Shown here one piece after another: positions 1-64,000 of a DNA stretch of 64,000 nt (position 1 is its first letter; each line of letters opens with the position of its first letter). Source of the DNA: Haliotis rubra (lineage: Eukaryota); the NCBI RefSeq assembly GCF_003918875.1, contig NW_025767048.1, positions 186,001 to 250,000 on the forward strand, written 5' to 3'. A model generated the notes under the pieces. The model was given only the letters and a program-made list of their open reading frames with translations. It was not told the DNA's origin and made no database searches. The position numbers and the translations under genes are program-made.

Positions 1-821
1 TTTGAACTTTTATGAACTTTTAAGGATTAGATTCTGCGTAGCATCCAATATCAATCATTTGATTTTTAAAATGGAGATTCTAACACGACTGTCCTTTCAT
101 ATAAAATATATTAATAGGAGCCTATGAAAGTTTTGAATTCCGATGTTTTCCTTTAAATAAAATGAAAAGTTTCCTTGTTTGTATTGAGTGTTATGATTAT
201 TATAAAACTGTTAATGACTTGTATATATCAGATATATACTGTAAAAAGTGCACCTACTACACGTGTATAATACATACACTGTCTATGAAACGTGTTTACT
301 ATTTCAAGACATCGTATCAAAATCAACATCCAAGTTATCAACACACCCATACAGTATTCCTGCTTAATCGTCATTCTACTTCACAGACAAGCTCTATAAT
401 AAATTCACGTGAGTGGCGTTGCCTTAGTGTTATAACAAGCTCTTATTGTCGCCCCCTTCCGGTTGCGAGCGGTCTGCAATACTCCTGTATCCCCGAAGCA
501 CGCACTAGGCATGTCTAAGGTATCCACGCCATGTGTATTGGTCTGGTCAAGACGCTATTCACAAAGTCGCCTCTACACTCAAGACAAAATGAGCGGAAAT
601 TCCTGAAATGCCTCAGACAAAATTATGACTAGCTGAATAGGATAACGCCACATTCTGCAGGCCCGTCGCAACGAAACAATTACAGATACGAGAACTGCGA
701 GCGCTTGTGAGAGCAGGAGTGACGACATAGGGCAGATATTCGACAATGCTTCTGTGACAGTCCGTCCGTCTGTGCACGTATGCGTCCGTGGACGACTGTG
801 ATAATGTGTGTCGTTGTATGA

Positions 822-975
822 AGTGCGAGTGTATGGTTTTACGCCGAATTATGCAATGTTCCAGCAATATCCAGCGGGGGACATCAAAAATGGGCTTTTA
901 CTCATATGGGGCATCGAACCCGGGTCTTCGGCGTGACTAGCGAACACTTTAAGCACTAGACTACCCAACCGCCCC
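822..975 (-). mobile_element. SINE family A (tRNA-Asp-like head, (ACTC)n tail)
   Basis: Matches other copies; TSD GTTGTATGAA. Confidence 0.85.
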
Positions 976-1135
976 GTTGTATGAAAGTGTTCGAAACCTT
1001 GTTCGAGTGTTTGTGGTCGCAAACATCTTTAACTTTAACTAGATGGTAGTCCCCATGTACGCTTTAGGTGCGTGTGCATTCCAGTTTCATAGGTATAACA
1101 TTTTTTAGTTTCATAGTTAAACTGTCGGTATAAAT

Positions 1136-2798
1136 CAGGGTTTTACATGACGCACGATTCCTGCGTATTTGACGCAACAATTTTGTAAACGATTCTCAAA
1201 ATATTATCATACGAGTCAAGCTTGACACAAGTTTTATGGGTGGCCCTCACAATTCAGTTCAATAAAATCGATTTGATAAGCAAACACGAAAAAATTGTGT
1301 CCAGGGACACGGATGCCCCCGCTGACATTCATAAGACATATAAAGATTAAGAATTGAGCAAAATTCACGAACAAGTTCAATAAACATCTATGCAACTATG
1401 AGATGCATACCTTTCGAGTCCCAGTGAAACACATGTATAAGCTAAATCAATTCTGTTGAGCAGTTTTTGTGGAGAAGTGGATAGACTTAATCCCTTATTT
1501 CACTATCATCACTATCAAGAGAAATTCAACAAAATTTATCTAAGTTCAAATGACTCTAAACATACACAAAACTATAAAATACAAAAACAATATGAGATGC
1601 ACACCTTTAGAGTCTCTATAATAGACATATGTAAGCTAAATGAGTTTTGTGTAGTGTTTTTTGAGGAGAAGTGGATAAAGTACATCCCCTGTTGTATTGG
1701 ACGAACTGGATGAATAGAACAAAACTAAACTAAGTTCAAACATCTGTAGAAGTGACAAAATTAAGAAATTGGATGAACAAGGTATGAGATGCACACCTTT
1801 AGAGTTCCAATGAAACACACGTAGAAGCTCAATCAATTCTGTTGAGCAGCTTTTGTGGAGAAGTGGATAGACTTCACCCCCTACAACACTATATTCAGAG
1901 AGAAATTCAACAAAATTTATCTAAGTTCAAACGGCATTAAAATTGGAAAAATAAATAAAATACAAAATCAAAATATGAGATGCACGCCTTTAGAGTCCCT
2001 ATAAAGCACATGTGTAATCTAAATGAATCCCATAAAGTAGTTTTTGAGGAGAAGTGGATAACGTACACCCCCTGTTGGATGGAACGAACACTGGCTGAAT
2101 AGAACAAAATTCAACTAAGTTCAAACATCTGTAAAAGTGACAAAATTAAGAAATTGCATACAAAATTATGAAATGCACACCTTTAGGGTCCCTACAAAAG
2201 ACATGTAGAAGATCATTCAATTCTGTTGAGCAGTTTTGGTGGGGAAGTAGATAGACTTCATCCCCTATTACACTATCATCACAGAGAAATTCAGCAAAAT
2301 GTACCTAAGTTCAAATGTCTCTAAACTTACAAAAAAAACCAATAAAATAAAAAAACAAAATATGAGATGCACACCATTAGAGTACCAAGAAAGCCCATGT
2401 ATAAGTTCATCGAATTCCACAGAGCGGTTATGATGGAGAAGTGGATAGAATACATTCCCTGTTTCGTACGGACGGACACCGAGGGTAACCCTATATGCCC
2501 CCCAGCCATATATGGCGGGGGCATAAAAATGATATTGTTCGATGATAGTTTGACTATTACAGGGCTGTCAGATTGTTCCAGAGAACTCAGAGGAGAGAGT
2601 AATCCTGGCTGTTTGAATTCAACAATGCTAGCGCTGTAGTGTGATTTGGTGGTTTGACATACACAGTTACATACTGAGAATGATTAACACAAAGAAATAT
2701 TAAAATTTTCATGACTCCCAAATATTGAAAATGACTCCCAATAATAAATATTGTGAGTCACCGTGACTCCCATTTTTAAAAGTCTGTGTAAAACCCTG
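1136..2798. mobile_element. Probable hAT-like non-autonomous element hosting the HINE-like insertion
   Basis: 12-bp perfect TIRs CAGGGTTTTACA (1136) / TGTAAAACCCTG (ends 2798) and subterminal TGACTCCCA repeats; TSD only imperfect (ATAAAT/ATAAAG). Confidence 0.55.
1282..2529. mobile_element. Non-autonomous Helentron-type (HINE-like) element carrying a satellite array
   Basis: Starts AAACACGA..TGTCC..GGACA..GATGCCCCC, has six ~193-bp monomers (ATGA(G/A)ATGCA at 1398, 1592, 1784, 1975, 2168, 2362) and a short ACGG microsatellite, and ends TATGCCCCC..GGGGGCATAAAAA hairpin. Confidence 0.8.
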
Positions 2799-4641
2799 AT
2801 AAAGAAAGTCTACACCAATGTTTGATGATGGCTAATAATAAAACAAACAATGATTATTCCATGGTGATGTATCTGATACAGGTTTCATACTTTTGTTTTT
2901 GAACAGTTCGCAAGTTTTCGGTGGCAGCATGGTAACGTTTTAAAAAACGTTTCTTGGCCAAATATATTTGTCAGGTGCACTTTCTTTTTCTGAACATTTT
3001 AAAACTATGTTCGGCTCGTATCTATCTGTATGTGAATGGTACAACTTTAACTATCATTATCAAAGCTACCTTCTTACCACTGGGACTTATAGTGAATAAT
3101 ATTATTTTAAAAAATCATTTATATAAAAATGGATCAGATTTTAAAAAAATAATATATTATTCGCTCAATTATCAGATCAAATTTAAAAGACTATTCGCTT
3201 GGTGTAGACAGTCTTCAGATGAAAAGGGAAAACATATTCCTCGCCTGTATCTAGCTGTTATGCGCCGGGTCTGATGTTCTCCCATTACATTAATAAAACA
3301 TGGAGCTGATTTATATACTTCAATAGCACGTCTGGTCTATTACATTTGTTGAGGTGTGATACGCCTCCTTATCACACCGCGTGTACATCGGACGTGTTAA
3401 TCCGGCACTAAGCAAATTGATAGGAAATGGATCTCTTCACAATAGATCTACAGCAGCGCTGTTACATAAAGCTGGTACTGTAGGCGAGAAACCTAAGCCG
3501 TGAAAATTATGCAATGTTGAGCCCAATATCTACACAACACAGAGAGCTGCTGTACGGGGAAATTAAGTCTTGAAACGTTCTTGTATCATACGGCAAATGG
3601 ATGGTAACGGCTTCTAAAAAATTTTTTTTACTCGACCAATTGATATATTTTCCATCTTGAGGTGTAACACTAAAATTATGACTTACCGAGTCCAGTGTTT
3701 ACCGTAGCTCGAGAGAAATACATAATCTTTTGATACGTAAAAATATAGCTTACATTAATGATATCCCCGTTGTTCATCTTTGATACGACTTCAAAATGAA
3801 GTCCATCGTATGAACAATCACAAATGCATTAGCTATTCAGCATACACCTTCATAACATTCACCGCTAAATGTTATCCGATTGTCTTTTCACAGTTATTTT
3901 CAAGTCACAACTTTTAATTGTTTCCACCCACCTTAAACAACTTCTGGAGACAACAAATTGCTGACAAATTTCGTGCCATGCGAGTTACAGCCATAATTAC
4001 ACACCCTCAAGTGGTGGCTAGTGCTGTGCATGCACGGAATTAGAGGTTTGAGATAAATGTTGGGACTGACGTCCACGTTCCACATTAATCACCCTTCCAA
4101 GAACTGATTAATAATCTAAATTGCACTAACAAATCAACAGCTGATAACACATCCAAAGCTTCCTAATGGCATAAGGACAGTTGAGGGAGTCAACTCTGCT
4201 TTCTGGATCGCTGGATCCCTGGCTTAGATCCATGCCTCTCTTTATGACACTTCCTTCTGTTCGTGATTATCGACAAGAAAGGTGCTTGCCGGAAATATCC
4301 ACACCCAGATAAAACCTCCTTAATAGATACCATGAAATGAACCCATATATTCCTGCCTTGTAAGACAATCAAAATATTGTCAGGAAGACACAAATATAAA
4401 GCTTGGAGCAAAAATCAAATCGTATATATTCCAGTTTATCTATTTATGTGGTTGCGCTGATCGTAATATCCCGATTATTCATAACTAGAATTTCTGCCTG
4501 TAAATAGACACCGCTGCAGCTGAATCAGCTGCCAATGTGTGTGAGTGATCAGGAAATCCTGGGGCATGTCATCCAAGTCATGTCTTCACGATATGAAACT
4601 GAGATAAATTCCATTGAATGCGTAGTAATCATCTGTATCGA

Positions 4642-4880
4642 GTGAGTTTAGTTTTACGCCGCACTCAGCAGTATTCCAGCTATATGGCGGCGGTCTGTAA
4701 ATAATCGAGTCTGGACCAGACAATCCAGTGATCAACAGCATGAGCATCGATCTACGCAACTGGGAACCGATGACATGTGTCAACCAAGTCAGCGAGCCTG
4801 ACCACCCGATCCCGTTAGTCGCCTCTTACGACAGGCATGGGTTACTGAAGGCCAATATTCTAACCCGGATCTTCACGGGT
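4642..4880 (-). mobile_element. SINE-like family B (no tRNA head; tail shared with family A)
   Basis: Begins ACCCGTGAAGATCCGGGTTAG; 14-bp TSD ATCATCTGTATCGA. Confidence 0.9.
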
Positions 4881-5287
4881 ATCATCTGTATCGAAAGCAA
4901 ACAAGTTAATAAAGAAAAGTACGTCATACATATGTATGTATTTCATATCAGAACTCAGTTTCAGTGAAAATACGTGTCTGTATACTTTCTGTTTGTTAAG
5001 ATTCCCATCATACAGCTGAAATATGTCACAAATTGCCCATGAACAAGAAAAATATGTTTTACACAATAGGCTTAATGGCATATTTGATTTAATTAAGAAA
5101 CGGACATATAGCTTGATAAAAACAACATCTTCAGTGCATTCTGCGCAAAACATGTTTAAATCAATTACTTCGACGAAATGGCCGATTCCAGTTTCACTGT
5201 AAGACATGTTTATATCCGCTGCTTCTTCCAGTGGAGAACAGTAATATATGTAATTGGAACACTGGCTACGAGCGTCACTGAGGGGCA

Positions 5288-5446
5288 TGAGTGAGTGAGT
5301 GAGTATGGTTTAACGCCGCTTTTAGCAATATTCCAGCAATATCACGGCGGGGGACACCAGAAATGGGCTTCACACATTGTACCCATGTAGGGAATCGAAC
5401 CCGAGTCTTCAGCGTGACGAGCTAACGCTTTAACCACTAAGCTACT
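5288..5446 (-). mobile_element. SINE family A
   Basis: Near-consensus copy with (GAGT)n tail. Confidence 0.9.
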
Positions 5447-5816
5447 ATTTCATGAGGGATATGGTCGAACATGTACTCTGTAAGTTAACATTTGACACAC
5501 AGAAAAACCTCTCATTGATGAGGAGACCATTGATGAGATATATACAAAAGTTAAGTACATCAATAGCAACAACTACTATAAGTATAAAAGAACGAACAAT
5601 AGATAACCACTCCTTCTGACAGTCAGCTAAACCCAAGGCGTTTATTCGACGACGCCATGTAGCCTGCTCCTCGAAATACATGAATAGGCCTACACAAAGT
5701 GACTGTTCGTTCCTGGAATGTAAACGAGACGACATATCTTGTTAATGAACCTTTCCGTGGGAAGATATGTACACTCGTTAGCCATTACCGCCATTTTATG
5801 TTATTTACACCAATAA

Positions 5817-5977
5817 TGAGTGAGTTTAGGTTTACGCCGCTTTTAGCAATCTTCCACCATATAACGGCGGGGGACACCAGAAATGGGCTTCACACATTGT
5901 ACTCATGTGAAGAATCGAACTCGGGTCTTCGGCGTGACGAGTGAACGCTTTAACCACTAGGCTACCCCACCTCCCCC
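5817..5977 (-). mobile_element. SINE family A
   Basis: Full-length copy. Confidence 0.9.
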
Positions 5978-7620
5978 AACTAATGAGTAGCCTCTAGTCG
6001 ATTTACTTTCGTTCCAGGACTAATAACAAATCAATAAGGTCCATTGTTTGTCTTTCTGTTCAAAACAGAGATCATTGTTTGACAATATACAAAAAACTTT
6101 GATAGATATAATGTTTATATATTCAGCATATTCTTCGAAATGGAAATAATGTTATGCAACTTTCACAGCATATTACATCCATTATTTCTGGTGAATGTAG
6201 GCCTGTCACCGCAGATAGAGAGCGGTTCAACTATTTCTTTGCTCTTACAAGATCACAGGCTGCGTTGTCGTCTAATAATTACATTGGAACGGACATGCAA
6301 TTCGTCTTATATAACAGAACACACTTCTGTGAAAATGACATATAATCCATCTCAATTTCAAAACACCGAAATAAGCTCATTCCTGATCTGAATATCTTTA
6401 ACAATGCTGATTTCGCGTCCACACCAAATATTAAATAGAATGTGAAAGTTGTCTCTGACAGTATAAAACTCGCTAATAAATATTTAGACAGGCATTTACC
6501 GCTTCGACCAACGAACCTAACTGGCTGATGTTTGTCACACTTCCATTCGGTTGTAAATAATTCAGATGCATAATCCAACACAAAATCAAGGGTGTCCTCT
6601 CCACCTGACTATGTTTTCGTGTGTAGGATAACATTGCTGCATTGAAGGACGGACGTGTCAGAAAGGTGGGTTTCCTACGAGTCGTGTCCTTTAAATAGGA
6701 TTACCGAACGGGTCTGCTGTCTGCGGGGGTCAAAACGCTATGGACACTTTGGATAGAAATAATGTAATTTGGAGATTTTCACGATCCTCCAAGGTATCGT
6801 TTGAGACACCAGATGTTTACTCTGTGTTTCGAGAAGGAAGTTGGTTATTTTCATGATTTATATATAAACGTCTCCCGTTCTGACGGCATGACGTCGGCAT
6901 ACATTATATATCAACTGACAAATCCAGCACAATTTCAGCTCCAACAATTTCCAAACAGCTTAATAGAGATGGCATTAGCAGTAAGCATATCATAGCTTGT
7001 TTATCATGAAAGCTAGTTTATTGAAGTGCATGCATGTTCGCAGTTGATATTCTCTGAGTGGGGAATAACGTCCTTTATACGATACCCTCGGGGACAGTTA
7101 TGGTTAACGTGGCGTCCACCATAGACTAAGCGGCATGCAGTTCATGGTCAAGTCAGTACGCTCTCAGCTAAATTGGTGGAAGGTACATCCATACATTTAT
7201 ACTACCCAAGAGAATGTACAACAATCAGGAGCTGTGATTACATTTTACATCTTCTTTGCCTGGTAAATTTGCTTTGTTGATTTTACAGCACCAAATCACT
7301 TATCATTCCAAAGACTGGCTGTTAACCGTTTGCACACAAAGTGACCACAAAATACCCAGTGTTGAAAACGACATACAGTTAATAATTCATTAGTAAAACC
7401 AAATTCAATAACTGTTGGTTTAAATCCCACATTCGCCCTGATTGAGATGCTTTGTCCTCGGTATGTCGATGCCAAGATTCACTAAAGTGTTAGAAGAGTG
7501 ATACCAACCATACATACAGTAACACATCTATCGTCCGAGGTTCCTGGCAATGTTTAATAAATGACAGAACATGCCATCTGAAGTTTACGGACAAAACTAT
7601 GTTAAATGTTAGACATTCTC

Positions 7621-7831
7621 TTCTTTGAGAGGCTTTTAGAAGTTGGGGCAGTAAGGAAGGATAACAATATATGGATGAACAACTTCTTTATTGCTGTGAG
7701 AGCGACGTTTCGGTGTAGGTTCTAACGCCGTTAGATAGGTTCTAACACTTGTTGATAACGGTGTTAGAACCTACACCGAAACGACGCTCTCAGCAATAAA
7801 GAAGTTGTTCATCCATATATTGTTAACCTTC
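7621..7831. mobile_element. Penelope-like mini-element: inverted pseudo-LTR pair with minimal hammerhead motif
   Basis: 13-bp TSD GTTAGACATTCTC (7608-7620, 7832-7844); inverted arms ~7657-7733 / 7756-7830; TTGATAA-C-GGTGT..ACACC-GAAAC core followed by AATAAA. Confidence 0.75.
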
Positions 7832-8229
7832 GTTAGACATTCTCATTGATAACATGTATGAACAATTAATGGGTAAGACATTTAAATACCGTAGCTATTC
7901 CAAAGGACACACACAGTGCTCACTTTCTTGCTGATAGGAATCTTTATGCATTTGAATCGGAATTTTCTGATCGCTCTGACAAAGTCCAAAGAGGGTAATT
8001 GACAGAGACATTTAACTGAAGCTTCAGGCATAGCGACAATTTGGTATCGTTCAATAACGGCAATAATAATATATGCGAGAGAAACAATAAAAAGAGGATA
8101 GCACTGTGGTGATGAAAACTGGAAAATAGTAAAGGAACGCTTGAATTTTCACGTGATCCTTTATTTGTTTCCCTCAGTATATGATACCTTTAAGTACATC
8201 TAGTCTGTTACATATTTGGATATATGCAT

Positions 8230-8900
8230 AAAGATCCATGGTGACACAACACCGTCCACACGACTGGACGTCAAGTGGGAGTATTTACACTTTCCAGTAG
8301 TCAGCTTTCCATAGATGTCAAGCAGCATTCTACAGCTCCAGCCTATGGTGTTTACATTTCAAACCTTTGAGATACCGAATGTGTTCTTTCGTTCAAGGTT
8401 AGACCCGTGAAGATCCGGGTTAGAATTGATCTCCAGCAACCCATACTTGTCGTAAGAGGCGACTTACGGGATCTTGTGGACAGGCTCGGTGACTTTGTTG
8501 ACACATGTCATCGTTTCCGACTGTGTAGATCGATGCTCATGCTGTTGTATGATCACTGGATTGTCTGGTCCAGACTCGATTATTTACAGACCGCCGCCAT
8601 ATAGCTTGAATATTGCTGAGTGCGGCGTTAAACTACAACCAAACCAAACCAAACCAAATCGTTCAAGATTACAACATTCAAGACCTCAGCATCAGCCTCA
8701 ACCTTACAGAAGGTTATATGGAAGACATATGGAGTACATTTCCAAATTTGACCCATCAGTACAAAATAATGTCTGATGCAATTTTCCATTCTGATTTTTA
8801 CCATATGTTCCCATCGGTTCCCATATGTTTCTAACGTGAGCCACCGGTGGGACAGGTTACCCTACATTGTTCGAGAACACCTTGTGCCTTCATTATTTGA
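8230..8900 (+). mobile_element. Decayed Penelope-like RT 3' fragment, interrupted by SINE B
   Basis: Broken translation FPVVSFP*MSSSI / APAYGVYISNL (8335-8367), then YRRLYGRHMEYISKF after the SINE; matches the recalled FPIVNFPFLSSNIP..PAYGVYISQL..KFYGRH motif series. Confidence 0.7.
8403..8658 (+). mobile_element. SINE-like family B
   Basis: TSD TCGTTCAAG(G/A)TTA; (AACCA)n tail. Confidence 0.9.
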
Positions 8901-11704
8901 GCGTGATTTATATAAACATTGCATGATATACTCGGAATCGTACACAGGATTGGACTTTTAGAAGAACCTTCTCAGTTAGGGTTTTGTCGCTTATCTTACA
9001 CCTACATACTATATCTCCTCGCTAAACATTAGTAAGGCAACAGCTACCATTAATACTTGTACTGGACGTACTGCAATGATCTTCCTTTCCGACAGTCATT
9101 TCCGATTTGCCTGTACATTGCAGCATTTTACTGGATGTTTGATCCGTATATATATGAATTGAGAGTCATAAATAAACATGAACCCAGTATGTCCCTCTTC
9201 GAATAGCAAATGTGTGACGGTACCGCGACATATTCCAACTCCCCGACGGCAAACACGCACATTGTCTGAACTGAGGTGACGTATCTATCTATCATCTACT
9301 ACGACTATTACATCCAAAGTAGGGTCGCCGTAGCATGATGGTGTCAGATTGTCAAGGGAGTCCCCACTGCAACCTTACCAGCTCGCGTCCAGCTCACGCC
9401 AGAGAAAGCTTCCTCGCACTCGTTAGTAATATTCCTTTGGCGAGTCTGAAAGTGAGAGCAGCACTCACGGGACTGCAAACTTGGCTTCCATTACCTAGGT
9501 GTTAGCTGTTTGTAACACGTAAAACGCCAAACATGCAGGGAAGGACAGATTATGCTGACGTAATATTAAGATAATTTGAAGTGAAAGCAATAATAACAAA
9601 ATGAAAATCCTAAATCTTCATCAAGGAGTTTCAACAATTTATACGTGGCAAGGAAGATTATATAGTACCGTTGCTTCAAAATTTGCATCAAAAGCAATGA
9701 TAATGATCCAAGTAATATCGGTTTAAAAAATGTCGCAATCACCGGTTTATGCCTGCTACCTTTGACGACTATTTTAGCAGGTGCTTGTCTGGCGTCGAAA
9801 TTCTATCAATCGGTTCTGTTGTTGGCCACATATTAATGCATGCGCATATACTCTTTGTCTTAGGAGATAAACATGTTATACTGTCTGACTTGCCAGTCGT
9901 ATTGAACAACTGGCCCCGGAAATTGTATCAACGTAAATGTTAACGTGTCCGCGTGTGGAATACTCAATATTTGTCGTGTATCCGATGAAACATTATGTTA
10001 TGACACTGAGCCATGTTCCTCTGAATCTGGTTAGCAGACAGCGGAGACAAGTCAGTGAGGTTGTTACAGTCAACACTGATGAACAAAACAAACTATAATG
10101 ATTGTTTCCTATATTTGTGACTGGGTAAAAACACAAATATCAAGAAAAATTATTCCCACGAAGTGAGAAGTCTCTTCTCAGTAACCTTCTTTTCATCAGT
10201 CCACTGGTTTTGCATTTTGCATGTTATGATAATTGTCACTGCAACAGTGAAATGCGCATTATACCCGATTGCTCAAACCAGAGAGTGTCACTAGAGTGAT
10301 AAGCATTCAGGTTTCCTACCATTCCAGCTTGTGACGTGTAACATCAATAAATCATTTACGAAGTAGTTTCTGTAATATTTAATCAAACTGCACAATCAAT
10401 AGTGTTTAGTTTGCATAGCATTGTGCCTTTTGAGGATGTACGTTTCAATCGATCAATCGAAACGCAAGTCTGATAAAAAGCAATGTCTTAATATGTTCTT
10501 CCGACCTACGACTCAGGTCATGTCATTTACTCATAAAACAACGTGTTTGACACAACGGTGCACAAAAAGCGAGATCTCTTAATGGTAGTGTCATTGAGAA
10601 AACGGCTTAAACCTGGGCTGTCGTAAGCGTTGGTCCTCCTCAAGCAATGTGCCATGAAGAACTGCGTGCGGTGCTATATTTGAGATGTATTACTTTTATG
10701 CGTTTTCAATCCAATTAGACACTTTGATTTGTTGCATTAATAATTTTTTCCAATAATCTCATCAACGCCAATGGTATCATATAAGCTGGTTTTACATTTT
10801 ACGCAATGCAAAACTGACACGAATAGATCTGTTTAACGACTCGTGAATTAGTTGTATTAAAAGATATGACGTCAACATGAACGCTAGATGACAACCAGTC
10901 TAGATGATCCGGCAAAACATATTCCACTGGGCGTGAAAAGCAAAGTAGGTGAAATATTATGACATTGAAATTATATGAATGGATCACAGAAGCTCAGCGA
11001 TGAAACCAGATGTTCGCAAAACGGGCAAGCATGTCCTGCCCTTTTGGGTAGCGTCCGCCATTCACTCAATTTGCATGACAAAATAAGTGTTTGTAAAATG
11101 CAAAATAACATAACATTCTATTAAAAGAAACATAATTCTAAAATTTGTCCGCAATAATTACAGAATGCCTTTGAAGGTGTTGACGTTGACCTCAGACTTG
11201 GAATCAGAGAAGCTTCACACCTTGTTCTTATGTTCGAAATAATACCAACTTTTGAGTCACGATAAGCAAAAACAGCTGCAACTGGACATGTCTTAATGTA
11301 ATTCCAATTCTATTCAGCTTCATACCAGTCTATATCTTATGAAGCAACAGATCGTACAATACAGTATAGTTACGACTACGAAATCGCAACATTCACAATT
11401 CCCAATTTCCGTCAGAACCTCTCCATGATGCCTTAGGACCATTACGTGACATGACTGCAACTGCGGTATCTGTCGTCCGACTTACAGGACATGAGGCAGG
11501 GAATGTTGATACACCAGTGCGTGGTGGACGAAATTCAATTACTGGTCATTTATAGCAGGATAACAACTAGATACATCCATTTCCTCCAGGCTCAAACAGG
11601 CAGTGTGATGTAATCTGTACGAACAAGCTCTGAACAAACAGCCCGGCACAGCTCTGAAGTCTACTGGATTCGTTGTTTGTAAAAACACATGCACATGCAA
11701 AAAA

Positions 11705-12149
11705 GAGTGAGTTAGTTTACTAACAATTAGTGTTTCCTCTAGAGCGTTTTAGAAGGGCGCTGCGCCCTGCCCTTTTTTCTGGCGCCCTGCCCTTTACTTG
11801 TGACCTTTTTAACGTGTCCTCGTACTTGCGTAATTTTCCGGATTTTAATATCACCGCGACTTTCCTCCCCTGGCCGGAGTGGCGAATGTTGTTTTCATAA
11901 CAATTATCAAATGCGTATTTAGAGACAGCCGCCATATAGCTGGAATATTGTGACAATATTCCAGCTATATGGCGGCGGTCTCCAAATAATCGAGCCTGGA
12001 CCAGACAATCCAGGGATGCCATGATGCCAAATGGGATGCCATGACATGTGTCAACCAAGTCAGCGAGCCTGACCACCCGATCCCGTTAGTCGCCTCTTAC
12101 GACAAGCATGGGTTGCTGAAGATCAATTCTAACCCGGATCTTCACGGGT
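11705..12149 (-). mobile_element. SINE-like family B with complex internal insertion
   Basis: TSD TGCAAAAAA; foreign segment 11721-11921 and inverted duplication 11922-11982. Confidence 0.85.
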
Positions 12150-13090
12150 GCAAAAAAAGGCAATGATACATATATGAACACAATATATACACAGACGAAA
12201 CTGACGTCGATTTCTTTGTTAGCTTGCAAGAAAAAATGAAATCAAAGTGTCAGAGATGTCAGGAATATTTTTAAAAGTAAAATATTTTCAAAAGTAAAAT
12301 AGGTCTAACTGTCGGGTGTTGCACTATTTGTGTGAAAATCCAAATGGATAACACCAGACCTACAGAGCTGTGGTAAATCTACCAAAGCATTCCACATGCA
12401 AATTTCAAAACTGTACAGTTGATACAGAGTTCAAACAAAAGGTATAATGACGACATATATTGTTGGATTCTGCTGGTAAGCAGCTAACAGACCCTGGCGA
12501 CCAAATTAAAATGGAAAATGAAAAATGGCTCATACATAATATAACCTGGGTCCAAGGTTTACTCCATACTTGAATAGTGAGGACTATTCACTGACACTCG
12601 TGCTGTCTGGAGTAAGAATTTAACGAACGAACTAGCTTCAAGGATATACATATTTGAGAGATATTTGTCCAGAGAATGACCATGAATCTGCCAGAGACCT
12701 CAAAGATCAAATGGTATCAGAATTCAGTATTTGATTACTTCTCCTCGCAGTTTGATATATTGTCATCTTATGTATTAAAGACAGTATTGCTTCAGTGGAT
12801 ATGATATATATGGCGGTGGTGGATATATTTAATAACCCATCCCTGTCGGAGACCGAGATGGCGTTCCTGTCACAGCATGGGAAAATATATCAATGTGAAG
12901 AAATGGTGTCGGTTACAGTCATTCCTAAGACAGCCATAAACGTAATATTGTTGTCAGTCAGGACATGCAGAGGGACCTATATTCTAGATAGCTATTTTAT
13001 ATACACAAGGTTTAGAAAATGCCTGAATGTTTTATATGGTGTTAAATTACTTTGACAAAGAAGGTACATTATCTGCTGTTTGTCATGTGA

Positions 13091-13325
13091 GACCCGTGAA
13101 GATCCGGGATAGAAGTGGTTTTGAACAACCCATGCTTGTCATAAGAGGCGACTAATGGGAATGGCTGGTCAGGGTCGCTGACTTGATTGATGCAAGTAAT
13201 CGTATCTCAACTATCTAGATCAGTGCTCATGATGTCAATCACTGGGTTATCTGGTCGAGATTATTTGCAGGCTGCCGTGATATAGTTGAAATATTGCCCA
13301 GAGCAGCATAAAACAACAAAGAAAG
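13091..13325 (+). mobile_element. SINE-like family B, diverged
   Basis: Same 5' start GACCCGTGAAGATCCGGG. Confidence 0.85.
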
Positions 13326-13687
13326 AACTGGTGATGTGTGGCCGATTCGTTGATGAACGTATTCGAAACAAATATGACCTGGGAAGGCTTGAAAATAAAG
13401 GAGGGTCAAGAGTTTTTTGAAATGATCTCTAAATGATTATCACAAATATTACCAAATACTATCTTCATGAAAATTTAGCTGTGGCATGAACTAGGGATTG
13501 TAAGTACTTTATGCATAATCAGTACCTAAAGTGAGAGTTCCAGGGTGCAGAAAGAAAGTATGATAATCGTGTTAGAATATACATTGTACTTCTAAGACAG
13601 AATTGCATCGATTAGTGTCCCACCATTGGTATTTGAAACAGTCAATGTCAGAGAATATCTGCCGAAATACTTCCATAGTCCGTAAAA

Positions 13688-13848
13688 GTGAGTGAGTATA
13701 GTTTTACGCCGCTTTTAGCAATATTCCAGCAATATCACGGCGGGGGACACCAGAAATGGGCTTCACACATTGTACCCATGTGGGGAATCGAACCCGGGTC
13801 TTCAGCGTGACGAGCCAAAGTTTTAACCGCTAGGCTACTCCACCGCCC
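13688..13848 (-). mobile_element. SINE family A
   Basis: Full-length; TSD CCGTAAAAGT. Confidence 0.9.
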
Positions 13849-14129
13849 CCGTAAAAGTAAAAATAGTGGCACCGTCAGTTATATGGGTTTCAATGAGAAA
13901 GTAAGTGACAGTGAGTAAAGGGTGAAATCTCTAGGTAAAGGTCACACCATAGGGTGGCATCGTGCATCAGGTTGACAATGTGTCATATGTCGTAAATTCC
14001 TCTGAACCCATGATCACGTTGGGCCGCGATTTTGCGATATTCTCGCATTGATATTAAAAATATCCCATTACATTTACTGAAAATCCCATTGTGTTAGGCA
14101 TAGGGGGGATTTTATCCCTTTAACCTTTT

Positions 14130-14470
14130 TTACCCAGGGTGATCCCTGTGAACGTCGTCCATAAATCTTCTGGAATGACTAAACAAGACCTCTGATGGTG
14201 AACCCTTGCTTGAAAGTTTAGAGAGGTGTCTAGAGTACTTACGCAACTGATAGTTGCTGTGAGCTTGAGCTGATGGTATATTGCTCGAGAGGAAAATCGA
14301 AATCATCTTATTGTACGGCTTGGTACTCCGGCTGCTATCAATTGGAAATTCCATGCGTAGATTAGGTAATGGAATACTAAAATGGTCGATGAATGAATTT
14401 CCATTCCATGTAAGGCATTATAATCACAGACGTTTTAATATACCAAAAATTGGTTGTCACTCATTTTATA
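14130..14470 (-). mobile_element. Decayed Penelope-like RT fragment
   Basis: STKPYNK / DDFDF / FLSSNIPSAQAH..QLRKYSR across frameshifts. Confidence 0.65.
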
Positions 14471-14697
14471 TGTATTCATATGCGTCAGATTAACGTTTTC
14501 AGTAAGTTCAATCGCTCCTGAAGGAAATGCTTTCAAACTGACACTGAGAAGGAAATAATATATGGAAAAAATATCCCCAGAGTCTTCAAAGGCATTTAGA
14601 AGTTGGTGTAGTAATACAAGACAAATCTTATAGATAACAACTTCTTTATCTGTTTACCACGGCATTTCTGTGCTGTTTCTTGTCCCATCTTCAGGTG

Positions 14698-14840
14698 NNN
14701 NNNNNNNNNNNNNNNNNNNNNNNNNNNNNNNNNNNNNNNNNNNNNNNNNNNNNNNNNNNNNNNNNNNNNNNNNNNNNNNNNNNNNNNNNNNNNNNNNNNN
14801 NNNNNNNNNNNNNNNNNNNNNNNNNNNNNNNNNNNNNNNN
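14698..14840. other. Assembly gap (143 N)
   Basis: Run of N. Confidence 1.
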
Positions 14841-15603
14841 AAAGAGACAAAATAGTATTTTCGTAAAGACAGGCTACATACAGTCCTGCGTGCATCGGTT
14901 GTGGTCTGACGAATCTACATTACATGGCCATATTAACATTTAGCCTTACTTACAAATACTTACGCTGTAGACACATCGGAATTGCATTTATAACATCATT
15001 CTTGACCTTTTCATCTAGGCCTATAATGCCAAAGTGACTGTCTAAGTGGGTTAGGTTAAAGTAACAGGTTACCGAAATAGTCTTAATTTATCACAGGCAC
15101 CAGATTTTCAACACAATCATCGCAACCTATTATTGGATCATAATAAAGTTATGCCACTCTTCGTTAACAAAAACGCCAATTTTGAAGGACAATTCCTATC
15201 TTTATAAATGTCAGCAAGAAGAACCAACAGTAAGAATTATATTTGATAGCCCTAGGTACATGTGTATTGATTACTTGAATAGCCACCACAACACATTGAG
15301 GAAACATCCATCCCCGTGTTGCTAATACATGTTTTGATTCAATAAACAAGTAAAAGAGATTCTGTGAGCGTGCTCGATAGTTCTCGTGACATTAAATATT
15401 GGTTCCAAGGGTGTATGATTCGTGCCAAGCATCTCATACATGTTTGATTCAGAGATGTAAGGGGAAATCATGAGGATCTGTTGATTCCGGAAGTTGAGTT
15501 TTTTCTACTTCCGTTATCAACGGATTTGGGTCATTCTTCTCATTTAACTCGCTGTATTTTTGCCTAATGACCTATAGTTGCATCTGTCTCATACGCATGT
15601 TCA

Positions 15604-16905
15604 GATAGATCAGAGAATCCGTGGCCCAGAATAAACTGCAAGATCAAAAACGTGGAGTCATCAAAATGGATGAAAGGTTTCTGATTAGAAACTGGATCTA
15701 CGTTGATCGTCACGTTCAGTTAAAGGTCAAATAATCTCAGAGGTTTTTTAAAAATTTCTTTTAAATAAAATCCCCCTTCGAGTGTCAGGTACAGGAACAC
15801 AATCTCTGTCAGCTGTAATATAGTGGTCGCTGTAAATCTATCTTCAGAACACCACCTCCGTGTTGTAGTGGTTAGAGCGTCCGCCCGGAGAGCGGAAGGT
15901 CGCGGGTTCGATCCCCCACCGCGTCATACCAAACGACGTTAAAATATGGTACTTGTTGGTCCCTGCCTAGACTAACAACTAGTCTCTGAAATGAACATAT
16001 TTTACTGAAAAAAGTTCAAAGTAAAAAAAAAAATATATAATGAAAAGAGCCCTGAGACTTTCTTCATTTTCCTGCAGCTGAGGAAATCTAGACTTGCCAC
16101 ATTTTCTAGACTTGTGTGGGCTTTCTTGGATATATTTGCTTCAGGGTCTGTACGACAGACTAGTCCCTGCCTGGCGCTCGGCATTAATGGGTACAACAAG
16201 GACTGGTCGCCTCGAAGTCAGTATAATGTGTCTGAGTGGGGAATTCATGCTTCACTGATAGGTCAGAGAATCCGTGGCCCAGAATAAACTGCAAGATCAA
16301 AAAGTGGAGTCATCAAAATGGATGAAAGGTTTCTGATTAAAAACTGGATCTACGTTGATCGTTACGTTCAGTTAAAGGTCTAATAATCTCAGAGGGTTTT
16401 TTAATTTCTTTCAATAAATCCCCCTTCGAGTGTCAGGTACAGGAACACAATCTCTGTCAGCTGTAATATAGTGGTCGCTGTAAATCTATCTTCAGAACAC
16501 CGCCTCCGTGTTGTAGTGGTTAGAGCGTCCGCCCGGAGAGCGGAAGGTCGCGGGTTCGATCCCCCACCGCGTCATACCAAACGACGTTAAAATATGGTAC
16601 TTGTTGGTCCCTGCCTAGACTAACTACTAGTCTCTGAAATGAACATATTTTACTGAAAAAAGTTCATAGTAAAAAATATATATATAATGAAAAGGAGCCC
16701 TGAGACTTTCTTCATTTTCCTGATGCTGAGGAAATCTAGACTTGACAAATTTTCTAGACTTGTGTGGGCTTTCTTGGATATATTTGCTTCAGGGTCTGTA
16801 CGACAGACTAGTCCCTGCCTGGCGCTCGGCATTAATGGGTACAACAAGGACTGGTCGGCTCGGAGTCAGTATAATGTGTCTGAGTGGGGTATTCATGCTT
16901 CACTG
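15604..16905 (+). repeat. ~650-bp direct tandem duplication (15604-16256 / 16257-16905)
   Basis: Near-identical copies; the first ends within SINE C at ..CTTCACTG. Confidence 0.95.
15968..16162. mobile_element. 195-bp TAG...CTA element with 9-bp TSD (Academ-like) inserted in SINE C; duplicated at 16616-16810
   Basis: SINE C sequence GTCCCTGCC duplicated on both sides (15959-15967, 16163-16171). Confidence 0.65.
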
Positions 16906-17053
16906 CGGCATGGTATCTCAGTGGGCTAGCACTAGAAAACCAGCTTCAGTCTGGGCTAGTACAAGCCGCCGCACATACACATACACACGCATGCACGTCG
17001 TCATATGAGCGAAATATTCTCAAGCACGACGTAAAACCCAATTTCACCTCACC
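16498..17053 (+). mobile_element. SINE family C interrupted by Academ-like insert (truncated duplicate at 15850-16256)
   Basis: Consensus match on both sides of the insert. Confidence 0.9.
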
Positions 17054-18335
17054 TATATGCAGAACGTCAACGTCAACGCAGGTGGTTGTGAGCGATGGTA
17101 TGTCTCCGGAATAATCATTGTTAACACTATCAACTGAACGTCTGAATAAAATTACATGAAAAACACTGACAGCATTTGTGTTATTTTGGGTCACCTCCAT
17201 AACATTGAATCAATCCAAGATGGTGGGCATAGTTTGTAGCTTCGTATGTAACAGACTACATTACGTCGTATATGGAACATTAATGTTCGTGGCCCATGGT
17301 GGATTGTGGAGAAACCTAGAAGGCCCGGGTTCGATTCTCCACCTGGGTTCAATGGGTGAAACCCATGTCTGACGATATTGCTGAAATAGTGCTAAAATCT
17401 GCGTGAAAGCATACTCACTAGCTCACACACTCACTAGTGGTGCCTGGCTTTCGTTATATGCAATTTCAAACAAAACCATACTTCCTTTTAAATGTATTCA
17501 TCCTTCAATTCTGCAAACATTATTTTGATTCTTCACTTTGATTTGGATAGAAATAACTAACGACAGGTGCTTTGTTCTGTCGTCTAGATTATGAAGAACA
17601 ATAATCGCAATACTCAATACATTTACGGAAATGGGTCGAATATACTAGATCCGAATAGGATTTTACACTGTAGATATACCTTCCCTTGGCGCCTGTAACA
17701 GCCCACACCACTATTAGAGCCAACTGAAGTCGCTTGAGTTAATGTGGTGCATTTATTCCTTCGAGCGTTTACAACACCGACATTGTTGATGGTTAATCGG
17801 TTTAACGTCCCTTTCCCGGGTCGAACTTACGGAAGATCTGAGACGATGTACACTCTTGGAATGGTATTCATTGTTGTGTGATCAATGGTAGAACACAAAC
17901 GGGATTCAACGTCCGTAGTAGTGTAATTAAGCCCGTTTGTCCAATATTTTCAAAGTCTTGCTGATCCCAAAATCTATGACACCAATGATGATCGAAATCA
18001 CTGCACAAATATCTCTTCATCTAAAAGCGACGAAGTAGATGCTAAGCAATGTTCTTGGCACCGATCAATTAGCCTTCAGAATGTTAACTTTGGTAAAGTA
18101 GAAAGGTATGAAATATAGCATAGAATTACATCTAAGGGTGTCCTACCATTGCAAATTCTAACCGTCAGTGTCATGATAAATATTTCAGTAGGGCGTAAAA
18201 GTCAAAATAGTGATTAACATTGAACAACAACGAACATGAATGGACCCCGCTGCACGTTGTGTATAGGTTTAGGATCAATAAATATACGTTAGTTGGGTAA
18301 AACACTTTTTATAACGATATAACACGGGTTTGTAT

Positions 18336-18442
18336 GGAATCCTAGAAGGGACATTGTAGCGTCGTCGCCCTTTCAAAAACAAGCAAAAAGTGGCAAAATT
18401 AACCTAAGTGCGACAAGGCGACAATGCCCTTTCTAGGATTCC
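18336..18442. mobile_element. Short MITE
   Basis: ~33-bp imperfect TIRs GGAATCCTAGAAGGGACATTGT.. / ..ACAATGCCCTTTCTAGGATTCC. Confidence 0.7.
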
Positions 18443-18479
18443 TTAGGTTTGCCATATAACGTTAGAGAGCTGACAGAAT

Positions 18480-18830
18480 GTAATAATGAACGCAATGGCT
18501 GTACAGTGACCTCGGCACAACGCTAAACTAATAAATCCCTTAAACAATTAAATTGTTGTATCATGTTGTTCAAGGTGGTAATGTTGGACACTTCTCTCAA
18601 GCACATCATAGCTCAGCACCTACGTCGCTGGCTGTATTTTGGGGAAGCCTGCAGATCTGACTTTGTTAAATCATTCCAAATGACACTGCATATGAACATC
18701 CGCGGGCGTAATCATTTGGTGCACCTGGGCCGGGTCATGTTCGAACTGAGGAGAGTGTCTGTTGAATTAAAGTCCCCCTTTTTTCAGGCTTCTCACTGCC
18801 TCATGGCAACTTGACTTGGAAAACGTCGAG
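18480..18830 (-). mobile_element. Decayed CR1/L2-type LINE RT C-terminal fragment
   Basis: LRPRMFICSVIWNDLTKSDLQ../KIQ resembles VRPxLEYCSxVW...LEKIQ; multiple stops and shifts. Confidence 0.5.
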
Positions 18831-19116
18831 ATAGATTATGAATTGCTACAATAGAGCCTTGTCTACTTGGCATATCGTTTAACACAAAGCCAAACTATGG
18901 GTCCGGTGAAGGGCTTGTTTACGTGAAAATCCAAAATCGACTGTCCGTCTCGAACTACGGATTACTCGATGTCTTCTCATGGATATTTTGTCCCAATCAG
19001 AAACCATCTGTACATTTGTAAGAGTGGTCTTATGTCTTTTTTCGGTTAACATAAACATAAAATAGGCTTCTTTAGTCAATCAAATGCCACGAAATCACTG
19101 ACAATGTATTCGCCTG

Positions 19117-19278
19117 CACAGGGGCGTGTCACGCTTAGAAACAGCGTTAGAAAGACATATAGGTATATAGACCCTACCCTAGCATTATATAAAAGGATCC
19201 TTTTATATAGTACTAGGGTAGGGTCTATATACCTATATGTCTTTCTAACGCTGTTTCTAAGCGTGACACGCCCCTGTG
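19117..19278. mobile_element. 162-bp almost fully palindromic MITE (P- or hAT-like)
   Basis: CACAGGGG...CCCCTGTG, spacerless centre TATATAAAAGGATCCTTTTATATA; 8-bp TSD TTCGCCTG (19109-19116, 19279-19286). Confidence 0.85.
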
Positions 19279-20049
19279 TTCGCCTGCATGTCTACTGTGT
19301 TAGAAATAATCACGATGCCTAGATTTTCCATTGGTGACCCTTGCTAACACGTCAGAATGGTTTCTTGATGAACATCTACATGGGGAGTAGCTATACACGT
19401 TACTCACAAAATTTTAATTATTTCGAACAGGATGGTGGGTCTCATCACGCCTTGCCGCTAATACCTACAGACACGCTAAAGTCTGTCATTACATGCAGTA
19501 AAGGGCAAACAACAAACTACGATGGGTTGTACGTGCGATAACGGCGTATATCACAACTACGAATATCATCATTGTAAGAATATCGCACCGGCGGCAAATA
19601 AAGTCGCCGGTGTACGTGTCAAAGGTGTAGAAAATGATTCCGATTGTCGGGAAGCTTGTTTGGAGACGGAAATCTCACGATACAGTTTTCTCAACTCAAC
19701 ACAGAGTCAAACAGAGCTGTCTTAAAAACATTATCGTTAGCTAGGAATTACCACCGTAATCATTGTACTTATCATCGCACAAAATACGCAATCCTTGAAT
19801 CATATGGCCCTCTACCTCGAACTAATATATGTAAGCAAAACTATGCTAACTGTCCACGGAAAAAATAACGCCAATAGTATATTCGAGGATTTACGGTGCT
19901 TAGAAGTTAGCTTCAGCTGACAATGAGTGTCTAAAAATAACCCATTTCGATCCACTGATTTACGATTACCCACCTGAACTAAAAAAATAAAAGGCGAAAC
20001 CACCTCATCTGGTTCATATTTATACCTATGCGCAGTGATTAAAAGTGAC

Positions 20050-20455
20050 ACAACAACATCAACAAGTGAAGAGGGATGACTTCAACTTTCCAGGAGTCCA
20101 CGTTTCCTTTCCTGCATTTCCAGCCGCCCCCAGACCGTCAACACTTTAAAACGTTTGAGGCACCCTCGATTATTCACTGTCTACAGAGATCTCAAAAGAG
20201 TGTCAAATAACTTTTACTCAAAGGTGGGTTTTTTTAAACACCGTTACAACAGTCACTGCCTTAGAGGGTTTTGTGGTACAGGTGTGAAGGAATTTACACA
20301 TTCCAGGTCAGTGATTAAAATGATGTTTAAATCCCTATTATAATTTCTATCACATATTGCCGTGCTTTGTCAGGCGAACAATTGACTGTCCTTTGCATGT
20401 GTTTGTGACGCATGCCACAGGCGGGACAGGATTCGCTCACCTTTTCACTAACATC
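20050..20455 (+). mobile_element. Decayed Penelope-like RT 3' fragment
   Basis: KRDDFNFP at ~20069 followed by FP..PAAP; downstream CAGGATTCGCTCACCTTT motif resembles those at ~8850, ~11020(-) and ~60545. Confidence 0.55.
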
Positions 20456-21079
20456 AAAGGCTACGAATATGGTTTCGTGGCTAATGTTTAGTTTTACAAA
20501 TGTGGTCTACTTTTATCTCATTGATAAACAAGTGTCATGAGCAAATAACCTGCATATCTCAGTTAAAACACAGGGATGTCATTTACTAATACTAAGACGT
20601 TCACACAGACTTCAATGTCTCACGAACAGAGCTAGTCAATAAAAGGAATTATAACATACCAGCTCACGAAACGGTTCCCAGCCAATCGACTACATGTACT
20701 TCTGTTTGCCAAAGCGTCCAGCCATTTGGCGTGTATACATCATCGCTCTTTGTGTTCTGGTCAAGTCGAGAGAGGCTGCTTTAAGGTTTCGCACAGGCAG
20801 TTCCTGGGGGAATGTGATGCTATCTGCGAAGCGTAGTTTCATTGGAATTCTCATGGAACCCATACCGATCCTTCAAGCGGTCTATTTCAACTGGATTGAT
20901 GTTGCAAACCTCTGTTTTACGTTTACTCAATATTTACGAAAAGGCAGTCAAAGGTGTGCAGTTGACGATTTTCCAACTTCACACTTACTGTATACTGTAG
21001 TGTATCAAGGGAATATATACTGCATGAGGTCATCACAATCAGAAAGGTCTTCCTTGAGGACTTCAAATGTTGAACAGAC

Positions 21080-21182
21080 TGCTGTTGTACAAAGCGATCT
21101 TAGCGCTAAGGTGACCGTAACTCTCTTACCTTAGCATAGACTTACGGTAGTCTTGGCGCTAAGTTTGTTTTGTACAACGGCA
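21080..21182. mobile_element. Short hairpin MITE
   Basis: TGCTGTTGTACAAA..CTTAGCGCTAAG..ACCGTAA / TTACGGT..CTTGGCGCTAAG..TTTGTACAACGGCA. Confidence 0.7.
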
Positions 21183-21649
21183 TACAAGGAAGACGTTTCC
21201 GGTCAGCTGAAGACAGCATATTCATGTTTAGATGAACGGCTATGAGTGATATATGACTTCTTGTTCTTCATACATGTTAAGTTAATGACAATAACAAAAA
21301 CAAATTGTTATAAAAAAAACGGCGGACATTACGGCGCCATGATATTTCAACATCTTACACTGTTTTTGTATTCATTGCTCTCAGTTGATATAATTCTGTA
21401 GTTTGTTATGCGTGCACAAATACATGAAAATACACTATGTTCTTTACCTACCTACCCTAAAATGTATTTATAAGACACAACAACAGGAATATTTACATTA
21501 ACGAATAAGATACATTCTTCACGTTACATCTGGCTTAGACAACACATGATGTACATAACAAAATGTCAGGACAGGTAAAACCGTGTATTTCATGAGGACA
21601 TCACACTTCAAAACGATTCACCGAACAATTGATCCAATACTTTTACAGC

Positions 21650-21808
21650 GAGACAGTATGTTTTAATGCCGCTTTTAGAAATATTTCAGCAATATCACGG
21701 CGGGGGACACAAGAAGTGGGCTGCACACTTTGCACCCATGTTGGGAATCAAACCTGGGTGTTCGGCGTGATGAGCGAACGCATTAACCACTAGACTACCC
21801 ACTGTCCC
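21650..21808 (-). mobile_element. SINE family A
   Basis: Diverged full-length copy; TSD TACTTTTACAG. Confidence 0.85.
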
Positions 21809-22556
21809 ATTACTTTTACAGATGAACCACAGTACTGCCAGTTTGGAGCTATGTTGACTGTGTTAGACTTCAAAGTCCGAGAGTCGAATATTTGTATAAC
21901 AAATATATTTATATGTTCGCGAATTCTCCTTCACGTGAAGCGAGGAATACAACTAAATCCAGATATGGAAATGCCATTTTATATCTACTTAAAAGAGATG
22001 TTCTGAATCTTCTGAGGTTCCATTTTGTGATTCAAAAACCACTTGTTAATTGGCTTAATCCTTAAGTCTCCTTTGCGAATCGCATAAATGGACCTTGTAA
22101 TTGTTAACATCTTAGTCAGACATTTAGTCAGAGTTGATGTGTCAATGAAACTATGTTTTAAAGTAGAATACCATGGACTGCACATTACACAAGATTACAG
22201 ATAATCTCAAGTAATCCAGAAGGAACACATGTAAATGATTTCGCTTCCCTGATGGACGACTGATACTAGCTGCGCGATGCGTATAATTTGACTTGCACTT
22301 TCTCAGTATGGATGCCTTAAGCTCGTAACTCCAAAAGTAACGCTGCTATGTCGATGTTTTTTAATCCTCCAATCTTCCTAAGTGTCACAGACCTATTACG
22401 TTTAACCCTTCGAAAGGACTATTCTTCGTATTCGTCGTTGACGTAGAGGCGTGCTCAAACGCAATTTCAGGAAGTGCCTCACGTCGCGCCCAATTCCCTG
22501 TCTTTATAAAGAAATGGCAACGATCATTCCCCATGTTGTATACCTGCGTCATACAT

Positions 22557-23038
22557 CATGCCTTACCATGCAACACCAATTGGTAGAGTTCACTGACATG
22601 AGTAAACGTATACCTGACAAAAAAAATTCTGATAAGAGTGAGTGAGTTTATTTTACGCCGTTTTTATGTGGGCAATTGAACGCTTTAACCACTAGGCTAC
22701 CCCACGACCCGTTAAAAGCAAGAACCCATGGAACGATTGAACTTTATCACACGACTATGCTTTCCTTTCTAAGCCATTATGTGTTTACCAAAAATACTCG
22801 AATTTTCAAAATATGACGATCACACATGCCTTACCTTGCAACACCAATTGATAGAGTTCAATGACATGAGTAAATGTATACCTGACAAATATTTTTCCAC
22901 AGTAATAGGAATCTGTGGAAACCAAGAACCCATTGAACGATTGAACTTTATCATAAGACTATGCTATTCTTCCTAAGTCATTTGTGTGTTAACCAAAAAT
23001 ACTCGAATTTTCAAAATATGACGATCACACATGCCTTA
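22557..23038 (+). repeat. Local tandem repeat of ~200-bp unit (~2.3 copies), first unit containing a deleted SINE A
   Basis: CATGCCTTA at 22557, 22826, 23030; AAGAACCCAT at 22720, 22924. Confidence 0.8.
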
Positions 23039-24737
23039 ATTATAATGCACATTAACAAGTGATCGATGTTAGAATAAGTCTCGGCAACGTATCCATGACA
23101 ACTAATGGAATTGTGTGGTCAGGTGCGCTAACTTAGTTCATGAATGACATCGTATTCATATTGTGTTTATTGGTGCTCAAGATGTCAGTCACTGAAATAG
23201 TTCTGGTCCTCTCTCAATAATTTACAGACGTCACCCATAAAGCTTAGGCATTGCTGCGGTGTGTGTTAAACGAAGAACAAACAGTACGAATCAAGTCCGT
23301 AATGTCAGCACCAAGGCAGCATTGCTTGACAGGTAATTTCAAAGTAATATGCATGCATGGTGTTGGGCGTTTTTGCATTAAATGTTAAAGTATGCGTGTG
23401 TCAAATTTACAGTCTGCTCAAAGTAGGTCGACAGCAAAATGTAAATATACGGGTAACAAGAAAGGACCTTCTTTACCACGTCAAGAATACATCGTTAATA
23501 GATGTATGCAGCAGTCGACGTAGTAGTAGTGGTGGTGGTGGTGATGGTGGTAGTAGTAGGAGTAGTAGAGATTGTTACAGCTAAGAATATGTGTGGTATT
23601 ATATTTACACCATTATCTATATGGCTTTAGGGGGGTACTGACGATGATTCGTACGGTCATTGCGTCTACAGTATCTCCCTTGTCTTCTTGTTTGGTAAGG
23701 ATTTGAACCATTGAACCTGTTGTATTCTTCTGTATGTCCAACCAAATGCCAGTGTTCTGCCCTTGTAGAAAAGATCAGGCTTGACATATTGGTTCTTATG
23801 CTCCGGTGAATTCCCATCCCTGTATTGCCTTAAATTTCTGGTTTTGTTTTCACCTCAGTCGGTGGTGTGGTGTCTGAAGAGGGAATTTTCAATTTGCAAA
23901 TTCAATTCGGTTCGATAATATCTGCCGACGGACATGTCAGTTGTACCTTCGGGTCTGCTTTGCTTAAAGATCCTAGCTGCCGCTGTTGTGTTTTGAATGT
24001 GTGATGGATAAGCTTTCCTTACATATACATTGTACATCAACTGTTTTATAAATGTACACAATTCTTATGTTTAAAAAAGTAAATGAGGGGACAGTCTCAG
24101 AGGTTATTTTACAGATATTTATGGATATAAATCGTCAAGATATACGTGTTTTGCTACATAATAACGAAATAATTGTGTATCTGAAAACCAACAATATTAC
24201 TGCAGCCGGTTATTTAACGTTTGTTAGTTGTTTCACAAAATGAATTCAAGGTAATGGCTTTATTACCCTTTATCGGTACTGTGCTGTTGGAGAGTAATCT
24301 CGCCACTCTATCACAACGGTTACCATGGGAAATCAAGTATAGTTCATGTTATTTGGAAACCCCGATGCTTTGCGAGGGACACATTAGTGTCCTATGATAG
24401 GGCACAGGCGAGCATCATTTATGTTAGGATCGCCATATTGCACAATAAGTTGGGAAATTGTAACCTTCAGAGACACTCGATGTTTGTATAATCAAATGTA
24501 CCTCCTGGTAACGGAGGAAGCGATTATAACATAGCCTGTTCTGGATCTTTGGGAATAACGAGAGCTAATATCTTTTCGACTGTTTTGACAATTTCATTAG
24601 ATCGTTCTTATGCATTTGTCAACTAAACTCCGTTTCGAAATCCGTACGTATTAAAACTAATAATTCTTTAGCTTGTTAAATGACAGGGAATGTGATGAAG
24701 TGGTGAATGAGTTGTGATGATCGAACCTCATAGTAGC

Positions 24738-24820
24738 TACAGTCAAGTCTCGTTAATCCGACATCGTCCGTTGCACAGCAAAATGTCGGATTACCGAGGA
24801 TGTCAGATTATCGAATTCTG
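24738..24820 (+). mobile_element. Left end of a pogo/Tc1-like element
   Basis: TA-CAGTCAAGTCTCGTTAATCCGAC with internal GTCGGATTA repeats; right end not found. Confidence 0.5.
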
Positions 24821-27637
24821 AGTACAGATCACGTTCACAGTCAAAAACAGAACAATCATGATTCATATTAAATGTGTGTGTGTAATTAGTGTTGGGAATC
24901 GACCTTTAGAATTTAAATCACACCTTGTACTTTAATGAATGAGAAAACTTTACTTTCGACGAAATGCATAGTGCTGTAGCTGCTGTAGTTCATGAGAAAA
25001 CGTCACTTCCGGCGGAAACCTGTTCACATTTACAGAAATCGCGACTTGTATCTACAGTGATGCCTGTGTATATTGCTATCAGATAGTCTCGGTGGTAGGA
25101 AATCTGGAACTAGACGGAATGACTTTTTAAAGAACTGTTTCAGATTTTTTTTAAATACGAATTACAATTTTATGAACTTGTTTAGACACTCGCTTTTACC
25201 AATTATCCATAGACATCGCTGGCTATAATATGTTCCCAGGGCGGTTTGGTTGTCGTGAAAAATTGTTAATGTAGGATTTGGGTAGACTTCCTACCCTAAT
25301 GCGACCACCGCTGGTATGTCTGGTATGGTATAACAGCTTACGGGCTGAAGTCACATCGCTGGCTTTCGTCTGACAGATACATTCAGTGTGTTTAAGTACA
25401 CGTGATTATTTCTATACGGAATACATCAGAAAGAGCATTATTAGATCGGGCTAGGCAATTCGTGAATAATCATTTGAAATTTCTGTACCACGCATTCCTA
25501 TTTCCCGTGGTACGTTTTTCTTTCGAGTGAACAGGAGACTTGCATCTGTCTGTGTTTGTTACCAGTGTCACCGGTAGGGCAGATTACGTTCTGGGTTTCC
25601 AGAACACCTAGCATTGTCACTATTTCATAGCGATTCCTAAACACGTGTTCTTACAGGTCTCACCTTTCAAATGCCTCTTTTTGCAGAAATTCCTTACGAT
25701 AAAGAATTGTTACGATTCCGAATATTTTATGAGCATTTTTATAGAGTTTTTTGTGGATGCAAATACAAAACACAATTCTCAAGTTCTGTGTAACATTTCA
25801 CAACGCTTGTCCAGCGATAAGTAAATAATACTTTTAGCCTGTACCGAAATATAGAAGGTGGGAAGGATATGGACCCATTCTGGAAATGAATGTCGGATTT
25901 TCAAGTTGTAATAATGGTAAAGTCATAAATTGTCATACATGTTTAAATAATTGACAGCTAGCTTTATTTCTTACAATTACACATTTATTTACATCTTGTT
26001 ACAACAAAACAAGTCCCGAGTACCCAAATCATACTTCCGAAAGAAACAGTTGAAAATATAAAAATATTAATATGACGTCACTTCTCGGTTTTTCTTGGTT
26101 AAAATGACAAATTATCTATCAACATCATTCGTGTTCTATTAGTTAATCAGCGACAATTGGTGTTGACAAAAGTCAACAGAAACCCGTGACAGGTCCACGA
26201 TATTGTTAACTACTTGAGACGTTATGGATCCATGGCTATAACACAGCCATATATAACGTCTCAAGTAGATACGGAACAGGGAAACGAAAATTTAGACGTT
26301 CCTCGACGCAGGATTATCAGGAACGTGTATTTTTCACTCTTGATTCCACTAATGCCACCGTTTTCGATTGTTGCTAGAATTACAACGTGTCGTATTTCAG
26401 GGAGAATGTTGGCAGTGGGATTAAGACTGAAATGACGTCTTCTATGGCATTACGCGTACGCAGTGAAAAGGGCTTAAAATATCACACCTCGAACTCTGTT
26501 ATATCCGACCGCTTGCCGCAAATCGCAATAATTGTTTTCATAACAAAATATTTTGCTTGTGGTAACGTAAGACTGTTTACGAATACTTTTTTCTTCAATG
26601 AAAAATCGTTGCCTTCTGGAGAACTCCTACACACAACGTTCAGTAATGATTTACTGACAGCGTCAAATGTAACTGTGATGACGTTTTTTGTCCGGTTTTC
26701 ACGACCCTTTCCAAACCCTTTTGTGGAACTATATGAGAATATCAAGAGAATGGCACGATGGCGTGCTTTTAACATCATATAATCGATCAGAGCACCTCAA
26801 GGGATCCCGACTCAACTCGCGACTCTGTCATGAGGTTACAATTCAGCCAAATTTACTCGCAGAGTGATTCCATCCCGAAAATTCATTTGGTCCCTCCTCC
26901 CCAGGTAACTGAGACCTGCGACCATTTCGCCATACTCAGCAAATAGGCAGTGGTAGCACAAAGGCCATAATGAAGATTTCACGTTCTCGCTCAATATGAT
27001 CAATGAATTCATCTCTAAATTTTTTAAACAATTTCACAATATACTAATGCACCAAGGGTTTTCGTTATTACATTAAGGATATCCAAACAGTTACATGACG
27101 AAGATGCACATCCTGATGCTTTTGTTACCGTGTGAACATTTCATATGGAAAGCTTGGCTGTAGCTATAACGTGGTAACAGTGCGAATAAATGTTTTAAGT
27201 ATATTGCAGTTATGGTCGCTGCCTCAACAATACATATAGCCTCTACATCTCAGTCCATGTGTTATTTATTGGTCGTCAGTCCATTGTTACCCGTCATATA
27301 TGTTCTAGTATAATAAGGAATAGCACCATATTCATTATAGTTCACTCGGCCGTTAAAAGCAAATGTTAGCAAAACAATTGGAAGCTGACAGGCGAGAGGA
27401 ACCTATTAAGCCACCACATTGCGGTTAACACAAAACTGAACAAAGCAGCACGCAGGCGCCCCAATGCTGGAGTGAACCAAGCCTATTTTGCCCTACTCTG
27501 TTATGACAGGAAGGCATTTCAGATATTTTACTTTAATTACGTTAAATTTGGCCTGTTCATAATCAAATTCACATAGAATTCTGATGTTCGGTCTGTTCTT
27601 CGTGAAGGTGATTTCAGATGAATAGACTGTTACAGTT

Positions 27638-27734
27638 AAGCTTCTTTGAGAGGCATTTGAACGGTGTTAGAACCTACACCGTCGCTCTCACAGCAATAAA
27701 GTTGTTCATCCATATATTGTTATCCTCCTTCCTT
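27638..27734 (+). mobile_element. Second copy of the Penelope-like mini-element (single arm)
   Basis: 12-bp TSD ACTGTTACAGTT (27626-27637, 27735-27746); shares TTCTTTGAGAGGC and the GGTGTTAGAACCTACACC..GTCGCTCTCACAGCAATAAA arm; GAAAC deleted. Confidence 0.75.
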
Positions 27735-27906
27735 ACTGTTACAGTTCGTATCAACACACTTGTCTCATACATCAAAATACAAAGTTAATAAGCTGAACAT
27801 ATTTTAGAACCAGCTGAAGAGTTATTAAGATATGTTAGCAATTGATCTTTTTAGCTAAACAGCTTTCAATTTCAGAGCACAGCATTACAGATGACACCCA
27901 AAAACG

Positions 27907-28410
27907 TCCTTGTCTAATTTCGATAGTGAGTTGAGAAAGGAAGCAGTTGTTAGGTAGTTGAGAGTTGTAGGCAATTGTGAGTAGTAGGCACTTAAGAGTT
28001 GTTAGTTGTAGGCAGATGAGAGGCGTAAGCAGTGGTGAGCTACACATGACACCACATAACCTCCTTGTCTAATTTCGATAGTGAGTTGAGAAAGGAAGCA
28101 GTTGCGAGTGGTAGGTAGTTGAGAGCTGTAGGCAGTTGTGAGTAGTAGGCACTAAAGGTGAGGTGAGGTGAAATTTGGTTTTACGTCGTGCTTGAGAATA
28201 TTTCGCTCATATGAAGACGTGCATGCATGTGTTTGTGTATGTGCGGCTGCTTGTACTAGCCCAGACTTAAGCTGGTTTCATAGTGCTAGCCCACTAAGAT
28301 ACCATGCCGCAGTGAAGAGGCACTAAAGAGTACTAGTTGTTAGTTGTAGGCAGATGAGAGGAGTAGGCACTTGAGAGTTGTAGGCAGTTAAGTGGAGAAG
28401 GCAGTGGTGA
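27907..28410 (+). repeat. ~154-bp duplication built from GTAGGCA/GAGTTG subrepeats
   Basis: TCCTTGTCTAATTTCGATAGTGAGTTGAGAAAGGAAGCAGTTG at ~27907 and ~28062. Confidence 0.8.
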
Positions 28411-29369
28411 ATGGTAGCTGTCAATGAAAGTATATCTGGTTTCTACAACAGAAACCATATATTAATTGTTTCACCACACTCGGCAATTTCCCGTCTATAT
28501 GACCGTGATCTGTAAATAATTGAGTTTGAACCACACAATCCAGTGATTGACAACATGAGCATCTATCTACGCAACAGGTCTACCATTACAAGGACAAGCC
28601 AAGACAGCAACACTGACCAACCTATCAAGTTCGTCACCAATGGGTTAATGAGAAAAGGTCTAATCGACTAGTAACTTAACCAAATTAAACATATGTGACA
28701 GTTTCGTAATGTTTACAATGAGGGTTTGCAGTGCACATATGCCTCCGGGTTCTAACTGGGCTTATTACTACTCAACAAATGAAGATGTTCTGGTGCCGCT
28801 GTTTTCTAGAAGTGTATCGTTGGAGAGGATCACAGCACACGGACTTTCAGTAATGTCGTTCAATTACCGTCTACTGCAGTCTGATAAACAGTGTTAATTT
28901 CTTTCACTTCCCGATTACCAAAACCAAACAAAGGCCGACCTACTCACATTAACCGTTGATTGTCTGACAATTTAGACGCCCTGTACTGGTATAGAAACAA
29001 AGTAAGCACCATCAATGATACTGCACTTAGAGTGGTCCACGAAAACAATTAACATGATTGAGTGTGGGCAGCTGTTTCACGCCCCTTTAAGCAATGTTCC
29101 AGCAATAGGGTAGGGAATACCAGAAATGGGGTCTGCTAGTGGTTAAAGCATTCGCTCGAAGGCCCGGGTTCAATCCCCCACACAAGCACAATTTGGGAAA
29201 CCCATTTCTGGTGTTTCCCATACGGATACCGGCGTAGAACTCACTCACTCAGTGACTCTTGAAATGAGCTTCAAGAACTTGACCCTTGTATTTACTGGTA
29301 CCCGGGTCTCTGGCATGACAAATGTAAGCTAATACCACTAGGCGACTCCACATTCCACAGACAGTTCGC

Positions 29370-29727
29370 GACCGCCTCCGTGGTGTAGTGGTTAGAGCGT
29401 CCGCCCGGAGAGTGGAAGGTCGCGGGTTCGATCCCCCACCGCGTCATACCAAAAGACGTTAAAATATGGTACTTGTTGGTCCCTGCCTGGCGCTCGGCAT
29501 TAATGGGTACAACAAGGACTGTTCGGCTTGGAGTCAGTATAATGTGTGTGAGTGGGGTATTCATGCTTCACTGCGGCATGGTATCTCAGTGGGCTAGCAC
29601 TAGAAAATCAGCTTCAGTGTGGGCTAGTACAAGCAGCCGCACACACACATACACACGCATGCACGTCGTCATATGAGCGAAATATTCTCAATCACGACGT
29701 TAAACCCAATTTCACCTCACCTCACCT
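29370..29727 (+). mobile_element. SINE family C (tRNA-derived, MetaSINE-like body, (CACCT)n tail)
   Basis: A box TGGTGTAGTGG, B box GGTTCGATCC; TCATACCAAAAGACGTTAAAATATGGTAC core resembles the recalled Meta/MESC domain; 14-bp TSD CACAGACAGTTCGC. Confidence 0.9.
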
Positions 29728-30545
29728 CACAGACAGTTCGCATGTTAAGTATGGTGTGCCCACATGTCAAAGGCTTCAAACGGAAATGTTTAAACACAAG
29801 TTCTCATAGATCTATAATATATTATTACTAACATGCTGACTGACAGTACCTGTCAGCCATAAATCGCTGAATCATAATGCTTAAAATTCCCTATTTTTCG
29901 AGAACACCTGGCATCACCACTATTTGATATTGATTCCTCAACATGCTCATGACGTCCACGCGACTCCGCTTTCAAAGATTTTTTTATGATTATGGAATGA
30001 ATTTGGCCCCTCATATTTATGTGATGTTCTTGGCGATTTAATTAATATAAATCAACTCGATCCGCGACGGTAACCCTGGCTTGAATAACAGGTGTGGCGT
30101 TGTAAACTTCATTGAACCACAAAGCGAAAAAGACATAACGCTGCATTACGTCGTCCTTCGGTTATAAAATAACACAGGTGCGAGTCCACTGTTGCTAATG
30201 TGTAAGTACGGTTCTAATGTAGTGGTTGTCACTTAAAAATATGGTAAATGATAAATGTTTTAGTGGTGCCTGTACAACACCTGGGTATAAGGTAACTCTT
30301 GGCGGTTGGCATACATCAGATGGAAGCATTAGTTGTTGGTAGTAACTAAAAGTACAGCGCAGGTGCCCGTTATGTGATCGATGGTGGTTCGAAAGACCGA
30401 CGCAATCAGGCTTTTATTTCGGAAACCGCTTTATAATCTGCTGGGACAGATGCTTATAAGTCATTTATTTTTTAATACAAATGTTTCCAGAATGAACAAT
30501 AAACAAACTGCGTTCCATGTGAAATATTCAATTATTGTTTTAGTT

Positions 30546-30746
30546 AGAGTGAGTGAGTGAGTTGACGTTTACGCAACCTTTAGCATTATTCCAGCAATAT
30601 CACGGCGGGGGGACACCAGAAATGGAGATTTGCTTCACAATACCAATGGACTTTACGTGTCTTCAGGCTTAATATAATCAATATACGGCGGGGACACCTT
30701 CGGCGTAACGAGCGAACGCTTTAACCAATGGGCTACTCCACCGCCC
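30546..30746 (-). mobile_element. SINE family A with rearranged middle
   Basis: Head and tail intact; middle replaced by sequence matching 31381-31433. Confidence 0.8.
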
Positions 30747-32291
30747 TTGTTATAGTTAAAAGCCAACATTTTCAGAATAACCAAAACTCTTTGTATACAG
30801 TGGTATGTCGCTATGAATCTTTAATAGGAAATCGTAATAGGAAACAGTTGAGGCGGTTTCAATGGTCCCTTATATATCCAGATATTGATGTACCTTAAGC
30901 TAAAGTTAACTTCCAGATTTGGAGCATACATTATGACTGACTGACTGACTGAGTTTGGTTTTACGCCGCTTTTACGCTTTTAGCAATATTCCAGCAATAT
31001 CACGGCGGGGGACACCAGAAATGGGCATACATTATGACTTACATGTATGTGCATAAAGAAACATGAAGGGGCGCACAGTACGTGTCCATGGGATCCCTAC
31101 CTTTTACCTAAATATCCTACCCTAAAATTTCACATATAGATATTATCAATGAGGATTCCAAAGATGAAATATGAGGTGTTTTGACAGATGTGAATTTTTT
31201 TCTGAGATTGCAAACATTCAAGGTACTTAGCTTTTAGAATCCACGTGGTATCAGCTCCACTTAGTTATAAACTTATGTGAATAAAGTAAACCCTTCCTTA
31301 ATTGTGTTGATCCTTACTACTGTTATTCTATATGAATGGTGGTACACTTTGATAAATCCAGCAATATCTCTCTCTTGTTTATGGAGATTTGGAATCAATA
31401 CCAAAGAGGACTTTACGTGTCTTCAGGCTTAATAGTCAAGTTAAAAGATCATCGTGCTGGTGCATGGCTTCGTCAGTTTACACTCTGTCCTTATAACAAG
31501 CCTTCTTTCACGATGATTGGCCGTATGTAAGAAATAAATCTTCCTTTCTATAACATAGACACCATTGGAGTCGAGAAATATGTTTAGGCGACAGTCCTCT
31601 AACTATATGGGTGTATCAATCACTAAAACGAAAATAATTCACCTCGTTTAGTGTCACCATAAGGAACGTTTGCTCAGCCAAAAAAAATGTCTTCCACAGT
31701 TAACACACTAGATCATACGTGGAATTATTGGATATGTTAGTCATACCAGATCATTTTTAAAATCATGTTTATAAAATAATTACTGTAGTGATACGGCATT
31801 GTCAGTTGGAACAACTACAAACCAGCCAGCCAGACTATGAGCAATATCCGAACAAAGGATATATAAACCATAAAACTGCAGAAAGAATACCCTCATGTTG
31901 TTTTTTATTGCAACGTGAAGAAAATAATGCTGAATGTTTTCAAGTAAAGTTTCAGCAAGGCTGGACATTTTCATTATCTCTCAACGACTTTCCGTCGACA
32001 TCCTTACAAATTTCACGAAATTGTCCGATCTGAAAGCTCTGACTTCATGCATATGCCTATGGACAGCAACGTATGGAATAACATAAACAACGACACGGAC
32101 CCATATTACGTCGAGACGCCATGTCCCACACTGCAGGAAGAAGCCCTGGAACAACGTCTCTGATTCGAAGTCTGCCAGGTCTATTAGTTCACCAATTAAA
32201 TTACTGGAAAAACGACATCACCGAACTGCGTCCTTAACATTTATATACAACGTAGGAGAGTGCGTGACCATGGTGGGTATCACTGCAGGAT

Positions 32292-32503
32292 TGAGTGAGT
32301 GAGTTATGTTTTACGCCGCACTCAGCAATATTCCAGCTATATGGCGGCGGTCATTGAGTCTGGGCCAGACAATCCAGTGATCAATTGGTATACGATGACA
32401 TATGTCAACCAAGTCAGCAAGCCTAACCATCCGATCTCGTCAGTCGCCTCTAACGACAAGCATGGGTTACTGAACACCAATTCTAATCCGGATCTTCACG
32501 GGT
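32292..32503 (-). mobile_element. SINE-like family B
   Basis: Same 5' start; small deletions. Confidence 0.85.
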
Positions 32504-32978
32504 ACTCACTGCATGTGGATACATGTGTACACCTTCTGTACAGCGAAAACGGCACTTAAGGTACTTTAGTGGCCCTTTACTGGACGATTACCGATTTCTA
32601 ACTGGTTAATTTATAAAGTCTTACTTGACAAGGGCATGAGGACAACGTCTCTATTAGGTAAAGAAGCTATCCATAGATCATGTCTACTGTGTCATCTGTC
32701 AACTTCAAGAAACAATTCAAACAATAGTTACGCGTGCCCAATGAACCTGTGCGTTTACTAAAACTCTTCCTGTAGCGACAAATAAGGTTCAGATTATTTT
32801 CACTGACTTTAATACTCGATGGCTGAGTACATGGTGTTGGGTTACTCCCTTGGTAATATTCACAGTCTGTTTGTGCTGACTGCGTCCCTGTAGCGTGTTG
32901 ATGAGGCGCAAGGAAGGGAGACTATTTGTGTTGGGCGAAAAAAAATCGGCTAAGTCTCATAACCTTTTCAAACATGTA

Positions 32979-33540
32979 CACAAAGAACTTAGTTAAGCAC
33001 CCCTGACATATCTCACGATTGAATGAGCCCTGATCTTAACCCCTTGGAGCATATCTGGGACATGATTGGTCGTCGTATGCAACAAAGGGATCCTCCTGGA
33101 CAGATCCTGGCCCAATTGGATGCTACTTTACACGAGGAATGGCGTAGACTGCCCTTTCAGAGGATCAGGAGGTTGGCGGGGGTATGAGGAGGAGAGTGCT
33201 GGCCATACAGTCACATGGAGGTTACACTCGGTATTGGCCTTGAATCGTGTAAGACGCAAAATGACATTTTGAATGTTCACATTCACCAATAAATTTAAAA
33301 TTAAACATTCCATGGCCATACTTGTACAGACGTGGTTTTGTGTGAAAATGTGTGGGTTTTTTTGTAAATGAGCAATTATCATTATAAAATCAACATGGAT
33401 TCCAATCATTTTGTCGTTTTTATGAGTCAAAGGATCATACGGGTCAGACAAAAAGAATGTCTATCGTGGTCATGTTTTATGTACGTGTTGAAAACCTACC
33501 TTTGCAAAAAATACAGGTGTGCTTAATTACGTTCTTTGTG
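32979..33540 (+). mobile_element. Internally deleted Tc1-family transposon
   Basis: TA-flanked imperfect TIRs CACAAAGAAC..TTAAGCAC / GTGCTTAA..GTTCTTTGTG; from 33023 SPDLNPLEHIWDMIGRR..LHEEWRRLP, then after a frameshift MRRRVLAIQSHGGYTRY. Confidence 0.9.
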
Positions 33541-33733
33541 TATATATTGTATAAAACAGCGTCTCATAACCTTTTCAAACATATATACTACTTGGTTAAT
33601 GTTGGGCATGAAATGTCCTGTTATAGTTGTCATTAGGAAGTGAAACTCATTTCATTCTCAAAGAACTATGAATATGATATACCTGAGGAGAAATTAGCAC
33701 ATTCTATAAACACAACGAACTCACCCTAACAAC

Positions 33734-33839
33734 CACAGGGGCTTGTAACGCTAAAAACTGCCATCAAGGCATATACTGTTACTGACGGGGTCTTAGTACT
33801 ATATAAAAGGATCCTTTTATATAGTACTAAGACCCCGTG
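33734..33839. mobile_element. Relative of the 19117 palindromic MITE
   Basis: Starts CACAGGGGCTTGTAACGCT; perfect 54-bp palindrome 33785-33838 with the same AAAAGGATCCTTTT core. Confidence 0.7.
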
Positions 33840-34540
33840 TTGTAATGTTACAACAGCCAGGAATATATGATTTCCTATCACGAACAACCTTCAAACTTAA
33901 CAAGGTGACCATCTCACTCACCAAATTTAGGGCTTCGTATGTTTAAACTTTTGGGAGAATATTGTGTAACCTTTTCCTAATTTTTATCAAAAATGGCTGC
34001 CTGGCGGCCATGTTGAAACCCCCAATGTTGCTGCCGTGTAGAACCAAAGTAAACACGCAAAAGTATGAGCTGCATCCATCAAGATTTAGCAACCCAGATG
34101 TTTAACATTTTTTGGATGACGACGGACAGATTAAAACTTCAAAAGTGCAGACCGATGAATATTTCATGTCCAAGTATATAATGGTGCTTAATTTTAACCG
34201 GTTTACATAACAGAACTAAATTTGTGATCGGAACGTCCAATCGCAGTTGACAGGACCTTGCAGTTGACTTAGAAAAGAAAATGTGTAACTTTGATTGAAA
34301 GTGATACATCATGTTAAGCAAGCTTTCAAATAGAAATACTGACAGAATGCACTAACTGCTTTCAGATTCTATCAGACTAAATACATTGAAGTTCCCGTTG
34401 TCTGGAAAAGTGACTGGTGTGTTCTTATGAATAATAGACGCGCTCCACAGCTGTACATGCAAACTCAATAAAGTCTTCTGTATACTAGGGTAACGCTTGA
34501 AGTAACCACTTGATATTCGAGTTATATACCCTAACAAGAT

Positions 34541-34698
34541 GGGAGGTGGGGTAGCCTAGTGGTTAAAGCGTTTGCTCGTTACGCTGAAGACCCTGGTTCG
34601 ATTCCCCATATGGGCACAATGTGTGACCATTTCTGGTGTCCCCCGCCCTAATATTGCTGGAATATTGCTAAAATCGGCGTAAAACTAAACTAACTCAC
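34541..34698 (+). mobile_element. SINE family A
   Basis: A box TAGCCTAGTGG, B box GGTTCGATTCC, common tail. Confidence 0.9.
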
Positions 34699-35254
34699 CT
34701 AGCAACTATTTCATCCCCAGATTCAAGAGGTTGTTACAAGACGGCAATGGTCAGGTAGGGAATTATACACCGGCTGGTGTTCACGAACTGTTGAGTTCTA
34801 CTTGCAACCTTGTTGTCGTGGGTTCGAATCCAGGTTCGCCCGGTAATTCCACAATAACTTCTCGGGAAAGAGAATATTCCAAGATACTAGACTACAGTAG
34901 CCTCTCCTGTCTTTTTGAGGCCATTATTTTCAAAGTTGACAAGCATTTAGAATCCTTTTCACCTTGTAAAAACTTGTTTTTGAGTTCTGGCAGTTAACAC
35001 AGATTTAAGAGTGACGTTGAGATATCGATATAAAGCTGTCCAGTTTAAAGTCCTAACTGCCTCAGTGATTTTTAATTACTCGAATCAATCAGTACAACAA
35101 CAAAGGGAGTGTCGTCAGCACAGCCGTCATCTAATGCATGCCGAAATAGAAATGTGTTTCGGATTTGTTCGGGGGCGAGTTGTCTTATGTGCCGCAATTC
35201 GCTATGCAGAGTTGCGTCCTTCGTCATGTCAGAAACGTGTTATCGTGGGTTATC

Positions 35255-35401
35255 GTTTAGTTTAGTGGTTAAAGCGTTCGCTCGTCACGCCAAAGAACCG
35301 GATTTGATTCCCCACATGGGTACAATGTGTGAAGCCCATTTCTGGTGTCCCCAGCAGTGATATTGCTGAAAATATTGCTAAACTAAAACTAAACTCACTC
35401 A
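35255..35401 (+). mobile_element. SINE family A
   Basis: Body and tail match the consensus. Confidence 0.85.
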
Positions 35402-36626
35402 TACCTTAGAAGACATCTGGTACGAATATACACTCAAACACCGTTGTAACGGATGTATGGGTACCTCGAAGTAAAACCTTGTACCCTGCCTGTTCTTAAT
35501 TTAGTTACCGTTTTCGGTTGAGTCGAACATAGGATAACATGAAGTAGGCCTATTCACACAGGTCCATCAACACCGACACAATGAGCGAATTTGAGCGAAT
35601 GAATGCTGTCTAAATTCAAACGTTATCGCGGCTTTTGCAGATAAATCAGTCTGGACCAGCCAAGCAAGTATTCTAAAACAATAGCAATTATCAGCGTAAT
35701 CGAACACGATCTGTTAAGTAAAAATCAACAACGGGGATCTATTATCACATTGATCCCCAAGGGATGAAGCTTAATTGTCAATACCGTAATTTAGAGGACC
35801 ACCAAAGCCACACTGCATCCATTCATGATTCACCAGCGAAATTGTTGTCACTTCAAAATTGCTCCGAACAGAGCCCTTACGTAAACTGACGTTGCAACCT
35901 ACGCTTTATAAACGTGTATAAGAAACATATGACGGTATTATGACGTCACCATGCTCGTATATCCATCTTGATTGTTTCATCTGGTGGAAACTCACTTGGG
36001 AAAACACACAACCTCCCCAGCCCAAATGCCATGTAATCAGAATGATGTGCCACGGACGCGCAGAAGGTCATATGCATCGATTTCTCTGCTTATCATATTT
36101 AGTAGATTTGCTGCTGAAAGACCACATCAAAGTACCATTTGTCGAGGTGGTCTTGCCCGCCATAAACCTTATCCCCAATCAGTGCAATCAGGTATCTGGG
36201 TGGGAGCATTCCCTTACAGTCGATTGGACAACAGCAACAGCGCGTTTATGCTTATGTACTTACACTTAACAACGTGTGATCGGTGTACCTAACAATGAGA
36301 TGAAATGAAATATAGCTTCACAAACAAAATGCCTTGTTCGCCAAGAGCTGCATATAATTCGGACGCATAATCACGACGGTGCCCGATTGTGCCATAAAAT
36401 GGATTCTACTTAACACGACGCTGTCATATGGAGATGTTCGCATGAATTGAAACCTGACCACCAATCTTCAAAGGGGCTGTGTATATGTATCATTAAGGTT
36501 GAATGTGGTTAATGTGTGTACACTGTAATTATTGTTTTAAAGAAACAGTGTATCATTACAGTCAGTACGCGGCTATTGCCCTGTCAAAAGCAAGGACATG
36601 ATCACAGCATATTCAATGATGAGATT

Positions 36627-36760
36627 GGGACGGTGAGGTAGTCCAGTGGTTAAAGCGTTCGCTCGTCACGCCGAAGACCACTATACCAATATAGGGAATC
36701 GAACCAGGATCTTCGGTGTGACGAGCGAACGCTTTAACCACTAGGCTACCCCACCGCCCC
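36627..36760. mobile_element. Two SINE A heads fused in inverted orientation
   Basis: + head 36627-36679 and - head ~36695-36760 form a hairpin; another diverged + copy follows at ~36806-36965. Confidence 0.85.
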
Positions 36761-36998
36761 CTGTTGATAAACAATCCGACCCTGACCACCTGATCGAAAT
36801 AGTCACGGCGGTGGGGTAGCGGATGGTTAAAACATCATCTCGTCCCACTGAAGGCACGGGTTCGATTCCACACGTTTACAAAATGTGAGAAGCGCGTTAT
36901 TTCTGGTGTCGTGACTCATTGTCTGCTTCAGTAGTGCTAAAAGCGGCTTAAATCTCAACTCACCTATTCCAATTAGTTTCCACTCACAACAAAATATA

Positions 36999-37241
36999 AC
37001 CCGTGAAGGTCCGGGTTAGAATATTGGTCTTCAGTAACCCATGCTTGTTGTAAGAGGCGAATAACGAGATCGGATGGTCAGGCTCGCTGACTTGGTTGAC
37101 ACATGTCATCGGTTCCCAATTGCGCAGATCGATGCTCATGCTGTTGATCACTGGATTGTCTGGGTCAGACTCGATTTTTACAGACTGCCGCCATATAGCT
37201 GGAATATTGCTGAGTGCGGCGTAAAGCTAAACTACCTCACT
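36999..37241 (+). mobile_element. SINE-like family B
   Basis: 18-bp TSD CACTCACAACAAAATATA. Confidence 0.9.
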
Positions 37242-37632
37242 CACTCACAACAAAATATAGATAATCTGTGACCAAGTCCAGCCTATGTCAAAACACACTA
37301 ACAATTCATAAAACAATCATTAATAAAGGAAAAGAAGTATAATACTCTTTTTCTTACAGTAGCGTACTATTCGGGGAAAATACCTAAAGCAAACTAGTTC
37401 ACGTTCACAATCTCTTCTGAATGTCAAATACTGGTATTGATACTGATTTGGAAAAATCTCGATTTTTTGTTGTTCATCAACAGCTCGCGTAACATTTCGG
37501 TAACAACATAGAGCACCCAAATTATTCGAATGACGTATTAAACTATGCGTTCCAACCGTGCATTTGTTTTGAAGCAAAGTATTTCTTTAAAAAAAGCATG
37601 GAAGTATTTATTTGACCCTTATTACAAAGGTT

Positions 37633-38441
37633 TGTTCGATTCCCCACATGGGTACAATGTGTGAAGCCCATCTCTGGTGTCCCCCACCGTGATATTGCTG
37701 GAATATTGCGAACAGTGGCGTAAAACCATACTCACTCACTCACAAAAGTTTGTATGTCAGTGGATACATATGTTCCGCTGGTTGCGAGTTCGAATCTTAG
37801 AGTCTCATCGACTTTAAGTGTTGTTGGTATGTTAGAGTCACATGTACCTTTGCATTTCAGTTTCACGACAACGGTACGTTATTCGAACTGCGTCGCCTTG
37901 GACGTGTTCCTAAAAGTAAAGGGCGGTGTGATTCCCCAAATGGGTACAATGTGTGAAGACCATTTTGGGTGTCCACCGCCGTGATATTGTTGGAATATTG
38001 CTTAAAGCGGCGTAAAACAACACTCACTCACCCCGTAAAGTAAAATTGGTGCGTGAATGTTAATAGAGCTCTTGCAGCCTGCAGATTCAAACGCCTACTT
38101 ACTCGCTCCTATACCGATAGAAAGTTGTAAAATACAATCACGACAGTGACAAATCGTTTTAAGACATCCAACGTCATATACTACCATAAAGAAGTATTTA
38201 AAGTATGGGAGAATCGGGGGTCGATATAATCCCCTCACAATACAGTACGCTTCCAATACAACCAGGGGTGGGGTGGGGTAGCCTAGTGGTTAAAGCGTTC
38301 GCTCGTCACGCCGGAGGCACGGATTCGATTCCCCACATGGGTACATTGTATGAAACCCATTTCTGGTGTAACCCGCAGTGATATTGCTGGAATATTGCTA
38401 AAAGCGGCGTAAAGCCCAACTCACTCCTTACTCACTCACTC
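37633..38441 (+). mobile_element. Cluster of three SINE A copies (37633-37743, 37920-38031, 38265-38441)
   Basis: Consensus body and ACTC tails. Confidence 0.85.
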
Positions 38442-39254
38442 GAAGACATCAATTCTCGGCAAAGGTAGGCTTGCCCTTTTACAAGAAAATGTATTTAACC
38501 CTCTACCAAAAGATGCTTTTTCACATAGGAAGTGCTCGCCACTGGTGTGGATTGGTCTGGATCATCCCTATGCATGTATCCACAAACAAGTGTGTTTTCA
38601 ACAGTTACGTTGACAGACGTTATATATGAACGCTGGCAAGCGTTGATTCTGAAGCCTACTTAAAACGCGTTTCTACAGGAGTAACAGCTGGCACTCCTCA
38701 TCGTAATCATAGATACTGTTATGGCCTAACACATCATGTATGTGTTGCTTTGGACGGATATAGTGTTGAATTTATATATATAGAGATATATATTTTTCAA
38801 AGATATTTTCATTCACAAGTAACATACACAGCAATTAGACGTCACCGTCAAAACGGTCGCACCGAAGACCTGAATCCATAATAAGAAAGCCCATTTTATT
38901 TGTTTTATTTTTCTTGCCTTTGATCGTTGACAGGTTTTTATAATTTACCATTGTAAACTTACCATTTATAATTTACCATTTGTATAACAATCAATTGTTC
39001 TCGTCACGATATGGCTGAAATATTGCCGATGTGCCGATAAATTGTAACGCATTCACTCTTGCCTTTGATACAAGTGCGCCAGCTTATTGACATCACCCTT
39101 GTAAGTATTACTGGGATTGCGAACGGGAATATTGCTAAAACTGGTGTCAAGCTCAACTCACTCACGAACACGACGCTGTATGCTGTGCCCCTGTGCCTCA
39201 TCACAAAGCGACAATAAGTCTGAATGAAACCTGATATTCAGTGATCCATTCATA

Positions 39255-39400
39255 GTGAGTGAGTGAGAATGATTTTTTGCCGCTTTTAACAATATTCAAG
39301 CACGGCGGGGAACACCAGAAATGGGCTTCACACATTGTACACATGTGGGGAATCGAACCCGGGTCTTCAGCGTGACGAGCGGACGCTTTCAATAACCATT
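39255..39400 (-). mobile_element. SINE family A
   Basis: TSD GATCCATTCATAG. Confidence 0.85.
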
Positions 39401-39672
39401 AGGGATCCATTCATAGAACTTCAGTAACTACACGTATTTTGCCTTCTACGCCTAGTGAAATCTCTTTCCACGGATAATTACCAGGCTATTCTCTGGCATT
39501 GACGTGTAACGTTTATATATAGGCCTATATATATAATATAATATAATTTTATAATATTCTTTATCTGTCCATACATCCATAACCCCAATGAAACGTATAA
39601 ACCTTTAAAGGCAAAACGTTGTGAATATGGATATATATCCTCCCAAATGAATGACGTGGCTGCATGAGTTAA

Positions 39673-39911
39673 TGAGTGAGTGAGTGAGCTTAGTTTTACG
39701 CCGCACTCAGCAATATTCCAGCTATATGGTGGCGGTCTGTAAATAATCGAGTCTGGACCAGACAATACACTGATCAACAGCATGAGCATCGACCTGCGCA
39801 ATTGGGAACAGATGACATGTGTCAACCAAGCCAGCGAGCCTGACCGCCCGATCCCGTCAGTCGCCTCTTACGACAAGCATGGGTTACTGAAGGTTCATTC
39901 TAACCCGGACC
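39673..39911 (-). mobile_element. SINE-like family B
   Basis: TSD GCATGAGTTAATGA; slightly 5'-truncated. Confidence 0.9.
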
Positions 39912-40735
39912 GCATGAGTTAATGAAAATATATACTGCATGTTGAATGATTATGTTCACCCTCCTCTTCAGATTAATAAGAACCTAAACTTTAGAAGACA
40001 GGTGTATACAGGTGTTGTTGTTTTTTTACCTGTACGGGAGTCTACTTATTGGCTCCACAGCGTTCCTTTCCTTAGGCGCTGTTCACATTTGATGGCAAAA
40101 TTGTAAGGATTTCTTCGCCCACTGAGATTAAATATTTTATTCAAACAAATCGCTGATATGTAATAGGTCACACTGGGTGTTATAAATCGAGATATCGCAC
40201 GGATTAAGTACACCCCAAGTTAATCAATAACACATACTATACAGCAGAATGATCAGTAGGAAAGATAACGATTAAAGTATTGATTAATCCCCAATGTTTC
40301 AAACATTTATCTTCAATACTGAGATCTGTGTTCGTCAACATGACGTAGTTTCGTTTACAAACATATGAAATCGGTCACACTCTCAGGTTCAGTGGGTATA
40401 TGCTCGGGATATCACAGGGTGGACAGTGTTGGTCGTATCCAACTAAACTATAACCGGCAAATTCCGTATACACCACTGTGTGAGGCTGGCTAAACATATA
40501 GGAAACGGTTACTCGATGGTGATGTAGATCAATGTAAGGTGGCTAAACATAGGAAACGGTTACTCGATGGTGATGTCGATCTGCTTGATACAACGTTGGT
40601 TGTATCCAACTAAACTACCCGGCAAATTAAGCATATACCAATGTTTGAGGGTTCTGTAAAATAATACAATCTGGAAATGGTAACACGATGGTGATGTAGA
40701 TCTACTATATACGGGGATCAAAACTTGTGTTTTTT

Positions 40736-40867
40736 GGACCATCAGTGTTCACAAAGCTCTCGTAAGCCTAAGATCTCGTAACTTTTCTCGTAGCATCCGT
40801 ACCTCCTATATTGTATCATTGACTTACGATAGTCGTAGCGCTACGAGGGATTTGCAAAATGGGCCCA
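40736..40867. mobile_element. Degenerate MITE related to the 21080 element
   Basis: Imperfect inverted ends (CAAAGCTCTCGTAAGCCTAAG / GTAGCGCTACGAGGGATTTG); shares the GACTTACG.TAGTC.T.GCGCTA motif. Confidence 0.5.
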
Positions 40868-41222
40868 GGCTCTTTTCAGTAAAGTAACGTTTTGGTAACA
40901 TTTGTAATGTTTCAGTCAAATCCAGTTTTGAATGTCTACATTCTTTTGCCTGACAGCTCAGTAAGCAGTTCGTTACGGACAAGTTGTTTATGTGAAATGG
41001 CTGGTTCCTCTTGACTTTTAATAGTCTCGGACAAACAGGCTAGTGCCCGCGCCAATCCCTTGAGCATATTAACACAGAGTCGATTCAAATCTTGCTCTCA
41101 TCATGAATGGTAACATCGGGGTGTAATTATCAGTGAAATAGCCCTAGAGCATCAATGTGAGGGATACACCCACAGCACAAAGTATTCTGCAACGTAATTA
41201 CCAAGAGAAAAATGCTACTTAC

Positions 41223-41377
41223 AGTTTCGTGATGTTGACTGATAAGTTGTTAGGAATTTCCGTAATATTCTCCCCTTTGCAAGTGACACTTTCCGCATTA
41301 TCAGCCACTAGCCAACAAAATGTTTCCTCTGCAATGCTCAGTCTCAGCAGTTCAAACAGAAGAAACAGGCCCAACAT
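41223..41377 (-). CDS. First coding exon of an extracellular leucine-rich-repeat protein (signal peptide + LRRNT cap; possibly an LRR-GPCR or other LRR receptor)
   Basis: Translates MLGLFLLFELLRLSIAEETFCWLVADNAESVTCKGENITEIPNNLSVNITK(L). The C..VxCxxxxITEIPxNL..xITxL pattern fits LRRNT; perfect GTAAGT donor in phase 2 within Leu, typical of LRR exons; acceptor ttacag| at 41397. Confidence 0.8.
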
Positions 41378-41844
41378 GATGATATTCACGCCTCCTCTGT
41401 AATTACCACCAAACAGTAACTTTCATTATCTTCCTGCCATGTACAGTTCTAAGGATTTATACCACAGATGATAGAATGAAATATCCCATTCATAAACGGG
41501 GGTTTTCCATCGGCGAGCAGCTCGAGACTGACTGTGGTACGACTCTTGAGGACTCACTTCATACTGTTCAACCCCTGGAAGAAAAATGGATTCGTTCAAG
41601 AATGATCCGTTTCTGGCTTTCGACAATGACAGTTGTAGATCCACGACAGAAGTAGGTATTAACAGATTAATGGCTTGTCGGTGCTTTTCATGTGATTAAT
41701 TTCACCAAAATATGGTTTGACGTGTGAATCTTACACAGACAAATCCAAACAGACAATTTCGGCAAAAGTTTTGATTTGTTGTATTATTGTAATACAATGT
41801 AATAAAACTAGCAATATGACATGACATATAACATATATCCTCAC

Positions 41845-41960
41845 CTTAGACAGATACGAAATATTTAACCATGGACGTTTATTCCATCCCGATTTCCACA
41901 CAAACCGCGAATGAGGGATTTGTGACCATTCAAACGATAGGACTGGCTCGTGTCACGCTA
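41845..41960 (-). other. Probable 5'UTR first exon of the LRR gene (5' boundary uncertain; duplicated at ~45288-45403)
   Basis: Minus-strand donor AAG|GTGAGG at 41845/41844 immediately downstream of the promoter motifs; contains a short uORF (MVKYFVSV*). Confidence 0.5.
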
Positions 41961-41994
41961 AGAGTGAATGAATGTCGTCTGCTAGAGAATGTAT

Positions 41995-42060
41995 GCCGGG
42001 TCACATGACCGATACCGATGCTACGCATGCGTAGGACTTATTACTATAAACTTCCGGATG
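41995..42060. promoter_or_regulatory. Candidate bidirectional promoter core
   Basis: GGTCACATGACC E-box (41999-42010), palindrome CTACGCATGCGTAG resembling an NRF1 site (42021-42034) and ETS motif ACTTCCGG (42050-42057) lie between two divergent ATGs about 755 bp apart. Confidence 0.6.
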
Positions 42061-42132
42061 CAGAGAAATTGAAAGAATACCTGATGCTGTAAATTTTGTC
42101 TGGCTACCTTTGTCGGTCGATGTTGACACAAA

Positions 42133-42258
42133 ATGAATTACTATGTGACATGTGTTATTTTGGTTTATTTTCTCCAAATATTAGTGCATTTTGTGCAGGG
42201 ACATGCTCGTTTTGTTTGTCCACGACCACAAAGCCCGCGATCTGACATTTATGAACAG
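42133..42258 (+). CDS. Coding exon 1 of a secreted protein with predicted N-terminal His (LPMO-like / His-brace-like)
   Basis: ATG 42133, 126 nt = MNYYVTCVILVYFLQILVHFVQG|HARFVCPRPQSPRSDIYEQ. Hydrophobic signal peptide ending V-Q-G; donor CAG|GTAGGT at 42258/9, phase 0, matching the phase-0 exon at 50467. Confidence 0.85.
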
Positions 42259-42987
42259 GTAGGTTGTGCACATGTATGATGCATGCGTATTGTTAAAATT
42301 GATCATTTATAAATGAAAACTCGTATGAAATTAGCATGTGCTGTAATTATACTTCTGTTGATGTGTTATTAAAATAATCTGCTTATCACATCAGCAATTT
42401 GGAGTGATAATATTTAATGATTAAACGTCGTGCATTAATATATAAATAATAAAGAATATAAGCGGTATAGCCTATGTATGCGATAAAAGCGTCATTTGTA
42501 CATTTATCTTGTCCTTTTTGTCTTCGGTTTCAAGGGTAATATTATGTTGAAAATTTATGTTTCAAAAATGTAAAAAAGTAAAAATAATACGCAGAGCCTT
42601 CTATTATGATGTGTTTACTCAGCATCATTATTGAAAGATCCCCCATGTATAAAGGGTGTCAAACATTATCATATGCCTCCAACCATCTAAAGGTGTGAGT
42701 AGGTTGATAATGTGATAAACAACTGAAGACGGTTCATTCCTGTGTCTCAGAAATTGGGTACTGTTATGAAATGGGGAAAGTGGGCAAAATGATCTAAACA
42801 GACCTAGTGTTGTAACCCATGTGTGTGCAATGAATTACTGATTACAGGTAACAGTCATTATAGGTGTAGAATGGGTATAGGGGTGCATGACCAGGTGGTC
42901 CAGTTGTGGCAGGTGCCACAGTTTGCAGTGCAGAGTTATTTCCCTTTGGCAAATTCCTTCGCCAAGAATAGGATACGTGGTTTGTGA

Positions 42988-43369
42988 GGTGAGGTGAGGT
43001 GAAATTGGGTTTAACGTTGTGCTTGAGAATATTTCGCTCATATGGCGACGTGCATGCGTGTGTATGTGTATGTGCGGCTGCTTGTACTAGCCCAGACTGA
43101 AGCTGGTTTTACAGTACTAGCCCACTGAGATACCATGCCGCAGTGAAGCATGAATACCCCACTCAGACACATTATACTGACTCCGAGCCGGCCAGTCCTT
43201 GTTGTACCCATTAATGCCGAGCGCCAGGCAGGGACCAACAAGTACCATATTTTAACGTCTTTTAGTATGACGCGGTCGGGGATCGAACCCGCGACCTTCC
43301 GCTCTCGGGCGGACGCTCTAACCACTACACCACGGAGGCCAATCCAAAAGAAAATGTAACTTGTCGGTC
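42988..43369 (-). mobile_element. SINE family C (duplicated at ~46433-46813)
   Basis: TSD ACGTGGTTTGTGA; ~25-nt insert near the 5' end. Confidence 0.9.
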
Positions 43370-43549
43370 ACGTGGTTTGTGAAGTCCCAGCCTGAATATC
43401 AGGTTTCACAAAGTGTAAAACTCCGAAGACCACTTTAACATCAGACATCATGGTAATGTGACACACACTGATTTAACTGAAGTACTGTTCATTGTAGCAT
43501 TTGCAATGACTCTCTCACCCAAATCTATAGACATAGCCAGTTTGGACAC

Positions 43550-43782
43550 AAGAAGATTTGGGTTAAAATTGGTCTTCAGCAACCCATGCTTTTGAAAAGA
43601 TGGGACTAACTGGATAAGGTGGTCAGGCTCTATGACATGTTTGATCATGTCATCGTATCCTAACTGTGTAGATCAATGCTCATGACGTCAGTCACTGGAT
43701 TGTCTGGTCCAGACTCAATTATTTACAGGCTGCCATCATATGGCTGGAATATTGCTCAGACAGTATTAAACAACAAACAAAA
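43550..43782 (+). mobile_element. SINE-like family B, diverged (duplicated at ~46995-47226)
   Basis: Body match. Further degenerate copies at ~23085-23285(+), 28470-28660(-), 35620-35720(-), 54411-54595(+), 60895-61115(+). Confidence 0.8.
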
Positions 43783-43937
43783 TTGGCCAGTTTGGGTTTA
43801 GTCATTTGAACATATGTTTACCAGGCATGATATATATTATTGTCAATCTGACAGTAGTGTATTCCTTTATTGCACAGATAATGTGTAACTTTGAAACATA
43901 ATTTTCTCTGTCAAAGTCAGATTTATATGATAAGGTG

Positions 43938-44270
43938 CAGGGCTCCAGATAATTTTCAGTATCAGGAGATGCATTACTCCTTATTTTTAATTATAGGAGT
44001 ACTGGAAAAACTTTTAGAGTACTGAATTGAATTTAATGGAGTATGTGATCTTGTGTTTTGTTTCTATGCACCATGACATTGCTACTATTGTGTAAACAGG
44101 TAAAAAACAATAAAACAATACTTTTTAAGATAAATACTTCTGTAAATGATTCTACGACCATACACCACTGCTGTGGTGCGTATCTGCTACTGTTTCTATA
44201 TTATTTCCTACCGTATCGTGCATATTTTTTATCCATACATACACCGATACGGCCCTTGTCTGGAGCCCTG
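43938..44270. mobile_element. hAT-like MITE with 5-bp TSD (duplicated at 47383-47715)
   Basis: TIRs CAGGGCTCCAGATAA / TTGTCTGGAGCCCTG; AGGTG on both flanks. Confidence 0.8.
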
Positions 44271-44620
44271 AGGTGCATCGGTTGGTCAGTTAACAAGGTT
44301 AATGATTACCCAGTGTATGCAGAGACATTGTATTTGCTGGACAAGAATCACATCTTAGTCCGTCTCCTAGACTTCAGACAATATATTCCGGAAGGACACC
44401 AAATCAGTTTTAGATTGCTTTAGGTCATGAAACTATTCTAGGTTCCTTTAAGATTTTATATATTTTTTGTTTGTAGATATACATTGTTTTGATAAGTTAA
44501 TATTTCTGGTACTAAATGTCAGCCTAACAACACCTATACCAAATGTGAATACCATATAACCTTGACTGGAAATATGAACCAATGAAATAAGAACAAATTG
44601 TGATAACATTTGTTGGAAAA

Positions 44621-44790
44621 TGAGTGAGTGAGTGAGCATTGCCTGACGCTACTTTTAGCAATATTCCAGCTATATCAAAATTATCATGGTGGGGGACACC
44701 TGAAATGGGCTTCACATATTGTGACCTTGTTGGGAATCGAACCCGGATCTTTGGTGTGATGTGTGAACGCTTTAACCACTAGGCTACCAC
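44621..44790 (-). mobile_element. SINE family A (duplicated at 48066-48235)
   Basis: Consensus match. Confidence 0.85.
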
Positions 44791-45575
44791 TAGCCAGTTC
44801 TGTCAGTTGCCAATGCTGTTATCATCAAGCAGACATCCAGCTGTATCACACATGTTATTAAAAGTAAACCACCTTTTATGAAAATTGTCTTGTTTCCATA
44901 TCCTAGTGCGTCTAAATACAGTTCAAAATGTTCAAGTGAGGTTATAGCATGGTAGTTATCTAATATATGAGCTACAATCTGGAGCATGATGTTAGACCCC
45001 ATTTCCCCTGATCTCTAAACTTTGATTTCAGCAATGTCATCCAAATTTTAAACATGGCTGTCATGTTGGCCATATTGAAAACATTCTATGAGCTGTCCTA
45101 GCCTGTCAACTGGGCCTGTCATTATCTGATGTTCACCAGATGTCCAACCATCCATTTAAAAGCACTGAACATAAAAACTCCTTCTAGCTTACAGAGTATC
45201 TCATTGTCAAGTTTTGATTTGTTGTATTATTGTAATACAATGTAATAAAACTAGCAATATGACATGACATATAACATATATCCTCACCTTAGACAGATAC
45301 GAAATATTTAACCATGGACGTTTATTCCATCCCGATTTCCACACAAACCGCGAATGAGGGATTTGTGACCATTCAAACGATAGGACTGGCTCGTGTCACG
45401 CTAAGAGTGAATGAATGTCGTCTGCTAGAGAATGTATGCCGGGTCACATGACCGATACCGATGCTACGCATGCGTAGGACTTATTACTATAAACTTCCGG
45501 ATGCAGAGAAATTGAAAGAATACCTGATGCTGTAAATTTTGTCTGGCTACCTTTGTCGGTCGATGTTGACACAAA

Positions 45576-45703
45576 ATGAATTACTATGTGACATGTGTTA
45601 TTTTGGTTTATTTTCTCCAAATATTAGTGCATTTTGTGCAGGGACATGCTCTCGTTTTGTTTGTCCACGACCACAAAGCCCGCGATCTGACATTTATGAA
45701 CAG
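45576..45703 (+). pseudogene. Duplicate of exon 1 of the His1 protein, frameshifted
   Basis: Same as 42133-42258 but CATGCT-CT-CGT (2-nt insertion at ~45651) shifts the frame right after His-Ala; donor retained. Confidence 0.7.
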
Positions 45704-48700
45704 GTAGGTTGTGCACATGTATGATGCATGCGTATTGTTAAAGTTGATCATTTATAAATGAAAACTCGTATGAAATTAGCATGTGCTGTAATTATACTTC
45801 TGTTGATGTGTTATTAAAATAATCTGCTTATCACATCAGCAATTTGGAGTGATAATATTTAATGATTAAACGTCGTGCATTAATATATAAATAATAAAGA
45901 ATATAAGCGGTATAGCCTATGTATGCGATAAAAGCGTCATTTGTACATTTATCTTGTCCTTTTTGTCTTCGGTTTCAAGGGTAATATTATGTTGAAAATT
46001 TATGTTTCAAAAATGTAAAAAAGTAAAAATAATACGCAGAGCCTTCTATTATGATGTGTTTACTCAGCATCATTATTGAAAGATCCCCCATGTATAAAGG
46101 GTGTCAAACATTATCATATGCCTCCAACCATCTAAAGGTGTGAGTAGGTTGATAATGTGATAAACAACTGAAGACGGTTCATTCCTGTGTCTCAGAAATT
46201 GGGTACTGTTATGAAATGGGGAAAGTGGGCAAAATGATCTAAACAGACCTAGTGTTGTAACCCATGTGTGTGCAATGAATTACTGATTACAGGTAACAGT
46301 CATTATAGGTGTAGAATGGGTATAGGGGTGCATGACCAGGTGGTCCAGTTGTGGCAGGTGCCACAGTTTGCAGTGCAGAGTTATTTCCCTTTGGCAAATT
46401 CCTTCGCCAAGAATAGGATACGTGGTTTGTGAGGTGAGGTGAGGTGAAATTGGGTTTAACGTTGTGCTTGAGAATATTTCGCTCATATGGCGACGTGCAT
46501 GCGTGTGTATGTGTATGTGCGGCTGCTTGTACTAGCCCAGACTGAAGCTGGTTTTACAGTACTAGCCCACTGAGATACCATGCCGCAGTGAAGCATGAAT
46601 ACCCCACTCAGACACATTATACTGACTCGAGCGCCAGTCCTTGTTGTACCCATTAATGCCGAAGCCAGGCAGGGACCAACAAGCACCATATTTTAACGCT
46701 CTTTTAGTATGACGCTGTCGGGGATCGAACCCGCGACCTTCCGGCTTCTGGTAGGGACGCTCTAACCACTACACCACGGAGGCCAATCCAAAAGAAAATG
46801 TAACTTGTCGGTCACGTGGTTTGTGAAGTCCCAGCCTGAATATCAGGTTTCACAAAGTGTAAAACTCCGAAGACCACTTTAACATCAGACATCATGGTAA
46901 TGTGACACACACTGATTTAACTGAAGTACTGTTCATTGTAGCATTTGCAATGACTCTCTCACCCAAATCTATAGACATAGCCAGTTTGGACACAAGAAGA
47001 TTTGGGTTAAAATTGGTCTTCAGCAACCCATGCTTTTGAAAAGATGGGACTAACTGGATAAGGTGGTCAGGCTCTATGACATGTTTGATCATGTCATCGT
47101 ATCCTAACTGTGTAGATCAATGCTCATGATGTCAGTCACTGGATTGTCTGGTCCAGACTCAATTATTTACAGGCTGCCATCATATGGCTGGAATATTGCT
47201 CAGACAGTATTAAACAACAAACAAAATTGGCCAGTTTGGGTTTAGTCATTTGAACATATGTTTACCAGGCATGATATATATTATTGTCAATCTGACAGTA
47301 GTGTATTCCTTTATTGCACAGATAATGTGTAACTTTGAAACATAATTTTTCTCTGTCAAAGTCAGATTTATATGATAAGGTGCAGGGCTCCAGATAATTT
47401 TTCAGTATCAGGAGTACGTACTCCTTATTTTTTAATTATAGGAGTACTGGAAAAACTTTTAGAGTACTGAATTGAATTTAATGGAGTATGTGATCTTGTG
47501 TTTTGTTTCTATGCACCATGACATTGCTACTATTGTGTAAACAGGTAAAAAACAATAAAACAATACTTTTTAAGATAAATACTTCTGTAAATGATTCTAC
47601 GACCATACACCACTGCTGTGGTGCGTATCTGCTACTGTTTCTATATTATTTCCTACCGTATCGTGCATATTTTTTATCCATACATACACCGATACGGCCC
47701 TTGTCTGGAGCCCTGAGGTGCATCGGTTGGTCAGTTAACAAGGTTAATGATTACCCAGTGTATGCAGAGACATTGTATTTGCTGGACAAGAATCACATCT
47801 TAGTCCGTCTCCTAGACTTCAGACAATATATTCCGAAAGGACACCAAATCAGTTTTAGATTGCTTTAGGTCATGAAACTATTCTAGGTTCCTTTAAGATT
47901 TTATATATTTTTTGTTTGTAGATATACATTGTTTTGATAAGTTAATATTTCTGGTACTAAATGTCAGCCTAACAACACCTATACCAAATGTGAATACCAT
48001 ATAACCTTGACTGGAAATATGAACCAATGAAATAAGAACAAATTGTGATAACATTTGTTGGAAAATGAGTGAGTGAGTGAGCATTGCTTGACGCTACTTT
48101 TAGCAATATTCCAGCTATATCAAAATTATCATGGTGGGGGACACCTGAAATGGGCTTCACACATTGTGACCTTGTTGGGAATCGAACCCGGATCTTTGGT
48201 GTGATGTGTGAACGCTTTAACCACTAGGCTACCACTAGCCAGTTCTGTCAGTTGCCAATGCTGTTATCATCAAGCAGACATCCAGCTGTATCACACATGT
48301 TATTAAAAGTAAACCACCTTTTATGAAAATTGTCTTGTTTCCATATCCTAGTGCGTCTAAATACAGTTCAAAATGTTCAAGTGAGGTTATAGCATGGTAG
48401 TTATCTAATATATGAGCTACAATCTGGAGCATGATGTTAGACCCCATTTCCCCTGATCTCTAAACTTTGATTTCAGCAATGTCATCCAAATTTTAAACAT
48501 GGCTGTCATGTTGGCCATATTGAAAACATTCTATGAGCTGTCCTAGCCTGTCAACTGGGCCTGTCATTATCTGATGTTCACCAGATGTCCAACCATCCAT
48601 TTAAAAGCACTGAACATAAAAACTCCTTCTAGCTTACAGAGTATCTCATTGTCATAATTCTACAATGCCTTCATGTCTCTGGCTATTTCATGCACCTGTC

Positions 48701-49204
48701 GTTTTGAAAAAATGAAAAGTAGCAATCACCACAGTAAATTTAGTAAGTGATATCAGCTTTTTGTCCATGTTACAGGAAAAAGTTTAAAGAAAAGTTTTAA
48801 CAAAAACTGGTTTGTAAAAAAGGTAATTTTTAACCCATGGTAACTGAACATCAAGTTACAATTTGTGCTGTAGATTAACTGATAGATAATTATATTACTG
48901 AAAGTGTCCCTGTGTGTATCCGTTTCAAACACCCAGACATTAATTGATTCATCAGCCTTAGCTGGAAATATCATTCCAGCTCTCTTTTTTATATGTTCTA
49001 TGCACGAAAATGCAATTTTCCAGTTACAATGGCTACTTGGATTGCAGAAGAAAGGTTACGCTTCAGACAATGTTTATTGCTCACGCTTTTTTCTCGTAAC
49101 TATTATGAAATGTGAATAAGAACTTGGTTGTAATGTGGACAAAAACACGTCTGTAAAGTTGGTAGGATCAGCACAAGTTATATAGGATTATTCCTTGGTT
49201 ATCA

Positions 49205-49370
49205 GGGGGTGGTGGGGTAGCCTAGTAGTTGAAGTGTTCGCTTGTCACACAGAAGACCTTGGTTTGATTCCTCACAATTGGTGAAGCCCATTTCTGGTGT
49301 TCCCCATTGTGATACTGCTTGAATATTGCTAATAGTGGTGGAAAACCTTACTTGCTCTCTCACTCACTCA
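49205..49370 (+). mobile_element. SINE family A
   Basis: Diverged full-length copy. Confidence 0.85.
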
Positions 49371-49427
49371 TTCCTTGGATATCATCCAGTTTGTGTGTCT
49401 TAACTGAATGCATAGTATCAACACCCA

Positions 49428-49830
49428 TCATTGTTAGGATCAACACCTGTTTTTCAGAATCTACACCTGATTGTTAGGATTAATACCTGATTGTTAGGAT
49501 GTAAACCTGATTGTTAGGATCAATACCTGATTGTTAGGATCAATACCTGATTGTTGGGGTCAACTGCTGATTGTTAGGATCAATACCTGATTGTTAGGAT
49601 CAACACCTGATTATTAGGATTAACACCTGAATATCAGGATTAACACCTGATTGTAAGGATCAACACCTGATTGATCATCATGTATTTAGGATCAACACAT
49701 AATTGTTTGGATCATCAGCTGTCTTAGGATCATCAGCTGTCTTAGGATCACCACCTGATTGTTAGGACCGGTTCCTGAGTATTGGATCAATACGTGATTA
49801 TTAGAATCAACATTTGATTGTAGGTCTACA
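49428..49830. repeat. 20-bp minisatellite (CCTGATTGTTAGGATCAA(T/C)A)n
   Basis: Roughly 15-20 units, degenerate at the edges. Confidence 0.9.
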
Positions 49831-50000
49831 CTTGATCGTTCGTATGAACACCAAATCATTCATGAACACACAGCATACTGCTGATACACATCTACATATG
49901 TCGTGATGCATACTGTACGTATGTTACTTGTTAGCAGCTTGTTACCGGCTATCTTTCCTCATCAGACTGACCAGCTGTGATAGATCTAGTGGAGCACTCT

Positions 50001-50450
50001 GGGGGCGGTGGGGTAGCCTAGTGGTTAAAGCGTTGGCTTGTCATGCGAAGATCCGGGTTCAATTCACCACATAGGCACAATTGTGTGAAGCCCATTTCAG
50101 ATTTCCCCTGCCGTGATATTTCTGGAATATTGCTAAAAGCAGCGTAAAACCTTACTCACTCACTTATAATTTCAAATTGTGCTAATGTAGACTTTGCTAA
50201 CATGCTGAAAATATGTATGATTTGGAAAAAAGTAGTACATGTATTACCAAACATATTGTCATGCTTATACTGGTAATACTGCATGTCTGTTGCTCACAAT
50301 TGTGTGAAGACCATTTTAGGTGTCCCCTGCCGTGATATTGCTGGAATATTGCTAAAAGCAGCGTGAAGCAATACTCACTCACTCCCTCCCTCCCTCCCTC
50401 TCTCACTCACTCACAATGCACTCACTTACTCACTCACTCACTCACTCACT
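50001..50450 (+). mobile_element. SINE family A full copy (50001-50165) plus 3' half (50295-50450) with expanded ACTC/CTCC tail
   Basis: Consensus match; the tail runs to within ~16 nt of the exon at 50467. Confidence 0.85.
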
Positions 50451-50466
50451 GCACTCTGTGTTTCAG

Positions 50467-50590
50467 TGGCCTACGAAGCAGTTAGACGGACCGTGTGGAC
50501 TGGGCGACGTTATTGACTTTGAAACAGAGTATACAGAGGTGGAGCCTGGCCCCTTCACAGTTGTCTTTGAAGAAACAGTGTTCACTAAAG
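50467..50590 (+). CDS. Coding exon 2 of the same His1 secreted protein
   Basis: Acceptor ctctgtgtttcag|, donor AAG|GTAACT. 124 nt = WPTKQLDGPCGLGDVIDFETEYTEVEPGPFTVVFEETVFTK(G), in frame with exon 1. Further exons not identified in the window. Confidence 0.85.
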
Positions 50591-51483
50591 GTAACTTCAA
50601 AATAGAAATGTGTGATAATTTATTGTGAATCCTTTCCAAGCTGTTGTGTGTGTCTTTCATTTCAAATCCTGTTTGTTTCCGGAAGGGTCGGGACAAGTGA
50701 AGACAAAATTATGTATTATAAATATGATATTAAAAAAAATCGAATAAATTAATTCAATGTTGCATTAAATCGACTCTCGTGCCCTCTGTCCGAACATTAT
50801 TTCAAGCGAACTCCATAGAGTTATGTTCCTTGGAGCGCTCTTTACGAATATCATATGCACAACTTGTGATTGAAACCAGTTTGGCAAACACTGACAACAC
50901 CATGTGCAACGGTTTTAGATCATTCTATGTATGTCAACTGTTCTCTGTTTGGAAGCTGTTCACCTCGAAGTTTCAATTATCGATTTCAGGCAAGTCATAA
51001 GGGATAATAAGTGCATATGCCCCAATACATATAATAAAGGCCAAAATATTGTCGAAAATATTTGACATTGTGCCTTTAAATAAAAAGACAAAACACACAA
51101 AAAATATGATCCTCTTTCAAAAGACAAAGTATATGAATTAGAGTTACCTCCCCTTAGTGAGCTTTAGTCATCCGTAACGAACTTGAGTTTTGCTAAGTGC
51201 TCAAGTTCTTATTGGAGCCCAAATTTATTTAATCATATCTTTATTATGGCTGTTGAACAAGAAGAACAGCTCAACACACATTAGCATGTACTGTGTGTCA
51301 GTGAAAAGATGATAATAAGGACAGTTCTATGGCACTGAACTCCATGACACATGGGCATGCTCAAAGATGAACAATTGTAAGTGATTAGGAAACGAATGGG
51401 AATTAGGCCAGATTTAGGAAGGAGCACATCTGAGGTGAAGGGCAAGGGAGTAGCACAGCAGCAGTGTTTGAAGGATCTGGTAC

Positions 51484-52292
51484 TGGCGCTGAAACGGTTA
51501 CCCGGGTACTAGAGTACAAGGCAGGTAGGAGCACTACACAAGTAGTAAAATATTACTTGAGTACTCGTCCAAGAAGAAATATCTCCCCTTTTACTCAATG
51601 TTTAGTCGTGTGGGTCCAAACATGGCAGAGCAATCACGAGTTGTATTTAAACTTGTGTGGTTTATTTATACCAGTAGATCATGCAATTACTGGGTGGTCG
51701 GGTAGCCTAGTGGTTAAAGTGTTCACTCGTTACGCCGAAGACCCGAATTCGATTACTCACATGTGTACAATGTGTGAAGCCCATTTTTGGTGTCCACCGC
51801 CGTGATATTGCTGGAATATTGCTAAAAGCGGTGTAAAACTAAACTCACTCACTCACTCACTCACTCACTCACTCACTCACTCATGCAATTACTGATCAGT
51901 TTTAGAATAAATCACAACATAGCAATTACTGATCAGTGTTGATTACAACAGGAGACGTGGTTCATTGTTTATTTCGTATTCAATGGGCTTCAGATATAAG
52001 GTACGCATAACACAAGAACAATTGAGTTGTCAGATGGGATCATTATGTTTTAAAAGAACACACCTCAATAGCCTGAAATTTGTACCTGAAACAAAGACGT
52101 AATTACTGTTCAAAACACGAGAAAAACGCATTTCAGAGCTTCTAATTTACAAAATTATTGGGGGTGGGGGTGGGTGGGGTGTGGGCATCTCGGCTCACCC
52201 GCTTTGCAGTCTCGAGGATGAGTACTCAAGTACTCGCGAGTAGTTAAAGGCGAGTACTCGAGTACTTTCGATTACTACCCATTTCAACCCTA
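51484..52292. mobile_element. hAT-like non-autonomous element containing a SINE A
   Basis: Ends TGGCGCTGAAACGG / CCATTTCAACCCTA; subterminal GAGTACTC repeats; decayed 8-bp TSD TCTGGTAC / TCTGTCAC. Confidence 0.65.
51693..51881 (+). mobile_element. SINE family A
   Basis: TSD CATGCAATTACTG; long (ACTC)n tail. Confidence 0.9.
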
Positions 52293-53621
52293 TCTGTCAC
52301 CAAATGTCTTCAAAGTGTAGGGAGGTAAAGAGAGCAGGACTTTGGCAGCTATTTATTAGAGACTATGAGAAAACTGTGATGGTATTTTGGTTTGCTGGTA
52401 GATACCACCACTTTAGAGGGTTGATGCTGCGTGATCATTGGCCACCTAAAACCCAAAGACTTTAAACAATGGTGCTTGTTGCTACCCTGCCTGGCGCTAG
52501 GCATTAAGGAGATAAACCAGGATCTGGTCAGTACACAGTCAGTATACTGTGTGGGGTATCCATGTTATAAGTACCGTATTAGGCTAGCATGTTACAACCA
52601 AGTAAGTAAGTCCAGGCTAGCACAAGTGCACACCCACACTCATGCATGTTGCTCTATAAGTTCAATGTTCTTGAATGGGACTACCTCCTGGTGATTGCTG
52701 CAGTGGCCTTGTTTCATCTAAACTATTGAATGTTTTACAGCATGAAATTTCATTGATTGAGAACTGTGTCATTTTAATTACAGGATTTGCTCTGTAAATG
52801 TAAAATATACATAATCAACACTAAGGTTATACGGACCCTCACGAACATGGTAAGTGGAAGTTGTACGTGCATGGAATGAGGTGAAATAAGAATTTCACGG
52901 ATGTCACTGTAATCTAGCAGTCCATGGATAATGAGGCGGTAATCAGTTTTGTGATTGTTGATAATATGTGAAATTGGTGCTATCGCGTTTGGAGTGAAAA
53001 ACGTACCCTCACCAACATGGTATGCGGAAGTTGTACGCACATGGAAGGGGGTAAAATAAACAAGCCAGTTTGTTGACATGTGATCGTCCAACTACAATAC
53101 ACATGATATTTAGTGAAACAAACTATATTATCCATTTTCTGTCAATTACACTTCATCTCAAGGCATGAGTAGACACAATATGATTGTGAATTCTTTGATT
53201 AATGCGGATCGAAGTTGTAATTATCGGTAACTGCCAGTTTGCTGCGATTAGGATCCCATTGCGGGTGGTCGCTTTATGTACGAAACATACCATTTTGACA
53301 CTGATTTTAAGGGTCAAGTTAGGGGGTCGGCTGATCCATGGGCTTATCTACGGTGATATACGGTAACTGAAACTGGGATGAAACTTGTTTCTCTCACTTC
53401 CAGATGGCCTCATATTTGCTCATGATACATATCCCCCATTCAAAATGGACCCTTCTCCCTTGTTTGGTTGTAAAAATTGTGAAAATCAATCTGTTATTTT
53501 AACTAAGCATGACAACAATTGGATTACCTGTGTTAGTGATTTGTTAGTTGATGCAGTCATCTTGGAACAACTGTTTCACGATTTCAGGTGTCATCATACA
53601 TCTGGATATCAAAATATCAGT

Positions 53622-53998
53622 GACCGCCTCCGTGGTGTAGTGGTTAGAGCGTCCGCCCAGAGAGCGGAAGGTCGCGGGTTCGATCCCCGACCGCGTCATA
53701 CCAAAAGACGTTAAAATATGGTACTTGTTGGTCCCTGCCTGGCGCTCGGCATTAATGGGTACAATAAGGACTGGTCGGCTCGGAGTCAGTATAATGTGTC
53801 TAAGTGGGATATTCATGCTTCACTGCGACATGGTGGGCTAGCACTATAAAACCAGCTCAGTGGGCTAGCACTATAAAACCAGCTTAAGTCTGGGCTAGTA
53901 CAAGCAGCCGCACATACACATACACTCGCATGCACGTCGTCATATGAGCGAAATATTCTCAAGCACGGCGTTAAACCCAATTTCACCTCACCTCACCT
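53622..53998 (+). mobile_element. SINE family C
   Basis: TSD AAAATATCAGT; internal ~25-bp duplication. A 3' fragment lies at 28157-28316(-) and a degenerate relative at ~52420-52680(+). Confidence 0.9.
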
Positions 53999-54927
53999 AA
54001 AAATATCAGTATACATTTATTATAATTTTTGTTGTCATAAAGTTTTGAATATCAGTAATACAGTAATCATTGTCTGGCCCAGAAATATTGACCTATATTA
54101 CAGTCACCATTTTAAGGACAATGTGAAGGCATCAAGAGTTCAATGCTTATTCATCTATTGTAACATATTTACCATCAAATTTCAGACTTGCATGGGTAAT
54201 TGAACTACTTTATAACTATTCACAAATTAATAAATATTATTAACAGAAATGTCAGTACCCTATAACACTTGAGTCAGCTTTTCATTCAGTGACACGCCGA
54301 TCTGCATGAATATCTTGATCATGTTGGTATGACTATTAAAATTGTATATTTGATACTTCCATCATTTGACATTATCACGGTTATCACATGATACTATGAT
54401 CATTGTCTGGGACCTGTGAAGATAGGTTAGAATTGGTCTTCAGCGAGACCATGCTTATGAGAGGTGACTAACGGGATTGAGTGGTCAGGCTCTCTCGATT
54501 ATTTACAGACTGAAACCCACTTCACCCCACCCTCACCAGCCATACAGCTGGAATATTGTTTAGTGCCCGCGTGGTGTTACAAAACAAGCAAGCAAAACCA
54601 TCATTATCTGTATACATCCATACTGGAGGATCACTGAAAATATCGCCTGCTAACGGCAAGTGAAATTCAAAGCATACAGCAAACACTAATATTCTTAAAT
54701 TCTCAATACCTCATGTATATGAAAGGTCAATAAAATGTCTTTGTCACTTAAATCAATTCCATTCTGCTTGCTGTATAAGAGCCACATGCTGATCACAGAG
54801 ACCTTTAGGGGAAATCTGATTATATGCTTATGAACACGAGATTAGAAACTTCTTTTTACAGACAAAAATTTAGTAACTCTATGTCAAGTTTGTCCAATCA
54901 TCAGAAATCATTTAGCATCACTATCAA

Positions 54928-55846
54928 CTATAGTTTGGCATGAAATGCATGTGGACCCGTTTTTTTGTAAATATCTCTTCATCCAATGACCCAATCGATC
55001 TCAAACTGTGCAAGTGGATGTTTTGTCAGACAACCTAATCACATTGTAAATCACCGATTTTATGCATTTGTATTAAAGAATCTGTCTATGTAACTGTCAA
55101 CAAAATAAACAGCAGAACGCAAACTGCTTGCAGAGGGAGGGAGCCAATGACCTGTAACAGCGGCAGTGTTGGGTCATAAAGGTAAATGCACGTGCAGTTC
55201 ATGATAGTTACCTGTGCACTGCACAGTGATAGACCGTTTGGATCATTCACATTGACTACATCTAGCTGTCATCATGAAAGCTTATTCAGATGATGCTAAA
55301 CATTTAATTAGAAATGTGTTTAAATTTTTTTAAAAAGAGAGCAAACGTAGCAAACCGATTTATCAGGTGTCGGATTACATGAAACGTACAAGAACATCGT
55401 GCTACAAATTGTGAAAAATAAACCAACAACCAATAAACAAAACCTTGTACAAAAAGGTAGGCATCCAAAGTTAGATTCTTTTGACATCAGGGTCATCAGA
55501 GATGTCATTCGACGGCTTTTTGTTAGAAATGAACACCTCTTCTATCACTGTGCGGTGCACAGGTAACTATCATAAACTGCACGTGCATTTACCTTTATGA
55601 CCCAACACTGCCGCTGTTACAGGTCATTGGCTCCCTCCCTCTGCAAGCAGTTTGCGTTCTGTTGTTTATTTTGTTGACAGTTACATAGACAGATTCTTTA
55701 ATACAAATGCATAAAATCGGTGATTTACAATGTGATTAGGTTGTCTGACAAAACATCCACTTGCACAGTTTGAGATCGATTGGGTCATTGGATGAAGAGA
55801 TATTTACAAAAAAACGGGTCCACATGCATTTCATGCCAAACTATAG
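54928..55846. mobile_element. Foldback-type non-autonomous DNA transposon with 306-bp inverted arms (TA-flanked, Tc1/mariner-like)
   Basis: 54928-55233 is the reverse complement of 55541-55846 with about 3 mismatches; ~307-bp spacer. Confidence 0.85.
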
Positions 55847-57462
55847 AAATCAATTGTGAGCATCCAGTTAGAATGAAATCAGAATGTGTGTGAAATATGA
55901 CTGTGAAATATCTCTGTTATCATTATCTCATTGTTTTCTATAAGTGTTACATCACTGAATGAGATAGCATTCCTGTACCAATAGGGCTCTTGTTTGTTGT
56001 AAAGAGGTAAACTATTCCAGTGTTTCATATAATCCTCTTTCATGTGGACTCATGAGTTTAGTAAGAACTATTTGATGAAAATTTCAAAGTGAGACCCTTT
56101 TCAATTCTCCACCTTTCACTCACAGAACACTTAAGGAATGCCCTTGAGTTTTGTTCAAGGTTGTCTCGCTTTTGTGTTCCATATCGCTGGCAATGATGTC
56201 AAGTCAGAAAGGTGACATGTTAAAATGAACAATGATGTCTGTCCACGTAGGTCATGTTCCACAGACTCCCCTGATGTATGTTTATATCTTTCATGACATG
56301 AGTACTTTAAAATGTCTGGTGTTTGTCCTGCAGGGAATCCATGATAAACTTCTCATGTTGTATTAGGACGGAATGTGCCACAGAGACCGTCTTTGGAGTA
56401 TATCTTTATTTGTCGATTGGATATCCCTTCTTCGTGAAATATAAAGCTTGCGGCAATGGGAGATTAGAGATTATGAAAATGGCATTGATTTTACCTGCCT
56501 AGTGTTGCCAATATGGTGTAAGTTAATATACATGAGCAGTGTCACCTGGAATAAGTGAAGGGTAATGAGTGAATTCCTTAAGTTCTTCATGAGACTGGCA
56601 TGTTTTAACATGATGCAAGACTTCTAGACCAAGAGAATACGACACTAGATACACAAGGTATTGATTTGACTCCAAGTTACATGCATGATAGTTACCTTTT
56701 TGCCAAGAGTAAAAAATTGAACTAGTTGAAGAAAGACATTTTCTCATTCATGTATTTGCTTTAGGGATATACATGTTAAAAAAAATTCAGTTAGCTTTTT
56801 GTTTTTAAAACAGTTTTTGAAAAGTGCACATAACCTTCAGATGAAGGTAGGTATAGGTCTTGTCCTTGGTGATTCCAAGCCCCACTGAACAAGGCATGTG
56901 TTTTCTCAAACCAGATTGAAATCATATTAACCGATGTTCAATAAATAGCAACAAGGGTGAGACTTTAAATATTTAAAGTGTTTCTGGAATGTTGGCCATT
57001 TTTTGTCAGCTATTTGATACTAGAAATACATTGCCTGTATGCCCACCCATCGATGGTTCCATAACTATTGTTGGGGATATACAGGGGTTTACCTTGACTC
57101 ACAAAAATGGGGATCCCGGGACCCATAATTATTAGTTTTAAGGGTACTTGCAGGCAATACGATGGTCTTGTGACATAGCGATGTGGGGAACTGTATGTTT
57201 TGATCATTTCTTTAGAGCCTGGACTGAATCATTGATAATCTGGACTGAAGGTTGAAATGATGTACGTAACTGCTCTGAAAGAAACAACCAAACACTTAGC
57301 AAAGTCATAGATATGTTGTGGGTAAAGTGAATTATATTGTGCTTCCCTTTGGAGGCAGTGAATTTTGTTTTCTACGTCCATTCTCTACATTTGTGCGCAC
57401 CGGACGCACATTTGCGAGTCGCCTAAAAACCTGGATATATATCCAGAACCTCTTCATGGATT

Positions 57463-58013
57463 TGGACGGTGGGTAGCCTAGTGGTTAAAATGTTCACTTA
57501 TCATTCTGAATACCCAGGTCCGAGTACATGAGTACAATGTGAAAACCATTTCCGATGCGCAGAGTCTTAACAAAATTCAGATGCGGCTCCACCAATTTAA
57601 AAATAGTTTCGTAAAGAAGATCTAAAGACAATGACATCAGTGTAGCTATGTGCGATTATTGTAAAAATGTACCAGAAGATGAGTACCATGTGTTAATGAA
57701 ATGTCCTTTATATGCAGCGGTAAGAACTCACTACATACCAAGTATCTATATTATGAACCCAAATAAACAAAAATTTGTACATCTTCTAAATACTAAGAAC
57801 CATAACATCATACTCCGTCTAGCAATTTTTGTAAACAAAATCATGTACATGCGCTCTGTAAAAATTTAATCTAAGTTGACATTTTGTACTATTGGCCTCA
57901 TGGCCACATTTATGAAATAAACTTGTCTGTCTGTCTGTCTGTCCATTTCCGATGTTCCCTGCCATGATATAGCTGGAATATTGCTAAAAGCAGAAAAAGG
58001 GCATACTCATTCA
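57463..58013 (+). mobile_element. SINE family A split by a LINE insertion
   Basis: Head 57463-57557, tail 57955-58013. Confidence 0.8.
57558..57942 (+). mobile_element. 5'-truncated LINE 3' end (RTEX-like zinc knuckle) inserted inside a SINE A copy
   Basis: RVLTKFRCGSTNL..CDYCKNVPEDEYHVLMKCPLYAAVR; AATAAA + (TGTC)n tail; 12-bp TSD CCATTTCCGATG (57546-57557, 57943-57954). Confidence 0.85.
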
Positions 58014-59540
58014 GTCTTCATGGATTTTGTTCCTATTTACTGCCCAGCGGTCACAGAACAACATGTATTGATAGTAATAGTGTTGCCTTAATTTTCAAGG
58101 TCATGGGAACATTTGACCAATTTGGTGTTTGGTGATATCTCCAGAATCTTTTCATGATATTTGGTTCGAATTTGTATACACCTTTTCAAGCATTGGACCC
58201 TTTTTCAAAAGGTTTTGAATCAAGGTCAGGATTCATTTGGTGTGAAAAACATGGCTATGTCTTTGTCAGTTTCTGAGGCGGGATGACCTCCATAGGCATG
58301 AAACAACTGCATTTATGTCAATGTCTTATCTGGTAATTGTGCAGTGGAGTTGGATCATATATTCTCTTGCAAAGATTATTAACATTAGAGGATATCCAAC
58401 AAAGGTCAAGGTTACAGGATAGAAAAAGCTCAATATTTTGTTAATGCTTACACTTTATATAATGGTATCAAACCATTTATCATTAAACTGAGTACATACC
58501 CTCTCAAGGACAGGGTCCTTTATTTAAATATATTTTGTCCAAGGTGAAGGTTCAAGTTTTAATAAGATAAGGTCATTGACAGGTTTTGAGATTTTGTTAC
58601 CTTTGCAGGCATGAAATTTATGGTTTCATCTTTTGCACTTTTGCTTGCACAATCCTTGAACTTGTTGGATCATATGAAGCTGTCTATATTCAAGGTCAGT
58701 GTCTGGAAGCTGTGTTTTCTGAGTTGAAGTACATCGCTTGTTATTATTTGGGGATCTTTGTGGAAATGTTGTAGTAGCAGGCATTTACAGTTGCTCCATA
58801 AATTTTCATCTCAAATTTATTCCATCCAATTTGTAGCAGGTGACAAGGTTGTGTCATTGAAATGCATTGTGATGTGTAATGTTATCCAAAACCTTCTAAG
58901 AATTTTTGTAAAAGGTGTATATAATGTAAACATTTCCATAATGTTTCCACTGTTCTTGAGGAAAGTTTACTGGACTGAAGCCAACAGAATAATTAGTGTC
59001 AAGCCCTGGAACCTTAGATACCAACTCCTAATATGATAGTCAATGCATTTGCAGACTAGTAATCAATAGTCCATGCTGTAAGCAATACTTCTGAGGAACC
59101 AGTTGAGAATCATCAGGATTTTACCACTGTTTAATGGACAAGGACTATTCCCACATGTATAAATATTGACAAAGGATGCAAATAATATGCAGTGTGAATC
59201 CCTTGGTCCCAAGCAGACATTGTTGCTTGAATCTATTTCTATTTCTCTCCTTCTGTTGTAGCTCTCATGTAGATTTTAATGGACACTGCTGTTGAGATTT
59301 TAAAATGCAAGGCTTCCAACGTATAAACGTATGCCAAGGACTCGCAAATTCTTTTGTCCCCACATAACTGTGATACAAAATTAAACATCATAAAATGTAC
59401 TTTACAATTAAACAGTTATTAGAAAAAGGATATAACAAAAATGTGTTTTGGGGGGAGAGTGGTGATGATCATAAACCATTAATATATGCTTCGCATGTGT
59501 ATAATCATGATAATTATTCCTCAGATTTATAACAATACGT

Positions 59541-59790
59541 GACCCTTGAAGGTCCGGGTTAGAATATTGATCTTCAGTAACCCATGTTTGTCATAAGAGG
59601 TGACTAACGGGATTGGGTTGTCAGGCTCGCCGACTTAGTGGACACATGTCATCGGTTCCAAGTTGTGCAGATCAATGCTCATGCTGTTGATCACTGGATT
59701 GTCTGGTCCAGACTCAATTATTCACAGACCGCTGCCATATAGCTGGAATATTGCTGGGAGCGGCGTAAAACTAAACTCACTCACTCACAC
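59541..59790 (+). mobile_element. SINE-like family B
   Basis: TSD TAACAATAC. Confidence 0.9.
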
Positions 59791-59840
59791 TAACAATACC
59801 TGTTGAGTAGTGGACAGTAGTTCCAATATGAAACAGTATG

Positions 59841-60002
59841 TGTGAGTAAGTAGGGTTTCACGCCGCTTTTAGCAATATTCCAGCAATATCACGGCAGAGG
59901 ACATCAGAAATGAGCTTCACACATTTTACCCATGTTGGGAATCGAACCCAGGTCTTGACAGCATGACGAGCAAGAGCTCTTACCACTAGTCCCCACCGCC
60001 CC
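59841..60002 (-). mobile_element. SINE family A
   Basis: TSD GAAACAGTATG. Confidence 0.85.
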
Positions 60003-61977
60003 GAAACAGTATGAAATCCAATTATGTACAAAGAGGGCTGTTTCTGTAAATGCTGAAACAAGTGTTAAGTGGTTCTTTACCTGAGTCCCAATCCTTGATG
60101 TATAAGTGAAGCATTAAACTGCACTGGTCCCCCCTCCTTCCCTTCCTCTCTCCCCTTCCCTCCCTTCCTCTCTTCCCCTCCCTCCCTTCATCTCTGTAAC
60201 CAGCTGCCGGCTGTATGTGGCCATTCACTCAATAGCGTACATCCACTGCGGACCACTTTCATCACTCCACTTAACAGGTTTAAAATAACATATTTGTTAG
60301 GCCTTGAACATGTTAAAGAAAACATGCTGTTGTTCCAATTACCTTATCCTAACCTCATTTGTGGTGCCTTTTTTATCCTTTTTTTGTCAGTAACATAGAA
60401 AAGGACCTCTTTCACACATTTCAGGGTTTTGTTGGTGTTTTTTGGTGTAATTGGTTGTTGAGCTGTCTGTCAGATTTTGCAACATGTCCAAGCAAGTTTT
60501 CATGCTCTTAATGTCTCAGCAATACATGAATGAAACCGAGGGGCAAGATACGCTCACCTTTCGCAAGCATCTGTTATAAGTAATCTTTCTAAAGGATTGG
60601 AATTGTGCGACCAAATCTGCTCTCAGCACAGATTTCTTATGAATTCTGAAAGAGTTTATTTGATTCAAATATTGTTTTCTGTTGACACATAGTGAGCACC
60701 CAACAATTCAAATCTCAGTAACTTTGGGTTGTCAACTATGTATTGCTTGTTTTTGAATTTGAAACACTTCATTGATATCTGTATGTCCAGTTATGCTAAT
60801 GTCGGCTGTTAAATTAAAGATTACATAATTATCACTGTCACCTTTCTTTCATTTTGGACACAAATGCCCAAACTGTCCATGGCACCAGATTGTGCAATCT
60901 GGGTTAGAATTGGTCTTCAGCAAGATGGAAGAGGCAACTATCAGGATCAGGTGATCAGGCTCGCTTACTTGGTTGACACATGTCATAGTGTCCGAAATGC
61001 GTAAATCAATGCTCATGGTGCTGATCATAGGATTGCCTGGTTCATTTTTGTTATTGACTGCCGCTATGTAGATGGAATATTGCTGAGTGCGGGTTTTAAA
61101 CAACAAACAAAAACAATCAGTAACAGCCTCTCCTTGGAATGTGTAATAAATCTCAGAATTACCTGATATCATACTTGTCTGGGGGAAAGGGTAACCCATT
61201 TGTCCAAGGTGCCACATTTGCAGATTTGCATTCCTTGACCACGTCAGAAACATACTGTGACGAAATCAAATCCCATTTTGCTCAGATTATGTTTTTCGAT
61301 TAGTCAGGCCCCCATGTTCATGGGTTTCACCAAAATTGTTCCTTCTGGAATGAATGTCCAAGAGGTTCAAGGCACCAGAGTGTCCAGTGCTTGATTGTGT
61401 TCTTGTAATGATGGTGAATGATAGTTAATGGCGAATTAACTGATAATCACCTGATTATCAATATCATCCTTCAGCTCTTAGTATCAGGCAAGTGGGTTCA
61501 CCAAAAAGACAAAGGTTGGCAACCATCAGCAACTGAGACTTTCTTTCATTGTTCGTTTAACAGAAAAACTTGGGCGTGTGACAGTTTAATTTGCAGACAG
61601 CATGTCACTCGGAATCGCCAGAAAACTCTTAATGCTAAAATAGAAATGACATAGACTGAAAAATGTATTAAAAAACTAAAATTCTTTTATGTCTTCTGTC
61701 AAAATGTCAAATGATGATTGTTCTAGTTCTTATACAGCATGTTTTATCAAATTAAACATGCCTCTCAGATCCAAGATGGTTGCAGTATTGAACTTATTCA
61801 GGTCTTATCTTGTTAATAAGAATAGTAAAAATCATTGGCTTAACCAGATAGGCCAACAAAGGTTGTGAAAAATGGTATGGTAGTACTGTGAAAGAAAATA
61901 GTTTTATACTTTTCACATTTTTCAAAAAAAATAAAATTCGTTTACTTACCACAATGTCTCTCACTATAAACAATATC

Positions 61978-62125
61978 GAGGTAGCCTAGTGGTTAAAGCA
62001 GTTGTGTGTCAGGCAGAAGACCCAAGTTTGATTCCCCACATTGGTTTGATATCTGAAGCCTGTTTCTGGTGTCCTTTGCTATGAGTTTGCTGGATTTTGC
62101 TAAATGCGTAGTTAATCCACACTTA
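61978..62125 (+). mobile_element. SINE family A, diverged
   Basis: GGTAGCCTAGTGGTTAAAGC head and degenerate body. Confidence 0.75.
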
Positions 62126-62559
62126 AGTGAAATTTCAAAGGCTTCTTAACAATTTCTTATTTTTAACTTGAAACGTGTTGTCTTACACTGATAAGGCTGC
62201 ACTTGCTCTGTTGAATGCACAGGAGCCACAGGTAGTTAATGATATACAACTTGAGATCTCCCATTGCGCAAGAAACACCTGTCTGTCGTATTCATTTTGA
62301 CTCCTTATCCATACCAGGTAAGTGATGAATGTGGAACTTTGAGCACACACAATGTTAAATTTGACATTTGAATGTAGATGTTTTTTATGTAACAAAATCT
62401 AAATATTCTGTGAAAAATGATTCGGGCATAATGTTCATGCCGCAAATGGACAGATATATTTTTATTTGTCTGTGTGGATTGTTAGCAAATATATAGAAGA
62501 GCAGGAAACTTGCATAGTTAATTACAATTTGAAAGGTCTGTAAATGTTGTAGTTTCATA

Positions 62560-62950
62560 ATATCTAAGTATTTCCTTACTATAGTAATAATTTTGGTTTT
62601 ACATTTTTTCTGAAAACTGCAAATTTTGTAACTATAATTACCGTTATTCTTCTGCTTTCTTTCAAACAATACTAGTATGTGTTCACTACTAAACTCCGCT
62701 CTGCCTTCTGAATGATTCCCAAACCAATCTGAAGGTTTTGTCCATATATCAGCAGCATTGTGACAATTACAAAATACATGAGTGATTGTTTCTGATGGTT
62801 TATTACATATTACCAATTTAGAAAAATAACTGTTCTTGCTTAAAATATTATGTATAACTTTAAGATGAAACCTACTTACTTCAGTTACACCTTTTTGCCA
62901 TAAGGAAGTTTATCCACTCTGTTTCTTTAAACTGTTTTTCAAGCAGTCTT
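62560..62950 (-). mobile_element. Decayed L1/Tx1-type LINE 3' fragment (zf-RVT)
   Basis: ICNKPSETITHVFCNCHNAADIWTKPSDWF fits the CxxC..ETIxHLFxxC...W motif. Confidence 0.7.
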
Positions 62951-63038
62951 CTTATTTACTGTACATACATTTTAATATTATAGAGTTTAACAGAACTCCA
63001 TGAAATATCTTTCTTTTTCCTTGTTTTAATATGATATA

Positions 63039-63880
63039 TTATCATACAATGGATAGTGTTCTCGGCAGGATAAAGCCAACGGATATTTTCGGTATCCGTT
63101 GGGGTCATATACGGATATCGATGCAAATTAGAGAGGTCATATGCAAATTTTAGGGACTACTTTCAGAGTGTAAACAAACATGGCGTCAATGGTCGGCGGT
63201 CGTGTCTGGATTGACGGCCTTGGTTACGGTACTGTCAGTGCTTTGATCCCAGAAAATTCATGTCTGGTTATGATAGATGGAGTAGATTACAAAGCGAAGA
63301 TAGAAATTCATAGGTTTACGAAGATACCAACATCGACCGCCTGTCAGTGTTAGCGAGAGAACGGCACTAGGAACCCAGATGCACAATGTCACGAGAACAT
63401 TAAAGTGTATTTGTTGTTCAAAAGGTTAACTCAAGGTTTCTGAAGTTCCATGCGAGTTTGTTGTTATTTTTCAAACGTAAGCTAAGATTTGTTGACAACA
63501 ATACGTACTTTAACATAACAACTGACGGGAACTAGATGACGTAACGCAGTCAAATGAGTGATCAGTAGAAAATTGCGTCACCGAGCTTGTGACGTCAAGT
63601 ATTACTACGCACATATTTGTGACGTCATAGATATGTGGACACATTCCACGAAGTTTAGTTTCATGATTTGTGGCAAATGAAATCGCATTTTTTTAAATTA
63701 TCAAGTAAGAATGACATTGTATGATAAAAAGGTTATCTCGACACTCGTGTGTTTTGGGATGGGTAATATCCTGCATCATGAATAAACACTATGTATTTAG
63801 CTCGCCAAGGCCCGCTAAATACAATGTTTATTCCTAATTCAGGATATTAACCATCCCAAAACACACTTGCGTGATAGCCT
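63039..63880. mobile_element. Candidate Crypton-like non-autonomous element with terminal hairpin
   Basis: TTATCATACAATG (63039) is inverted at 63715-63727, followed by a ~150-bp imperfect hairpin 63730-63880 with GC-rich loop GCTCGCCAAGGCCCGC; no TSD seen. Confidence 0.5.
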
Positions 63881-64000
63881 ATATTTATTGTCCTAAGTAT
63901 AGTCCTTCAGCAAACTTAAGTGACAAAAATATATTGCTTGACTAAACTTAAACACTTAAGTAATAGTCGGCTCTTCTAATGTAGGGGCATTGGGGTACCG

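Follow-up and report, generated by a model that had tools for sequence, protein, structure and literature searches.

A predicted abalone membrane protein with an LPMO-fold N-terminal domain and an incomplete histidine brace

The 64,000-nucleotide stretch of Haliotis rubra DNA analysed here (the window) contains two short exons that, once joined, encode a signal peptide followed immediately by histidine, and the locus thus raises the question of whether an abalone makes a histidine-brace copper protein outside the recognised animal group, and what such a protein might do. To our knowledge, animal LPMO-type copper proteins have so far been described as AA15 enzymes.

Gene Structure and Orthology

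Coding exon 1 (42133-42258, forward strand) consists of 42 codons, MNYY...VQG|HARFVCPRPQSPRSDIYEQ, and ends at the donor CAG|GTAGGT with the GT at 42259. Its first 23 codons (42133-42201) encode the signal peptide ending in VQG, and the cat codon of His1 follows at 42202-42204, exon 1 covering mature residues 1-19. Coding exon 2 (50467-50590, forward strand), comprising 41 codons and one base between the acceptor tttcag and the donor AAG|GTAACT, encodes mature residues 20-60 (WPTKQ...EETVFTK) with the GPCG and FEET motifs. The intervening intron 1 (42259-50466, 8208 nt, forward strand) is rich in high-copy repeats, with very high word depth in the DNA runs at 46305-47209 and 49925-50467. Exon 1 and residues 1-42 of H. 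asinina P0004 share 93% identity, and the annotated N-termini of the H. asinina and H. rufescens proteins match the joined peptide across the junction (...SDIYEQ|WPTK...), so the pairing of the two exons is not due to chance. The exons proposed in the first-pass annotation, with canonical splice sites and a product in which His follows a signal peptide ending in VQG, are therefore real; only the final glycine of its peptide was read from the intron, as exon 2 closes on a single base (phase 1), to which exon 3 (C2158:256680-256807) adds AT to give Asp (...EETVFTK-D-SPFRISLH). Searches of sequencing runs gave matches of low share only, and contigs from four of these runs cross introns and therefore represent genomic DNA of related abalone; their joints were repeat-driven and included no splice joints. 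Use of the junction and expression of exons 1 and 2 are predicted from the orthologous gene models.

The gene continues beyond 50590. The two exons are the first of about 23 coding exons of a gene of about 119 kb (C2158:228133-346806), which continues for about 96 kb past the window end; the first 13.4 kb of the 20,089-nt intron 2 occupy the remainder of the window (50591-64000, forward strand), exon 3 lies beyond it, and no coding match to the orthologues was found in 50591-64000. Exon-by-exon matches to H. asinina P0004 extend over residues 1-915 at 85-98% identity without internal breaks. The gene is present in a single copy in the genome, and its orthologues are "uncharacterized" proteins of 915-919 amino acids in H. 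asinina and H. rufescens, which confirms the earlier view of an intron-containing animal gene. Scanned singly against Pfam and NCBIfam, the exons were too short to give a match; a feature search of the ESM Atlas with exon 2 gave no usable match, and a scan for bacterial-type promoters and terminators, irrelevant to an animal gene, returned nothing.

Domain Architecture

Rather than a small secreted protein, the gene is predicted to encode a type I membrane protein of about 915 residues, with the LPMO-fold domain outermost. The order of its parts is signal peptide, LPMO-fold domain of about 170 residues (the N-domain), four CHRD-like beta-sandwiches and a cupredoxin-like domain (together a stalk of about 700 residues), one transmembrane helix and a short tail. 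The hydrophobic helix and a basic stretch come after the cupredoxin-like domain, and the cytosolic tail of about 20 residues ends in F-x-R-F.

The CHRD assignment in abalone draws on structural neighbours of low TM score and on orthologues, and should be read as putative. Of ten clusters that neighbour the model of the middle region in the Atlas, eight were CHRD proteins (TM 0.22-0.33), and Foldseek against the PDB with the 541-residue stalk model retrieved only generic tandem Ig-like arrays. Pfam CHRD (PF07452) matches the orthologues of a sponge (E 3e-53, three domains) and of Owenia (E 2.7e-7); the proteins of abalone and of other gastropods gave no match. With Chordin and bacterial CHRD-domain proteins the abalone protein shares four tandem beta-sandwich repeats, for which CHRD clusters are the nearest in the Atlas; unlike Chordin, it lacks VWC domains, and the repeats in gastropods have diverged too far for Pfam to recognise. 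The literature searched contained no fusion of CHRD to an LPMO-like domain.

The membrane-proximal domain matches Cu_bind_like (PF02298) with 25.5 bits against a cut-off of 20.8 (P0004:740-915), similar matches being found in H. rufescens and Pomacea. No conserved set of type-1 copper ligands (His, Cys, His, Met/Gln) was present in an alignment of 11 orthologues: neither histidine position is conserved, and C-N-x-S-P-P-L-K stands in place of the ligand loop. The domain thus resembles phytocyanins and early nodulin-like cupredoxins in its above-cut-off family match, and early nodulin-like proteins in the absence of copper ligands, but it belongs to an animal protein and precedes a transmembrane helix rather than a GPI signal.

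Fold and Family of the N-Domain

The AlphaFold2 model of the N-domain (pLDDT 90.2, pTM 0.88) is predicted to adopt an immunoglobulin/FnIII-like beta-sandwich of LPMO topology, as had been anticipated. All 28 Foldseek matches at E <= 0.001 were LPMOs or fusolins. The best match by VIA-align was TdAA15A (5msz; Z 11.7, rmsd 2.9 A over 144 residues), with model residue 1 placed on chain residue 1; it was followed by AA10, AA13, AA11, X325, AA9 and AA16 structures, the top 22 all being LPMOs or X325 (Z 7.9-11.7). A profile search of the PDB by sequence gave borderline rows only, among them 5msz (E 0.13), which supplied the Tyr184 alignment described below. Two others, 8rbk (E 0.18) and a dynein chain (E 0.16), were regarded as chance matches; no paper on 8RBK was found in the literature searched.

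By sequence, the sole family match is NCBIfam NF043005 (SCE4755), found for all 12 N-domains and all 10 further relatives, though always below the curated 75-bit cut-off: the abalone-type domain scored 45.1 bits (best E among the 12, 9.9e-12), and the relatives 40-71 bits. The abalone-type domain covers positions 22-145 of the 146 in the family model, and most further relatives extend from positions 3-9 to 130-145. Pfam LPMO_10 (PF03067) gave no match at E <= 10 among the 12 animal N-domains, and one protist relative reached 17.9 bits, under the 23-bit cut-off; AA15-type exons of the same genome score 51-61 bits. The suggestion that the domain is closer to SCE4755 than to AA15 is thus upheld at the sequence level, and the N-domain is probably part of a group spread across eukaryotes that is sister to the bacterial SCE4755 family and distinct from the AA15/AA10-type LPMOs of the genome.

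Several comparisons place the domain further. First, SCE4755 proteins, named "polysaccharide monooxygenase-like", share with it an LPMO-like fold and a His after the signal peptide, and SCE4755 Atlas clusters are its structural neighbours (TM 0.58-0.60); the animal proteins differ in carrying CHRD, cupredoxin-like and transmembrane parts, and in the eukaryotic signature LLDHIPHN(D), for which a scan of bacterial and archaeal genomes gave no related match. Second, AA15 provides the best structural match (TdAA15A), with brace-histidine and axial-tyrosine positions that align with those of the N-domain family, and shares with that family the motif IPD-x-C-x-x-C-x-L and the C-terminal strand Y-x-x-C-A-x-[IV]-x-I. 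The N-domain family differs from AA15 in having no LPMO_10 match, a much shorter L2 region and an extra conserved D-H-I-P-H motif, and the abalone domain in lacking the second histidine. Third, the fungal X325/Bim1 copper proteins likewise carry an LPMO-fold domain that is anchored at the cell surface and is not known to cleave polysaccharide, and LaX325 matches the N-domain structure at Z 9.4. However, X325 proteins are small, are held by a GPI anchor and have a His/His/Asp copper site, whereas the abalone protein stands on a long stalk and is anchored by a transmembrane helix, and the only BIM1-like signal (PF20238) among the 12 members is one 13.8-bit match (E 0.083), the gathering score being 27 bits. 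Neither a characterisation of the SCE4755 family nor anything on the family of the abalone gene was found in the literature searched on SCE4755, Haliotis LPMOs and LPMO-like families.

Copper-Site Residues

The copper site of TdAA15A is formed by His1, His91 and Tyr184 (PMC5823890). In the abalone protein, cleavage with Val at -3 and Gly at -1 (VQG|H) would expose His1, in agreement with the earlier reading, and in over 60 relatives, too, the signal peptide is followed by His. Among 76 sequences His1, His59 and His89 are conserved at 90% or more and His92 is invariant, and the relatives keep all four together with Tyr158. Alignment by hhalign of the family profile with AA15-type exons of the genome (E 5.9e-5, at a probability of only 65%) placed His59 on the histidine of the AA15 motif TA-x-H, the equivalent of TdAA15A His91, and Tyr158 on the AA15 tyrosine; hmmsearch against 5msz likewise placed Tyr158 on Tyr184. 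This axial tyrosine, within F-Y-S-C-A-N, is encoded in the window gene's own genome (C2158:285847-285912).

A complete histidine brace is nevertheless not found in abalone. The second brace histidine is replaced by threonine in three abalone species (in the window gene through the act codon at 50584-50586, forward strand, in exon 2), the window gene, H. asinina and H. rufescens all having Thr59 and Gln89; all three keep His1, His92 and Tyr158. His1 itself, for which conservation in orthologues had been expected, is lost in five molluscs (Lottia, Lymnaea, Bulinus, Biomphalaria and Liolophura). Several molluscs thus appear to have lost His1 and/or His59 independently, while Glu54, Glu55, Asp88 and His92 stay invariant. 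The ancestral state of the N-domain, seen in the sponge, annelids, some gastropods and protists, includes His1, His59 and Tyr158, so that a histidine brace most likely held copper in it.

Distribution and Origin

The N-domain family is present in a sponge, annelids and molluscs, and further relatives occur in diatoms, chlorophytes (green algae), Naegleria and giant viruses. A scan of bacterial and archaeal genomes for LLDHIPHN(D) returned nine pattern matches, none of them a relative by tblastn, and the tree was therefore built without bacterial sequences. The orthologues follow the species tree; as to the choice posed between vertical and horizontal origin, this indicates that the gene family was inherited vertically within animals (sponge, annelids, molluscs) rather than acquired recently from bacteria.

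The abalone locus points to a second, sequence-distinct animal LPMO-fold family, one with a membrane anchor and CHRD domains. In a broader and tentative reading, to which we give well under even weight, this would be an ancient, undescribed family reaching from sponge to molluscs, in which a membrane-anchored LPMO-type copper domain is joined to CHRD repeats and presents up to four histidines (His1, His59, His89, His92) and Tyr158 at its active face. Intact members would then form a new auxiliary-activity-like class of copper proteins that diatoms, green algae and giant viruses also have, and molluscs, including abalone, would have repeatedly converted it to a non-brace form. The scattered loss of His1 or the brace histidine in molluscs, in a domain otherwise conserved, provides a ready comparative series, which could address what an LPMO scaffold does once its copper site is removed.

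Proposed Role of the Abalone N-Domain

The explanation we favour, with moderate confidence, is that this membrane protein of about 23 exons displays an SCE4755-sister LPMO-fold tip which in abalone has become a non-canonical surface module (pseudo-LPMO). After cleavage His1 would form the mature N-terminus of a sandwich of about 170 residues, held away from the membrane by the CHRD-like and cupredoxin-like stalk. The ancestral His1/His59/Tyr158 site would have bound copper, and abalone would have changed His59 to Thr and the nearly invariant His89 to Gln. With another residue in place of one histidine of the copper-holding pair, the abalone N-domain is probably not a working LPMO-type enzyme. 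From the gene structure, orthology, fold, family relation and residue states described above, we infer that canonical copper monooxygenase function was lost and that the domain may serve in binding or as a scaffold at the cell surface.

As abalone keep His1 and Tyr158, copper could still be bound. The best-surviving alternative, which we consider possible though rather doubtful, is that His1 (through its amine and imidazole) and a nearby ligand such as His92 hold copper for redox chemistry or copper handling at the surface, in the manner of X325/Bim1 and without polysaccharide cleavage. Retention of His1, Tyr158 and His92 in all abalone sequences, the LaX325 structural match and the weak BIM1-like signal are consistent with this, as is the strand order of the model, by which His92 and His89 would lie near His1, with His92 at the same end of the sandwich; either might replace His59 as a ligand. 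Replacement of the brace-equivalent His59, the dispensability of His1 in five mollusc orthologues, a BIM1-like match far under its cut-off and a cupredoxin-like domain devoid of copper ligands speak against it.

A secreted, catalytically active LPMO-like enzyme with which a grazing gastropod would process algal or other polysaccharides, the role originally envisaged, is very improbable. The signal peptide with His1, the LPMO fold and the axial tyrosine would fit such an enzyme, but the protein is predicted to be anchored in the membrane behind a stalk of about 700 residues, the brace is incomplete in all three abalone species, and His1 is lost in five orthologues, so that a digestive role has no support. 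Moreover, the sponge and annelid orthologues follow the species tree, and the gene is thus not tied to grazing; the genome also has at least 14 LPMO-like loci, and the four checked are of the conventional AA15/LPMO_10 type and keep the brace histidine. The abalone gene accordingly offers no evidence of a new digestive polysaccharide oxidase.

Least probable of all is a decaying gene, pseudogene or assembly artefact, for which a frameshifted second copy of exon 1 and the replacement of two nearly invariant histidines might be cited, but the first copy is intact, all of the approximately 23 exons can be traced with open frames across residues 1-915, Thr59 and Gln89 recur in H. asinina and H. rufescens, and the N-domain is 87% conserved between these two species, like the rest of the protein (88-92%).

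Tandem Duplication Around Exon 1

Exon 1 lies inside a 3.44-kb tandem duplication, the two units of which are 99.2% identical. Unit 1 (41766-45209) begins 367 nt ahead of the ATG, contains exon 1 in intact form and runs into intron 1; unit 2 (45209-48654), joined to it head-to-tail at 45209, lies within intron 1. In the second copy of exon 1 (45576-45703, forward strand), an inserted CT at 45649-45650 follows immediately on the His-Ala codons and shifts the frame. The units differ in 34 columns, and as these include transitions besides indels, the duplication is either a real recent event or two haplotypes placed in tandem. A 324-nt contig of related abalone DNA spans 45462-45787 (326 nt) with two gap letters, which is consistent with the in-frame form of exon 1.

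Gene structure

The first-pass annotation joined two exons into the start of a secreted protein, and the sequence is as described there. Exon 1 (42133-42258, forward strand; 42 residues, donor CAG/GTAGGT) translates into a putative hydrophobic signal peptide ending in V-Q-G, followed by H-A-R-F-V-C-P-R-P, while exon 2 (50467-50590, forward strand; acceptor tttcag after a pyrimidine tract, donor AAG/GTAACT) codes for W-P-T-K-Q...E-E-T-V-F-T-K plus one extra base. Exon 3, located 20 kb downstream of exon 2 and beyond the window (forward strand, C2158:256680-256807, C2158 being the contig that holds the window), contributes AT to an Asp codon, followed by S-P-F-R-I-S-L-H; the Gly originally read as the last residue is intron read-through, since exon 2 ends in phase 1 and the spliced codon gives Asp.

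Used by itself as a phmmer query, exon 2 retrieved gastropod proteins of 911-912 residues, and a word-index search identified the orthologues from H. asinina (P0004, 915 aa) and H. rufescens (P0005, 919 aa). As the N-termini of both are continuous across the junction of exons 1 and 2, the pairing of these exons is evidently genuine and not due to chance. The window thus derives from an abalone, closely similar to these two species without matching either exactly. A genome search with P0004 yielded about 23 ordered exon matches on the forward strand (C2158:228133-346806), covering residues 1-915 with unbroken exons at 85-98% identity. The window contains only the first two exons of this 119-kb gene, each of them single-copy in the 1.38-Gb genome. 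The gene structure and orthology are established; NCBI lists the orthologues as uncharacterised, and no papers on the family were found in the literature searched. The sequencing runs that matched the locus proved to be of DNA.

Domain organization

In the predicted structure, residues 205-745 form a stalk of four beta-sandwich units (pLDDT 74.5). Eight of the ten Atlas clusters nearest to the stalk model were CHRD-domain proteins, including chordin, at TM scores that are low (0.22-0.33, multi-domain query), and only generic tandem Ig-like arrays were matched in the PDB. The CHRD reading is independently supported by orthologues: Pfam CHRD matches three domains in the protein of the sponge Oscarella (E 3.1e-53) and one in that of the annelid Owenia. 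The membrane-proximal domain scores above the Pfam Cu_bind_like cut-off; no conserved copper ligands were found in this cupredoxin-like domain in an 11-species alignment. It is followed by a hydrophobic helix, then by a basic stretch and a short cytosolic tail. The predicted product is thus a membrane-anchored, multi-domain type I surface protein with an LPMO-like domain at its tip.

The tail ends in F-x-R-F in every aligned gastropod except Plakobranchus (...S-L-F), and may function in sorting or as a PDZ-type signal. The F-x-R-F-COOH end is conserved from Patella to Biomphalaria; the C-terminus (P0004 residues 880-915) is encoded at C2158:346594-346806.

Family and fold of the N-terminal domain

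Pfam gave nothing convincing for the LPMO-fold domain that follows the signal peptide (N-domain). The NCBIfam model of SCE4755 family polysaccharide monooxygenase-like proteins (NF043005) matched all 12 animal N-domains (best match E 9.9e-12, 45 bits, model positions 22-145 of 146) and was also the sole match for ten further relatives (40-71 bits), every score falling under the curated cut-off of 75 bits. A profile of the animal domains retrieved 109 proteins of 110-370 residues, the named ones being from diatoms, Naegleria and Rhodomonas, in which a signal peptide is followed by H-[SG]-R-W-x-C-P-x-P-R, G-P-C-G, and then F-E-E-S-I-x-H-x-G-A-P-F-R-I and L-L-D-H-I-P-H-N-D. The motifs given in the first-pass annotation were therefore accurate.

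The SCE4755 model also detected at least 14 further LPMO-like loci in the genome, which points to a sizeable LPMO gene family in the abalone. The four inspected as sequence proved to be conventional AA15-type exons (C2189:3788775-3789107, C2789:1657430-1657777, C668:4257604-4257933 and C491:462291-462650, on other contigs of the same genome) with the motifs G-K-C-G-I-C-G-D, L-T-A-N-H-x-G-x-F-E-F and C-V-L-Q-W-K-Y. Their Pfam LPMO_10 (PF03067) scores are 51-61 bits, whereas the window-gene N-domain does not match LPMO_10 at all. By sequence, the N-domain is related to SCE4755 rather than to LPMO_10/AA15, as had been proposed from the motifs.

The predicted fold is that of an LPMO. The AlphaFold2 model of the N-domain (76-sequence alignment) has pLDDT 90.2 and pTM 0.88, and VIA-align against 48,161 PDB representatives ranked TdAA15A (PDB 5msz) first, with Z 11.7, 144 residues aligned at rmsd 2.9 Å and model residue 1 placed on chain residue 1; next came AA10, AA13, AA11, X325, AA9 and AA16 entries. 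All 28 Foldseek matches with E <= 0.001 were LPMOs or fusolins, in line with the LPMO-like fold expected at the outset. Atlas neighbours of the model included two SCE4755 clusters and LPMO_10 clusters, the closest predicted structures (TM 0.70-0.72) being hypothetical proteins of Nucleocytoviricota and chlorophytes; giant viruses would thus also carry this LPMO-like family. Also near the model is a mollusc cluster (158 aa) with a partial BIM1-like annotation.

Copper-site residues

Across the 76-sequence alignment, conservation is at least 90% for His1, His59 and His89 (mature P0004 numbering) and complete for His92; Glu54, Glu55, Asp88, Ile90, Pro91 and His92 are invariant among the 12 animal N-domains. 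The TdAA15A site comprises His1, His91 and, in the axial position, Tyr184; Ala89 precedes His91 by two residues (PMC5823890). When the family profile was compared with a profile of the abalone AA15-type exons (E 5.9e-5, probability 65%), His59 fell on the T-A-x-H histidine of AA15, and the tyrosine of Y-[HY]-S-C-A on that of AA15 F-Y-G-C-A-D; in an hmmsearch against PDB sequences, this family tyrosine matched TdAA15A Tyr184. His59, aligned in this way and corresponding to His91 of TdAA15A, is the putative second brace histidine. Judging from how the predicted strands are ordered and oriented, His92 would share one end of the sandwich with His1, residue 59 and Tyr158.

The window encodes Thr at position 59 (act, 50584-50586), as do H. 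asinina and H. rufescens, and Gln89 is present in all three abalone sequences; the histidine brace is incomplete in abalone. The full set is retained in Gigantopelta, Patella, Littorina, Dimorphilus, Owenia and Oscarella. His59 is lost in Haliotis, Pomacea, Plakobranchus, Elysia, Lottia, Bulinus, Biomphalaria and Liolophura, and His1 is missing in five molluscs (Lottia, Lymnaea, Bulinus, Biomphalaria and Liolophura). As loss of His1 or His59 has recurred in molluscs and the remainder of the domain has been kept, we infer that their proteins do not depend on a canonical brace. In abalone, the domain is most likely a module for binding or scaffolding at the cell surface, and may still bind copper through His1 and another ligand; a digestive LPMO role found no support.

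Origin

Profile searches traced the long form to gastropods, a chiton, annelids, a homoscleromorph sponge and, as a fragment, a bivalve. A maximum-likelihood tree was computed for 92 N-domains (fragments and sequences without the N-terminal or D-H-I-P-H motifs excluded, bacterial sequences absent); in it, 19 metazoan-labelled sequences, four of them assigned to animals by likeness, lie on one side of a branch with support 99/96, present in 100% of bootstrap trees. The internal order of this side tracks gastropod and annelid relationships, and the eukaryotic signature L-L-D-H-I-P-H-N-(D) was not found in bacterial or archaeal species genomes. The metazoan grouping and its species-like order speak for vertical inheritance in animals rather than recent transfer from bacteria, the question that the first-pass annotation had left to a phylogeny.

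Duplication of exon 1 and repeats

Exon 1 and 367 nt upstream of it lie inside a head-to-tail duplication with units 99.2% identical, whose differences are transitions as well as indels located in a repeat and T-runs. The first unit (41766-45209) contains the intact exon 1, which is thus the upstream copy, as assumed in the first-pass annotation; the copy in the second unit (45209-48654), at 45576-45703 on the forward strand, is frameshifted by a CT insertion (45649-45650) directly after the His-Ala codons. Either the duplication is real and recent, or the assembler placed two haplotypes in tandem. Around the second copy, 326 nt are covered with two gap letters by a 324-nt DNA contig of a related abalone, consistent with an in-frame form of exon 1. 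Just beyond the duplicated unit, about 740 nt from exon 1 and head-to-head with it, an ORF (41219-41389, reverse strand) would encode a signal-like peptide start and LRR N-terminal-like sequence.

The introns are filled with high-copy interspersed repeats (43038-43360, 46483-46690, 53544-53816, 49925-50467 and 51696-51883), whose word depth adds up to millions over four DNA runs. An ORF-like G-S-I-P-D-R-V-I-x-K-D-V-K core and a tRNA-like loose end, G-T-T-C-G-A-T-T-C-C-C-C, recur in several of them, features that suggest a SINE family. At C2158:335431-335771, the exon for residues ~611-648 has two further partial copies of its 3' part (G-A-E-I-V-P-T-V-G-L-G-A-F-V-L-D-R-V-D-V-L-Q-Y-R) in the following intron, ~103 nt apart; they form a short tandem array extending over the donor region, and another exon has a comparable partial copy at C2158:325378-325437.
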